Origin: an uncultured virus (IMG/VR IMGVR_UViG_3300030060_005186)
Taxonomy: Duplodnaviria > Heunggongvirae > Uroviricota > Caudoviricetes
Reading direction: 5' to 3' (one strand)
DNA length: 54,004 bases
IMG/VR virus record: IMGVR_UViG_3300030060_005186
The translations under genes were made by a program, and so were the position numbers. The notes under the pieces are model-generated. The model worked only from the letters and a program-made list of their open reading frames with translations. It searched no databases and was not told the DNA's origin. Positions within the stretch are counted from its first letter, which is position 1. Every line of letters starts with the position of its first letter. Positions 1 through 54,004 of this stretch are shown here, piece by piece.

Positions 1-420
1 CTCGTCCTTTATCATGTCGTAGACGTTTCCGGCAGCCCTGAGTAGTTCATCTATATCGCAGCCGTCGACGACGCAACGAGTGGCATCTCCCACGAAAGCA
101 TACTTGCCACCGAACCAGTATCTTCTTGGGGAGAGTATGCTTCTCTTGGTGGGCGCAAGCAACTTGTAGGCTTGGCGGATGTCAGCCTTTCTGGCTTTCT
201 TGGGGTTGGGGTGGTTGGAAGGGTAGAAGTTCACCTTCGGTATCTCGATGTGTCGCTGCATAGCAGCGTCCTGCATCATGTTTTGGGCTTGAGCCATCTG
301 CTGCAACTGAGCAAGGGGCACCTGCGAGTTTGCTGCTAGGTGTACCATTTCTTGACTCGTCTGCGTTGCTAGAGGCTGCCCGGCAGTTTGTCCGAAAGGG
401 TTTATCGTGTTCATTACCAT
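1..420 (-). CDS. Hypothetical protein, Gln/Ala-rich N-terminus; partial (runs off window start)
   Basis: Not in ORF track. Manually translated open frame from ATG at 420: MVMNTINPFGQTAGQPLATQ...DMIKDE. GGTGAT RBS overlaps the GTPase stop. Confidence 0.8.
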   Translation of the reverse strand, partial: MVMNTINPFGQTAGQPLATQTSQEMVHLAANSQVPLAQLQQMAQAQNMMQDAAMQRHIEIPKVNFYPSNHPNPKKARKADIRQAYKLLAPTKRSILSPRRYWFGGKYAFVGDATRCVVDGCDIDELLRAAGNVYDMIKDE

Positions 421-424
421 TATA

Positions 425-1144
425 TCACCAACTGAGCATCTCGAGGAGGCTCTGCTCGACGTTCCACCCTATCTTGGTCGCCATCATGTTGACTCGGCAG
501 GGTATGCCTGCCTTTTGGAGTTTCACCATGGATTCCCTGTAAGGGTCGAATATGTTGTGCTCTCGGAGCCTCTTGGCCTGCCACAGGATGTTCGCGTTCT
601 GGTCCCACCACTTGTCGGCCTTGTTGGCGATTACCCATATCTGCTTTGGAGCGTATTTTCGCCCTTTCCACCAAGTCTTGAGGCTGCGATATCTCCAGTT
701 TCTCTCTATCAATGACTCTACGAGGTAGTCTAGTCCCCCCACTGCGTCTATTATGTCCGCATTCGAGCCACTCTTCCCTCTGTCGTCTATCAGGAATACT
801 ACTACTTCCACCTGTCTCTCGACCATGTCGTCGACCCACAGGTTCCAGAATCTCTGCTGCCCTCCGAGGTCTGCGGAGTGGATGACTCTTTTCTCTCCAT
901 GCCATCTCACTCTCTTTCTTGTAGCCTTGGGGAGTACGTGACCCCCTCCTACTAGGCGTGAAGTATGAGTCGTCCTTTCTTCTATGTCGGCCATTTCCCC
1001 CGGAGTCGTCATGTACCTGTCTAACGTAGTCTTTCCAACCATTGACGGCCCGTACACGCCAATCCTCCGTGGTTTCAGAAAGTTGTAGAGTTCCTTCCCG
1101 TACACCACCGCACCCATCAGTACTGAACCTGCTACTCCTACCAT
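425..1144 (-). CDS. Arf/Sar-like small GTPase (Ras superfamily)
   Basis: G1 GPSMVGKT, G2 Thr (ERTT), G3 DLGGQQRFWNLW (Arf-type DxGGQ...W), VFLID strand, G4 NKAD, G5-like MATKIGWNV; hydrophobic N-terminal extension. Confidence 0.88.
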   Translation of the reverse strand: MVGVAGSVLMGAVVYGKELYNFLKPRRIGVYGPSMVGKTTLDRYMTTPGEMADIEERTTHTSRLVGGGHVLPKATRKRVRWHGEKRVIHSADLGGQQRFWNLWVDDMVERQVEVVVFLIDDRGKSGSNADIIDAVGGLDYLVESLIERNWRYRSLKTWWKGRKYAPKQIWVIANKADKWWDQNANILWQAKRLREHNIFDPYRESMVKLQKAGIPCRVNMMATKIGWNVEQSLLEMLSW

Positions 1145-1152
1145 TCAATAAA

Positions 1153-1404
1153 TCACGTCCATGAGTTTACTTTCTCTTGAGCATATTCGATGAACCACTC
1201 TATCGTTCTGTTCCACACGCTGATATCGAGAGTCTTCTCGACGAAGGACGTGATGAAAACAGCACTGACAGTGAAAAGTAGAGTTCGAGCCCATCCCCAA
1301 CCATACTCGTAATAGTTGTCTAGGGTGTTTGCCATGTGCAACCCTCTCAGGGTCGCTTCGGTAGTGTCATCACTTGGAGTGTGAAACAGCCAACCCATAC
1401 TCAA
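1153..1404 (-). CDS. Small membrane protein
   Basis: One hydrophobic segment (TLLFTVSAVFITSFV); overlaps the upstream gene's stop. Confidence 0.65.
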   Translation of the reverse strand: MSMGWLFHTPSDDTTEATLRGLHMANTLDNYYEYGWGWARTLLFTVSAVFITSFVEKTLDISVWNRTIEWFIEYAQEKVNSWT

Positions 1405-1949
1405 GCCTTCTTGGAAGCAAACTTTCCACCCTTGTCACGAGTCTGGCCTTTATTACTCTGACTCTTGGTCACAGCCTTGCTCCCACCGAGGTCTATACCG
1501 CCTTTGTCCTCGGCTGCGTGTTGAGGTAGACTCGATTCGATACCATTCATTTCCAAATCGTTTTGATGCTCAAGCATGTTCAACTGCCTCATGAATTGGG
1601 CTTCCTGCAATTTCATCTCGACTTCCATCTGCTTGTTGGCCATGACTTGCTGCATGCCTTGCATCTTGCGAGCCCTGTCTCTGTCCATCCTTGCGAATGT
1701 CGCTCGATGGTCGAGGTTCTCCTGCATAAGCAGTTTGTAGAGAACGAAGGACATACCTTGGAGAGTGAAGGCCCCCATCGCGTAAGTCGCTGCATTTGTT
1801 CGGACGTCACCTTCTGTTCTGAGCCAAAGCCCTGCATCGAACACTGCGATTGCGGCGCCGACTAGTATGGATACGAAAGTTATCAGACCCAACACCCGTA
1901 TCTCATCAGTGTTGGAGTCGCTTGGTTGTAATGGCGGTAGGGACTGCAT
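1401..1949 (-). CDS. Membrane protein, 2 TM helices followed by a coiled coil
   Basis: Hydrophobic VLGLITFVSILVGAAIAVF and AMGAFTLQGMSFVLY, then a Q/M/E-rich helix; start moved to ATG 1949 (MQSLPP). Confidence 0.7.
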   Translation of the reverse strand: MQSLPPLQPSDSNTDEIRVLGLITFVSILVGAAIAVFDAGLWLRTEGDVRTNAATYAMGAFTLQGMSFVLYKLLMQENLDHRATFARMDRDRARKMQGMQQVMANKQMEVEMKLQEAQFMRQLNMLEHQNDLEMNGIESSLPQHAAEDKGGIDLGGSKAVTKSQSNKGQTRDKGGKFASKKA

Positions 1950-2076
1950 ACTCACTGTTCTCCTTGAGACCCGGACATACAACTAGCACATATACCCTCC
2001 TGTTGCAAGGTTGACCGTGTTATTGATTTTATCATGTTTTTCTCGTAAGAGAATATAGAAGATTATTATTACTGAA

Positions 2077-5000
2077 TTAAGCAAGATTCTTGAGAATTCT
2101 AAATGCGAAGTCTATTGGGTTGTCTGAGGAAGTGGACACTTCGTCATCAGATTCAGAGGGCTTTTCGGGGGGCTGTTCTGATGGACGAATGAATGCAGCA
2201 GGTGGTAAAGCAGCGTAAGCAGTAGTATCGGGCTTTTCGTCTGTCTCTCCCAGTTTCTCCCGCTCTTGCTCTTGCAATAACCTCGCGGTTGGTGTCCCGG
2301 TTGGTACGAACGCTCCTCTTCTCCTCGCAGCGAGTTGCTGTGCAGCCATATCTGCACCAGATGCGTCTCTTTCATCCATGGCATCTCGCGCAGCGCGAGT
2401 GGCTACGTTCCTGCCTCCCTGTCGTTGAGTTTCAGAGAGTCTTGGGTCCACTGGCTCTCCTGTGAGTTTCTCCTCCGCCCATGGAGACAGGCCCGGCCAA
2501 TCTGGATTCACGGCAGGAGCATCTGGGTCAAATTCGTTTCCACGAGTTGCTTTTCCATCGATTACCGCTTGCAATTCCCCCTCTCGTGAAGGAGTGTCTC
2601 CTACTCTTGGAGACATGAGGTCCGACGCTGAAGTGAAGGAGGGGTCTCTCACCGTCTCTGTCTTGTACGTCATTCCCTCTGGCAGTCGCACTTGCCTGTG
2701 GAGTTCCCTTGTCGAATTGGCATTGCTCTCTAAATCGGTTTGTATCTGCTGCAACTGCTCTTCATCGCCTGATTTCTTGGCAGAGTTATACGCCTTGTTC
2801 AATCTCCTGCGTTCTTGGTCGAGGCTCGCTTGCTCGCGTGACATCTCCAGCATGTCCAGTTCTGAGAAGTTAGGTGGTGCCATGAACCAATCTCGGTCAG
2901 ACAGGTCTGCCTCTGATAGGTTTATGCCGTGATGGAACAGAGCGATGCGGTCTTGCAACCCTCGTATCTGCTCTTCTGTCAAATCGATATCTCCAGTGTG
3001 GTACATGCGTAGCAGTTTGGTTGGGTCCCACTGCACCATTTCCTCGAAATGCCTTTGCAGACCAGAACTGATGTTCTTCTGATGATGGTTTATCATGCCA
3101 CCGGGATGTGGAGTCCATTCTACGACGGTTTCCCCCTCTCCTTCTTCTGCGCCCATCACTCTGCTCGGGATTTGAGCGCCTGTCTGGGTCCCTCGAGTAG
3201 CAGCCAAGGCCAGTGATATGGTGAAGTAGGGATTGCGGAAGGTGTTGTCTCCTTCTTCCTCTGGCTGGCTGGTCAAGGACATGGGTTCTGCTCTCAACTC
3301 GTAGAAGGTGTCATCGCTCTCGCCTTGGTACTCTAGGCTCCTCTTTCCAGACTCGGGGTCATCCCACGCGTAATTGTGGTTGTCCATCAGTTTGTTGCCG
3401 TAGGAGTTTACTGAGAAGAGAGGGTGGTACGCATAGCCTGAAGACCTGATTGTGTCTTTCGGTCTATCGAAGAGTGCATTGTAGGCGCTTTGCAAATCAG
3501 TAACCTCTTGGCTAGTGCTTCCTTTCTCCTTTATGGCCTTGCTTATCTTCTCCTCCAAGTCCGCGTGCTCTTTGTGCCATGCTTCACTGTACTCCATTTC
3601 CTTGATACGATGCGCTAAAGGCTCTGATTCCAAGACATCGAAGAGCGAATCTGCGTCCCAAGGAACGTCCTCTGTGACTATGTTCCCATACTCGTCACGT
3701 GTTCGTTGAGGGATGCTATCGAGTTCTGAGAGTTGCTTGTACAGCCAGTCTGGACCATAGCCTTGCTCTTCAAGACCTCTCTGAGAGAGAAGAGCGACGT
3801 CTTGAGTGGACATGCCCAACTTATCGGCTATGGCGTGAACGGGGTCTAGGAATTGCTCTAGTCTGTCTCTCAACACGGATAGAATCTCCTGACGGTTCAG
3901 GAGCCTGTCGAGTTTCTGCTGTTGCTCCTTGCTTGCTAGTGGATTCTCTATCCCTGTCTTCTCGGAGAACCTGTCTGCTGCCATCTCCATGACGCTCTGA
4001 TTGCCTAGCCGAGGGACTACCCACTCGTCGTCGAAGTATATCTCATCAGCGTATGGCTTTCCTGTTATCGGATTGATGTCATCCTCATTGACGACGCTGT
4101 GCGGCCCTTTGACTTTGAGAACGGAGTACCTGCAGTCCTCCTTGATTCTCGCAGCCTGCTCTCTCTCCTCAGGTGAGGAATTGGGGTCATTCAGTATCAT
4201 TTGTGCCTGTTCGGAGGCTTCGACCATCTGTCGTATCTCAGACTGGTAATCGAACGGGGAACCCTTGAACTGCGAGTTCATGTCAGAGGTTTCCGACGTG
4301 AGCATATCGGACAGTTTCTCCGCGAAGCCTTCCAAGTCGTCAGGGAAATCCAAGTCGAACTCACCACTCAGTCTCTCCGAGAGCAGGTACCCCTCATCAC
4401 CGAGGGAACTGGTATGCATGAGAATAGGTTTCAGAGTCGACATCAGGCTGCCCTTCGCTAATTCCCAAGCCTTCTCATCGGTCATATGAGCATGGGAAGG
4501 GCTTGAGAGCAATTCTTGGTAGGCCTCTGTCTCCGCATCGTCTTCTCTCATGGCTATTATGTCCTTCATGAGCGCTATGCGTTCTTTTGCGCTTTCAATC
4601 ATGAAGTCACGACGCAGTTGGGTCTGCCACCAGTTCTCTTCCGGTAGTGCGTGCTCCTCGAACCAGCCATCGTCACGGAGTTCTGCTAATTCGCTCTGTA
4701 GTTTTTCTATGGCTTGATTAGTCTGTGTGTTAGCGAGTCGCGTGGCTTTCTTCCACTCTCCTACTTTACCTGCGTTAGACGGGTGGTGCATTGCATAGGA
4801 GCGCAATTCCTCCATGAGAGCAGTGAGTTTGTACACTCTTTCCGCTTGTTTCAAAGCGTTTGCAGTATCGTCATCCCAAGGGGGAGTCAAGTAGCCTGCT
4901 ATTCCGCTTATCCACTGATAGGGCGATGAATCTAGCGTCTTCCACCTACGACCGCCCTTCAGTGTATTCTGCTGGGCTGCAAAGCGTTGAGATTGCGAGT

Positions 5001-8000
5001 AGTCCTCCTTGGCCGCGGATGTCTGCCTTCTCCACCCTCTCTGACTGACTCTGTGCTGCATTCTCGCCTGCCACTCGGAAAGGGAGTCCATCTTGCCACC
5101 TGTCAGTAAGTCATAGGCCTTCCTAAACTGCGAGAGGTAACCCTTGAGAGCGTCAGGGTCCTCGTTCCAACTTGGCAGATTGAGCGCCTCGAGTTTCTCA
5201 GCGTACTCATCCATATCCTTCTTCACGCTGTCCAGATACCTCTTTTTGGTCTCCTCTTCAGTCAACCCCCTTCTATCTCCTTCTGCGAGAATCTCATCCT
5301 GCATGTGCTTTGGGTAGATGTCCCATCCCCAGTCCTTTCTGCTGAAGTACCTGTTCAGGGGGAGTGTTTTACCCATCTTGTGAGTGTGCTCTAGTCCCTC
5401 TATCATCTGACGCAGTACGTACTCGTCTCTTGTCCTCAGCCTGTCATCGCTGCTTTCCATGTATGCGCTTCGATTGACATCGTCCTTGATTGACTTCTCG
5501 TACTTGGCCTCGCTAGCAGAGGCTCTAGCAGCCCTTGCGGTTCGCACGTGTCGATATGGGTCTCCAGTAGCGAGGTTCGATGGCGGGGTCCTGTCTCCGA
5601 GCAGACCTTTCCTGTCTTCCCTCAATTTCTCCGCTCTCAGTTTCTCTAGGTCTGTGTCCTCATCGAGTAACTCGTCTAACTTGTTCTCTTCGATGAAGGA
5701 TATCATGCTCTGTCCTAGTCTGGGCGTGGGGTTAGTCCCCGGATACATGGCTGCTATTCGCGCTGCTTCGTTTTGCATGTGCCTCTCTATCACGGGTATT
5801 ATCATGTGTTGGAACGAGTCTTCCATCCCCTCTGGGAGCAAAGAGATGCTATCACCGTCACAGGAGTTGCAGACCCCCTTGCTATCGCAGTAGGGACAGG
5901 AGTAACGTAGGTTCTTGACTCCCACGTTGTCACTCGGTGTTCCCGAGAATCGTGCTTCTCTGCGTGCTTGCTCCTTCCACCCCTCTTCGGAGTCTCCGTA
6001 ATGCCGTATAGTCCCATCATCCAGCGCCTTCTCTATGGCTCGCATCTCCTCATTTTCGTCATTCGCTCCCTCGGGAGATATCCCCCCTTCGTATATCAGG
6101 TACTGCCTCATGGCGTCGTAACTGATGTGCCCGTCTCCAGCGCATGAGAGACCTATCGGCCCGCTGCATCGCGTTTTTCCTCCAGTGACGTTGTTAGGGC
6201 CTTGGTTGTTCGTGGTGTACATCAACTCTCCATCTGGGGACAACTCGACACCGAACATCTTCCTCATGCGCTCCAATCTGGTCTTGGGATTCACGAGGCA
6301 GTCGAGAACGTCGTAACTGATGCTGTCGAACAACTGCGATAGAGCGTCGTTGAATTGGAAAGCGTGAGTGGTGTATATCGGGTCACCATTGTCGTTCAAC
6401 TCGAAGGGGTCGAATCCTAGCCCCTTTCCGTCTACTCTGGAGAGCATGTCCCATGCATACTTGACAATCTCCTCGTAAGCGGTCGGTTGGTTGAGGAAGT
6501 CAGGGCTCAACCATCGAGCAAGCGTTTCCCCATCAGGCCCTATATTTCCCTCTGCATTCTGCACCCCATTTATCAGAGGGAGAGTAATCCAATCGGGAAG
6601 TGCTCCTGTAAGAACCTGATTCATGTAGGTCTTTATCTGTTCCTTCGCCTCAGGCGTCATAGTGTCGTCGGCGTCTATGTGATGTGGTAGCCCCTTGGAA
6701 AACAGGACATTGGCGATGGGGAACATCTCATAAGGCTGAACGTGCCCGACGCTATTCGCTACGGGAGTCCCGTACAAGTTCCTCATTCTCAAGTCCAGCG
6801 TGTTCGTGTACGCATTGGTGTTGCGTAGCACTTCCAGTATGACATTAGGGGTCATGACCGGGCCGTCTTCCCCGAGGTGAGGAGTCTCACCTAAAGTACG
6901 CCCGAACTCATCCACCCATTTTCCAGTGTCAAAGTCGTATCTCTCTCGAGACCGTCGCTTTCTGTTGCCGGAGCGAGCGTCAACCACTCTCTTCGCATCG
7001 AATATGGTCTTCTTGGGCTCCACCTTCTCCTGATAGACAGGCCCACGGCCCCCTATCACTCTCAACGCAGGGACTTCCCTCTGCACTGTCTTCCCTTCTT
7101 TCGGGTCGTACCTAGGCTCTGACATCGTCATGCGAACTGTCCCGTCGTCGTTTCTGGCCATCGCTGTCTGCTCGGCCTCATTCAGTAAGTCTCGGGCCCA
7201 TCTGGTCGTTTTCGGCTTGACTGGAGACGTTCTCTCATCCATCTCGAACTGCGAAGTGCGTTCTTCGCCCGATACAGTGGGTTCGTCTCTGGTCATGTGC
7301 CCCAGTTCATCCACTAGCGTTGCGAGCGTTACATGCTGCTCGTATATGCCTCCATCGCTCTCGTCTTGCAGCAGCATTCTCAGGTCATCGGGCTCCATAT
7401 CGAACTTCTTCGCTAGAGCCTTCATCTTCTTGCCGTACTTCCAGCCTGTGGGAGTCTTCGTGGTAGTGACACCGGGGTACTTGCCGAGTATCGTCGCTTC
7501 TTGCGAGACGCCCGGTGCGAAGATATCACTGATTAGGTTGGTGCTTATCCGCCCATCATCATCTAGCATGCCCGGTTTGAGTGTCGGGGAGTCAGTCCGC
7601 ATTCCCGGCAGGAAATAGTCGAAGGGGGTATCGAACATCGACGTCATGGCTTGCATGCCAGTAGCAGGGGCTAAGCCTCCTCCCGGTCTTCTCATCAGCA
7701 ATCCAGCCTTGTCATCGTGGCTCCAATTGCTCTTCAACTTGTAGTCATACTCTGGAGTGCAATCCAACAGCGCCTCGTACATCATCATCAGACGCTTGTA
7801 CAAGTCAGTCTCTGTAGAACACCATTTCGCCATCTTATCGGAAGCCCCGAGTTCCTTCCAGTGGTCCTCCGTGACCTGTCCGCTCACTTTCCCATCCTCT
7901 TCTACGTCAAATAGATTGAGGAGGACACTCTGAGCGTACTTGAGGTACTCTATGCGGTCCGTGTAGTCATGGCTGGAGGTTTGCTTCTTTCTCCAGTCTG

Positions 8001-10218
8001 GGAGTGTGTCCCCCTCCTGCTCTGAGAACGTCGCTTGCATTCTCTTCTCGAAGTCACCATAGGGCATGCGGACCAAGGCTCTCTGCTGCCTAGCACTGCC
8101 CATCTCCTTCCTGCTGATGAGGTTCATGGTGGCGTAGAGTTTCTCCTTGGTGTCTTGCAACTCCTCAGACTTGGGCAGGGTGAAACTGTGGTACACGTGC
8201 TCGGCGTCATCCAAATCGAACGCCTCTGAGTAGTCTGCTAGTGAGAATTGCGGGTCCAACTCCTGCCCTAGTTGCTCTATCTCCTGATACAAGGCCATCG
8301 CCTCACCGCTAGACAGATTCGGGTCTCTCTGCAAGGCTCTCAGTTCAGCAAGGCGGTTTCTTCTGTCCTTCTGCGCGTACTTGAGTCGATTCATCTCCTC
8401 TCTGTGGGACATCTCTATAGCGTCGATTGTCTGTCTCATGCCCCTAGATTCAATGTGACCTTGGTCGTAGTTGGGGTGATGCAACGAGAAGCCCGTCCTT
8501 CTGCTAGCAAGCAACTCACTAGGGCTGCCTTCGCCACACATGCCGCACGAACAACCACCTCCGTGACGCCCGTTCCACGAGGAGACGAGGTTGTTCATCA
8601 GGATTCGATTGAATGCCATTTCCTCTCCCCCTTGGCCCATAACCCCTCCTCGCTCTCGCGTGACAACGCTATCCAGAAGGTCCTGCAACTGCTTTTTCCT
8701 ACTGTCCTGAGGTGCAGGTCGCCCCTCATCATCGATTAGGTCTTGGTTCTGGCTGAGTATCTCCCTTATGGCTTGCACGAAGTGAGACTTGTCGAAGGAA
8801 TCAGTCAGTCCCAAATCCCGTTTGAAATCGAGCAAGCGCTCTCCATCGGTCTCTAGCAACTCGTCTGCATCGAAGTAATTGCCCTTGCCCCAGTATGACA
8901 AGTCGAATATCTGGGGCGGGTATGAAGCGAATCCATGGGAGACTCCGATTCTGTTGTCCTCGTCGCCCATCTGGGCTATCCCCTTGGTATTCGGTAGGTT
9001 TCCCTCGTCTAGAATCTGCCTGAAAAGCCTCTCGTCCTTGTTCTTCTGCCTGTGTATCTGATAGGAGCGTGCAGGCTGTATCACCGTAGCCTCTAGGTAG
9101 TCCATCGCTTGCGTCATGGCTGCCATCAGCCTGCCTCGCAATGCCCCTTGGTTGACTTTACTGAATCTCCTCTCCCCCTCCTCTTCAAAACTGGTTTGCA
9201 ACCGCTCTATCTCAGCCTCTACGGCTGCGAGGTTCTGCGGGTTGCCGCGCTGCTCCCTCCTCTGTGCTCGAAGGCGGTCTAACTCGTCAAAACGGTCTAC
9301 CTCGTCGAACTCGTCGAGATGGCTCCCTAGGGCCTCTGCCAGTTCCGGGTCCATGACGAACATGGGCATGATTCGGGCCATCTGGTCCAAGATGTGCCTC
9401 TCTCCCAAGCCCGGAGGCAGGTCACGAGCGAATTTCTTCAGTATTATCCTAGCCTGCTTCTCCTCCTCTCGCAATCTCTCCAACTGCTCTTGCCGCTCTG
9501 GAGCATCCAAGCCCGGCCTAGGAAGCCAAACCATGTTCTTGTTTCTATCTACATCCCACTTGAACAACTTGTGCCTGCGCCAGAGGTATCTCCTCAACTG
9601 GGCTTGGGGGTCCCTCCAGTTGTAACGCATTCCCTTGTCCTTGTCGAGTACGTTGGATATCTCACCCGCCTTCAGGAGGAACGCCCCTTCTATGAAGGTC
9701 CTCATCTCAGAGGAGAGGCTGTCATACCCACTCTTGAGACTGTCCTGTATGCTTTCCAGCACTTTGATTTCTTGGTCGTCAGGCTCGTTGGACAACACTG
9801 GCGAATCGCCGTATATCTGGCTCCTCTCCTTGGATAGGTTCTGCCTGCCTCCCACTATCCTAGTGGCTTGCTTCGCCATTGCATCTATCCGGTTGTCTAT
9901 GTCGTACATCTCCATGCGTCGCTCTTGAATCTCATCGCCCTGCGTCGGGTCCAACTCAGAGATTTCCTCTTCCAGTTTCTTCTTTCTACTTTGCAACTGC
10001 TCTAGTTCATTGGAGGTTATTGTCTGGAATTGGTCTAGGAAAGCGTCCTCAATGCTAGTGAATTCGGCTTTCTCTTTCTTCTTGCCTTCTAGAAGGTCCT
10101 CAGGGTCGCTAATACCTTGCTCTTCGAGGTCCGCTTCGTACTCCTCGAACTCCTTCTCCTTCTCTTCGTCCGTTTTGTCCTTCTTGAGAACAGACCACCA
10201 TGTCTTACGACCGGACAC
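2077..10218 (-). CDS. Giant acidic protein (2713 aa), possibly an internal virion/ejected protein
   Basis: Uninterrupted 8.1-kb ORF; coiled-coil stretches and Cys clusters (CSCGMC, CPYCDSKGVCNSCDGD); no catalytic family recognised. Confidence 0.6.
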   Translation of the reverse strand: MSGRKTWWSVLKKDKTDEEKEKEFEEYEADLEEQGISDPEDLLEGKKKEKAEFTSIEDAFLDQFQTITSNELEQLQSRKKKLEEEISELDPTQGDEIQERRMEMYDIDNRIDAMAKQATRIVGGRQNLSKERSQIYGDSPVLSNEPDDQEIKVLESIQDSLKSGYDSLSSEMRTFIEGAFLLKAGEISNVLDKDKGMRYNWRDPQAQLRRYLWRRHKLFKWDVDRNKNMVWLPRPGLDAPERQEQLERLREEEKQARIILKKFARDLPPGLGERHILDQMARIMPMFVMDPELAEALGSHLDEFDEVDRFDELDRLRAQRREQRGNPQNLAAVEAEIERLQTSFEEEGERRFSKVNQGALRGRLMAAMTQAMDYLEATVIQPARSYQIHRQKNKDERLFRQILDEGNLPNTKGIAQMGDEDNRIGVSHGFASYPPQIFDLSYWGKGNYFDADELLETDGERLLDFKRDLGLTDSFDKSHFVQAIREILSQNQDLIDDEGRPAPQDSRKKQLQDLLDSVVTRERGGVMGQGGEEMAFNRILMNNLVSSWNGRHGGGCSCGMCGEGSPSELLASRRTGFSLHHPNYDQGHIESRGMRQTIDAIEMSHREEMNRLKYAQKDRRNRLAELRALQRDPNLSSGEAMALYQEIEQLGQELDPQFSLADYSEAFDLDDAEHVYHSFTLPKSEELQDTKEKLYATMNLISRKEMGSARQQRALVRMPYGDFEKRMQATFSEQEGDTLPDWRKKQTSSHDYTDRIEYLKYAQSVLLNLFDVEEDGKVSGQVTEDHWKELGASDKMAKWCSTETDLYKRLMMMYEALLDCTPEYDYKLKSNWSHDDKAGLLMRRPGGGLAPATGMQAMTSMFDTPFDYFLPGMRTDSPTLKPGMLDDDGRISTNLISDIFAPGVSQEATILGKYPGVTTTKTPTGWKYGKKMKALAKKFDMEPDDLRMLLQDESDGGIYEQHVTLATLVDELGHMTRDEPTVSGEERTSQFEMDERTSPVKPKTTRWARDLLNEAEQTAMARNDDGTVRMTMSEPRYDPKEGKTVQREVPALRVIGGRGPVYQEKVEPKKTIFDAKRVVDARSGNRKRRSRERYDFDTGKWVDEFGRTLGETPHLGEDGPVMTPNVILEVLRNTNAYTNTLDLRMRNLYGTPVANSVGHVQPYEMFPIANVLFSKGLPHHIDADDTMTPEAKEQIKTYMNQVLTGALPDWITLPLINGVQNAEGNIGPDGETLARWLSPDFLNQPTAYEEIVKYAWDMLSRVDGKGLGFDPFELNDNGDPIYTTHAFQFNDALSQLFDSISYDVLDCLVNPKTRLERMRKMFGVELSPDGELMYTTNNQGPNNVTGGKTRCSGPIGLSCAGDGHISYDAMRQYLIYEGGISPEGANDENEEMRAIEKALDDGTIRHYGDSEEGWKEQARREARFSGTPSDNVGVKNLRYSCPYCDSKGVCNSCDGDSISLLPEGMEDSFQHMIIPVIERHMQNEAARIAAMYPGTNPTPRLGQSMISFIEENKLDELLDEDTDLEKLRAEKLREDRKGLLGDRTPPSNLATGDPYRHVRTARAARASASEAKYEKSIKDDVNRSAYMESSDDRLRTRDEYVLRQMIEGLEHTHKMGKTLPLNRYFSRKDWGWDIYPKHMQDEILAEGDRRGLTEEETKKRYLDSVKKDMDEYAEKLEALNLPSWNEDPDALKGYLSQFRKAYDLLTGGKMDSLSEWQARMQHRVSQRGWRRQTSAAKEDYSQSQRFAAQQNTLKGGRRWKTLDSSPYQWISGIAGYLTPPWDDDTANALKQAERVYKLTALMEELRSYAMHHPSNAGKVGEWKKATRLANTQTNQAIEKLQSELAELRDDGWFEEHALPEENWWQTQLRRDFMIESAKERIALMKDIIAMREDDAETEAYQELLSSPSHAHMTDEKAWELAKGSLMSTLKPILMHTSSLGDEGYLLSERLSGEFDLDFPDDLEGFAEKLSDMLTSETSDMNSQFKGSPFDYQSEIRQMVEASEQAQMILNDPNSSPEEREQAARIKEDCRYSVLKVKGPHSVVNEDDINPITGKPYADEIYFDDEWVVPRLGNQSVMEMAADRFSEKTGIENPLASKEQQQKLDRLLNRQEILSVLRDRLEQFLDPVHAIADKLGMSTQDVALLSQRGLEEQGYGPDWLYKQLSELDSIPQRTRDEYGNIVTEDVPWDADSLFDVLESEPLAHRIKEMEYSEAWHKEHADLEEKISKAIKEKGSTSQEVTDLQSAYNALFDRPKDTIRSSGYAYHPLFSVNSYGNKLMDNHNYAWDDPESGKRSLEYQGESDDTFYELRAEPMSLTSQPEEEGDNTFRNPYFTISLALAATRGTQTGAQIPSRVMGAEEGEGETVVEWTPHPGGMINHHQKNISSGLQRHFEEMVQWDPTKLLRMYHTGDIDLTEEQIRGLQDRIALFHHGINLSEADLSDRDWFMAPPNFSELDMLEMSREQASLDQERRRLNKAYNSAKKSGDEEQLQQIQTDLESNANSTRELHRQVRLPEGMTYKTETVRDPSFTSASDLMSPRVGDTPSREGELQAVIDGKATRGNEFDPDAPAVNPDWPGLSPWAEEKLTGEPVDPRLSETQRQGGRNVATRAARDAMDERDASGADMAAQQLAARRRGAFVPTGTPTARLLQEQEREKLGETDEKPDTTAYAALPPAAFIRPSEQPPEKPSESDDEVSTSSDNPIDFAFRILKNLA

Positions 10219-10254
10219 GTCTATCCCAAAGAGGCTCAGACTAAGAGATTTTGG

Positions 10255-10776
10255 TCATCCCATACCGGGCCCATACTCTAACGATTGGTCCAACCACGAA
10301 GTGTCTTCTGGAGGCTGCCACTTCTCCCCGGTCTCGAATTCCTGCATGTCGCTCACATGCACAGGCACTGGGGTGTCACCATGCCCTAGGCGTAGCAGGG
10401 CAAGCATCCTGTGTCGCCCATCATGATGCACGCTCGGTGGTAAATGTTCGTTGCCAACGCCTACTCTAGGCATGTTCAATCTTACTTTCTTACCTTCCTT
10501 CACGGCTCTCCTCATGGGGTCTAGGTAGAATCCTATCTTCCTAGGCTCCATACCACGAGTCCCGGTAGTTGCTAAGAACTGACGTGGTGTCATTTGCCTG
10601 ATTTCCGAGAGTTCTTGCGTTTCCTGAGGTTCTTCCTCTATTAGTTGCTTGAAACCACCATGTATGTCCTCAGGTCTCTCTTCACCGCCTTGTTTGTCCC
10701 ATGTTACAAAGTCTACATTGGGTACAGCCTCCCTAGCAGGGGCTTTGAGGACTTCCCAAGCGTCCTCTAGGGCCAT
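10255..10776 (-). CDS. ParB/Sulfiredoxin-fold protein
   Basis: HDGRHRMLALLRLG...VPV matches the ParBc/Srx DGxHR signature. Confidence 0.65.
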   Translation of the reverse strand: MALEDAWEVLKAPAREAVPNVDFVTWDKQGGEERPEDIHGGFKQLIEEEPQETQELSEIRQMTPRQFLATTGTRGMEPRKIGFYLDPMRRAVKEGKKVRLNMPRVGVGNEHLPPSVHHDGRHRMLALLRLGHGDTPVPVHVSDMQEFETGEKWQPPEDTSWLDQSLEYGPGMG

Positions 10777-10817
10777 ATATCATGTTGCAAAGGGAATTCT
10801 GGTAAGAAACTATCCAC

Positions 10818-11052
10818 AGAGAAATTTTTCCCAGAAAATTTTCCATTTGGCGCCCATCGAATCATATGGCTTTCCAGAAAAAAATTTCTGTAGAACGCAC
10901 GCGGCTATGAAGGGCGACGCGCCATATGGTCCTACGTAAATCCGGCTAGCGCGCCATACGGTGCATATGGCTCGCGGCGTGGCTTCGCCACGCATACGGT
11001 TGGGCGCACGGCGCTCGACTGCCTCCCCTTCGGTCAGAATCGCGCCATATGC
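10818..11052. repeat. Divergent intergenic region with six CATA(T/C)GG motif copies, A/T tracts and a hairpin
   Basis: CATAYGG at 10863, 10923, 10955, 10964, 10993 and inverted at 11045-11051; A/T tracts 10820-10895; GCGTGGC-TTC-GCCACGC hairpin 10977-10993. Confidence 0.6.
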
Positions 11053-11058
11053 TTTTTA

Positions 11059-11066
11059 TTTATAAA
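11059..11066 (+). promoter_or_regulatory. Archaeal TATA box
   Basis: TTTATAAA about 30 nt upstream of ATG 11094, i.e. leaderless-transcript geometry. Confidence 0.7.
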
Positions 11067-11093
11067 GGGCCCACTCCCGCTTGTGGGAATTAC

Positions 11094-11792
11094 ATGACTG
11101 AAATCAATCAGGATGTAGTAACGGCGATGACGTCGTGGCTTGGGTCTATGGGTATTGAGGTGCCTCAGACCGTTGAGCCTGTCAGCGATGACAAACCCTC
11201 GGGCGATGCCCGAATCAACCTCACGGAAGTGACGGGTCTTCCGCAAGAACTACCCAAGGGGAAGGCTCTAGCCTTCCAAATGGCCATCATCGGCGACGAT
11301 GGCAAGGTTGTTGTCCTGAAGGACAGCAACTCAGGTCTGCTTGAGGTCAAGGGCCTCTGGCACACCAAACTAGGCAGAGGGAAGACCAGAACCTCTGGAG
11401 ACGGTAAGGCGACCGTCTCAGTCTGCAACAGACAACCTAAGAGAACCGACGACATCGTGAGGATAATGCACTTTGTCGTAACTAACCTCGTCAGAGGTAA
11501 GGATTGGTCGTCAGAGTACTGGACTGCTCTGGGTGCCTCCCTGTGGGGCGACAACGACCACCTGACAGCGGCCGACGTAAAGGCCCTGTACGGCATCGTC
11601 CAGTTGGTGGACGTCAAGAAAGCCAACGATGCCACCCACCCGGCCCCGGTGACCCCGAAGGCCCCTTCGGCAACTGCCCTCAAGGCAGCCAAGAAGGCGG
11701 CCCAGAAGGTCGTCGACGCCATCGGGGTGCCTACAAAGGTCGCCAAGCCCCGAACCCCCAAGGCCTCCGGGCCTAGGAGGCGGCGTTACTGA
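11094..11792 (+). CDS. Hypothetical protein with a Lys/Ala/Pro-rich, histone-H1-like basic tail
   Basis: C-terminus PAPVTPKAPSATALKAAKKAAQK...PRTPKASGPRRRRY; start reassigned to MTEINQ from TATA spacing. Confidence 0.75.
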   Translation: MTEINQDVVTAMTSWLGSMGIEVPQTVEPVSDDKPSGDARINLTEVTGLPQELPKGKALAFQMAIIGDDGKVVVLKDSNSGLLEVKGLWHTKLGRGKTRTSGDGKATVSVCNRQPKRTDDIVRIMHFVVTNLVRGKDWSSEYWTALGASLWGDNDHLTAADVKALYGIVQLVDVKKANDATHPAPVTPKAPSATALKAAKKAAQKVVDAIGVPTKVAKPRTPKASGPRRRRY

Positions 11793-11802
11793 GCCAAACG
11801 GT

Positions 11803-11826
11803 GCGGGGGGCCTTCGGGCCCCTCGC
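11803..11826 (+). terminator. GC-rich hairpin with cUUCGg tetraloop (terminator or stabiliser)
   Basis: GCGGGGGGCC-TTCG-GGCCCCTCGC, a 10-bp stem with one G-U, just after the stop codon. Confidence 0.65.
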
Positions 11827-12204
11827 CCAACCCATTTGGCGTTCTGGGGTTGATTTTACCCCCTAGTCCTGCCACTACCTCAACCATATGGTTGGTGAAA
11901 TTCCTATGCTATCGAAGACGCACAGCATCACAAGTTGCAGTTTTAACTGTATGGTCTGCAACAAACCACTCCTTGTAGTGACCGACCCATCCCTGCCGGG
12001 CCACTACACACAAAGGAGGGAGGTCGGCACTCTCCAAAGGGTATGCTATCCCCTTACACGCCGTGAAAGGAGCCAAATGGCTCGCCTCCCTTCTCAAGAT
12101 TCTTTCTTCTCTCTCATAAGAGAATATATATTATCTCTCAAGAATACAATGAGAATATCAGTAATCCCCTTCCCATTCACACTTGCTACAAAGGAGAGTG
12201 TACA

Positions 12205-12669
12205 ATGACAACAGATGAAACAAACGAGAACGGAATGATGAACAACAACGGACGCCCATTCGGGATGAAGGTAATCAGAATGCTCAGCAAGGCAATGACC
12301 ATGCTAAAGCACGGTGACCCGAAGAACCACACGGAGGCACTTGCTGTCTACTGGCAGACGAGGAGACTACCCACTAGGGAGAGCCTAGAGTACGAAGATG
12401 ACCTCGGTATCGAGGGACCAGACTACTACCTCTACGAGATGCTAGAGACCTTCTTCGACTTCGATGCCATCAGAGCAATCAAGGGTTCCTCTCGGCACAT
12501 CAGAGTCGAGAGTTACCTTCGAGAGAACTTCCCAGACTACGAGCATCTCAGCAAGATGTTCAGGCAGGGTCTAGCCGGTGCAGAGTACCGCCACCAGCAC
12601 TTCATCGAGACTGACCCAGACTACGCAGCAATCCATGCCCCACAGAAGGGCAACTCGGAGGATGCATGA
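12205..12669 (+). CDS. Hypothetical protein
   Basis: GGAG RBS; coupled to the next gene. Confidence 0.75.
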   Translation: MTTDETNENGMMNNNGRPFGMKVIRMLSKAMTMLKHGDPKNHTEALAVYWQTRRLPTRESLEYEDDLGIEGPDYYLYEMLETFFDFDAIRAIKGSSRHIRVESYLRENFPDYEHLSKMFRQGLAGAEYRHQHFIETDPDYAAIHAPQKGNSEDA

Positions 12670-12833
12670 ACATGAACATGACCGATAGGATATTCAACAT
12701 CACCAGCATACTGAGCAGGACTTTCCTCTGGAAGAACTACTTCGGGCTTCTGGAGGAGATAGCCGAGAACCAGAGAGCGATACTGGTGGAGTTGAGGAAG
12801 CAGAGCAGAATGCAGAGGAAGGTGAGAAAGTGA
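12666..12833 (+). CDS. Small hypothetical protein (55 aa)
   Basis: Not in ORF track; ATGA overlap upstream and GTGA overlap downstream. Confidence 0.6.
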   Translation: MNMNMTDRIFNITSILSRTFLWKNYFGLLEEIAENQRAILVELRKQSRMQRKVRK

Positions 12834-13369
12834 GCAGAAACAGGTCACCACAGACTAGAATCAGAGACATGGGTCTCATCACCGACAAGGGTCTTGCCTA
12901 CTCCATTCTGATGAATCTCCTGAACAAGTACGCATCAGCCCACGGGGTCTACACGGGTGGCTATGCCTACGATGCTGATGGGATTTGCAGAGGCAGGACG
13001 AACAAGTACGGCAAGAGACTCCTCGACAAGGTCATCAGGAACATAACGAATGTGGGTAACGATACTCGTATCCACAACTTCCTCCGTGGTCTGAGGAAGA
13101 GAGGAGAGAGGCACGTCATAGTCTACGACCACAAGTTGCACTATTTCTCCCTCAAGCACAGGGGAGGCAACCGAGGAACCAGAGAGGAAGAGTGGATGCT
13201 CACCGACTACGAGGTTGTGGAGGCAACGGCTGGTATGATGTACGTCTATGGCCACAACAACAGGCACCGAGCAAACTACGCTGTCAATGACTACGAGGTA
13301 ATCCACTTCATTGGTGGGGTTGTATCAGCATGGGGAGAGATTCACTGTATCCCGAAGAGGAGGAGATAG
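12830..13369 (+). CDS. Hypothetical basic protein
   Basis: GGTGA RBS, GTG start, operon context. Confidence 0.7.
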   Translation: MSRNRSPQTRIRDMGLITDKGLAYSILMNLLNKYASAHGVYTGGYAYDADGICRGRTNKYGKRLLDKVIRNITNVGNDTRIHNFLRGLRKRGERHVIVYDHKLHYFSLKHRGGNRGTREEEWMLTDYEVVEATAGMMYVYGHNNRHRANYAVNDYEVIHFIGGVVSAWGEIHCIPKRRR

Positions 13370-13440
13370 AATGCCCTCCACGCTACTAATTAGGATTGCA
13401 ACAGCCGAGTGGGAATGGGAACTGCATGAGGTCGAGTGAT

Positions 13441-13656
13441 ATGAATTACCCTGCATTTGGAGATGGAGAGATTGAGGACGCTTTCAACAAGGAGGCTAAG
13501 CAGTTGCAATTGAGATTGTGGAAGGCTATGAGCAGAGTGGAGAGGATATTCGTAGCCAATCGCCTCGATGTGGAGTGCCCTGTCGATACTCCATGGCCAA
13601 CGATGTTCATCGACCTCAATGGCTACATCAGGGATGCAAATGGGAGGTTTTTGTGA
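13441..13656 (+). CDS. Small hypothetical protein
   Basis: Likely start MNYPAF; stop overlaps the next start. Confidence 0.55.
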   Translation: MNYPAFGDGEIEDAFNKEAKQLQLRLWKAMSRVERIFVANRLDVECPVDTPWPTMFIDLNGYIRDANGRFL

Positions 13657-15581
13657 TGACACCGTATGTATGGAGACCACTACCCGGCCTCGATGAGGAG
13701 ACTCTGAGGGAATTGTATGAGCGTCGAGGTATGTCCGTGAGAGAGATGTCTGAACATCTTGGTCGTACTCGGAACACCATCAAGAAGCACTTCCAGATGT
13801 TCGGGATTCAGATAATGCCACAGGAGTACATCGACCGTCCTGACATTGCAACAGAGGAGATTCACGATTGGTTCCAAGCCGTATTGGAGGCTAGCGGTGT
13901 GGAGAGGATAGACAGCGAGTCTGGCTACCCATTGGAGATGCTACCAACCATGTTCGACCAGATTATCATGCATCCATCGCAGAAGGAGATGTTCAATATC
14001 TCCAAGCCGGTGTTGAACAGCAAGAACGTCTTCGAGATGAGGATACTCGTCACTCTCTTCCGTCCCGAGTTGATTAGAGGAGAGATTACGGTGAAGGGTC
14101 TGAGGCACACTACGTCCTTCGTTCAAGCATTCACGAGGTTCTACCCAGAAGAGGCTCTGCCATACTTGGCAGACAATCTGTGGAGATTCAAGCGTCCTAC
14201 AAGGGAGAAACTCATGCCCTCCGGTATCACATCGGACTACCAACTATCGAATGGGAGGCCCAACTACCACTTGGTCTATCCCATCCTGAAACTCATCCAT
14301 GAGAGGTGGACTCAACACTTGGGCAGACCGCTGACTTGTGAGGACTTGTACGAGTCTCCCCGCATCTCAGTGCAGGATGGTGAGTACGAGGGTCAGTTGG
14401 GGCTGTTGGACATGGATTGGTTCCCGAAGGAGGCTTGGTATCCTCTCTTCGACCAGATGAAGCGCCACACCGGGGCTTACTACACTCCTGTGGAGGATGC
14501 TATCGGCATTGCCAACGAGAAGTACTATCGATTCTATCGTGACATGGAGAGGTTCTTCGTGAGGAGAGGCGAACAAGGGAGATTCGAGGATAGCGAGTGG
14601 AACACCTACGACTACCTCATCGCTCACAATCACAAGTTTGCAGCAAGGGAGAACTTCCTATGGCGGAGACTAGATGTGCTACGGGATTGGTTCGTTCGTG
14701 GTCTAGGTGGACATCATGGTGAACTCATGCATGAGAGTTGGGAGAACTTTCCAGACTCAGCATCACGCCGCCTTCTCAACAAGGTGGAGAACATGAGGAT
14801 AGCCATGCTCAGACACATCCCCTTCTATCAGCAAGCGGCAGCAGGTGTGAGTTACAGCACACCAAACATGACTTCGCTCAACCCCTCGATACTGCACTTC
14901 GTCACTCTGCTGTGGCCTAACTTCGATTGGGACTACATCAAGTTGGAGAGGAACATCGGTAGCGAGGACTTCCTCAAGGAACATCTCATTCACTTCACGG
15001 ACGATGATACTGTGATACTCACCAAGACGATTGATTGCAGGTTGTGGAAGCCTAATGGCTCACGACTCCACTACCCTCCCAACGAGCATACTGAGAGGCC
15101 CGGCCCGATGTCCTTTGACATTATGCTACCGAAGTATGGCGTCATATTCGAGTTGCAAGGTGGACAGCACTACGATGAGGGTGCATTCGAGGGTGGTCGC
15201 TTCTCAACGGAGGAACGAGACGAGTTCATAGTCTACTCACAAGACCTAGCAACTAGGCAGTTCCACGACAGAACCAAGAAGGCGTATGCATATCGGAGAG
15301 GATGGCTCACCATCTATGTCCCTTGTGCACCGAATGCTCGCCCTGTCAAGGGAGTGCATGGCCCTCTGTCATGCTGGAACTTCAACATGACCAACGAGAA
15401 GACGGTACACTCAGACAGGAGGAACACCTACGGCTACCCCTACGAGGGTTTGCTCGAACTCATCGATACACAGGTCTCCAATTGGAGGAAGCCTGACCAT
15501 GTGCAGAGAGGCACAGCGCTGCTCGCAGAACTGCGAGCCAATTACGAACAACACTCGCCATCATATGGAGAGGAGGCATGA
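13653..15581 (+). CDS. HTH + C-terminal Vsr/DUF559-like PD-(D/E)XK endonuclease (possible homing/restriction-like nuclease)
   Basis: N-terminal HTH (MSVREMSEHLGRTRNTIKKHF); C-terminal FDIMLP...IFELQGGQHY...HDRTKK motif; GGAGG RBS at 13643. Confidence 0.7.
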   Translation: MMTPYVWRPLPGLDEETLRELYERRGMSVREMSEHLGRTRNTIKKHFQMFGIQIMPQEYIDRPDIATEEIHDWFQAVLEASGVERIDSESGYPLEMLPTMFDQIIMHPSQKEMFNISKPVLNSKNVFEMRILVTLFRPELIRGEITVKGLRHTTSFVQAFTRFYPEEALPYLADNLWRFKRPTREKLMPSGITSDYQLSNGRPNYHLVYPILKLIHERWTQHLGRPLTCEDLYESPRISVQDGEYEGQLGLLDMDWFPKEAWYPLFDQMKRHTGAYYTPVEDAIGIANEKYYRFYRDMERFFVRRGEQGRFEDSEWNTYDYLIAHNHKFAARENFLWRRLDVLRDWFVRGLGGHHGELMHESWENFPDSASRRLLNKVENMRIAMLRHIPFYQQAAAGVSYSTPNMTSLNPSILHFVTLLWPNFDWDYIKLERNIGSEDFLKEHLIHFTDDDTVILTKTIDCRLWKPNGSRLHYPPNEHTERPGPMSFDIMLPKYGVIFELQGGQHYDEGAFEGGRFSTEERDEFIVYSQDLATRQFHDRTKKAYAYRRGWLTIYVPCAPNARPVKGVHGPLSCWNFNMTNEKTVHSDRRNTYGYPYEGLLELIDTQVSNWRKPDHVQRGTALLAELRANYEQHSPSYGEEA

Positions 15582-15585
15582 AACA

Positions 15586-15987
15586 ATGAAAAAAACGTAC
15601 TACAAGAGACAGTATTATGACAACAAGAAGGGACGCTTTGTGACCAAAGTGAGTACCGACATTGGCAAACTAGTTGCCAAGAACGAGGTATTCGGAATAA
15701 CGAGGGCAGACGGCACAGTCCGTGACCCTCCGGTCACCAGAATCAGCAAGAGGGAGTACGAGATACTCAAGAGAGGTTGGGGTGATGACTCCATCGCTCG
15801 GCCCGTGTACTGGTTCGACCAAGTCAAGGGGGTAGGAGACAGCAATGACGGCTACATCTACGGCATAGAGTACATGGACGGAGAGGAAATTGCCGATTGC
15901 GAGTGGTTCGAGACAGAGACACAGAGAGATAGCGTGCTCAAGGAGTATTTCGAGAATGTATCAGTATTGATGGGGGAGGAAGAATGA
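15586..15987 (+). CDS. Hypothetical protein
   Basis: Start MKKTYY after GGAGG; coupled to the next gene. Confidence 0.6.
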   Translation: MKKTYYKRQYYDNKKGRFVTKVSTDIGKLVAKNEVFGITRADGTVRDPPVTRISKREYEILKRGWGDDSIARPVYWFDQVKGVGDSNDGYIYGIEYMDGEEIADCEWFETETQRDSVLKEYFENVSVLMGEEE

Positions 15988-18900
15988 CAGACGAGACACA
16001 GGAGACAATTGACGACATAATGAAGGCTATCACCAGCGGAGACTACGGCTCCAAAGGGCAGATGGAGAAGGTACAGGAGATGGTGAACAACCTGTACAGC
16101 CCCGCTGTCGTTCTGGAAGACCAGAGATACGCCGCCTTGGGTGAGAGTCTCTATGTCACCACTCATCTAGGTGCGAAGAGACCCATACTAGGGGATGAGA
16201 AGAGGCAGTCTCTGCCTATATTGAGAGCCGATGTCGATAGTCTCGCTTCACTTCTCACAGTCCTCCAGAGATTGGGAATACTACAGCAAGTGTTGGCGGA
16301 GGACTATGTGATACGCAGATACCTCCCCAATCAGCAGACTATCATCTCCCGCATGGTGAAAGACATCGAGGAATCTTCTGCCGGGAAGAGAGTCATAATC
16401 ATACAGGCTCTCAGTGGCTATCTAGCCCACCTGCTATCGGATTTGATGGAAGAGGAGAAGAACCAACTCAACGCCGTGCAGAGGAGCATTTCCCTTCCTG
16501 CGACTACCATCGCTTGGATTAGGCAGAACACCGACTCGGAAGGGAACGTGGACTATCGTGCTATGGGCAAATACTTCCACGATATGAGGAAGGAGGGGTG
16601 TGGCTCCGGTACGAGTGCAGCCCTCAGCGTCATGTCCGGCTTGTTCCGCTGGTCTACCGAACCCTCACTACCAAGGAAGTCGCAGAAGGCCAGAGGCATA
16701 CAGGCCATGAGCGGTGACGACTACGCGAGGACTCACTGGCTATGGCAGGTCAAGCCGTCCATGTTCCTCTCATTGGAGGATTCTACACAGGCGACTGCTT
16801 CCGAGTTGATGGCTAGCATGAGAGTCGCATTCGGCACTATCAAGGAGGTTTTCAAGAGTGGCATCTTCATCAGGACTTGCCCAGCCTCCCCTAGGCCGGG
16901 CGCTCTGGAGAACGTGAAGGCACATACTCCTGCTGAGTTGCTCAAGGGCATCAGATACCTCGGTAGAGGGATGCTGGATGAGGACTGTGCGGATTACGAC
17001 CCGGAGGGCTGTCTGTGCGTCATGCCATTCATCCCACCATCCTGCTCTGCTGTTGCTGTCGTTGGTCACAATGAGATAGTGATGGGGCCGAGTTTCGATG
17101 GTGTCACAGCAGGTGGGGGTAGCAATGTCATCATCCCAATCGCCCAAGAGTTGGCCATCAAGATGAAGCATGAGGTAGAGGATATGGGACTAGGTGATGG
17201 CATGGACAACCACGAGATTGAACTCGTATGGAACAACGACAGATACTCCGGCAGTTCAACCCCCTATGGGACCAGTGTCGTCAAATTCAAACGAGCAGTC
17301 CAGACATCGGCGTACGACAAGGAGACTCTGCCTATCATCACGCAAGTCAGGGGCTTGCATGAGGCGAAGGTCAGCCTTACTCCCCCACCTGTCGTGGATG
17401 GGGAGACATTGACTGTGCGAGGCAACATCCCTGACGGTGTGGTGGAGCAGCAGACTCACATCAACGTCGGCAGTGGTGATTTGTCCGAGTGCATCAACCT
17501 CGAGCAACTAGCGGAGAAGGGAGAACTACCTGATGGGCTTGTGGTGTATGCACCTAGTGGCTCTTCCAATGCTCACGTTGCCGGTGTCGGCATCCAGTGG
17601 GACATTCCAGTTATCTATGGCATCCTACCGAGGGAGAATGGCACCGTCTGGACTGAGATATCAGGTTGGGTGACAGACATCGAGGGAGCCGAGCCCACTA
17701 CGTACAAGCCATCCGCTCTCAAGGAGTTCTTCTTCATGGGTTGCAATGATGGTGACAAGCATTGGGACTATGGCTACCACGTCCTCTCTCAATTCTTCCA
17801 CACATACCTTACCGGGCCTCGCAACGACCCGAGATTCGAGGCTTACTTGGGTGGCTTCTACTCAGCATGGATTCTCAAGGCTACTCTCGCAGTAGCGATG
17901 GGCGAAGTGAGACACGCTTTCGGTGGTAACAAGGCAAAGATGCACCCAGTGCATGGTGCCATTCACGCTTATGTGATATCTGCCCTAGCAGGTGAGAGCG
18001 ACCCTTCACTAGGTGGTAGAGGAACTTACTACAATCTGCTCAAGAACAAACCAGTGGGCATGCACAACCTGAAGTTGATGCTTTCTTGCTACGAGAGGTT
18101 GTTCAACGAGCCGAATTGGCCATCTTCATACGGTGGCAACAACTACTACGAGTCCGTCAACAAGGCCACTAAGGTGGCTAGCACTCTAGACACGCTCATG
18201 AACACCCACTACCATCCTACATCAGAGGAAGAGATGTTCAAGAGGTTGCTCGGTGAGATTAACACCTTGGAGAATGCGGTGCACAACTGCGCATTCTTCT
18301 TCAACAAGTTCGTTGCAAACAAAAAGTGGTTCGACATTGGCACTAGCCATCACAGCAACACATCGAAGTTGGAGCATCAGTATCACGTAGTCTCTGCTTT
18401 GCAGTACCACTTCTACACCGAGATGGACGAGCCGCATCACCTCTCGAGCCAGTTGGTCGAATATCACCACCATTGGACGACGGCACAGTACAATGAGGGA
18501 CTGTCTTCAAAATACCAACTCGAACTACCCGATGTCTTGGATTACTTGTCTCTGTGTAACATAGATGACAACTTGGAGGCGGTGGCTTGCGACACCATGG
18601 CCGAGGCTGTGGTTACATTCACAATCCAAGGCAATTCTATTCACCATCTTGGTACTTGCACTCTCCACGGCTGTGACTTAGTCAAGTGTCAGGAGTTGCA
18701 GAGTGCCTCCCAGTGGGGTCTAACTGCCACTGAACTCAATACTCTGACTCAATTGCTTGTGAGTGCACCCAAGCCCTTCGGGCACATGACTCCCATAGCC
18801 ACTCCGGTTTCGAGTTCCCCCATGGAGGTTGTATTCGCTAGCGAGATAGACAAAGAGGCAGGACTTGTGTACGACTCTAACTCAACCATCTTCACCGACA

Positions 18901-19505
18901 CTGAGAGATGGACTGAGCCTAGCCAGCAGTCTTGGAAAATTGACGCCGAGAAAATGAAATTCGTACCACACTGGTCGTTGAGAGGCAAGCACTCTCTACT
19001 CGATTGGGGAGAGGTGCCTGTCTTCGTTGGTAACAAGTGCAGTTCCATGTATCCTCAAAAGCAAGTCAACCTCCTCATCGAGATACTAGGTGACGCATTG
19101 TCGAGGTTCGATGCACGGACTCTTACCACTCACTTCTTCGCTATCTTGAAGATTGATGGAAATTGGGACTTCAAGGTAAGAGACTACTGCGGGAAGCACG
19201 ACTTCTCCGATGTGGTTAGGACTATTGAGAGATTCCTCACTGCTATCAACGTCATATCCCAAGGCCTGTTCAAGTTCGCTAAGACTCACCCGATGATAGT
19301 AGCGGGTGACATGTCACGGACTGACGTGTACACAGATTGGCGCAGGTGGACAACTAGAGACGCATTGCTCTGGGCTCTCATGACGCAGATAAGCAACGAA
19401 ACAAGCCAACCATTCCATACGTGGGTATTGCCCACCACTGACATACTGAAAACATTCCAGAATGAATTCGGCAACGAGTTCGTGAAGGAGGTGCTACAAC
19501 AATGA
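15984..19505 (+). CDS. PPDK/PEP-synthase-like protein: ATP-grasp + phosphohistidine swivel domain + unknown C-terminal domain
   Basis: IRTCP..PRPGALE, VMPFI...SAV, EIELVW and ITQVR resemble ATP-grasp motifs; GSSNAHVAGVGIQWDIPVIYG resembles GGxTSHAAIxARExGIPxxxG (His531). Confidence 0.65.
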   Translation: MTDETQETIDDIMKAITSGDYGSKGQMEKVQEMVNNLYSPAVVLEDQRYAALGESLYVTTHLGAKRPILGDEKRQSLPILRADVDSLASLLTVLQRLGILQQVLAEDYVIRRYLPNQQTIISRMVKDIEESSAGKRVIIIQALSGYLAHLLSDLMEEEKNQLNAVQRSISLPATTIAWIRQNTDSEGNVDYRAMGKYFHDMRKEGCGSGTSAALSVMSGLFRWSTEPSLPRKSQKARGIQAMSGDDYARTHWLWQVKPSMFLSLEDSTQATASELMASMRVAFGTIKEVFKSGIFIRTCPASPRPGALENVKAHTPAELLKGIRYLGRGMLDEDCADYDPEGCLCVMPFIPPSCSAVAVVGHNEIVMGPSFDGVTAGGGSNVIIPIAQELAIKMKHEVEDMGLGDGMDNHEIELVWNNDRYSGSSTPYGTSVVKFKRAVQTSAYDKETLPIITQVRGLHEAKVSLTPPPVVDGETLTVRGNIPDGVVEQQTHINVGSGDLSECINLEQLAEKGELPDGLVVYAPSGSSNAHVAGVGIQWDIPVIYGILPRENGTVWTEISGWVTDIEGAEPTTYKPSALKEFFFMGCNDGDKHWDYGYHVLSQFFHTYLTGPRNDPRFEAYLGGFYSAWILKATLAVAMGEVRHAFGGNKAKMHPVHGAIHAYVISALAGESDPSLGGRGTYYNLLKNKPVGMHNLKLMLSCYERLFNEPNWPSSYGGNNYYESVNKATKVASTLDTLMNTHYHPTSEEEMFKRLLGEINTLENAVHNCAFFFNKFVANKKWFDIGTSHHSNTSKLEHQYHVVSALQYHFYTEMDEPHHLSSQLVEYHHHWTTAQYNEGLSSKYQLELPDVLDYLSLCNIDDNLEAVACDTMAEAVVTFTIQGNSIHHLGTCTLHGCDLVKCQELQSASQWGLTATELNTLTQLLVSAPKPFGHMTPIATPVSSSPMEVVFASEIDKEAGLVYDSNSTIFTDTERWTEPSQQSWKIDAEKMKFVPHWSLRGKHSLLDWGEVPVFVGNKCSSMYPQKQVNLLIEILGDALSRFDARTLTTHFFAILKIDGNWDFKVRDYCGKHDFSDVVRTIERFLTAINVISQGLFKFAKTHPMIVAGDMSRTDVYTDWRRWTTRDALLWALMTQISNETSQPFHTWVLPTTDILKTFQNEFGNEFVKEVLQQ

Positions 19506-20122
19506 AAAACATAGTACAAGAAAATATGATGAAACACGAAATAGCGCAGGCGAAAGACCCAAACTCGGAGGTTTGGACTTGGCCTGAGGGGTCATTGCAG
19601 TCTGGCCCTTACGCTCAGTTGAGCGTAAAAGTATCACATATGCACGGTGGGAAGTTGCACTTCCAATTCACCTGTGCTGATGTGGAGGGGCTTCACAGCG
19701 ATATGGAGGAGGAACTAGGGACACCGTTCATTTTCCTCGCAGATACTGCGCTGAGGAACTACGGTGCGTCGTTCAATCTATCCGTTCAGTACGGGTCGAT
19801 AGATGCGAACAACCTACAAGGCTTGGCGAAAGCCATCGAGAGTGAGGAGGATTGCTTCGTACAATCCTGTGCTAGCGATGCCAAGGACTACGCTGTGGCG
19901 CAGTTCTGCGGTGTGGTGGATGGCGTGGACAACAAGGGAATGGAAGTCAAGATGCTGGATTTCAGAGTCGGGGCTGAGTCGAACAGGATGCTGATAGCAT
20001 TCAGTCACGTGCCCTCGATAGTCAACAAGGAGTCGATGAACTACCCCGAGATGAGGGGAGAGTGGTTCCTCGCTTGGCTATGCTCCCGGTACTTCGTCAA
20101 CGATACACAGGAGGAAGAGTGA
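19502..20122 (+). CDS. Hypothetical protein
   Basis: ATGA-coupled; GGAGG RBS. Confidence 0.7.
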   Translation: MKNIVQENMMKHEIAQAKDPNSEVWTWPEGSLQSGPYAQLSVKVSHMHGGKLHFQFTCADVEGLHSDMEEELGTPFIFLADTALRNYGASFNLSVQYGSIDANNLQGLAKAIESEEDCFVQSCASDAKDYAVAQFCGVVDGVDNKGMEVKMLDFRVGAESNRMLIAFSHVPSIVNKESMNYPEMRGEWFLAWLCSRYFVNDTQEEE

Positions 20123-20398
20123 ATGGATTTGGATATAGTCACTATCGCTCTCAATCTCATGATGTCCGATTACAAGGACAATGGGAATATCGATGATACA
20201 GCCAAGCAGTTCCCGGCTAGTATGTTGCTGGAGGCTCTTGTGAGAGGCAAGAGCAGTCTCACAAGCGTCAAGCCTGCTCACAAGAACCTGTTACTACGGG
20301 TGATTGGTGCATTGGAGATGACTCTGCACATCGACGAGACTGTTGTGCGTTGCCAGATAGACGGTTTGGATGAGAGTATCATGAAGGAGTTGGTATGA
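20123..20398 (+). CDS. Hypothetical protein
   Basis: Abuts both neighbours. Confidence 0.65.
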   Translation: MDLDIVTIALNLMMSDYKDNGNIDDTAKQFPASMLLEALVRGKSSLTSVKPAHKNLLLRVIGALEMTLHIDETVVRCQIDGLDESIMKELV

Positions 20399-22224
20399 TG
20401 GGTTACGGACAATATTCTGGTGGATGGACTGGTCACTCCACGTACCAAAGCAAGTCTTACCACAGCGAATGCCACAGTGGCAATCCTCTGGTTTTCACTA
20501 CTCACGATGGCATCGAGGTATATGCCGGTGGTAGCAGTCGTAGTGGTGGTTGGTGGAAGATGAATCCACTACCGGAGTTCGCCATGGGCCCAGACAGTGA
20601 GGTTAGGAAGGGTTACAGCCAACTCAGAGTAGACACCAAGGGCAAGAACATGGAAGGATGGTCTTGCATCAAGGTGATAGAGGAGAAGACCCCTCCAGCA
20701 GTGTTGGAGATGGACTTCCCTGACTACGGGGTACCGAGAGACTGCACTGTGGAATTCTGGGTGGCCCTAGCGGCAGACCTCAGAGAGAGGGGCATCAAGA
20801 CTGTCCATGCCATGTGCATGGGTGGTCACGGCAGGACTGGTATCCAACTAGCCTGTCTTCGATGGCACCTAGCAACCGAGGAAGAGAGGAAGGCTTGGCC
20901 TGACGCTCACACTCTAATCACCCACATTCGGGACAACTACTGCCAGAAGGCCGTCGAGGCTGACAAGCAGCAGGACTACGTAGCCAAGATGTGCGGCATA
21001 CCCTCAGGTAAGGAATTGGGGTTTCACAAGTATCAAAGTACCACGAAGACGACCACCAGTGCTGGTACGGTTTCTAAAGCAGCGAAGACCTCACTGACTC
21101 CTCACAACAGGTCACTGCTAGAATGTGACCAATGTGACCTGCACCTTTGGGAGGACGACAAGGTGTATGATGCAGAGGAGGAGGAACTGTGCTACGACCA
21201 CACGTGCAACGGCCACTTCATGGATGTCACGGAATTGACTGTCAAGAGAAGCCTGCTGCAAGATGTAGACATGTACCAAGTCTGCCTTGCTACACTCGAT
21301 GTATGCTCTGACGTGAGTGGTTACGAGTTCGGTGTCCTCAATGAGGAGATAATGGAGAAGATGCATGGCAAGGAGTGGCCCAAGTTGATGGACAGGCTGA
21401 TGTCACAGAATGGCAAGATGACAGTTCGTGGCAAACTACTGAGAGCATTGCATCAGGAGTTGAAGAAGCCCACGGCAGACAATGTGCTAGTGTGCTACTA
21501 CGACAGCATCACCTCCCCGAAAGTCGAAGACCACATCACTGAGTCCTACACAGGCAAGTCCAAGAGGAGCCTCAGGACTTGGAAGGAATGTGGCTTCTGC
21601 GCCACTACGATATCACCAGACAGGCTGTCTGTCGCCTACGTAGTGCAAAACGGCAAGGAGTTGGCTAAGACCTGCTGCCCTGAGTGCATGGTGCACAGCC
21701 AACTAGAACTGCGACCTGCTCTAGAGACAGGGAAGGCAGGCATCGTGAAGTTCAAGGACGAGGAATACACCATGGTAAACGGTATCAGCCCTCAGCAGAT
21801 TCTAGTTGCCAAGACTCTGCGAGACGATAACAAGAGCCATTGGGACGCAGAGGACGACGATGAGTTTGATGACATCATACTCAATTTCGATGACAAGCAA
21901 AACACAATCACCCAAACAGGTGGTAGGACTCTGGAGGACTACGCTGACCTCAGCCCTGCCGAGAAGCAGGAATGGGCAGCAGACATAATCGAAGAGTATG
22001 GGTTGGAGGAACTCCCAGATGACGAGATAGACCGGGGACTCCTCGAACTTGGCCTCAATAGTGCGGAGTTGAAGAAGGCACAAGCCGAATACCTATCGAA
22101 GAAGAATGACAGCATCGATGTCGATACCCTGATGGCTATTGACGACCAGAGCGTCGAAGATTACTTCGACTATGACAATGTCGACCCCAAGTACGGGGGC
22201 AACAACAAGGAGGAAGAAGAATGA
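20395..22224 (+). CDS. Cys-based (PTP/dual-specificity) phosphatase with Zn-binding motifs and acidic tail
   Basis: FPDYGVP acid loop, HAMCMGGHGRTG (CX5R, Cys141), AVEADKQ Q-loop; CDQC, CGFC and CPEC motifs downstream. Confidence 0.85.
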   Translation: MMGYGQYSGGWTGHSTYQSKSYHSECHSGNPLVFTTHDGIEVYAGGSSRSGGWWKMNPLPEFAMGPDSEVRKGYSQLRVDTKGKNMEGWSCIKVIEEKTPPAVLEMDFPDYGVPRDCTVEFWVALAADLRERGIKTVHAMCMGGHGRTGIQLACLRWHLATEEERKAWPDAHTLITHIRDNYCQKAVEADKQQDYVAKMCGIPSGKELGFHKYQSTTKTTTSAGTVSKAAKTSLTPHNRSLLECDQCDLHLWEDDKVYDAEEEELCYDHTCNGHFMDVTELTVKRSLLQDVDMYQVCLATLDVCSDVSGYEFGVLNEEIMEKMHGKEWPKLMDRLMSQNGKMTVRGKLLRALHQELKKPTADNVLVCYYDSITSPKVEDHITESYTGKSKRSLRTWKECGFCATTISPDRLSVAYVVQNGKELAKTCCPECMVHSQLELRPALETGKAGIVKFKDEEYTMVNGISPQQILVAKTLRDDNKSHWDAEDDDEFDDIILNFDDKQNTITQTGGRTLEDYADLSPAEKQEWAADIIEEYGLEELPDDEIDRGLLELGLNSAELKKAQAEYLSKKNDSIDVDTLMAIDDQSVEDYFDYDNVDPKYGGNNKEEEE

Positions 22225-22352
22225 ACAGAGATTTTGGAAACAAGCGAACGAATGACGAATACAAGAGGTTCATGGCAATGTCCCATGAGCAACTTGCGGT
22301 GTATCTGATTAGGTACAAGACCCACAAGGGTGACTTGGAGGTGACAGTATGA
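22221..22352 (+). CDS. Small hypothetical protein (43 aa)
   Basis: Not in ORF track; ATGA overlaps at both ends. Confidence 0.5.
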   Translation: MNRDFGNKRTNDEYKRFMAMSHEQLAVYLIRYKTHKGDLEVTV

Positions 22353-23179
22353 GCGATGACGGCTCAATTGACAAGGAGTATGAGCAGATAATGAAGGCTC
22401 ATCTCCCTACTGTGGACTTGGAGTCTCTCAAGCCCGAAGCGGGTAGTTTGGAGGATATGCAATTACGCCTAGATGCCACAGAGCAGAGCATCAAGGAGTT
22501 GACCGGGGCTTTGAAGGAGACTGTGTCCTTGTACAAGATGGCTAAGCAGGAAGCAGCGATGCTAAAGGCCGCTCACGTAAGTGCCAAGGCGTCTGCAGCG
22601 GATACAACCAAGAAACTGGCAATAGACTTGATGTCGATGTTTGCCATCAATTACAGTGCATTGGTCGACAACATGCTAGAATCTGGAGTAATTGACTCGA
22701 AGCAAATCATAGAGTCGATAAAGACTCGAATGGAGAGCGAGAGCGAGACTAAGAGGTTCCGACAGAAAGTGATTGAGTCAATCAAGGAGTCACTGGATAT
22801 AGACTACGACGGCATGGAGATTGAGTACGGTGAACTTGTAGACCACCTATCCTACGATGACATAGCGTACAACATCTGCTACTCGTCATTGTCGGACTAC
22901 CTGTCCTTCGACCCAACGGACTACTGGGACTCGAGTGACTTGGCGCAATACTTCGGTGCGGATGACATCGCTCAATACATAGACAATGAGGACGTGGCTG
23001 GATACCTAGATACCGATGACATCGCTTCGGAAGTAGACCTTGATGACATAGCAAGCAGGATTAGCATTGAGAATCTCGCTACGGAGATTGACTTGGATGC
23101 GCTGGCTCTGTTCATGTCTCAGAACATCTGCTTGGACGAGTTGGCTCAGAAAGTCGCAGATTTGAGAGGTGATGAGTGA
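22349..23179 (+). CDS. Coiled-coil protein with acidic 9-residue repeats
   Basis: GGAGGTGA RBS; repeats IDNEDVAGY/LDTDDIASE/VDLDDIASR/ISIENLATE. Confidence 0.75.
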   Translation: MSDDGSIDKEYEQIMKAHLPTVDLESLKPEAGSLEDMQLRLDATEQSIKELTGALKETVSLYKMAKQEAAMLKAAHVSAKASAADTTKKLAIDLMSMFAINYSALVDNMLESGVIDSKQIIESIKTRMESESETKRFRQKVIESIKESLDIDYDGMEIEYGELVDHLSYDDIAYNICYSSLSDYLSFDPTDYWDSSDLAQYFGADDIAQYIDNEDVAGYLDTDDIASEVDLDDIASRISIENLATEIDLDALALFMSQNICLDELAQKVADLRGDE

Positions 23180-23415
23180 TGAGAATTCACGTCTACGAAA
23201 CACAGTCTGGGGAAGCGAACATAGACCTTGACAGGGTGGTGGCAATAGTACGCCAGCCCCCGAACATACCCAATGCGAGTGTGGACTTGCATATGGAGAG
23301 TGGTACGATATTCACAGTATATCACTGTGATGAGATAGAGTACCTTGAGATGCTGCATGAGTGGCAAGACATTCGCAAAACAAGCGAAAAAGGAAGTGAA
23401 AAAAATGAGTGGTAG
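23176..23415 (+). CDS. Small hypothetical protein
   Basis: GAGGTGA RBS; overlap coupling. Confidence 0.6.
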   Translation: MMRIHVYETQSGEANIDLDRVVAIVRQPPNIPNASVDLHMESGTIFTVYHCDEIEYLEMLHEWQDIRKTSEKGSEKNEW

Positions 23416-23878
23416 AAGAAGAATGATGGACATAGAAAGAGACGGCTTAGGTTGGCGCAAGGACAAGTATGACTTTGCCATGCAGTACCTACATGAGAAC
23501 CCCAACGAGATATATGATGCTTGGGCCGACCCTGCAGATTATGAGGGTAGAGGTGGCGAACTGTTTGGCTTCGTTGGCCCAGATTGGACGAGCAGTTCCA
23601 ACGAGGCTAGGTACGAGGGGACCGTTGGCGGAACCTGTGGTTGCTTGCAACAGATAAGGAAAGCGAAGGAAAACGGCCATGACGGGAGTTCTGGGGAGAT
23701 GTGCATGTCGCATTGGCCCAGACTATGGGAGCAAATTGCCTCCGATAGGAGGCTTCCGTTCGACAGTACCGACATCGGGTTAGAAGACCTACCTGTATTC
23801 GCTGAGTGGCAGAGGAAAGTAGACCTCATGAGGATTGCTGACGGCATTGAGGTCGACCCGCTGGGGGTTTACGCCTGA
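23405..23878 (+). CDS. Hypothetical protein (CGCLQQIR motif)
   Basis: Start MSGRRR after the GGAAGTGAAAAAA motif. Confidence 0.65.
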   Translation: MSGRRRMMDIERDGLGWRKDKYDFAMQYLHENPNEIYDAWADPADYEGRGGELFGFVGPDWTSSSNEARYEGTVGGTCGCLQQIRKAKENGHDGSSGEMCMSHWPRLWEQIASDRRLPFDSTDIGLEDLPVFAEWQRKVDLMRIADGIEVDPLGVYA

Positions 23879-23881
23879 GAC

Positions 23882-23922
23882 AGCCTACGGCGGGGAGTGT
23901 GGGGACTCCCTGCCCAAAGGCT
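23882..23922 (+). other. Intergenic stem-loop
   Basis: GGCGGGGAGT/ACTCCCTGCC 10-bp stem plus outer AGCCT/AGGCT, immediately before a GGAGG RBS. Confidence 0.6.
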
Positions 23923-23938
23923 AGAAGGAGGAATAATC

Positions 23939-24097
23939 ATGCCACAGTACGAAGTAAAAGCAACAGTCGACATAACATACATGATAGAGGCAGATGACGA
24001 GGACGATGCCATCCAAGCATATTGGGATGGTAGGATTCACGCATCGAAGGACTACGGCGATTGGGACACCCAAGAAGTGGAGGCATACGAATCATGA
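23939..24097 (+). CDS. Small acidic protein (xEAxxExEA family)
   Basis: MPQYEVKATVDITYMIEADDEDDA; GGAGG RBS. Confidence 0.65.
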   Translation: MPQYEVKATVDITYMIEADDEDDAIQAYWDGRIHASKDYGDWDTQEVEAYES

Positions 24098-24279
24098 AGG
24101 AATACCTAGTGATGAAGACCGTCACCTTCACCATCAAGGTGGAGGCGGAGGACGAAGAGGAAGCCTATCTGATGGGTCTCAATTACGATTTCTGCGAGGA
24201 GAGGCTCGGCAATGGTGACTATTGCAGCGCCTACAACTACGAGGTCGAGGATGTCGAGACGGAAGAGGTAATGGAATGA
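24094..24279 (+). CDS. Small acidic protein, likely paralogue of the previous gene
   Basis: MKEYLVMKTVTFTIKVEAEDEEEA; ATGA overlap. Confidence 0.65.
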   Translation: MKEYLVMKTVTFTIKVEAEDEEEAYLMGLNYDFCEERLGNGDYCSAYNYEVEDVETEEVME

Positions 24280-24494
24280 GCAAGAAGATGAAATGCCCCA
24301 AGTGTGGGACAGAGGACGAAGGTGACTTCACAGTATGGAAGAAGGGTACTGTTGGTTTCTCAGTCTACTTCGATGGGACTGATGTAAACCCTGACGATGA
24401 GAGATATACTGACCTGTATTTCGATGCCATCTCATGCCAATGCGGACACGAATCCCAATGGCAATCAGACTTTATGGTAGAGGTGAGAGAATGA
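24276..24494 (+). CDS. Zn-ribbon protein
   Basis: CPKC...CQCGH. Confidence 0.65.
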   Translation: MSKKMKCPKCGTEDEGDFTVWKKGTVGFSVYFDGTDVNPDDERYTDLYFDAISCQCGHESQWQSDFMVEVRE

Positions 24495-24694
24495 GGACGC
24501 AAGAGGCGGTGCTTGACAACCTGCACAACCTAGCGGCTCTCTGTCGTGACTTCATTGATATCGGAGAAGACGAGGAGGTCTGGAGAAGACACCTGCTGAC
24601 TGTCGAACACGCAATCACACTTATTACTGAGTACAACGTATTGTATGAGGGTTTGATTGAGATAGTTGATTCATGGAAGGAGGAAGAGGAATGA
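24491..24694 (+). CDS. Small hypothetical protein
   Basis: GAGGTGA RBS; ATGA overlap. Confidence 0.6.
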   Translation: MRTQEAVLDNLHNLAALCRDFIDIGEDEEVWRRHLLTVEHAITLITEYNVLYEGLIEIVDSWKEEEE

Positions 24695-25254
24695 ACATAT
24701 TCGTATTGCACACAGAACCAGACAAAGCAGCACGGCAGATGTGCGACAAGCACGTACCTAAGATGATTGTCGAGTCAGCGCAAATGATGGCATCAGCCGT
24801 GCGTAGGTATGGTGCTACTGACGAGGACATGCCACTGACCAAAGCCGGAAAGCCGTACAGGGGAGGTTACAAAAATCACCCATGCACAATCTGGGCGGGA
24901 GATACCTTCGGCAACTTCGCATGGCTGACTGACCATGCCATGGCGCTGTGTGTTGAGTACACATCGCGCTTCGGTAAGAAGCACGCGTGCTATGATGCTA
25001 TCGTCACTCTGTATGGTCTGGGTATGAACTGGATAGGTACGGGTTTAGGCCATGAAAGGACACCGTTCGCTCTGGCCATGCCCGATGAATTTAGGCCAAT
25101 CACTACTGACGGAGAAATGGCATACCATGCAGAGGACATCGATGCAGTTCAGGCATACCGAGCCTACTACCACAGCAAGACGTTTGCCAAGTGGGAGAAG
25201 GGGAGAGATGCACCATGGTGGTGGCAAGGAGTGAATGAGATATGCTCTGCATAA
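24691..25254 (+). CDS. Pyrimidine-dimer DNA glycosylase (T4 endonuclease V-like family)
   Basis: MNIFVL...CDKHVPKMIVESAQM, HPCTIW, EYTSRFGKKH, FALAMPDE, AYRAYY. Confidence 0.85.
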   Translation: MNIFVLHTEPDKAARQMCDKHVPKMIVESAQMMASAVRRYGATDEDMPLTKAGKPYRGGYKNHPCTIWAGDTFGNFAWLTDHAMALCVEYTSRFGKKHACYDAIVTLYGLGMNWIGTGLGHERTPFALAMPDEFRPITTDGEMAYHAEDIDAVQAYRAYYHSKTFAKWEKGRDAPWWWQGVNEICSA

Positions 25255-25451
25255 TTTGCAAAACAACGGGGTCATCAAACCCCCACACGATAAGTCTGCA
25301 ATCCACCCCGTCAGGTTTGGTTTGTAGCACGTGTATTGGGCATTTGGTCGCTGATGTAGTTAGAATGAGACTGCCTTGGACTGAAGAGGATTTGATAGAA
25401 TGGGGCTATACGCGCCTTCTAGACAGAAAAACGGAAACGGGAGAGGAGTAA
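25242..25451 (+). CDS. Small Zn-finger protein
   Basis: CIIC...CSTC. Confidence 0.55.
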   Translation: MLCIICKTTGSSNPHTISLQSTPSGLVCSTCIGHLVADVVRMRLPWTEEDLIEWGYTRLLDRKTETGEE

Positions 25452-25471
25452 ATCTCCTTTGCTGCAACAAT

Positions 25472-25479
25472 GTTTATAG
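25472..25479 (+). promoter_or_regulatory. TATA box (GTTTATAG)
   Basis: Intergenic; same octamer recurs at 34338 and 44280. Confidence 0.6.
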
Positions 25480-25532
25480 GGTGTTGCTGTGCCCTCTAAA
25501 TTACAGCAAACCAGAAATGGAGGAAGAAAAAA

Positions 25533-27221
25533 ATGGAAAAAAGTAGAAAAAATGAAGCAAACAAAAGAATGCCAGTCATATCGACTGGATTTACACCGTT
25601 GGGCTCTCATGTGGCTGAAATCACATACGAGTCAGCAGGTGGATACGAGAAGACTGTGAAAGTCCCACTGGAATCAGTGGAGTTAGCCCTGATACCTAAT
25701 GAGAGGCAACTCTGTATCGTCTCGGAGTACGAAGTAGGAGGCGGGGTTTTCCGGCCTAGTTTCGTATTTCAGGGTGTCAATGAGCCACAGCAACCAAGCG
25801 ATGCTCTGGAGATAGACCTCGTAGATATGGTAGAGAGTGGAGCAGCAATGGAGAACATCAAGGCGTTCATAGCAGACTCCCAGAAGGTGGACCTTGCTGC
25901 TATTGCAGCGGAAGCGACAGTGGAGGACAATCTGGAGATAACCCTAGAGCCTGCGAACATGATAGTGTTAGATGACTCAGAGCCTGTAGCAGAGTGGAAT
26001 GAAGACCCTGCTTGGGGTGGTTCTCTCCTAGCAGGTGGTAGAGAGAAGAAGACCGCACCTTGGGACTTCTCCCCCACATTCCTACCCAACCACGTAGTGA
26101 TGGACGGTAAGGCTATCAGAGTTAATAAGAAGGACGGGAGTGCGAACTCTTGGTCAGTCTTCAACCCCTTGCTAGCAGACAGCAAGAGAGAAGCAGGCGC
26201 CCTACTAGGAAGCGTCAGTGACAGATACTACACTCTGGGGCATCCTGTGTGGGTCAAGCCACTGCTCAAGTATGCAGAGATGTCTGGAATCAAGGCAGCA
26301 GTTACCGCTTGGAATGAAGGAGCGAAGTGTCGTGTGGACCTAGATGTCACAGATGCCACTCAACTACGAGGCAAGGCTGCTGACAGAATCAAGGAGAAGG
26401 GTGGAAGCCAGTTCTTGGACTTGGACAGCATGAGCGAAGCAGCACAGAGGCTAGATGGCCTCTACAAATTCGGTTTCGCTGTGAATAACTCGTTGGATGG
26501 GAGAGGCTCTTTCAATTCCTACGGAGCAGCACTGAGGACGTACTGCCAGAACCTAGCAGTTGCTGGTGGAATCAAGTGCGCCATTAACATGAGGCACACC
26601 AAGGGAGTAATGCAAGACGTAGACTGGGACGAGTTCGGTCTCAACCTAGTCAACGCGACAGCCGAACTCAACGAGTGGCTAGTCAACACCGAACTGATGT
26701 CTTGGATACCTATGGACTTGCAGTTAATGGACCAGTTGCTGTTCGTAATGGAGCAGAATGGCGTGATGACCATACCCAGAGTGATAAAAGACAAGGACAG
26801 TGGTCAAGTCACTCAGGTCAACAGAAGCCACATGGACTTGGCTGTGACAGATGGATGGAAAAACCCGACTCTGTCGTACGTAGGCGTGAAAGGTGAGCAG
26901 AAGAACACGCTCTACCACGCTTTGCAGTGCTTCACAGGAGCCATAACGCACAAACCAACAGTAGTGGATGACAAGAGGGAACTCAAGGGTTCTGTGCTAG
27001 GCTTTGACAGCCTCGACACGAGACTCAGGAAAGTGAACCAAGTCTTCACTGGCATAGCAGCCCATGCTTTGAATGAGGCCAGAAATGTCTTAGAAGTTGG
27101 AAAATTAACATTGGAGCATGAAGATGAAGTCAAGAATATTCTTGAAATTTATCCTAATATGATGGGTGACATTTATGAAGCCCCCAAGTACACCGAGACG
27201 CATGAAATTGCAGTTCTCTGA
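25533..27221 (+). CDS. DUF932-domain protein
   Basis: NNSLDGRGSF...RTYCQN...MRHT motif series. Confidence 0.7.
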   Translation: MEKSRKNEANKRMPVISTGFTPLGSHVAEITYESAGGYEKTVKVPLESVELALIPNERQLCIVSEYEVGGGVFRPSFVFQGVNEPQQPSDALEIDLVDMVESGAAMENIKAFIADSQKVDLAAIAAEATVEDNLEITLEPANMIVLDDSEPVAEWNEDPAWGGSLLAGGREKKTAPWDFSPTFLPNHVVMDGKAIRVNKKDGSANSWSVFNPLLADSKREAGALLGSVSDRYYTLGHPVWVKPLLKYAEMSGIKAAVTAWNEGAKCRVDLDVTDATQLRGKAADRIKEKGGSQFLDLDSMSEAAQRLDGLYKFGFAVNNSLDGRGSFNSYGAALRTYCQNLAVAGGIKCAINMRHTKGVMQDVDWDEFGLNLVNATAELNEWLVNTELMSWIPMDLQLMDQLLFVMEQNGVMTIPRVIKDKDSGQVTQVNRSHMDLAVTDGWKNPTLSYVGVKGEQKNTLYHALQCFTGAITHKPTVVDDKRELKGSVLGFDSLDTRLRKVNQVFTGIAAHALNEARNVLEVGKLTLEHEDEVKNILEIYPNMMGDIYEAPKYTETHEIAVL

Positions 27222-27222
27222 T

Positions 27223-27305
27223 TCTCGCACCCTCGGGGCGGGAGAAGTAAATAGGGTGCGAGACAGCGTTTGTTCGCGTGTTTCATCTCCGTCTTCTCTC
27301 GTCCC
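27223..27305 (+). ncRNA. Putative structured RNA element (pseudoknot or two-state switch)
   Basis: Stem 1: 27223-27233 with 27253-27263 (11 bp perfect). Stem 2: 27235-27247 with 27293-27305 (13 bp, 2 G-U). Confidence 0.55.
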
Positions 27306-27340
27306 ACCTAGGGTCGATACAAAAAAAGGAAGTGAAAAAA

Positions 27341-27829
27341 ATGAGTGAAAGAAGCAAAAGAAAAATGAACAGAGCACAACTGATGGCGAAAAAAGGGTAT
27401 CAGAAATTAAACTTTGATACGAACATCAAAAAACAAGATTTGCCTGCAGTTGTAGTGAACAACCTAAGAGCCTATCTAGAAAAGGGGCTGTTGCAGCAGA
27501 CTAGGAAAGGTTACTACCGGAAACCCCAGAACTTTGGACTGGAGGATAAAGAAGTGGAAACAAATCCCGCCCAAGACGAGGAAGAAGAACCATCGTGGGT
27601 ATCTGCCGCTAAGGATGCAGTCGCTGAAGAACCAGTAGAGGAATCTAAAAATTCTGTCTGGGACGAGGCAAAACTCGCAACAGGTCAGAAAGCAGTCAAT
27701 ATCGTACAATTAGTAGATGGCTTACTTACTGGAGAATTGGGGTTGAGTGCCTTGACTCAAATCAAGCAAGAAGCCGTACTAATTCTTGATGACTTCGGCT
27801 TGATTCAAAAAGCCGAGGAATCATCATGA
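27341..27829 (+). CDS. Hypothetical protein
   Basis: Start MSERSK after the GGAAGTGAAAAAA motif. Confidence 0.65.
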   Translation: MSERSKRKMNRAQLMAKKGYQKLNFDTNIKKQDLPAVVVNNLRAYLEKGLLQQTRKGYYRKPQNFGLEDKEVETNPAQDEEEEPSWVSAAKDAVAEEPVEESKNSVWDEAKLATGQKAVNIVQLVDGLLTGELGLSALTQIKQEAVLILDDFGLIQKAEESS

Positions 27830-28197
27830 AGATGGCGGTCGAAGAGCCTCAAGGACCTTGCCCCTGTGGAGGTACAATCTGCAACAGAGGGTTTGGATGG
27901 GTCATGGGAAAAATGCAAGACCTCGCCGGTGGTTTTCACAGCAGCCGACACAATGTCGAAGTCTGTGAGATGTTCCCCGACGAACTCAAGGAGTGGGATG
28001 GTGAGGATGCGATATTTCTCCCACCTCCTCCGCCCGGAATAAACAACATTGAAACTTTGAAGGGCTTCATGAAAGATTTTCGAGGCACTGACAAAGATTT
28101 GCAGAAAGGGAACCAAGGTATAAAAAGTTCTGAGAGGGCTCTTGAAAAAATGGAACGGAAAAATTATGATGATGCTTTCAGGGAAGAATTTGCATGA
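27826..28197 (+). CDS. Hypothetical protein
   Basis: ATGA overlap; CPC..C and poly-Pro. Confidence 0.6.
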   Translation: MKMAVEEPQGPCPCGGTICNRGFGWVMGKMQDLAGGFHSSRHNVEVCEMFPDELKEWDGEDAIFLPPPPPGINNIETLKGFMKDFRGTDKDLQKGNQGIKSSERALEKMERKNYDDAFREEFA

Positions 28198-28373
28198 CTA
28201 AATTCAAAACAAATGATGTAATCGTAAATAGGCATACTTTGAAAAAAGCAATGATAGTCAATGTAGAACATGACTGGTTTCGTCCAGTTTATGTTGCTGA
28301 GTATCAAGACGAAATAGGTGGCTCTTTCAGATTTAATACCACTTACGAAAAACACTGGGAATTGGTAAAATGA
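28194..28373 (+). CDS. Small hypothetical protein (59 aa)
   Basis: Not in ORF track; MTKFKTNDVIVNRHT...; ATGA overlap. Confidence 0.5.
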   Translation: MTKFKTNDVIVNRHTLKKAMIVNVEHDWFRPVYVAEYQDEIGGSFRFNTTYEKHWELVK

Positions 28374-28470
28374 AATGGTTGAGAAAATTTTGGAAATGGT
28401 TGACTCAATATGAAGGTATGTCGTGGGACACATATGAACGGAACATGGAAGCACGCAAGAAGGGACCCAA

Positions 28471-30450
28471 ATGACTTGGGAGAGATACAAGGACAATTAC
28501 GGGGCTAGAGTCGCTCTCAAATTTCCCTACGATGAGAAAGCCAAGAATGCTCTCAAAAACAGCATAGGCTTTCCGGGAGTCAAATGGGACAGTATGAAAA
28601 AGGCTTGGTCGATACGTGACAAGCCCGCTGACCTGAACACCGCGCTAGAGATACTTGCAGATTATGGCTACCATTTTCATGGTTTGGAGGCACAGGAGTA
28701 CGTCGATGAGGATACTGAGGTCGAAGTGCTTTGTACAGGCAATAAACTCCGCATGAGATGGGGCTACAAGCCTAATTACGCTGACATCAACGATGGGGTG
28801 AAATCCTGCGGACAAGCCAAGTTCGACAAAGGTAGCAAGGAGTGGGTCATACCCATCATTGCTGGGTTGGAAGTAGCCAAAGCAGTAGAGCCTCATTACA
28901 AGGCACTTCATGATGCTATTATGGCAGTGCCGGAAGTAGGTGAAGCGCACAGTAACATGGCTGAGAGAGTTCTACTGAGCAGTGCTGTAGAAGCAGAGCA
29001 ACTTTGGCTGGCTGGTTTGAAGAACATGGAGGACGTGAGGCCATATCAATGGGTAGCACCGAATATGTTTGCCACTGGTGGACAGAAGCGACTACTGCTA
29101 GCAGATGAGATGGGGTTGGGGAAGTCTCTCCAAGCGTTACTATGTGTTCTCTCAGGGCAATTCGAGAGGACTCTGATAGTATGCCCCTCAGTCGTCAAGG
29201 TCAATTGGGCTAACGAAGTAGAGAAGTGGACGGACTTACAGTCTACCATCGTCTACGGACAGAAGGACGTAGATTCACGAACGGAAATAGTTAACGCGCC
29301 GGGTTTGACGTACCCACAGGCGGATGTGGTTATAATCAATTACGATTTGCTACAACACAGAGTGGATGAGTTGCTGGATATGGACTTCCAGTGCATTATC
29401 TTCGATGAGTGCCACAACCTGAAGAACCCCAAATCGAATAGGACTAAGGCAGCGAAGATGCTAGCGAGATGGCCTACAGTAGACGGTATCATCTCCATGT
29501 CAGGTACACCTATCCTGAACAGACCAGAGGAGATATTCACTACGCTGAATATGCTGAAACCCGAGTCATTCGGTGATTACTTCATCTTCGGAAAGAAGTA
29601 CTGTGCTGCTATTCACAATGGATATGGTTGGGACTTCGGTGGTGCTAGCAACATAGAAGTCAGTGAAGACGGCAAGACAATACCACTGAATCACCTGTTG
29701 AAGGACGTCATGCTACGGAGGTCGATGGATGACCCACGCCTCAGCGAGCAGATGCCTGACTTGCTAGAGACCATATTGGAAGTAGAAGTGGATAAGAAGG
29801 CATACGATGAAGCCTACAACACTTGCATGGACCACTTAGAGCATTATAGGACGACAGGGTCTGGTTCGATACCACCCGGTTTCCTCCTGAATATCCTGAC
29901 GGAGTTGAGACACGCTGCTGGTAGAGCCAAGATAGACACTGCTGTGAATTGGGCAGTTGATTACTACACCCAGACAGGCAAGCCGTTGGTCATCTTTGCT
30001 CACCATAAAGACGTAGTGAGTTCTATAGAGAAAGGACTGAATCTCAAGGCTCAATGTGGTCTTATCACAGGCTCCACAGCAGACAAGGATAGGCAGAGAA
30101 TCATCACAGGGTTCCAAGAAGGCAAGGTGCAGTTCCTGATTTGCAGCACATTGGCAATGAAGGAAGGTGTGAACCTAGATGCGGCTGACACCGCACTGTT
30201 CGTAGAAAGGCAGTGGGTACCAGCACACGAAAAGCAGGCGGCGGCTCGAGTCAGGAGACTGACACAGGAGAGTGCCGTCTGTCATAAGGTGGTCCTAAGT
30301 GCCAAGGACACCGTAGACACCCACTTCGACAAGGTAGTGAGTGAGAAAGCAGCCATTGTAGAGGCTGCATTAGATGGCACGGAAGAGGACAAGACGGCAA
30401 TCGCTAGAGCCGTCGCAGAAGCCCTCCTAGAAGGGAGGAGAAAAATATGA
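28471..30450 (+). CDS. SNF2-family ATPase, SMARCAL1/HARP-like annealing helicase
   Basis: LADEMGLGKS, DECH, SGTPILNRP, QAAARVRR; two N-terminal HARP-like repeats. Confidence 0.88.
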   Translation: MTWERYKDNYGARVALKFPYDEKAKNALKNSIGFPGVKWDSMKKAWSIRDKPADLNTALEILADYGYHFHGLEAQEYVDEDTEVEVLCTGNKLRMRWGYKPNYADINDGVKSCGQAKFDKGSKEWVIPIIAGLEVAKAVEPHYKALHDAIMAVPEVGEAHSNMAERVLLSSAVEAEQLWLAGLKNMEDVRPYQWVAPNMFATGGQKRLLLADEMGLGKSLQALLCVLSGQFERTLIVCPSVVKVNWANEVEKWTDLQSTIVYGQKDVDSRTEIVNAPGLTYPQADVVIINYDLLQHRVDELLDMDFQCIIFDECHNLKNPKSNRTKAAKMLARWPTVDGIISMSGTPILNRPEEIFTTLNMLKPESFGDYFIFGKKYCAAIHNGYGWDFGGASNIEVSEDGKTIPLNHLLKDVMLRRSMDDPRLSEQMPDLLETILEVEVDKKAYDEAYNTCMDHLEHYRTTGSGSIPPGFLLNILTELRHAAGRAKIDTAVNWAVDYYTQTGKPLVIFAHHKDVVSSIEKGLNLKAQCGLITGSTADKDRQRIITGFQEGKVQFLICSTLAMKEGVNLDAADTALFVERQWVPAHEKQAAARVRRLTQESAVCHKVVLSAKDTVDTHFDKVVSEKAAIVEAALDGTEEDKTAIARAVAEALLEGRRKI

Positions 30451-30818
30451 ACGGAAGAATAAGAGAAGAATATGTAGAAAGAATAACGAAAGCGAAGAGC
30501 GTGAAGCACGCTGAGTACGAGATACTCAAGATACTGCTCTATGATGGCTGGAGGCCAATAGACCAAATCCATCTAGACAGGCTGTATTGCAAGTTAGTGC
30601 CTGAATTAGATAAGGACCATAGAGATGCGGGCAAGACTTCACACTTCGGGTACCGTGATAGACATGCAGCAAAGCGCTTCGATACAGCGTGTAAGAACAT
30701 AAGCACTGTCATGCGTACCATGCTCTCCAAAAGAGTAAAGCACCTCCCCGACAACCACCAAGACGCGGTGTCGGAAGAAGAATGGTGGGAACTCGATAAG
30801 ATGAGGTCAGTGAGATGA
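30447..30818 (+). CDS. Hypothetical protein
   Basis: ATGA overlap; GGAGG RBS. Confidence 0.65.
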   Translation: MNGRIREEYVERITKAKSVKHAEYEILKILLYDGWRPIDQIHLDRLYCKLVPELDKDHRDAGKTSHFGYRDRHAAKRFDTACKNISTVMRTMLSKRVKHLPDNHQDAVSEEEWWELDKMRSVR

Positions 30819-31144
30819 AAGAAATAACAGATAAAATGAATGCAATTGAATTGCAAACAAAAGAATTACTAGAGAAAGCCCAGATTCTGGAAAACCAGAA
30901 AGTCCTGATGACTACACTCATGGAATGTAGCCAATTTGACCATACGTGGGAGATAGGCAACATAACGAGCACACTAACTGAGGTTCATCAGATAGACGTG
31001 TATTGTACGAGATGCGGTTCTACCGCTAACTTCGTCGCGAATGTCGCACACCGAGAAAGGGGGCATCTGGTGGAGTCTCGTCCAATACCAATCTTTGCTC
31101 GCACTGAGGAGCGATTGAGCAAACTGGTGGGGGAAGAAGAATGA
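30815..31144 (+). CDS. Hypothetical protein with coiled coil and C/H metal motif
   Basis: C...H...CTRC. Confidence 0.6.
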   Translation: MKEITDKMNAIELQTKELLEKAQILENQKVLMTTLMECSQFDHTWEIGNITSTLTEVHQIDVYCTRCGSTANFVANVAHRERGHLVESRPIPIFARTEERLSKLVGEEE

Positions 31145-31431
31145 ACCCTAACATAGCGGACTTAGGTAAGGAAAGACCTAGTGTGTTGCATGATGACCAA
31201 GGTGGGCTATACCCTGTCATACTCAGCACGCGGCAGATAGACATAGACCCCGACAAGCGTTATCTCTACGACTGCCCGAACTGCTACGCACATATTGGCC
31301 CGGACAGTTGGTTGTTCTATGTAGAGCGACCTTTCGTTGACGGGTCAAGAGATGCAAGTGAGCCACCCATGTGGTGTCTCGCGTGCCCAGAATGTGAGCA
31401 TTACTGCTTTGCTAGTGAGGAGGACGAATAA
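31141..31431 (+). CDS. Zn-ribbon protein
   Basis: CPNC...CPEC. Confidence 0.65.
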   Translation: MNPNIADLGKERPSVLHDDQGGLYPVILSTRQIDIDPDKRYLYDCPNCYAHIGPDSWLFYVERPFVDGSRDASEPPMWCLACPECEHYCFASEEDE

Positions 31432-32120
31432 TGGAGGCATGGGAGCCTACAGAGGGTGACGTGACTTGGACCCAAGGCGTCTTGGACACTCTAGAGGATG
31501 GGCAAGATTGGATGGAAGGCGAAATGGCCTTCAGGAAGACCGGGGACAAGGAGTTGAAATTGCTGACAAGGACGGAGCGGGCTTCGTTCGCAATAGAGCG
31601 TGTGAAAATCGTAGTCGAGGGTCTCGGTTGGACTCTGGATGAGTCAGAGGCGAAGATAATCCCAGATGACCCCATGCTGGCTGCACAGATGATGCAAGTA
31701 GAGGCTGAATCATGGTGTTGCCCGAAGTGTGAGGAACACAAGGTGGTCAATATGGATTTAGAGGCTGCTACATGGCATTTGATGGGGCAGAGTGTATATG
31801 TGGATGAGGATGGCAATTCCGTCCAGACACCTCGATGGGTCGTGGAGATTATCTGCCCCTGTGAGGAGAAGGTCTACGTCAGTCCTGATGACTACCTCCT
31901 AGTCGCAGGTGAGATAAATTTCTACACGTGGAACGTCGACAATAAGACGTTGCGAGTGATGACTCCAGAACAGATAACGGAGTGCGCGGATAATGAAACT
32001 CTTAGTAAAATTAACGCTCAACACTTGGGAACCACTTATGAGGGAAACACCGTACCGCCTCATCTACGAGGGACCTTCTGCTTAATTGTAGAGAAATCCC
32101 CGCTTGAGGAAGAAGAATGA
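31431..32120 (+). CDS. Hypothetical protein with Zn-binding motifs
   Basis: CPKC...CPC; TAATG overlap. Confidence 0.7.
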   Translation: MEAWEPTEGDVTWTQGVLDTLEDGQDWMEGEMAFRKTGDKELKLLTRTERASFAIERVKIVVEGLGWTLDESEAKIIPDDPMLAAQMMQVEAESWCCPKCEEHKVVNMDLEAATWHLMGQSVYVDEDGNSVQTPRWVVEIICPCEEKVYVSPDDYLLVAGEINFYTWNVDNKTLRVMTPEQITECADNETLSKINAQHLGTTYEGNTVPPHLRGTFCLIVEKSPLEEEE

Positions 32121-32599
32121 GTCGAACTTTCAGGATAAGACAACGCGTGAAGAAGTTTATGATGGACGGAGTGGACATACCAACGAACATCATATTTGAC
32201 CACATCAATGAGACTCTGTCGTGGGGTGTGACCATGCAACAGTTGGGTAATATCCTCTCTAAGGACAAGGACATCATATGCACCGGCTCTGTAAGAAAGA
32301 AGGGGAGCGTGGCAGGCACATACACCATCAACACGTGGTCTCTAACTGATAAGTACAAGGAAGACAACAAGGACGTTACCGCAGAGACTCTAGTCGCGAA
32401 CATCCACAAGTGGTTGAGTGAACAAGAGCCGGGGGAGTATGTAGCAAAGGATATCCGAAAAGGCGTGGGTGGAGTAAATCTCAGCACTGAAATCTTCCGA
32501 CTCGTATGTGCGCAGGCACCTGAGTGGTTAGAGATACAGAACAGGTACAAGAAGAACAGAGGGTGTGTGACGTATGTCGTCCTACCACGAAGTTCATAG
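32117..32599 (+). CDS. Putative winged-helix DNA-binding protein
   Basis: TNIIFDHIN...GVTMQQLGNILSK helix pattern followed by beta-wing-like TW. Confidence 0.5.
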   Translation: MSRTFRIRQRVKKFMMDGVDIPTNIIFDHINETLSWGVTMQQLGNILSKDKDIICTGSVRKKGSVAGTYTINTWSLTDKYKEDNKDVTAETLVANIHKWLSEQEPGEYVAKDIRKGVGGVNLSTEIFRLVCAQAPEWLEIQNRYKKNRGCVTYVVLPRSS

Positions 32600-32621
32600 A
32601 CTAGTCCATTCTGGTCAGGCT

Positions 32622-33962
32622 ATGAGGTTGGATGAAGCAGCAAATGCCATTGCCGCTGTCAATACTGACAAAGGCAACCCGCGTGCGCAAGAGCGCACCC
32701 TCTACGATTTGCTGAGTGCACGTGAAGGAGACTTGGTCGAATTCTGCTCTTTGCTCTATGGCCCGGCTCTAGTGACGCCGGAACAGGTAATGAGTGCCCT
32801 CCATCGCTCCTACGCAATATTCCCAGAGGAATTCGAGTTGATAGAAGGTACCCCATTGGTACCTAGCCTAGTCTCGGAATCACCAGATGAATGTGACGTG
32901 CAACTAACCATCCCGGAAGCACTCAACCTCATGAAGTCGATAGGGAGTGGAGTAGACATTCAGACTGTCATATCCAGCATGGATAAAATCTCTGCTAATG
33001 TCCTATGGAGACGAGCGTTGGGAGAGACGCCTGCAATACCTAGGAAAAGACTGTTGAGAGCAGTAGCACATGGTGGAGGGAAATACAACCCTGAGAGATT
33101 GACTAGCGCTCTTGCAGTAGAGCCACTAGAGGAAGTTCTGCTCAAAGCATTCAAGGGAGAACTCTCCCAGAACTTCGCAATCGAACCCGGCCATCCATTC
33201 AAAGCGCCTTCGTTCAGTGCTTGGCGCTATTGGTCTCCCCCTTTCAAAAACACACACTATGAGAAGGTGAGCGGGGCTAGATACTACGCGCACAAGGTCC
33301 AAGGAGAAGTTTTCCTTTACAACAGTCAAGGGGAGATGGTGGAAAGAGACCCGCCTCAAATCACGTACGATGGTGATTGCGTAGCCCTCGTAAGTGAGCA
33401 GGGTGACGTTCTTGAGTGGCTCCATACTGATGAGGAGCCTGAATTATGGAAGAGTGAGCACGCAGACAGGGCTGTTGCACCCAAGAGGGTCAAGGACGGG
33501 CAGCACCTTCGCCAACTCTGTGAGTCCTTACAGGAGGGAGAGGTACTGAGACTGATAGATGCAGATAGACCTCATATCCACAACCAGCACAAAGGTGGTT
33601 TCATATTGCCAAGGAGAGTCTATGAATTACCCCTTCTCATCACGGAGGGGAAAGTGAAGAGTGATGGTGTCTGGGTATCCCTCAAGATAGAAGCGATGGA
33701 CGGTTTCGACCCCATCCCTGTCGGATATGCCAACATAAAGAGGAATTACATCCCAGACAACCCCATATTGAAAGAAGCGACTGGTAAATTTGTCTGGAGC
33801 AAACTAGAACCCCCTCTCGTTGGCTCTTTCCATGCTTTGAGAGTGAGAAAGGGTAAATTAGAGGGTGCCAACCTAGTTGCCTTGGAAACGAGCAAAGGAA
33901 TGAACGACGTTATGCAATATGGGGACTTATGGAGTATTGATGGTGATGGACAGGCACGATGA
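32622..33962 (+). CDS. Divergent ATP-dependent DNA ligase-like protein
   Basis: PGHPFKAP...EKVSGARYYAHK..EVFLYNSQG resembles motif I KxDGxR; helical N-terminal domain and OB-like C-terminus; start reassigned from TATA spacing. Confidence 0.55.
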   Translation: MRLDEAANAIAAVNTDKGNPRAQERTLYDLLSAREGDLVEFCSLLYGPALVTPEQVMSALHRSYAIFPEEFELIEGTPLVPSLVSESPDECDVQLTIPEALNLMKSIGSGVDIQTVISSMDKISANVLWRRALGETPAIPRKRLLRAVAHGGGKYNPERLTSALAVEPLEEVLLKAFKGELSQNFAIEPGHPFKAPSFSAWRYWSPPFKNTHYEKVSGARYYAHKVQGEVFLYNSQGEMVERDPPQITYDGDCVALVSEQGDVLEWLHTDEEPELWKSEHADRAVAPKRVKDGQHLRQLCESLQEGEVLRLIDADRPHIHNQHKGGFILPRRVYELPLLITEGKVKSDGVWVSLKIEAMDGFDPIPVGYANIKRNYIPDNPILKEATGKFVWSKLEPPLVGSFHALRVRKGKLEGANLVALETSKGMNDVMQYGDLWSIDGDGQAR

Positions 33963-34302
33963 CTTCTTCCTAGGATGGTTAGCGCGTGATGCGCGTTTCC
34001 AAGCGAGCGTCCACTTCGCACCTAAGACCAAACTAGGATATACCATTCACAGGAAGGTCTACACCAGCATGAACGACGAGCCGGAATTGAACCTCTGGAT
34101 GGCCTCGCAAGGAGTGCATGGCAGAGTGTTGAGAGACACCAAGCAGATACATAGGGTAATTGACCTCCTAGAGCCCGTCTGGAGCGCTGTGAAGGACCGA
34201 GATAACCTCGAGAGGCTCTTGACCACTATGGAGGCTTCAACAGCGCGTAAAATGGGCCATACGGAGATGGAGCAAATAATCTCAAGACTTGATTATCTAT
34301 AG
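33940..34302 (+). CDS. Degenerate single-motif LAGLIDADG-fold protein
   Basis: FFLGWLARDARFQASV...KLGYTI resembles an I-CreI-like N-terminus. Confidence 0.4.
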   Translation: MVMDRHDDFFLGWLARDARFQASVHFAPKTKLGYTIHRKVYTSMNDEPELNLWMASQGVHGRVLRDTKQIHRVIDLLEPVWSAVKDRDNLERLLTTMEASTARKMGHTEMEQIISRLDYL

Positions 34303-34337
34303 AAGAAAGATAACAAGAAAACAAGAATATTGCGAAT

Positions 34338-34345
34338 GTTTATAG
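34338..34345 (+). promoter_or_regulatory. TATA box (GTTTATAG)
   Basis: 34 nt upstream of ATG 34372. Confidence 0.65.
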
Positions 34346-34371
34346 TCCTGTTTCGCCCGAGGGCAGGTTCC

Positions 34372-35238
34372 ATGCGATTAGAAGAGATGGTTCACGATGA
34401 AGAACACCCCCTCAGAGCAATCAAGGACATGCTTGCGTGGGGAAAGTGCCCCGACTTACTACTCTACGGCCCTCCCGGCACAGGGAAGACGACTACCGCA
34501 CACGCTATCTCTTACGAGATAGGTGCTGACATCTATGAGTTCAATGCCTCTGATGAGCGTGGTATAGACTTCATACGCACGCGAGTGAAGCAAGTAGCCA
34601 CACAGAGGGGTTACGGCGAGCACACCATCATTCTCCTCGATGAGGCTGACGGGCTCACCAAGCAAGCACAAGACGCTCTCAGGCGCATCATAGAGACGGG
34701 ACATGGACTCTTCATACTGACAGCGAACGAGCCTGCGAATATCATACCTGCATTAAAGTCACGTTGCGTCTCATACGCATTTAGGCCATACAATGCGAAA
34801 GAGGTCGAGATGTTCCTGCCTGATTGGGCTAAACCTCTAGCAGTAGAGACATGTAACGCGTATAATGGAGATTTGAGGAGAATATCTCTAGCCGTGGAGT
34901 CTGTGAATGAGGACTTTGACGGTTTGAAAGAGATGGCCGGAGCAGCGGCCAAGGCCTATTCTGACCCCGCCTTGTCGCTAGTTGGTGGGGATTGGGAGGG
35001 ACTCAGGAAGGAGTTGCAGGCCTTAGAGGCCCAACACCCCTCCTCGAATACCGCATTATTGAACAGGTTGCACCAAAAAGTGCGACAACTTGATATGGAG
35101 CCTACTAGGTTCCATCACTATTCCCGCATCTGGGGAGATGCAGTGTTAGCCGCCCATCAATGGCCCCTCTCACAAGAGGGATTCATTGACTGGTTCGTGG
35201 GTAGCCTCGCTTCCCTGTGGGACGGAAAAGAAGAGTGA
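34372..35238 (+). CDS. rfcS: Replication factor C small subunit-like clamp loader
   Basis: GPPGTGKT, NASDERGID, LLDEAD, QDALRR, LKSRC. Confidence 0.92.
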   Translation: MRLEEMVHDEEHPLRAIKDMLAWGKCPDLLLYGPPGTGKTTTAHAISYEIGADIYEFNASDERGIDFIRTRVKQVATQRGYGEHTIILLDEADGLTKQAQDALRRIIETGHGLFILTANEPANIIPALKSRCVSYAFRPYNAKEVEMFLPDWAKPLAVETCNAYNGDLRRISLAVESVNEDFDGLKEMAGAAAKAYSDPALSLVGGDWEGLRKELQALEAQHPSSNTALLNRLHQKVRQLDMEPTRFHHYSRIWGDAVLAAHQWPLSQEGFIDWFVGSLASLWDGKEE

Positions 35239-35242
35239 AAAA

Positions 35243-36556
35243 ATGAGTGAAGAAAGTTTGCCGGAAGAAGTAAAAGAAAGACTGCGGTGGTATGCAGAAC
35301 AACATAGCATTGAGGAAAAAGAAGCGACAAAGCATTATCTTGAGTACATAGAAGAGCATTTAGGGATAGTCAATCCGAACGAAGAAGATGAAGACTTCCT
35401 AGTGGATGCTGCTGAGACCTTCGTCGTCGAGCGAAGGGTCATGCAGAGCCCCGGCGGGGCCAGTATCGAACTAGTTGGTTGTTTCGTTGCAGTAGAGCCA
35501 AAAATGCGAGACAAGAGAGCCAATGTGAGGGAGAAGGCCCTCTCAGCGGCTCGAAGGGACCTAAGTGCCGCCATTGAAGATGGAGTGGTAGCACGTGCAT
35601 TCGTCGAGAATGGGGTATGGATGCTTGAGAAGGCTAATGGCATAGTAGCCTCCACACAAGAAAGGTTCGTAGAGGGTGAAGACCCATGGTTCCTAGTGAG
35701 GGACAGTGGGATGACCCTATGTCTGCTTCAGACTAACCCAGACTGGGCTAGGCATGGTGAGCCTATCGCACCCTCTCTATTCAGTAGGACTTACAGGTTC
35801 TTCGGAAACACCGAAGAGCGATTCACCGAGGACATTGCCCTATTGAGAATAGATGTCAGTGGGAATGATGAAGACTCTGTCTCGCATCCAGTGAAAACAG
35901 GCGCCCCTTGCCGTATCAAGGTGAGACCGCAGCCTGACACCGTGAACGAAGGCTGGGAAGACGTCTATAGAGGCATCAACAATTTCTTCAAGAATGTCAC
36001 CTACACAGACGATTTCGTAGACGAAGAAGACAGAGGAGCCTTGAGAGGTGATGTCATGATGTCAGGTATGCCATGTTACGTAGCAGACTTGTCTGACCTC
36101 ATGGAAGTGTACCAAAACGGCTCTGAGAAGATAGCAGGCATAGACAACCTAGTAGGCCCCTTGGTCTGCATCAAGGGAAAGGTCACTGATATCAACAGAA
36201 CTGGCTTTGACTCAGAATACGACCCTTGGGGTAAAGACTACACGATGAGGGTTTCTTCCTTCCAACTACAGAGGGAATTCGCTAATGATATGTGGCGTAA
36301 GGAAATCAACGTCAGAGTCCACGGATTCTTGAGTGACAGGAATCACGGATTCGACTACGAGGGACGTGAGGGCTGGAAGCCATACGCGGTCAAGTCGACT
36401 GTCTACATCTTTGGAAGATTGGGGATGAGGAAGACGGAAGACGGTGAAGCGCCTGCAATCAAGGCCACGGGAATATTCGCTGTACCTAGATTGGCCATAC
36501 CAGCCGGTGAGGGTGGGGACACAAGCCTAAACCAGTTTGGCGGTGGTGCTCAATGA
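35243..36556 (+). CDS. Putative ssDNA-binding (RPA/OB-fold-like) protein
   Basis: Position between clamp loader and ATPase; beta-rich IKGKVTDI and VYIFGRL strands; PIP-like C-terminal DTSLNQF. Confidence 0.45.
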   Translation: MSEESLPEEVKERLRWYAEQHSIEEKEATKHYLEYIEEHLGIVNPNEEDEDFLVDAAETFVVERRVMQSPGGASIELVGCFVAVEPKMRDKRANVREKALSAARRDLSAAIEDGVVARAFVENGVWMLEKANGIVASTQERFVEGEDPWFLVRDSGMTLCLLQTNPDWARHGEPIAPSLFSRTYRFFGNTEERFTEDIALLRIDVSGNDEDSVSHPVKTGAPCRIKVRPQPDTVNEGWEDVYRGINNFFKNVTYTDDFVDEEDRGALRGDVMMSGMPCYVADLSDLMEVYQNGSEKIAGIDNLVGPLVCIKGKVTDINRTGFDSEYDPWGKDYTMRVSSFQLQREFANDMWRKEINVRVHGFLSDRNHGFDYEGREGWKPYAVKSTVYIFGRLGMRKTEDGEAPAIKATGIFAVPRLAIPAGEGGDTSLNQFGGGAQ

Positions 36557-37551
36557 GTGGTTTTAAGGCTCTCAAAGAAAAGGCCCAGCAGGAGGAATCC
36601 AGCATAGAAAAGGCTTCCAAGGACTGGAAGAAGTCTCTGGAAAACGACCTAGGTCCTGCCCCAAAGCAACCTACTCCCATACAACCAATGCAGCAGAAAC
36701 CGAAGGAAACTGAGTGGTTCGCTGAGGAAGTCGCACCCATCACGGGTGATTTCGCCGGTATAGTCGGTGATGACGGCACCTGTAAGACTGCAGTGGTCTT
36801 CGATAGCATTCCCAAGGGGAAGTCCTGCCTAGTGATTGATTTCGACGGCGGTGGTGCTAAACTCCGAGATGCATTCTACGCAGATAGGCGCTCTGAGTTC
36901 AAGTGCCAGAATCCTTGGGTAATGCAAGATGAGGCTAGAACGGCCTACAACTACCCTGCTACACACGATAAGGTGATGGCAATAGGCAGAAGGGCTCTGG
37001 AGTGGGCACAGGCTCAGAACGAGTCTGGGTACACTGGTGAGAGCCTCCATACGGTCCTAGTGACTGCAGTGGACTTATGGGACTCAGTAGCCAGCGCTTG
37101 TATGTTCATCGAGGACTTAGGGACAGCCCCAGACGGAATAGGGGCTAAAATCAGCCCTCACGAGAAAGTGGGCATGAGGTTCAACTGGCAGATACGCAGC
37201 ACACGATTCCACCAATTAACGTCCCTATGCAGAGAATTGACCCGGCACGGTGTCAATGTCTACTACGAGACGCACTGGAACTACGAACAGACCAAGGAAG
37301 GCACCATGACAGGCAATAAGAAGCCTCGATGGGAGAAGCAGACGGCTAATTACCTACACACCATCATCGAGATGGGCTCAAAAGCAGTCAGAGACGATGA
37401 GGGGCGCTTGACAGGTGAAACACGCTATGAGGCCACTTTCACCAAATCACGCAGTCAGCCCAATATGCTGAATAAGACCAGACTCGTCATGACCACATTT
37501 GACGATGCAGACCACAAATGGCACGGTCTCCCTGAGTTGACGAGGGAGTGA
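36553..37551 (+). CDS. RecA/Sak4-like P-loop ATPase
   Basis: Walker A-like GDDGTCKT, VIDFDGG, Walker B-region VLVTAVD. Confidence 0.65.
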   Translation: MSGFKALKEKAQQEESSIEKASKDWKKSLENDLGPAPKQPTPIQPMQQKPKETEWFAEEVAPITGDFAGIVGDDGTCKTAVVFDSIPKGKSCLVIDFDGGGAKLRDAFYADRRSEFKCQNPWVMQDEARTAYNYPATHDKVMAIGRRALEWAQAQNESGYTGESLHTVLVTAVDLWDSVASACMFIEDLGTAPDGIGAKISPHEKVGMRFNWQIRSTRFHQLTSLCRELTRHGVNVYYETHWNYEQTKEGTMTGNKKPRWEKQTANYLHTIIEMGSKAVRDDEGRLTGETRYEATFTKSRSQPNMLNKTRLVMTTFDDADHKWHGLPELTRE

Positions 37552-37552
37552 G

Positions 37553-37756
37553 ATGGCTTGCAAGCGCTGCAATAGCCTAGGCGTCCTGATGAGGGTTGTA
37601 GACACCCTGCACGGTAAAGACTTCCACGCAGAACAGTGCGATTGTGAGTTGGAAGCCCAATATGAGGAGGACCGAAAAGTTCTTATACACGACGTATGCG
37701 AGGCGCCGCCAAAATCGGGGTACTGCTCTAAGGAGGGAGTAGAATCACCCGAGTGA
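37553..37756 (+). CDS. Small Cys-rich protein
   Basis: CKRC...CDC. Confidence 0.55.
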   Translation: MACKRCNSLGVLMRVVDTLHGKDFHAEQCDCELEAQYEEDRKVLIHDVCEAPPKSGYCSKEGVESPE

Positions 37757-38499
37757 ACATAGGTAAGGCCTCGCTGACCTCCTTCCTCACTGGATTCGGG
37801 CCGGGAGTAGGTGACCTACGCTTGACAGCAGGGCAGATGTCACTGAGGGGGACAGTGGCTCTGCCTACCCACCTACTGCACACCACCATCAGCGCTACGG
37901 TGGATGACAGCGGAGAGATAGTGATAGCCGACCTCGCAAAGGTCTTGGCTTTCATCAAATCCCTCCCCCAAGATGCCATGGTCACGCTATGGCAACCCAA
38001 GAAGGGACAACTACGTCTCATATCGGGCAATACGCAACTAAAACTACCCACTACGGATTACGTTCGCTCTTACAAGAGCGTCGAGAAGGCATCCATCCTC
38101 ATGAGTGAGGCCAAAGCCGCCCATTGGAAATCATGGGCAGGTAGGGCTCTTACGTGCTACGGTAAGATTGACGTGAAGCAGTTGCATCAAGTCAAGACCA
38201 TAGACAAGGTGCTAGGTAAAGATAAGCCAGTAGAAGCGGTGTTCCAGAGAGATGAGAAACTCTGGACTCTGAACGTAGGACACAAAGGCTCAGCGAGCAT
38301 GAGCATTGGTATCGACATGGAGGATTGTGATGGTCCGCCTGAGAGATGCGTGACTCACTTCGGTACATGGCTATCAGAGGCCCTGAACACTATCCCTCTC
38401 GGTACCGTAGAACTTTACACTGCCGATGATTACGTCGCCATATTCCGACACACCGAGAAGGACCACCTTCTACTGGTGATGGACAAGAGGGGTGAGTGA
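37753..38499 (+). CDS. Putative sliding clamp (PCNA/gp45-like)
   Basis: About 250 aa with a two-domain alpha/beta pattern; IADLAKVLAFIKSL helix; directly upstream of PolB, clamp loader nearby. Confidence 0.55.
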   Translation: MNIGKASLTSFLTGFGPGVGDLRLTAGQMSLRGTVALPTHLLHTTISATVDDSGEIVIADLAKVLAFIKSLPQDAMVTLWQPKKGQLRLISGNTQLKLPTTDYVRSYKSVEKASILMSEAKAAHWKSWAGRALTCYGKIDVKQLHQVKTIDKVLGKDKPVEAVFQRDEKLWTLNVGHKGSASMSIGIDMEDCDGPPERCVTHFGTWLSEALNTIPLGTVELYTADDYVAIFRHTEKDHLLLVMDKRGE

Positions 38500-40815
38500 A
38501 TGATTGTAGATGAGTACTATGCAGGTGATGAGAAACCCATTCTCTACACACGCTACCGTGATGCAGAGGGTAATCTCATCGAAGAGAATGTCAAAGGGTA
38601 CCAGCCATACTTCTGGATACCTGCTAACGTAGGTGAGTACCGCAAGAGGCGACTCATGACTAGGTATCCCACAGCACGCATCACTGAGGAGACTGCCGTA
38701 GGATTGGACGATGTCCCCCTCATCAAGGTGGAGGCCGAGTCACCGTTCGATATCATCAGCATGAGACAGGAGTTCGACAGGACTTACGAGGCTGACCTAA
38801 GATTCACAGACAGGTGGCTGATAGACAACGTACCTGTCATGCCAGAGTGGAAGCCACGCAAATGGTGGTTTGACATAGAAGCAGACCCCGGAGAGGGCTT
38901 CACTACCATTATCGCTGTGATAGACAGCGACCTAGACACACCAGTGGTATTCGCGTGGGCAGACGAGCAAACTAACTGCTCTTATGATAGTAATGGAAAC
39001 TACATGCGACAAGTGCGTGATGTAGACTACGAACTCAGACTATATTCATCGGAGTCTGAACTCCATGAGGGATTCGTTGAGTTCCTACAGGAGCGTGACC
39101 CTGACATGCTGATAGCACACGCAGGTTCCTTCTTCGACATCCCTCACTTGCTACAAAGGATACCTAACCCACAGAGGCTCAGCCCAGTGGGGCAGATACG
39201 TAGGATGAAGAGGGGAAAGGACAGGTATGACCCCACTGACCAGCCTATCGTAGGCAGGTGGCAATTCGATACAGCAGCGCAGGCTGCTAGTGGCACAGGC
39301 TTCGAGCGTGTGTGGAAGGACAGTGGTGGTGGGCAACTACCATCCCTCAAACTGAATGACATTGCTGAGACTGTAGGACTGGGTTCCAAACTCACTGAGG
39401 AAATTGAAGGCATGGACGTCTTCAATGGCTGGTACGAGCATTGGGATGACTTCGTAGACTACTGTCTGCTTGACACTCATTTGCTACGAGGCATAGACGA
39501 GGCGCGGAACGTGACTGATTTCTATGTGCAGATGGTCAGACTCTGTGGTGTCTCACTTCCATCCGCGTGCAACGTCACTAACTTCGCCCGAGGATTGCTG
39601 TCTCGGAGGACCGAGAAGAAAGCACCTAGTAGATACAAGGCGGGTGACATAGAGAAACTCAAGGGGGCTGAAGTAGGTCTCAATTGTGTCACTGGTCTCC
39701 ATGAAGGAGTGGGGGTCATAGATTACAAAGGACTGTACCCCTCGATAATTCTAGGAGGCAATCTCTCCTACGAGACACAGCGAGATGGGCCGGGTGAAAA
39801 CATTCTCCAGTTGGAGAACGGTACTTATTGGGACCAGTCTAAACAAGGCCTGCTCCCTTCAGTTGTAGAATACCTATTCGATTACCGTGACACATGCAAG
39901 CAACGCATGAGAGATGCCACAACTCCAGAGGAGAGAGCCGCATGGAACACCACGCAAATGGCAGTCAAGCGTGTCATGGCCTCACTCTATGGAATGTGTG
40001 CTCACATAGGGTACGGCTGGGCTAACGGTGACATCGCACACACAATCACACAGGAAGGAAGGCGTTGCATACGTCTCCTTGATAGCGTAGCCACGAAGTA
40101 TGGCTATGAATGCCTCTACGGTCACACAGACTCAGCGTTCGTCAAAGTACCGAACGTAGATGAAGCGCACAAACTAGCCGAGAAGATAACAACGGCTGTG
40201 CAGAGAGAGACAGGCAACAACATGCTCTTCGCAGAACTCGAAGCGTGGATGCCCTATTGGTTGCTGACTAAGAAGAACAGATACGTAGGCAAGGTGGCTT
40301 GGCCTGAGGAAGACCAAGGCAAACTCAAGGTGGCTGGCTTTGGCATGAAAGCATCCAACACAGCCCCTCTGTCCAAGAAGATACAGAAGGGGGTCTTCGA
40401 GTTGATATGTGACGGAGCCAATGAAAATGCAGTAGAGGAATTCGTCTTGCCCATAGCAATGCAAGTCAGGAATGGTGAGATACCACTCGAGGAAGTATCT
40501 ATGAAGACGCGCTTGGGTATGCATTTGAAAGACTACAAAGTCTTGAGTGGAGCCTCGAAAGCAGCAGTGGCCTACAACAAAAACAACCGCGAGAAGTTTG
40601 GTAAAGGTGACTCAGTGCCTTGGACTTACATCAAGGAAGAGCCGGGCATCATAGCCTACCGCGAACCCGAAGACTTGACGGGATTTACCTTGGACTCAGA
40701 TATAATTTTGAAGAAAATGCTAAAGACCAAGTTGGACAGTATCTATTCTACCCTATCTTGGGACCTCGAAAGAGCACTAGGTGCTCCTAGTCCCAAAGCC
40801 TATGGGTGGTGGTGA
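38500..40815 (+). CDS. polB: Family B DNA polymerase with 3'-5' exonuclease
   Basis: ExoI FDIE, ExoII FFD, ExoIII YCLLD; DYKGLYPS, KRVMASLYG, YGHTDS, KKNRY. Confidence 0.96.
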   Translation: MIVDEYYAGDEKPILYTRYRDAEGNLIEENVKGYQPYFWIPANVGEYRKRRLMTRYPTARITEETAVGLDDVPLIKVEAESPFDIISMRQEFDRTYEADLRFTDRWLIDNVPVMPEWKPRKWWFDIEADPGEGFTTIIAVIDSDLDTPVVFAWADEQTNCSYDSNGNYMRQVRDVDYELRLYSSESELHEGFVEFLQERDPDMLIAHAGSFFDIPHLLQRIPNPQRLSPVGQIRRMKRGKDRYDPTDQPIVGRWQFDTAAQAASGTGFERVWKDSGGGQLPSLKLNDIAETVGLGSKLTEEIEGMDVFNGWYEHWDDFVDYCLLDTHLLRGIDEARNVTDFYVQMVRLCGVSLPSACNVTNFARGLLSRRTEKKAPSRYKAGDIEKLKGAEVGLNCVTGLHEGVGVIDYKGLYPSIILGGNLSYETQRDGPGENILQLENGTYWDQSKQGLLPSVVEYLFDYRDTCKQRMRDATTPEERAAWNTTQMAVKRVMASLYGMCAHIGYGWANGDIAHTITQEGRRCIRLLDSVATKYGYECLYGHTDSAFVKVPNVDEAHKLAEKITTAVQRETGNNMLFAELEAWMPYWLLTKKNRYVGKVAWPEEDQGKLKVAGFGMKASNTAPLSKKIQKGVFELICDGANENAVEEFVLPIAMQVRNGEIPLEEVSMKTRLGMHLKDYKVLSGASKAAVAYNKNNREKFGKGDSVPWTYIKEEPGIIAYREPEDLTGFTLDSDIILKKMLKTKLDSIYSTLSWDLERALGAPSPKAYGWW

Positions 40816-40819
40816 TAAA

Positions 40820-40933
40820 ATGGAAGAAGAAAGACAACACAGACAGACGAAGTTATGGGAATGGATTCCCAACAGAACGAGACAAACCACCTTGGAGGAG
40901 TTCGGTGTCAGAAGAACAGCAAATACCGACTGA
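40820..40933 (+). CDS. 37-aa microprotein with two PIP-box motifs
   Basis: Not in ORF track; MEEERQHRQTKLWEWIPNRTRQTTLEEFGVRRTANTD; GGTGGTGA RBS 4 nt before ATG. Confidence 0.65.
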   Translation: MEEERQHRQTKLWEWIPNRTRQTTLEEFGVRRTANTD

Positions 40934-41189
40934 CGCAGTTCTCTGGCGCGTAGCGCACCTCCTTCGTGAGAAGAATGAGAAGTATGGCGACAGCGCTCTC
41001 GACCCAATGAGATTGTTCTACAAGGGTGGGAACAAGGCCGCTGACATGATTAGGATACGGATAGATGACAAGTTATCTCGCCTCGCTCGTGGTAGTGCAG
41101 GCATCGAGAGTGACCTTGACATCTACCATGACCTCATAGGCTATCTCGCTCTACTCATTGTGGCTTTAGAAAAGCAAGGTGAGGAATGA
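40905..41189 (+). CDS. Nucleotide-modification-associated domain 1 (DUF1599/MazG-like) protein
   Basis: KNEKYGDS...RIDDKLSRL...DLIGYLAL; GTG start after GGAGG. Confidence 0.7.
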   Translation: MSEEQQIPTDAVLWRVAHLLREKNEKYGDSALDPMRLFYKGGNKAADMIRIRIDDKLSRLARGSAGIESDLDIYHDLIGYLALLIVALEKQGEE

Positions 41190-42109
41190 TGGGCTTGACT
41201 CTGGTCTACGATGACCAATCCTCCTACGCTTGGACACCTGAGATGGGTGAAGAAGACATCGTAATCAGAGTAAGCAAGTCCACTCTCACTGCGAGTAAGT
41301 GGTGCCCTCAACAACTATGGCTGTCCAAGACCCACGAAGTTCCCCAATTGCAGCACGACTACCTAGTGATAGGTGACGACGTGCATCAAAGCATGGAAGC
41401 ATTCTATCACAATGCTGACGCTGAATCTCTGTCGATGCTAAAGGACGCTGCTAGTGAAGGTAAGGACAGGCTAGTCATGGAACAACTCAGGACTTGGCTA
41501 CCTTCTAGGGAAGAGGTCATCGGCATGAGAAGAGACGCGTCTAAGGACGAGCCATTCTACGAAGCAGAGTACGACCACAACATCACATGGCTTCTTCGGA
41601 ATGAGATACTCAGGCTGGCTTACACTGACCCTGAAGATTTCTTACCTGTTGCAAACGAAGTGAAACTATCTCCTCTTACTACCTTCCGTGTAGATGACAA
41701 GGAAGTCAAGGTGAGGCTGGTCGGTATCATTGACCGGGTATTCAGAGAAGGGCAAGGAGGTCTAGCCCTCATGGAGTTGAAGACTGGCAAGTGGCACCCG
41801 AGGAAAATGTCTGCCATGAGAATGGAGATGGCATACTACAAGATGCTCATCGAACTCTCCACTGAGGAGGATTTGATAGAAGCGGGATTGAATGACAGCA
41901 TCGTCACCCACTGGGGTTGGAGATACAGTGCAGCAGACCGATTGGATTACGAGCCAACCAAGAAAGTGAGTGAGCGTGCCATGGAGACAGCACTGAACAA
42001 ACTACTACGCATGTATGTAGAACAAGAATTTCCTATGACTAAGGACGATTTCAAATGCTCTTACTGTGATTACATGGACCTCTGTCCAAAGTACAAGGTG
42101 GAATCATGA
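41186..42109 (+). CDS. Cas4/AddB-like PD-(D/E)XK exonuclease with Fe-S cysteines
   Basis: WCP near N-terminus, GIIDR...ELKTG, EMAYY, CSYCDYMDLC. Confidence 0.85.
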   Translation: MMGLTLVYDDQSSYAWTPEMGEEDIVIRVSKSTLTASKWCPQQLWLSKTHEVPQLQHDYLVIGDDVHQSMEAFYHNADAESLSMLKDAASEGKDRLVMEQLRTWLPSREEVIGMRRDASKDEPFYEAEYDHNITWLLRNEILRLAYTDPEDFLPVANEVKLSPLTTFRVDDKEVKVRLVGIIDRVFREGQGGLALMELKTGKWHPRKMSAMRMEMAYYKMLIELSTEEDLIEAGLNDSIVTHWGWRYSAADRLDYEPTKKVSERAMETALNKLLRMYVEQEFPMTKDDFKCSYCDYMDLCPKYKVES

Positions 42110-42234
42110 GTGACGAGTTAGAGCACTGGAGTCAGAAACACTTCGCAGAGTTAGCATTCTGGCGCACCATAGCAGCGGGTGTGAACATCATCCTATCATC
42201 AATGATAGCATTGAAAATCTTCGAGGTGATATAA
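42106..42234 (+). CDS. Small membrane peptide (42 aa)
   Basis: Not in ORF track; overlaps at both ends; hydrophobic C-terminal half. Confidence 0.55.
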   Translation: MSDELEHWSQKHFAELAFWRTIAAGVNIILSSMIALKIFEVI

Positions 42235-42494
42235 TGGAAGAAGAGTACTACTTAGAGACGGTGAGACTACTGCTTTTAGAAAGCCTGAGGGACACCCACA
42301 AAAGTGATGACATCTATGTGCATTACGGTAGTGTTCCAGAGGATATGGTTGTAGACCCTATCCCTATTGATAAGTACATAGACATCTGCATACCAAGAGA
42401 ATATGTGAGTCCCGAAACTATCCTTCTACTTTACACAGAGTGCAACAAAGCACTATCGGAATTCAAATGGGGGGTAGAGCATGAACATAATTGA
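42234..42494 (+). CDS. Hypothetical protein
   Basis: GAGGTGA RBS. Confidence 0.65.
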   Translation: MEEEYYLETVRLLLLESLRDTHKSDDIYVHYGSVPEDMVVDPIPIDKYIDICIPREYVSPETILLLYTECNKALSEFKWGVEHEHN

Positions 42495-43551
42495 ATTCGA
42501 TTTCCCTCGTGAGGCTGGTTTGTTTCGCAAGGTGGTGCATACTCCAAAGGAGTTGGAAACATACTGGGGCTCGCTGCGCAACAGTCAGTGTGCATACACC
42601 AGCGTGTACGGGTTCCGTGCGGTGAAGCCTAGTGGCAAGCGCGGTGAGTACAACACGGCCATAGTCAGGCATTTCGTCTTGGACTTTGACAAGAAAGCCA
42701 GAAAGGGGAGCATCGTATTCGATGTGGATGGTGACCAAGTTCTCAATCAGGTTCGCAGAGCCCATCAAATGCTCATGGATAAAGACATACACCATGCTGT
42801 GTGGTTCAGTGGTAACGGGTTCCACATCTGGGTGAAACTATCCAAGACACATCGTCCTTCTACTGGGAGTGAAGTCTCCCTCATCAAGGCAGCAGGGAAG
42901 AAGGTCATCAACAGATGGAAAGATGCGTTGGACCTTACTTGCATGGACCCTACTGTGCCTTTTGACATGGCTAGACTCATACGCATTCCCAATTCCTACA
43001 ATGCCAAGCAGCACGTAGGGCGGTGGAGCATCCCATTGAAGAGCGAAGAACTTCTCGAATGGAGTTGGGATGATATTTGTGAAAGAGCAGAGCGTCACCG
43101 ACGAGGGCAGTACATGTACGGTAGCAATGGGGTTGACTTGCCTATAGAAGAAGTGAAGAGCACTCGCTTTACTAACACGGGACCAGCCATAGAGTTTGAC
43201 ACAGTTGAGATGAACGGTATCAAGATACTACCATGTCTGGTAGAGGCTGCTTGTCAAGTGGGTAGTAACCCACCTCACGACGCACGCAAATCTCTCGTAA
43301 TATATCTAGCATCCAGACTCAGAAACTTCTTGCCTGTAGAGAGGACGACTCAAGACTCCCGTGATGAGCATGCAGAACTAATCTCTCAATACATACACAC
43401 ACTACAGTGGGCTGATTACGATGAGAACGTGACTAGGTATCATGTAAGCACGATAGTCAATGGTGGTTACCATCAACACTGCTCCTCTCTAGAGTCAGGG
43501 GGGCTGTGCCTAGGCCGCTGCCAATTATGGGATGGGACGGGGTCAGTATGA
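42481..43551 (+). CDS. Archaeo-eukaryotic primase, PriS fused to PriL-type Fe-S domain
   Basis: LDFD, SGNGFH, RLIRIPNS; C-terminal LPCL...C...CSSL...LCLGRC. Confidence 0.88.
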   Translation: MNIIEFDFPREAGLFRKVVHTPKELETYWGSLRNSQCAYTSVYGFRAVKPSGKRGEYNTAIVRHFVLDFDKKARKGSIVFDVDGDQVLNQVRRAHQMLMDKDIHHAVWFSGNGFHIWVKLSKTHRPSTGSEVSLIKAAGKKVINRWKDALDLTCMDPTVPFDMARLIRIPNSYNAKQHVGRWSIPLKSEELLEWSWDDICERAERHRRGQYMYGSNGVDLPIEEVKSTRFTNTGPAIEFDTVEMNGIKILPCLVEAACQVGSNPPHDARKSLVIYLASRLRNFLPVERTTQDSRDEHAELISQYIHTLQWADYDENVTRYHVSTIVNGGYHQHCSSLESGGLCLGRCQLWDGTGSV

Positions 43552-44243
43552 AGCCGTTAATTATAGACAGCAATGAGCGAGGTCCTCTCCCCGAGGCAGT
43601 GTTGCGTAGAGCCATGAAGAAGAAGCCAGCAGTGGGTGTCTCTCGTGAAGCCCTTGTCATTGGTGATTACCTATGCGGTCAGTGGCACTTAGAAGCAAAG
43701 ACCGTTTCCGATTTCTTGGAGTCGTTGCGAAGTGGCCATCTCATGCGCCAATTGGACAACCTTGACGCCAATGCTCCGCAGTTTGGCGTGGTCGTGTGGG
43801 GTGAGGTGGGAGATTATGTTAAACAAGTGCAACTTCGCGGCGGCTCCACCAATTTCAGTGCTGCTACAAAGCAAATAGCAGGTGGCTTGGCTCGGATAGC
43901 CGCAGACTTTGGTTGTCTAGTCTATCGTGCTCCGAACTTGATGGAAGCATCCCACTTCATTGTCGGACTACATGAGAAAACGTACAAGCAGGCAAGCAGA
44001 CACGGTGCACAGGCTGTGCGTCGCGTCTCTAGCAACGACGTGCGAGTCGACATGCTCCGAACCATACCCGGCATCGGTGATGAGATGGTGGATAATATTC
44101 TCGAGGCTTGTGGCAGTATCGAAGAGGCAGCCTGTGGTGAGTGCCTGAGAGATGTCAAAAGGATGGGCAAAGTTCTCCGAGGGCGTGTGGTTGAAGCCTT
44201 GACAAGTGAGGATGAAGTGCTCATTGAACGTAGAACTTCTTGA
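43548..44243 (+). CDS. ERCC4/XPF-family nuclease with HhH motifs
   Basis: IIDSNE, GDY, EAKTVSDF, IPGIG. Confidence 0.88.
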   Translation: MKPLIIDSNERGPLPEAVLRRAMKKKPAVGVSREALVIGDYLCGQWHLEAKTVSDFLESLRSGHLMRQLDNLDANAPQFGVVVWGEVGDYVKQVQLRGGSTNFSAATKQIAGGLARIAADFGCLVYRAPNLMEASHFIVGLHEKTYKQASRHGAQAVRRVSSNDVRVDMLRTIPGIGDEMVDNILEACGSIEEAACGECLRDVKRMGKVLRGRVVEALTSEDEVLIERRTS

Positions 44244-44279
44244 TATTATTGGGTTCTTCTCTTACAATATAGACGATTT

Positions 44280-44287
44280 GTTTATAG
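44280..44287 (+). promoter_or_regulatory. TATA box (GTTTATAG)
   Basis: 30 nt upstream of ATG 44310. Confidence 0.65.
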
Positions 44288-44309
44288 ACTGGTCAAGAGT
44301 CGAGGTGGT

Positions 44310-45767
44310 ATGGCAAGAACTTGGGAAGATTATACAGCCGTGAAGCGATACCCTATACTGAAAGATTACGTAGAGAGATTCAGGAAAACCTCATTCTTCA
44401 ATGAGGTACCAGCCCTGCTATCATTCTTCTTTCTACAAGGACAGAAGGTGGCAGACCTGATACGAATTCCGGTGTGGGCTAGTTATTTAGACGGGAGATT
44501 CCACGTGTTCTGGGTCCAGCCTACTAGGTCCGGGAAGTCGATTGCTTGGGAATTCATAGGAGAAGTGGCACGCCACGCAGATATAGATGCTGATATTTTC
44601 ACATCAGGGACAGATGCTGGACTGATTGGTTCCTTCAAGACACACAAGGACGAGAACGGGGACTACTACACTGAGGAAGTGCCCGGTCTGTTGAATGGAA
44701 ACAAACTCTTGAACTTCGATGAGGGTAGTATTCTACTACAACCTAGCCCCAAGCAGTTCTTCCAAGAGGTCATACTTTACCTACAGCAGGCTATGAACCC
44801 CATCGGTAGCCACAGCAACACACTGACCAAGCACATGAAGGACGGTAAAATTGAGACTGAGTCTCGCGTGTCCTTCTGGATTACCACTTTCCCTCCTGCA
44901 GGTGTCAAAGAGTACGTATTGACAAAGGGATTGTTCCAAAGAGTGCTACTCTATTATGCTCCTTGGGACAATGACATGAGAATGGAGGTCTCCAAGCGGA
45001 GGATGCGAGGAGTGTGGGCCAATGAGATGGAGGAAGTCAAGACCACTGAGGACTTGGCACAGCACTTCATACAAGTGGAGACTCTTGTGCTGGAACACCT
45101 CTTCGCTTGCTCAGATATCGATGGAAAGATGTGGGCTGACCTAGACCCTACAGTCAAGGAAGAAAGAGAAGAGCGTGAGAGTATAGTCCGAGGAGCGTCG
45201 TTGCAGATGTTCGCCAAGACAAGAGACTTTGACCCTGCACTGGATGCCGCAGTAGAGGAGTTCTACCACCTCGTTACGGGAATGGATGCTAAACTAGGTG
45301 ACGTTGTGCTCTCCTTCATGCCTAACATCGAGAATTATCTCAACGTCCTAGCCACTCATTTAGTTCTTATTGAGAAGAACGAGCAACGGAACAGTGGAGA
45401 CTACGACCCTGCAGATACATGGCACGTTACAGGTGACCATCTCGACATGGCCATGGAGATACTATACGATGTGTATGAGAAACTAATCATCTGGCTGGAG
45501 AGTGACCTAGAACTAGGTGCTACCAAGGCTGCGAAACTAGCCAAGGCTGAGGCATGGCAGAAGGCTCTGGGTGCCTGCAAGGTCTACGACTTAGGCGACC
45601 ATCGTGGGGATGGTTGGAGTCTCAAGAAGGATGTTCTCAAGACATACGGTAGGCAGATGGACAGGAGCCTACCTGTCGTGTACAAACACTACGATGAAAT
45701 AAAAGCCTCCTTCAAGGAGACTAAGGTGTCCGGGGTACCGTACGTAAGATGGAGTGAGGAAAATTGA
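44310..45767 (+). CDS. AAA+ ATPase, putative divergent MCM-like replicative helicase
   Basis: Walker A PTRSGKS, TDAGLIG, Walker B LLNFDE, LQQAM, Arg finger FQR. Confidence 0.65.
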   Translation: MARTWEDYTAVKRYPILKDYVERFRKTSFFNEVPALLSFFFLQGQKVADLIRIPVWASYLDGRFHVFWVQPTRSGKSIAWEFIGEVARHADIDADIFTSGTDAGLIGSFKTHKDENGDYYTEEVPGLLNGNKLLNFDEGSILLQPSPKQFFQEVILYLQQAMNPIGSHSNTLTKHMKDGKIETESRVSFWITTFPPAGVKEYVLTKGLFQRVLLYYAPWDNDMRMEVSKRRMRGVWANEMEEVKTTEDLAQHFIQVETLVLEHLFACSDIDGKMWADLDPTVKEEREERESIVRGASLQMFAKTRDFDPALDAAVEEFYHLVTGMDAKLGDVVLSFMPNIENYLNVLATHLVLIEKNEQRNSGDYDPADTWHVTGDHLDMAMEILYDVYEKLIIWLESDLELGATKAAKLAKAEAWQKALGACKVYDLGDHRGDGWSLKKDVLKTYGRQMDRSLPVVYKHYDEIKASFKETKVSGVPYVRWSEEN

Positions 45768-46357
45768 CAGAGATAATGGCATTGGATATTGAAACTGGAA
45801 ACTATTCGTGGGAGATAGGAGGTTGGGGTAACACCCACCTCTTCGAGCCCACAGTAGTCTGCACTTGGGATGGTGAGGAAGGACATCTCTTCTCTAAGGA
45901 GGAGATAGATATCGATGATGCTATCTGGCATCCTCTACACCCCAAGGAACTAGGTGAGCATTTAGAGAAGCATGTAGAGAAGGGTGGCAAGATACTAGGT
46001 CACAACTTGATGGGCTTTGACCTACCAGTGTTGAGAGACGCATTGGATTGCTACTATGCTGGGCAATTGATGAAGAGTGAGCACGTGTTGGACACCTCTG
46101 CTCTTCTCCGAGGTGCGACTGGGAAGAGTCACCATCTGGATGACATCTGCAAGCATACTCTAGGGAAGCAGAAGACTCATCAGAGTGAAGAGGCCCCTAA
46201 GATGTGGCAATCAGGAGAATACCAAAGTGTCGCAGACTACTGCTTGAAGGACTGTCAGTTGGTCTATGATGTCTGGCAGTACGGGAAGTCAGAAGGCTTC
46301 GTAAAGAATCGAAATCCAGAAACAGGAATCGTAGATAGTATTGAGGTGATTTGGTGA
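45764..46357 (+). CDS. DEDD-family 3'-5' exonuclease (RNase H fold)
   Basis: LDIET, GHNLMGFD, YCLKD. Confidence 0.85.
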   Translation: MTEIMALDIETGNYSWEIGGWGNTHLFEPTVVCTWDGEEGHLFSKEEIDIDDAIWHPLHPKELGEHLEKHVEKGGKILGHNLMGFDLPVLRDALDCYYAGQLMKSEHVLDTSALLRGATGKSHHLDDICKHTLGKQKTHQSEEAPKMWQSGEYQSVADYCLKDCQLVYDVWQYGKSEGFVKNRNPETGIVDSIEVIW

Positions 46358-46479
46358 ACCTATTAGAAGATGCGCCTGACGATTTCTATCAAATATTTTA
46401 CGTGACAATCTGTGAATACTTCAACATAGACCCCGACGCCCTACTCATCCAATTAATGGAGGAAGAAAACAATGAGTGA
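46354..46479 (+). CDS. Small hypothetical protein (41 aa)
   Basis: Not in ORF track; GAGGTGA RBS, GTGA overlap. Confidence 0.45.
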   Translation: MNLLEDAPDDFYQIFYVTICEYFNIDPDALLIQLMEEENNE

Positions 46480-47992
46480 ACAAGAAAAACAAACAGGTAG
46501 AGAAGCACAAATGAGTAACATAAAGGCAGCCATGAATGTGGCTGAGACCGTTAGGTCTACCTTGGGTCCAGCAGGTATGGACAAGTTACTGACGAACGGT
46601 AGTCACCACATCGTGACCAATGATGGCATATCAGTTCTCCGAGAACTAGACACTGCACATCCGGGTGCGCAAATGATGGTGGAAGCGAGTCAGACACAGG
46701 AAGCAGTGTGCAAAGACGGGACAACGAGCGTCGTTGTCGTGGCGGGTCAGATGCTAGCCTTGAGTCAAGGGCTGTTGATGAGAGGGATACATCCTAGAGT
46801 TGTCATCCGCTCATTCCAAGCAGGTAAGAACCTCGCACTAGAGCATCTGCAATCGCAGGACATTAACATTCTGGACGCTGCGAAGACAGCACTGAGAGGG
46901 AAAGCCACAGAGAGTGACCTAGATTACGCTGCAGAATTGTGTTTGAAAGCATGCGAGAAGGCTGATGGTAATCTAGACCACATCAGGGTAATCACACAAG
47001 CAGGAGGCTCACTAAGTGATTCCTACGTACAGGACGGTCTCGTCATCAACAAGGAGTTCGCCAATGAAGTAGAAGACAAGAGTATGGAGGGAGACCTGAA
47101 CGTCCTCCTATTGAATGGTGGTCTCGAGGGATATGATTTCAATGAGGTCCAGATGCAAGTAGAGAACATGCAGCAATTGCATGAACTCAAACAACAGGAA
47201 CTCAAGATGCTCAGCGAGTTAGCATCTATGGTGGCTGGAGCAGTGGGCCCTCAAGGTGTAGTCTTCGTAAGAGACAGCGTGCACGAAGCAGTAGCACACT
47301 ACCTATCACAGCACGGCATTCCACTCGTGACTCGTTTGCAACAAAGCGACATGGAAGGTTTGTCTAGACTACTAGGTGTCCCAATCTACCATCGCATCGT
47401 GGATGTCGATGAGCCCATCATGGCCATCAATGCCTCCATCAAACAGGAACGCATAGGAGACTTGGACTTCGTCACAGTCGCAGGTGAAGGTGAGGCTACC
47501 TGCCTCGTCGTCAGAGGAGCGACCCGACAGACCATCGAAGAATACGAGAGAGCATTCGACGATGCCATCGGTGTTACCTGTCTAGCCATGAAGGATGGCG
47601 GAAGAGGTTTCCCCGGCGGAGGTGCTTCGTTCTCAGCAGCATCTGTGACAGTGAGAGAGCACGCAGCCAACCAGCCTAACATGACAGCGAGGGAGAGAAT
47701 GTGCCTAGAAGCCTACGCGGATGCACTAGAGATAATCCCTGCAGCCATAGCAAATAACGCAGGCATGGACCCGTTAGATGTAGTGATGGAACTAAGGTCT
47801 GCAGAGGACGGCATTGGATTGTACATAGATGACCGTGGAGTCGGTGAGATTTGCAACACTCTAGAGAAGGGAGTGGTAGAGCCAGAGTCTCTGGTCAAGC
47901 AAGTCATCAGCAGCGCCACTGAAGTCGCTACTGCTATACTCAGGATAGATGACATCATGGCTATGAGGGAACAGAATGGAATGGCTGGTTAA
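46472..47992 (+). CDS. Group II chaperonin (thermosome-like)
   Basis: STLGPAGMDK, TNDG, DGTTS, GIHP, GGGA, ILRIDD. Confidence 0.95.
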   Translation: MSEQEKQTGREAQMSNIKAAMNVAETVRSTLGPAGMDKLLTNGSHHIVTNDGISVLRELDTAHPGAQMMVEASQTQEAVCKDGTTSVVVVAGQMLALSQGLLMRGIHPRVVIRSFQAGKNLALEHLQSQDINILDAAKTALRGKATESDLDYAAELCLKACEKADGNLDHIRVITQAGGSLSDSYVQDGLVINKEFANEVEDKSMEGDLNVLLLNGGLEGYDFNEVQMQVENMQQLHELKQQELKMLSELASMVAGAVGPQGVVFVRDSVHEAVAHYLSQHGIPLVTRLQQSDMEGLSRLLGVPIYHRIVDVDEPIMAINASIKQERIGDLDFVTVAGEGEATCLVVRGATRQTIEEYERAFDDAIGVTCLAMKDGGRGFPGGGASFSAASVTVREHAANQPNMTARERMCLEAYADALEIIPAAIANNAGMDPLDVVMELRSAEDGIGLYIDDRGVGEICNTLEKGVVEPESLVKQVISSATEVATAILRIDDIMAMREQNGMAG

Positions 47993-48119
47993 ACTATGCT
48001 TTGGCTGTTGGGCACTCGTCGGTCTAGGTTTGTTCTACGCAGTGCTCGACAGAGCAGTCTACTCTTTATTAAATGCTAAGAAAATAGGTGAGAAACCCGA
48101 GAATCTTGAGGAAGAATAA
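47976..48119 (+). CDS. Small membrane peptide (47 aa)
   Basis: Not in ORF track; LCFGCWALVGLGLFYAVL. Confidence 0.45.
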   Translation: MEWLVKLCFGCWALVGLGLFYAVLDRAVYSLLNAKKIGEKPENLEEE

Positions 48120-48163
48120 TAAGTCTCGGCATTCCCCATAACTTTGAAGAGCGAGCGCGGCAT

Positions 48164-48244
48164 CGTGAGGGAGGAGTAGTTTTTACAGTTCATTTTGTTT
48201 GCTTCTGTGGTCCTAACACTCTTCTTCCCTTATCCTCCCTCACG
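48164..48244 (+). ncRNA. Putative small RNA: 12-bp terminal stem enclosing a pyrimidine-rich loop
   Basis: CGTGAGGGAGGA (48164-48175) pairs with TCCTCCCTCACG (48233-48244); intergenic. Confidence 0.45.
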
Positions 48245-48300
48245 GCCCATCCACATCTTAAGCAGAAACTCTCATATTTGACACCCTTCGTGCGTCACAT

Positions 48301-48657
48301 ATGGATGACTACGAGCCATGTTCTTGCTGCACTCCCATGCAACAGGCATCCATGGCTTTGCTAGACACTCACTTTGAGAAGGGCAAGAAGAAATCAAAAC
48401 CTTTCCACGGGTACAACCCGAACCGGCACAGCAAGAAAGGCGGACTGAACGCCAAGGGCCGTGCTAAGTTCAAAAGGGAAGAGGGTGCGAACCTCAAGCC
48501 ACCTGTTACTACCAAGCCATCGAAACTCAAGGCTGGTAGCAAGAAAGCCAAGAGGAGAAAATCATTCTGTGCTCGCATGGGTGGTGTGAAAGGACCGACG
48601 AGTAAAGGAGGTAAACTCACACCCAAAGGCGCTGCTCTCAAGAGGTGGAATTGCTGA
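48301..48657 (+). CDS. Small highly basic protein (RRKSFCARM motif)
   Basis: Lys/Arg-rich; RRKSFCARM...RWNC motif familiar from marine phage proteins. Confidence 0.75.
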   Translation: MDDYEPCSCCTPMQQASMALLDTHFEKGKKKSKPFHGYNPNRHSKKGGLNAKGRAKFKREEGANLKPPVTTKPSKLKAGSKKAKRRKSFCARMGGVKGPTSKGGKLTPKGAALKRWNC

Positions 48658-48845
48658 TGGCTTGTGATTGTCCTGAGTGCACAGGTTTGGAAGTAGCGTG
48701 GGACATGCTCGAGAAGAAACTCTGCCCTGAAGGTAAAGCAGCAGCCAAGAGGAAGTTCAAAGTCTACCCCTCTGCATACGCCAATGGTTGGGCAGTGCAG
48801 TATTGCAGAGGAAAATTCCGCAAGAAAGGAAAGAAGAAAAAATGA
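48657..48845 (+). CDS. Small basic protein (FKVYPSAYA motif)
   Basis: TGATG overlap; Lys-rich. Confidence 0.7.
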   Translation: MACDCPECTGLEVAWDMLEKKLCPEGKAAAKRKFKVYPSAYANGWAVQYCRGKFRKKGKKKK

Positions 48846-49012
48846 AACTCAAAAGAAAATCTTGCTGTTGTGGGGGAACTGAAAAGACACCTTGTGTTTG
48901 CATGGTTAATGGGGTGATGAATTGTTCAGCGACATCACCCAAGTGTCCTTGTTATGCTTTAATTGACAAACAAAAAAGCATCAAGAAAATGGTAGGAGTT
49001 TCGAGATTTTGA
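48842..49012 (+). CDS. Small Cys-rich basic protein
   Basis: CCC..PCVC..C..CPC; ATGA overlap. Confidence 0.55.
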   Translation: MKLKRKSCCCGGTEKTPCVCMVNGVMNCSATSPKCPCYALIDKQKSIKKMVGVSRF

Positions 49013-49311
49013 TGACCGAAAAAGAAGTGCAGAAGAATCTCAATCGTTGGTTCAAGGAGAAGTGGGTCGACGTCTCTAGAAAAGACAAGAGCGGTAAGCA
49101 CCCACCATGTGGTCGTAGCAAGGCCAAGAAGTCAAGTAAGGGATATCCGAAGTGCCGACCGTCTGTCAAAGTCTCCTCCAAAACACCAGAGACATCGCGG
49201 GGCATGTCCGATAAGGAAAAGAAGGCTGCAACTAGAAGGAAGAGGTCTAAGAAGCAGGGAGTAGGTGGCAAGCCAACCATCGTGAAAATGGTAGGAGTGA
49301 GACGAGCATGA
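49012..49311 (+). CDS. Small basic protein (RWFKEKWVD...CGR...YPKCRP motif)
   Basis: Lys-rich; conserved-looking motif; TGATG overlap. Confidence 0.7.
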   Translation: MTEKEVQKNLNRWFKEKWVDVSRKDKSGKHPPCGRSKAKKSSKGYPKCRPSVKVSSKTPETSRGMSDKEKKAATRRKRSKKQGVGGKPTIVKMVGVRRA

Positions 49312-49528
49312 ACAGTTCAAAAATACCACAGGGTAATGATAACTCCAGTTTTTGGAGCACCACTCCGCAAGTCTGAAATAGAAGCAGTGTAGTTTCTACA
49401 CCTGTATGGAATACGGGCGGGTAATGACTTGGTCTCTCAAGAAGATAGGGGTGCTGATTTAGAGAGACTGATGGCCGCCCATCCCGATTGGGACTGGGAC
49501 TATTGGGTAGCACAAGTAGAGTGATAGT

Positions 49529-49651
49529 ATGGAATATTCACCCTTCCTACCTGTCTACATATTGATGGGATTCTTTCTTTTCTGTGCCACGTTTCTTCTA
49601 GTGAATGAGTTCAAACACCTAGCAGAATACTTTCGAGGTGAAGATACATGA
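49529..49651 (+). CDS. Small membrane peptide (40 aa)
   Basis: Not in ORF track; hydrophobic FLPVYILMGFFLFCATFLLV. Confidence 0.45.
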   Translation: MEYSPFLPVYILMGFFLFCATFLLVNEFKHLAEYFRGEDT

Positions 49652-49803
49652 TAGACATGGCTTTCGTGAGTAACATCATCTCTGATGTCTCGATTGAGAT
49701 TCCAATGGAATTCTACTATCCATACTTGACTGTATTAATCATGGGCACAACAGCATGGCTTGGGAGACTAGACATCTTAGCCATGCGTGCATATCTAGAA
49801 TGA
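49648..49803 (+). CDS. Small hydrophobic peptide (51 aa)
   Basis: Not in ORF track; GAGGTGA RBS; its stop abuts the convergent gene's stop. Confidence 0.45.
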   Translation: MIDMAFVSNIISDVSIEIPMEFYYPYLTVLIMGTTAWLGRLDILAMRAYLE

Positions 49804-49995
49804 TTAGCAACCCATTTTGCACATGCCCTTGTCAAGAGGTTTACCGCAGTTCTTGCAGCATGGTTTTGATTTCTTGACACCGCACATGCCACCCTTACCG
49901 ACATCGGCAGTCTTGGTAGGCTTCTTGGGATTCTTACCTCCCATTGGATTCAATGCGATTACTATGGCGACCTTGCCTTTCTTTTTCTTAGACAT
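49804..49995 (-). CDS. Small basic Cys-containing protein
   Basis: Lys-rich; CCKNC...C. Confidence 0.6.
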   Translation of the reverse strand: MSKKKKGKVAIVIALNPMGGKNPKKPTKTADVGKGGMCGVKKSKPCCKNCGKPLDKGMCKMGC

Positions 49996-50986
49996 TCTTG
50001 CGCCCCCTTATACCAACGCGGTTAGTTCCACCTTCTAAACCTCTCCCCTCGTCATCACCCATGTCTGCGAAGAAGTCCGGGTCAAGGAGTGGGTTGTCAT
50101 CCTCTCCTCTGACATTCACTGGACGACCCTCCTCTTCAGCCTGCTTCCTATTGGCTATCTTCGCTCGCTCTGCAGCGAGTCGCTCTCTGTTACTGTCAAT
50201 CTTACGCCGGTCAATCTCGTCTTGACTCATTGTGGCTAAGGACTGCTCTTTCCTATCCGGCAGCACTCTAGCAGCCTGATGTAGAGGGCTGTCCTTGTAA
50301 GGTTCCCTATCGCCACGTGCTCCCCTCTTGGCGTCACTCACGATGTCTCCCCGTGCACCGAGGTCATCTCGGTAATAGTCTAGAGGGTCGATGGCCTCTT
50401 CCACTTTGCTTGGGCGCTTCATGCTTGCAGTAAGAACGCGACGAAGAGCCGACTCCGCTTCTTGGGCTCGAGATACTCTTCGTTGCAAATTTCTTTGTAC
50501 TGGTGACTTGTCTCCTTCCACGTTCAACGAGCCCATCTGCTCCTTTGGGACTTTGAATCGCTTCTTGCCTGTTGTACTACCTTGAGTGTACCCCCCTTTG
50601 CTCTGACGTATTCTACGAATCTGACTCTCTGCTGCTTCTCTGACACGGCTAGGATGTCTATCGCCCATCAACACTTTCAGCGCCTGCTTCAGCCCTACCT
50701 CGTTTACGAGTGCTTCTTGTGAATCGGCCATGTCCCTGCTACCTGCATCGCTACCGGCACCGAAGTCATCTAACATAGGGTGGTTGACAGGGACATCCTC
50801 TCTCGGCTGTCCTGCCAATGGGTTTGTCTCAGGTGTGAAGGGGTCTCTGATGCTGCCCTCCCTCAGAGAGGAACGTGCACCTGCTCCTAAGTCGCCTACA
50901 CCTCCCGTTGGTAACGTGAAAATCTCACTCTCCTCAAAGCGAGTGTCCTTCTTGCTAATCTCATCATCAACTACCGCATCAATCAT
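49988..50986 (-). CDS. Hypothetical charged, probably disordered protein
   Basis: GGAGG RBS; overlap coupling. Confidence 0.7.
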   Translation of the reverse strand: MIDAVVDDEISKKDTRFEESEIFTLPTGGVGDLGAGARSSLREGSIRDPFTPETNPLAGQPREDVPVNHPMLDDFGAGSDAGSRDMADSQEALVNEVGLKQALKVLMGDRHPSRVREAAESQIRRIRQSKGGYTQGSTTGKKRFKVPKEQMGSLNVEGDKSPVQRNLQRRVSRAQEAESALRRVLTASMKRPSKVEEAIDPLDYYRDDLGARGDIVSDAKRGARGDREPYKDSPLHQAARVLPDRKEQSLATMSQDEIDRRKIDSNRERLAAERAKIANRKQAEEEGRPVNVRGEDDNPLLDPDFFADMGDDEGRGLEGGTNRVGIRGRKNV

Positions 50987-51153
50987 GCTCTGTCCCTCCT
51001 AGGCTTCTGCCATAGAGCACCACACTCCGTGCACTCCCATATGAGTATGCGAGTCCCACGCTCGTTGACATATCGACCCTCTATTCTCTTGGCGAGAATA
51101 TCTTGAGAGCATTGGGGGCATGTCTGACTCAACCTCTGAAGTAATTGCCCCAT
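50983..51153 (-). CDS. Zn-ribbon protein
   Basis: CPQC...CTEC. Confidence 0.65.
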   Translation of the reverse strand: MGQLLQRLSQTCPQCSQDILAKRIEGRYVNERGTRILIWECTECGALWQKPRRDRA

Positions 51154-51154
51154 G

Positions 51155-51460
51155 CTATTCTTCCTCACCGGCCTTCAAGTCATGTTCGGCATACTCAAAC
51201 CCAGAGCGGGTACGCAGATTAAGGTATGCCTGTTCTACGATATTGTGCATGGAGTCCAACTCCAAGTCAAACCTGTACTCCCTGAACCTCTCGACTGCAC
51301 GGAAGCCAGCCTCGTAGGTCTTCTTGTCAGCGAAGATAGCGCCGTAGTACTCCACCTCGTACCCCTCTGATTTCTTTCTCGCTGTCATCTCTCGAATGAT
51401 TGCGTAAGCCTTGGGGCATTCGACACCAGACTTGGTCAGGTAAGGGAATATCAGGGCCAT
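51155..51460 (-). CDS. Hypothetical protein (tail-gene neighbourhood)
   Basis: Tightly packed between neighbours. Confidence 0.65.
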   Translation of the reverse strand: MALIFPYLTKSGVECPKAYAIIREMTARKKSEGYEVEYYGAIFADKKTYEAGFRAVERFREYRFDLELDSMHNIVEQAYLNLRTRSGFEYAEHDLKAGEEE

Positions 51461-51461
51461 G

Positions 51462-51788
51462 TCAATTCATCCATGAGGGTTTAGCAGGTATGTTAGCGTG
51501 TGCTTCTTCTGGTGTGTCGTAGTCGTTTGGTAGATTTAACAGTGCTTGTCTGTACTCTGCTAGTTCAGTCTGTTGTGTGGCTGAGAGGCTGTTGTACAGC
51601 AGCACCCCTTGGTAGACATCCATTTGTCTCAACAGATAGTCCCTCTCCGTCCTGAAATCGTACCATGCTTGCTCCAGTCTATCCTCATCTGTTATTGACT
51701 CATCGTAGTATGGCCCTGATACAGAAGGGGGGTTGACCCATGTCACATTACCCTCTTCATCTACCTCCCTAGTTGTTTGATGTTCCAT
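51462..51788 (-). CDS. Tail fibre assembly chaperone-like protein
   Basis: WxxxRxERDxLL..D...YRQALLNLP motif; directly downstream of the fibre gene. Confidence 0.75.
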   Translation of the reverse strand: MEHQTTREVDEEGNVTWVNPPSVSGPYYDESITDEDRLEQAWYDFRTERDYLLRQMDVYQGVLLYNSLSATQQTELAEYRQALLNLPNDYDTPEEAHANIPAKPSWMN

Positions 51789-51797
51789 GTTATTACC

Positions 51798-54004
51798 TCA
51801 AAAGTTTCCTGTGTGTCTCGTGTACCATACATCGAATCTCACTGCGTTCTGTATATCCAGTGTCCCCGATTCTCTCCTTACCGAGTATGTCTGGTTCTTA
51901 TCCATCTGAATATCCAAACCCGTAGAGACATACACATAGATGTTCCCATGCATATTCGTCATGTCGTTATTTACATCGAAGGTGAAGTTTGAAACTACGT
52001 TAGCAGGATTTCCGCTATGGAAGAATCTCCACGTTTGGTCTGTCGTACTGCTTGTTGAGGTATTGAACGAATATGTGACCACAACTGCTCTCAGTTTGGC
52101 ATCGTATGGTAGGGTGAAGGAATTTAAGGTTCCTACGCCATTGTGTGATGCGTTAATCAGCCCTGAACCCTGCCCTGTTGCGGTCCCATAACTATGCTTC
52201 ATAAACGTCTCCTTCTCCCAAGTGTTCCACCCATTAGGCCCGCTTACCGTGACCGCCCCACCTGATACGCTGATTGAGGGTATGGCCCCGTCTGTTCTAT
52301 CCGTTGTGACCTCAAGCGTAGGGTTGTCTGCATACACGCTGTCCTCATGCAGTTTCAGCAAAGGTACTGTTGTGGCTGATTCGTTCCTGTAAACGTGAAG
52401 CACACCATTGGGGCTTGTATCTCCTATACCGACCCGATGGTTGGTCCCGTCTAGTGTCATCACTTCCACCAAGTCAGCGGCATCTCCACTAACACTGTAA
52501 CCCGTATCGGTAAAGAAACGCAAGTCAGGGGTCCCATCAGGTGAGTAGATTAACCAACTATCTAATGAGTCTGACATTACTTGTACGCCTGCGTTGTCAT
52601 CAGTCGATTCGAGTTTGAGATATTGAAGCCCTGAGCCTTTGACGTGTAGAGAAGTGTCAGGGCTATTAGTGCCTATGCCGACCTGACCATCATATGTGAT
52701 TCGCATCCTCTCAGCAGGTGCGGCATCTGACGTTGCACTCCTAGTATTGAAAAGAAGGTTAGCCCTGTAATCACCATTGTCAATCTCTTCGGCGGTGAAA
52801 CTCACACTAGGGTTAGCATCACTACTAAAGTGAGTAAGGCCAACGTGAACCTTGCCTTGAACAGAACCGCTTGTCCCACCTGCGGTTGAGAATAACGCTA
52901 CTGTCTCATCGTTAGCAGAACCTACGACATGAAGCAGTTTGTCGGGACTCTCAGTGCCTATACCGACCTTACCCGCCGGAGTTATAGTCATCTTGTTGGA
53001 GTTGTTTGCTCTAATGGCGAAATTGTTGTTGCTCGCAGAACCAACGAATCCCGTTCCGCTTGTTGAGCCAAGGACTACGCTCTCACTACCTGTTGGCTCT
53101 TGGATTTTGATGAAGGCATCATTACCGCTACCCTCAAATCTCGCCGCCTCGTTGTTTCCACCTGCGACATGGAAGGGAACTGCGGGACTCGTAGTGCCTA
53201 TTCCGACATTACCAGCAGAAGTAATTCTCATTCTTTCATTACTACCCGCAGTAAAGAACCTAACATTCTGATAAGATGCAGAATTGTTTCCACCATCATC
53301 AGCATACAAATCTAGGTTAAAGTCCGACTTGATTGAGCCGACAGAACCGCTAGTGTCAAACTTGAGATAGCCTGAACCGCTTGTTAGATGAAGCGTTGCA
53401 TCAGGACTTTCATTGCCTATTCCGACATTACCATCACCTCGGAAGAACATTATTGGTGCGCTATTTCCTGCCCAAGACGAAATCCCTGTTCCAATGTAAA
53501 TACCGTTTCCTGTCTCTCCACCACCTGCGAAGTTTCCAAAGATACCAAACTCAATGTCTGCTTGGTCTTGTTCAGAGAAGTTAATCAAAGCGGCATCATC
53601 ACCGCCTCTTACTATATTCAATTCAGCAGGAGAGTTAGTTGTTGAACCAATATTTACTGCTGTGGCAAATGTTGTCTTAGGAGCAACTGTAATAACAGCA
53701 TCTTCAACCTTGAATCTACTAGTGCCATTTGTCTTCAAGTCTATTTGATTACCTGCACCTGCGGCAATAATATCCAGCCCTGTTCCATCTGTGATTAGAC
53801 GAACATCGAAATCATCTGATGTGCTATTCTTCATATCAATGTAAGCACCAGCATTACCTTGTATCTCATGGCGACCATATCCAGTCGAAGTGATATTTAG
53901 TAGTCCAGAAGGGTCGTATGTCAAAGTTGATTCGACATCTATTGTAGAAGCACCACCATATGTCAAAAGACCATTAGCGGTTGAACCACTGAATGATATT
54001 CCAT
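51798..54004 (-). CDS. Tail fibre protein, partial (5' end beyond window)
   Basis: Five GxVGIG..SP...LHV repeats preceded by (R)MxI; G/S/T/N-rich; frame open to the window end. Confidence 0.85.
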   Translation of the reverse strand, partial: GISFSGSTANGLLTYGGASTIDVESTLTYDPSGLLNITSTGYGRHEIQGNAGAYIDMKNSTSDDFDVRLITDGTGLDIIAAGAGNQIDLKTNGTSRFKVEDAVITVAPKTTFATAVNIGSTTNSPAELNIVRGGDDAALINFSEQDQADIEFGIFGNFAGGGETGNGIYIGTGISSWAGNSAPIMFFRGDGNVGIGNESPDATLHLTSGSGYLKFDTSGSVGSIKSDFNLDLYADDGGNNSASYQNVRFFTAGSNERMRITSAGNVGIGTTSPAVPFHVAGGNNEAARFEGSGNDAFIKIQEPTGSESVVLGSTSGTGFVGSASNNNFAIRANNSNKMTITPAGKVGIGTESPDKLLHVVGSANDETVALFSTAGGTSGSVQGKVHVGLTHFSSDANPSVSFTAEEIDNGDYRANLLFNTRSATSDAAPAERMRITYDGQVGIGTNSPDTSLHVKGSGLQYLKLESTDDNAGVQVMSDSLDSWLIYSPDGTPDLRFFTDTGYSVSGDAADLVEVMTLDGTNHRVGIGDTSPNGVLHVYRNESATTVPLLKLHEDSVYADNPTLEVTTDRTDGAIPSISVSGGAVTVSGPNGWNTWEKETFMKHSYGTATGQGSGLINASHNGVGTLNSFTLPYDAKLRAVVVTYSFNTSTSSTTDQTWRFFHSGNPANVVSNFTFDVNNDMTNMHGNIYVYVSTGLDIQMDKNQTYSVRRESGTLDIQNAVRFDVWYTRHTGNF

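Follow-up and report, generated by a model that had tools for sequence, protein, structure and literature searches.

A virus that carries a dikinase-like phosphotransferase beside a cysteine phosphatase raises the question of whether the two enzymes handle the same phosphate, and on what molecule. Both genes lie in a 54,004-nucleotide stretch of uncultured-virus DNA (IMG/VR IMGVR_UViG_3300030060_005186), here called the window, for which an earlier note had proposed a viral writer/eraser system in which the two enzymes are coupled through two small genes.

Gene order and identity of the virus

The four open reading frames lie at the coordinates first reported for them and encode 1173, 206, 91, and 609 aa:

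15984..19505, + strand: 1173-aa dikinase-like phosphotransferase gene (whole), with 49 homologues and 960 representatives at E<=0.001
19502..20122, + strand: 206-aa third module component, aligned by HHalign to a magrovirus-like gene family
20123..20398, + strand: 91-aa accessory gene, long-form lineage only
20395..22224, + strand: 609-aa cysteine phosphatase gene (phrog_17568, E 1e-14; sub-threshold PF22784/PF22785)

The module junctions are, in order, an ATGA overlap, an abutting TGA-ATG, and a second ATGA overlap, and a purine-rich Shine-Dalgarno-like stretch precedes the start at each of them. The kinase start also overlaps the preceding ORF (15499-15987) and the phosphatase stop the following one (22221-22352). 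Because start/stop overlap is general in this region, coupling alone is unspecific, and the specific evidence is comparative linkage. The earlier note's treatment of the two small genes as equals does not hold: the 206-aa protein represents a conserved family, found in 67 of 78 magrovirus-like clusters and 3 of 54 other clusters, whereas the 91-aa gene is lineage-specific and occurs in only 14 of the 78. Promoter and terminator scans stayed at chance level (10 versus 11.2 and 7 versus 8.2, respectively). The module sits in a block of small genes that are probably early.

The 206-aa protein has no Pfam or PDB match, and its invariant residues are Q55, R85, Y87, G88, S122, and Y130. It aligns with a 130-170-aa gene that lies mostly 3' of the phosphatase in other magrovirus-like contigs (HHalign 91%, E 9e-7), and on this alignment it is the third member of the module family and a candidate substrate or regulator. 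A complex prediction of the kinase core with the 206-aa protein scored 0.00, which counts neither way.

In gene content the window resembles a group A magrovirus (Poseidoniales viruses), and the virus probably infects marine archaea. The group A set is present, with an unsplit PolB, clamp loader, primase, DnaQ-like exonuclease, thermosome, and SNF2 helicase; the gene criteria, unsplit PolB among them, follow the accessible part of PMC5434244, which also describes the magrovirus hosts as uncultivated at the time. The best PolB matches among cultured viruses are haloviruses, at ~25%. The module was present in all five magrovirus-like relatives checked for a shared polymerase, relatives that had themselves been chosen by the module.

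A predicted dikinase-type phosphate donor

Direct sequence searches with the 1173-aa protein returned no match in Pfam (PF01326 and PF00391 included), PHROGs, NCBIfam, PDB sequences, or cultured phages. PF00391 matched weakly in 4 of 70 distant homologues, and the broad profile matched only His domains, weakly (E 0.18-0.26). A structure model covering residues 213-819 (pLDDT 90.6) predicted an ATP-grasp and histidine-swivel unit, and together with conservation it divides the protein as follows:

15984..16619, + strand: N-terminal extension, residues 1-212, present in long magrovirus-type forms
16647..17378, + strand: ATP-grasp nucleotide-binding domain, residues ~222-465 (VIA, Foldseek, conservation)
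17379..17693, + strand: swivelling phosphohistidine domain, residues ~466-570, with the His531 codon at 17574-17576 (model alignment, conservation)
17697..18428, + strand: all-helical putative acceptor domain, residues 572-815 (model; homologous to stand-alone phrog_20946 proteins)
18429..19502, + strand: variable C-terminal extension, residues 816-1173, with a metal-binding-type motif (H887/C892/C897/C902)

The ATP-grasp domain superposes on that of rifampin phosphotransferase RPH (5hv1; VIA Z 8.7, rmsd 3.3, 193 residues), and for residues 1-358 of the model the alignment extends across the His domain both in RPH (5hv2; Z 10.7, rmsd 3.9, 281 aa) and in PPDK (1dik residues 2-513; Z 10.5, rmsd 4.3, 291 aa). 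Foldseek gave PPDK as its top matches (1dik, E 7.9e-6), and the motifs line up by eye with phage PPDK sequences. Across 143 aligned sequences His531 is invariant, and K235, R297, R304, T375, E413, Q454, and R456 are conserved at 0.91-1.0. The ATP-grasp-like motifs and the swivel histidine that had been read from the sequence therefore stand. Judged by its fold and by the conserved residues K235, R297, T375, R456, and H531, the ATP-grasp domain would with little doubt cleave ATP in the manner of RPH, so that His531 receives the beta-phosphate while AMP and phosphate are set free.

The terminal extensions are poorly conserved. The N-terminal one has a mean identity of 0.18 among long forms and is missing from 500-900-aa relatives, and the C-terminal one has a mean identity of 0.12-0.18, with H887 kept in 43 of 43 sequences and each Cys in 42 of 43. 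Scanned against Pfam, 57 kinase extensions and 83 phosphatases showed no extra domain in common, only scattered Zn ribbons and two hexapeptide repeats.

A helical domain in place of the pyruvate-binding barrel

After the swivel, where PPDK has its barrel, the model contains helices only (residues 572-815, pLDDT 90.3), as the earlier note had anticipated when it placed SYGG (715) and VHNCAFFFNK (766) in a helical domain. Its key residues are E641-x-R643-H644, G717-G718, H767-N768, and K775, and the invariants are common to 100 fused and 7 stand-alone rows; in a search of a set of 18, stand-alone phage proteins matched at E 1e-8 to 1e-13. Kinase relatives of 495-600 aa contain the entire core. 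The model thus supports an architecture of ATP-grasp, swivel His, and a new helical domain replacing the barrel, in which the swivel would likely deliver the phosphate to the E641/R643/H644/H767/N768/K775 site.

Structure searches with the helical domain alone returned generic helical bundles (best Z 7.9) and no solved relative, and BFVD gave no match at E<=0.001, which does not prove a new fold. A feature search found Rph_4th clusters at 0.80-0.81, a level reached by chance matches, and the rifampin-binding domain was absent from the listed structure matches.

PPDK and PEP synthase (1dik, 2ols) share the kinase's order of ATP-grasp, central His domain, and acceptor, but have a barrel instead of the all-helical domain, at ~10% identity. 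The best structural match, RPH-Lm (5hv1, 5hv2), likewise combines ATP-grasp, a swivel His, and a non-pyruvate acceptor; the accessible part of PMC4844700 describes a conserved Arg/Glu/Lys set used in the second transfer, which the window's helical domain resembles by eye. In RPH the order is ATP-grasp, rifampin-binding domain, and C-terminal His, whereas His531 lies between the ATP-grasp and helical domains, and that part of PMC4844700 describes no dedicated phosphatase, whereas the window kinase has one adjoining.

The adjoining CX5R phosphatase

Three parts of the 609-aa protein can be delimited:

~20452-21030, + strand: phosphatase catalytic domain
20815-20838, + strand: P-loop C141-T148 (CX5R motif)
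~21124-21687, + strand: cysteine clusters, followed by an acidic tail

The P-loop C141-MGGHG-R147-T148 is invariant in all 65 aligned phosphatases, as are D107, D110, and Q192, so that a general-acid Asp loop and a Q loop are present, and the Zn-finger-type cysteines C244, C247, C271, C428, and C431 are at least 90% conserved. On these residues the protein is a putative cysteine-based PTP/DSP superfamily member, and its description as a Zn-finger-bearing CX5R phosphatase is borne out. Pfam matches to the window protein are below cut-off (PF22784/PF22785, E 0.002-0.004), and in a profile alignment the family lines up with PTPN12 at both the WPD loop and the P-loop (E 0.07). PHROG labels this family "thymidylate synthase", which we reject, as its members match PTP families.

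Linkage of kinase and phosphatase among viruses

The gene pair recurs, by homology, across many uncultured and some cultured viruses. Of 132 distinct kinase loci, 124 have the phosphatase alongside, and each of the eight exceptions ends at a contig edge; the two genes abut directly in 82 of 96 distinct loci. Starting from the phosphatase, 64 of 68 loci have an adjoining kinase or helical-domain gene. The two genes are therefore distributed together and not independently. Tree distances of kinase and phosphatase correlate (rho 0.66, 90 pairs; none of 500 permutations as high), as expected for any linked viral genes. This linkage makes it very likely that the phosphatase belongs to the same system. 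For kinase subgroup A7, a viral locus was not found. A literature search, which took in few subscription papers and had supplementary gene tables outside its scope, returned no description of the module.

The partners can separate. On G006, a complete 89-kb contig, helical domain and phosphatase occur together, but a search for a donor found none. LR756511 encodes two helical-domain proteins; again no donor turned up, and 16 kb of sequence contain no phosphatase. In L159 the helical-domain gene is cut, and the 5 kb downstream of it lack a phosphatase. Phage G has a donor but lacks the helical domain. These cases count against a switch.

A split form in cultured phages

In cultured phages of Vibrio, Rhizobium, Stenotrophomonas, and Rhodobacter, the module is spread over separate genes: a barrel-less PPDK, a stand-alone version of the same helical domain, and either one or two CX5R phosphatases. 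Vibrio SIO-2-like phages, Delepquintavirus, RHph_TM16, and RcZahn have the same helical domain and phosphatase family as the window in one gene block; they differ in having separate genes where the window kinase is fused, a donor near true PPDK, and often two phosphatases. Their other conserved gene (phrog_25950) is unlike the 206-aa family (HHalign probability 0.2%). Of 41 helical-domain records (close relatives and duplicates included), 39 are also among the 60 listed PPDK-like matches. The invariant polar residues of the helical domain are retained alongside this unrelated, PPDK-derived donor, and the occurrence of the same domain in fused and split forms indicates that the acceptor pairs with two different phosphate donors.

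Could the kinase instead be an ordinary PPDK or PEP synthase with an auxiliary metabolic role, and the phosphatase an unrelated neighbour? The Foldseek ranking and the split-form donors, annotated as glycolytic PPDK and published as such in the accessible part of PMC12038007, would favour this reading. We consider it very improbable, since the domain after the swivel contains helices only, each of the four "PPDK" proteins taken from cultured phages has matches to PPDK_N and PEP-utilizers but to no barrel family, the L217 donor spans only positions 3-538 of 865 in TIGR01828, and the linkage frequency is unlike that of an unrelated neighbour. Because these "PPDK" proteins lack a barrel match and lie beside the same acceptor domain, the published glycolytic auxiliary reading is itself questioned.

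What the pair acts on

In the best reading of the locus, to which we give a probability of about 45%, the virus encodes a switch that works by reversible phosphorylation, with a protein as the most likely target. Its last step is a guess: the phosphate would pass to a residue of a protein, either a host target or one of the module's own parts (206-aa protein, helical domain), and that same phosphate would afterwards be removed by the phosphatase, so that the virus may establish a state early in infection and end it at a later stage. The phosphatase keeps the WPD-like and Q-loop residues of tyrosine-type phosphatases, and both enzymes have long, variable, cysteine-rich extensions. Furthermore, seven is the largest number of loci, out of 47 from non-magroviruses, in which any other gene cluster recurs, which argues that no fixed metabolic pathway surrounds the pair. 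Against a protein target, the Pfam matches of the phosphatase family are mostly PTP-SAK and Tc-R-P, which are not protein-specific; enzymes with the PTP fold have RNA, lipids, and glucans among their substrates as well. It is also difficult to imagine one conserved host protein serving as the target in archaea and in many bacteria.

Characterised relatives also act on small molecules, namely rifampin (PMC4844700) and hydroxyphenylethanones (PMC12167813), as the accessible parts of both papers describe. A small molecule present in all hosts (nucleotide, sugar phosphate, cofactor, or defence signal) is accordingly a rival substrate, although a rather unlikely one; the phosphatase would then reverse the dikinase step or remove a different phosphate in a two-step route. 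A precedent is HpeHI, which starts a route of phosphorylation, carboxylation, and dephosphorylation and so joins dikinase chemistry and dephosphorylation in one system, as proposed here (PMC12167813, accessible part); HpeI appeared in the kinase structure search at Z 6.7. The nearest solved relatives are small-molecule dikinases, the acceptor site consists of few invariant polar residues common to archaeal and bacterial viruses, and RapZ C-terminal-domain genes occur in 7 of the 47 non-magrovirus loci and immediately precede the kinase in three. HpeHI, however, is catabolic with a carboxylation step (PMC12167813, same part), whereas no such enzyme, nor any modifying-enzyme cluster, recurs beside the viral pair (BLAST clusters, 2044 ORFs, 6-10 kb flanks), and long variable extensions would be unnecessary for a small ligand.

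Another related system is glucan water dikinase (GWD), which phosphorylates glucans and is opposed on the polymer by laforin/SEX4-type CX5R phosphatases. GWD has carbohydrate-binding modules and a His domain ahead of a C-terminal ATP-grasp; in the window kinase the ATP-grasp precedes the His domain, and Pfam scans of kinases and phosphatases found no carbohydrate-binding module.

It is distinctly unlikely that the pair acts on nucleic acid, either in end healing like polynucleotide kinase/phosphatase or by reversibly phosphorylating a modified base or sugar of viral DNA. PTP-SAK, the commonest phosphatase match, is linked to RNA repair, and a DNA polymerase lies a few genes downstream of the module in all four cultured phages viewed. 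In the window, by contrast, the module is 16 kb from PolB, and a crude ligase-motif screen gave one match among 2044 neighbouring ORFs. DNA of the split-module phage DLP3 resisted 15 of 15 restriction enzymes, but DLP3 also has a glycosyltransferase and the nature of its DNA modification is unassigned in the accessible part of PMC7326821.

Predicted folds, a conserved His531, and co-occurring genes, the three points on which the earlier note had staked its interpretation, were all found. Its architecture and its functional pairing with the phosphatase are thus supported. Action of both enzymes on one phosphate, in place of consecutive kinase and phosphatase steps on different ones, and a role in host takeover are hypothetical, and the equal standing of the two small genes falls away.

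Implications

The dikinase family gains an acceptor domain for which no solved relative was found, and in viruses that span two domains of life this domain comes with a phosphatase dedicated to it. As the split form occurs in cultured phages whose hosts are harmless, the substrate question is directly testable. Should a protein prove to be the target, the reaction would represent a kind of protein-kinase chemistry of which we found no description in the literature.

A bolder and unlikely extension of the protein switch is that archaeal and bacterial viruses have in common a signalling system built on a dikinase-type histidine relay that serves as a protein kinase, with the helical domain as the true core. 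This domain would take phosphate from a fused donor, from a captured barrel-less PPDK, or, when the virus has no donor, from a host PEP-linked enzyme; the phosphate would be passed to, or held as, a mark on protein, to be erased by the CX5R phosphatase. If so, the virus would read the ATP/PEP state of its host and time its infection, and in magroviruses the 206-aa protein would be the switched component.

Fold and conservation of the kinase

The module comprises four overlapping or abutting genes:

15984..19505 (+), 1,173-aa kinase
19502..20122 (+), 206-aa protein
20123..20398 (+), 91-aa protein
20395..22224 (+), 609-aa CX5R phosphatase

These ORFs, their overlaps, and the motifs quoted for them in the earlier note were all found in the window. 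The overlaps extend to the neighbours on both sides and are therefore non-specific evidence for a module.

The kinase had no direct family match. Its relatives amount to 49 homologues and, separately, 960 representatives at E ≤ 0.001; the common core spans residues ~213–815, and the extensions are variable. Invariant across a 143-row alignment are R297, P300, G306, T375, R456, E641, R643, W712, G717, G718, H767, N768, K775, and H531, the swivel-domain histidine named in the earlier note. AlphaFold2 modeled residues 213–819 from a 100-row alignment (pLDDT 90.6, pTM 0.92), and the Foldseek top ten included pyruvate phosphate dikinase (PPDK, E 7.9e-6), rifampin phosphotransferase (RPH, 9.9e-5), and PEP synthase (2.3e-4). 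Alignments of model residues 1–358 (VIA) with RPH 5hv2 (Z 10.7, rmsd 3.9, 281 residues) and PPDK 1dik (Z 10.5, rmsd 4.3, 291 residues) cover both the ATP-grasp and His domains, bearing out the predicted architecture. The third domain, previously described as helical and unfamiliar, gave a confident model composed only of helices when folded alone and retrieved only generic bundles (best Z 7.9). According to PMC4844700, the second transfer in RPH requires Arg666 and Glu667; a comparison by residue type rather than by superposition suggests a similar role for the invariant E641-x-R643 and K775. In one homologue (L003:992-4631), the kinase is divided into two ORFs (874 and 333 aa) after the helical domain, which may be an assembly error given the ambiguous bases in that contig.

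Linkage to the phosphatase and the small genes

The window and the other kinase-fetched loci (viral, metagenomic, and seven of nine from genomes), 201 in all, were clustered at 95% identity, which gave 132 clusters; the partial matches L158 (with phosphatase) and L159 (without) were excluded. The earlier note had suggested checking whether the four genes co-occur. The phosphatase accompanies the kinase in 124 of the 132 clusters, and the other eight have just 0–738 bases left past the kinase. Pooling at 50% identity gave 71/74. Of the first 96 clusters, 82 have the phosphatase immediately after the kinase, eight have it after a gap, one has it ahead of the kinase, and one has it on the opposite strand. 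Conversely, a kinase or helical-domain gene adjoins the phosphatase in 64/68 phosphatase-fetched loci; the four misses begin ≤480 bases from the edge of their locus, and one of them, L201, is next to L006 within a single contig. The two tests are non-independent because many contigs are common to both sets.

In other magrovirus-like contigs, a homologue of the 206-aa protein (HHalign 91%) is encoded by a 130–170-aa gene, in most cases after the phosphatase. The joint profile detects this family in 67 magrovirus-like clusters out of 78; in two further ones it sits right past the flank, and the remaining nine have ≤1.8 kb downstream. Among the other clusters just 3/54 contain it, making it a branch-specific third part. 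Fourteen clusters contain the 91-aa gene.

C141-X5-R147-T148, D107, D110, and Q192 are invariant in 65/65 phosphatases, and the consensus over 90 diverse loci keeps the dwpD loop, C.GGHGRTG, and AvE...Q. At one locus (L099:2558-4527), a pair of phosphatases is encoded 1.4 kb upstream of a kinase and on the other strand, and the contig carries a further kinase-phosphatase pair (L048). Stand-alone RapZ C-terminal-domain genes with a CxGGxHRS-type loop occur in 7/47 non-magrovirus loci (PF22740, 7/7 above cut-off), possibly as a second phosphate-handling partner. Three lie directly upstream of the kinase, the others being in L054, L077, L091, and L099:

L053:5409-5828, RapZ C-terminal-domain gene
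L062:5556-6011, RapZ C-terminal-domain gene
L089:5427-5813, RapZ C-terminal-domain gene

Two patterns from one kinase subgroup, run against 185,579 prokaryotic genomes, returned nine loci, which, within those limits, suggests that the module is mainly viral.

Split and incomplete forms

The phosphatase search led to cultured phages with a split module. In all four phages viewed, the phosphatase shares a block with a 647–734-aa "pyruvate phosphate dikinase", which matched PPDK_N and PEP-utilizers and no barrel family, and a 326–357-aa hypothetical protein (phrog_20946) with the E-x-R-H, GG, HN, and K residues of the helical domain. The PPDK-like matches listed include 39/41 phage records with the helical domain, from few lineages. 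An unrooted tree built from 111 helical domains places the 47 magrovirus-like rows in one group (SH-aLRT 99) and the 10 split-form rows in another (SH-aLRT 92).

The split donor is near true PPDK (TIGR01828, E 5e-143, positions 3–538 of 865), and Pfam fails to recognise the fused donor, which has diverged too far. PMC12038007 treats a Vibrio phage protein, itself outside the sequences tested here, as glycolytic PPDK, describes its predicted model with a barrel and an overlap with 1GGO at residues 1–527, and gives the phosphatase as a separate gene. On the simplest reading of these sequences, two different donors have come to share a single acceptor domain and a single phosphatase family. A conserved gene after the split-module phosphatases (phrog_25950, L226–L229) is labeled "pyruvate decarboxylase" in one Vibrio phage, without a Pfam match, and the second phosphatase of DLP3 is labeled "thymidylate synthase"; both labels look wrong.

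Parts of the module also occur apart:

L216:4575-6678 (contig G006), helical domain on its own, with successive CxxC pairs at the C terminus and an overlapping phosphatase
L232:7338-12283 (595-kb phage LR756511), two tandem proteins (949 and 694 aa), helical domain at the start
L231:4519-6810 (Bacillus phage G gp138-gp139), barrel-less PPDK-like protein adjoining an FtsZ-like gene

G006 (89 kb, 100% complete) has the helical domain and phosphatase and no donor detectable by PF00391 or the fused profile, a weak absence, since the swivel encoded in the window itself likewise escapes PF00391; its helical domain may borrow a host phosphohistidine donor. LR756511 showed no phosphatase within the 16-kb locus and no donor in the record. 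The phage G protein is the top BFVD match, and in that genome a donor and no helical domain were found. All three would count against a strict donor-acceptor-phosphatase trio.

Genomic setting

The window encodes a family B polymerase, clamp loader, primase, ERCC4 nuclease, SNF2 helicase, 3'-5' exonuclease, thermosome, and tail-fibre protein, a gene set suggesting a segment from a tailed archaeal virus. The top matches of its polymerase in cultured viruses are haloviruses (~25% identity), and the gene is shared with 5/5 module-bearing relatives tested (43–90% identity). As PMC5434244 assigns the SNF2 helicase to magrovirus group A and the thermosome to groups A and D, we call the window group A-like, by gene content rather than tree placement. 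The module lies amid small genes near the start of a long plus-strand block, ~16 kb before the polymerase, a position from which we infer early genes. Other features are:

2077-10218 (-), 2,713-aa ORF facing away from the module, without Pfam or PHROG match, probably a virion protein
13518-15581 (+), 687-aa ORF, possibly a mobile insertion, lying two genes ahead of the module; its N terminus has a helix-turn-helix, and its matches to homing endonucleases are weak
24673-25254 (+), pyrimidine-dimer DNA glycosylase-like gene (PF03013), with relatives near the module in 13/96 loci

Mechanism and substrate

The folds, conserved residues, and linkage are direct results of the analysis; no description of the module was found in the literature searched, supplements excluded. 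ATP would phosphorylate His531 with release of AMP, the phosphate would pass on at a helical-domain site, and the phosphatase would take it off. That the characterised relatives use small molecules or glucans as substrates weakens a protein target; a small-molecule substrate is a less probable alternative, a nucleic acid is more doubtful still, and an ordinary PPDK seems very improbable. Because the phosphatase loops resemble those of tyrosine phosphatases, the extensions are variable and rich in cysteine, and no pathway enzyme recurs, we favour, tentatively and at slightly below even odds (about 0.45), a module that places and removes a reversible mark on protein.
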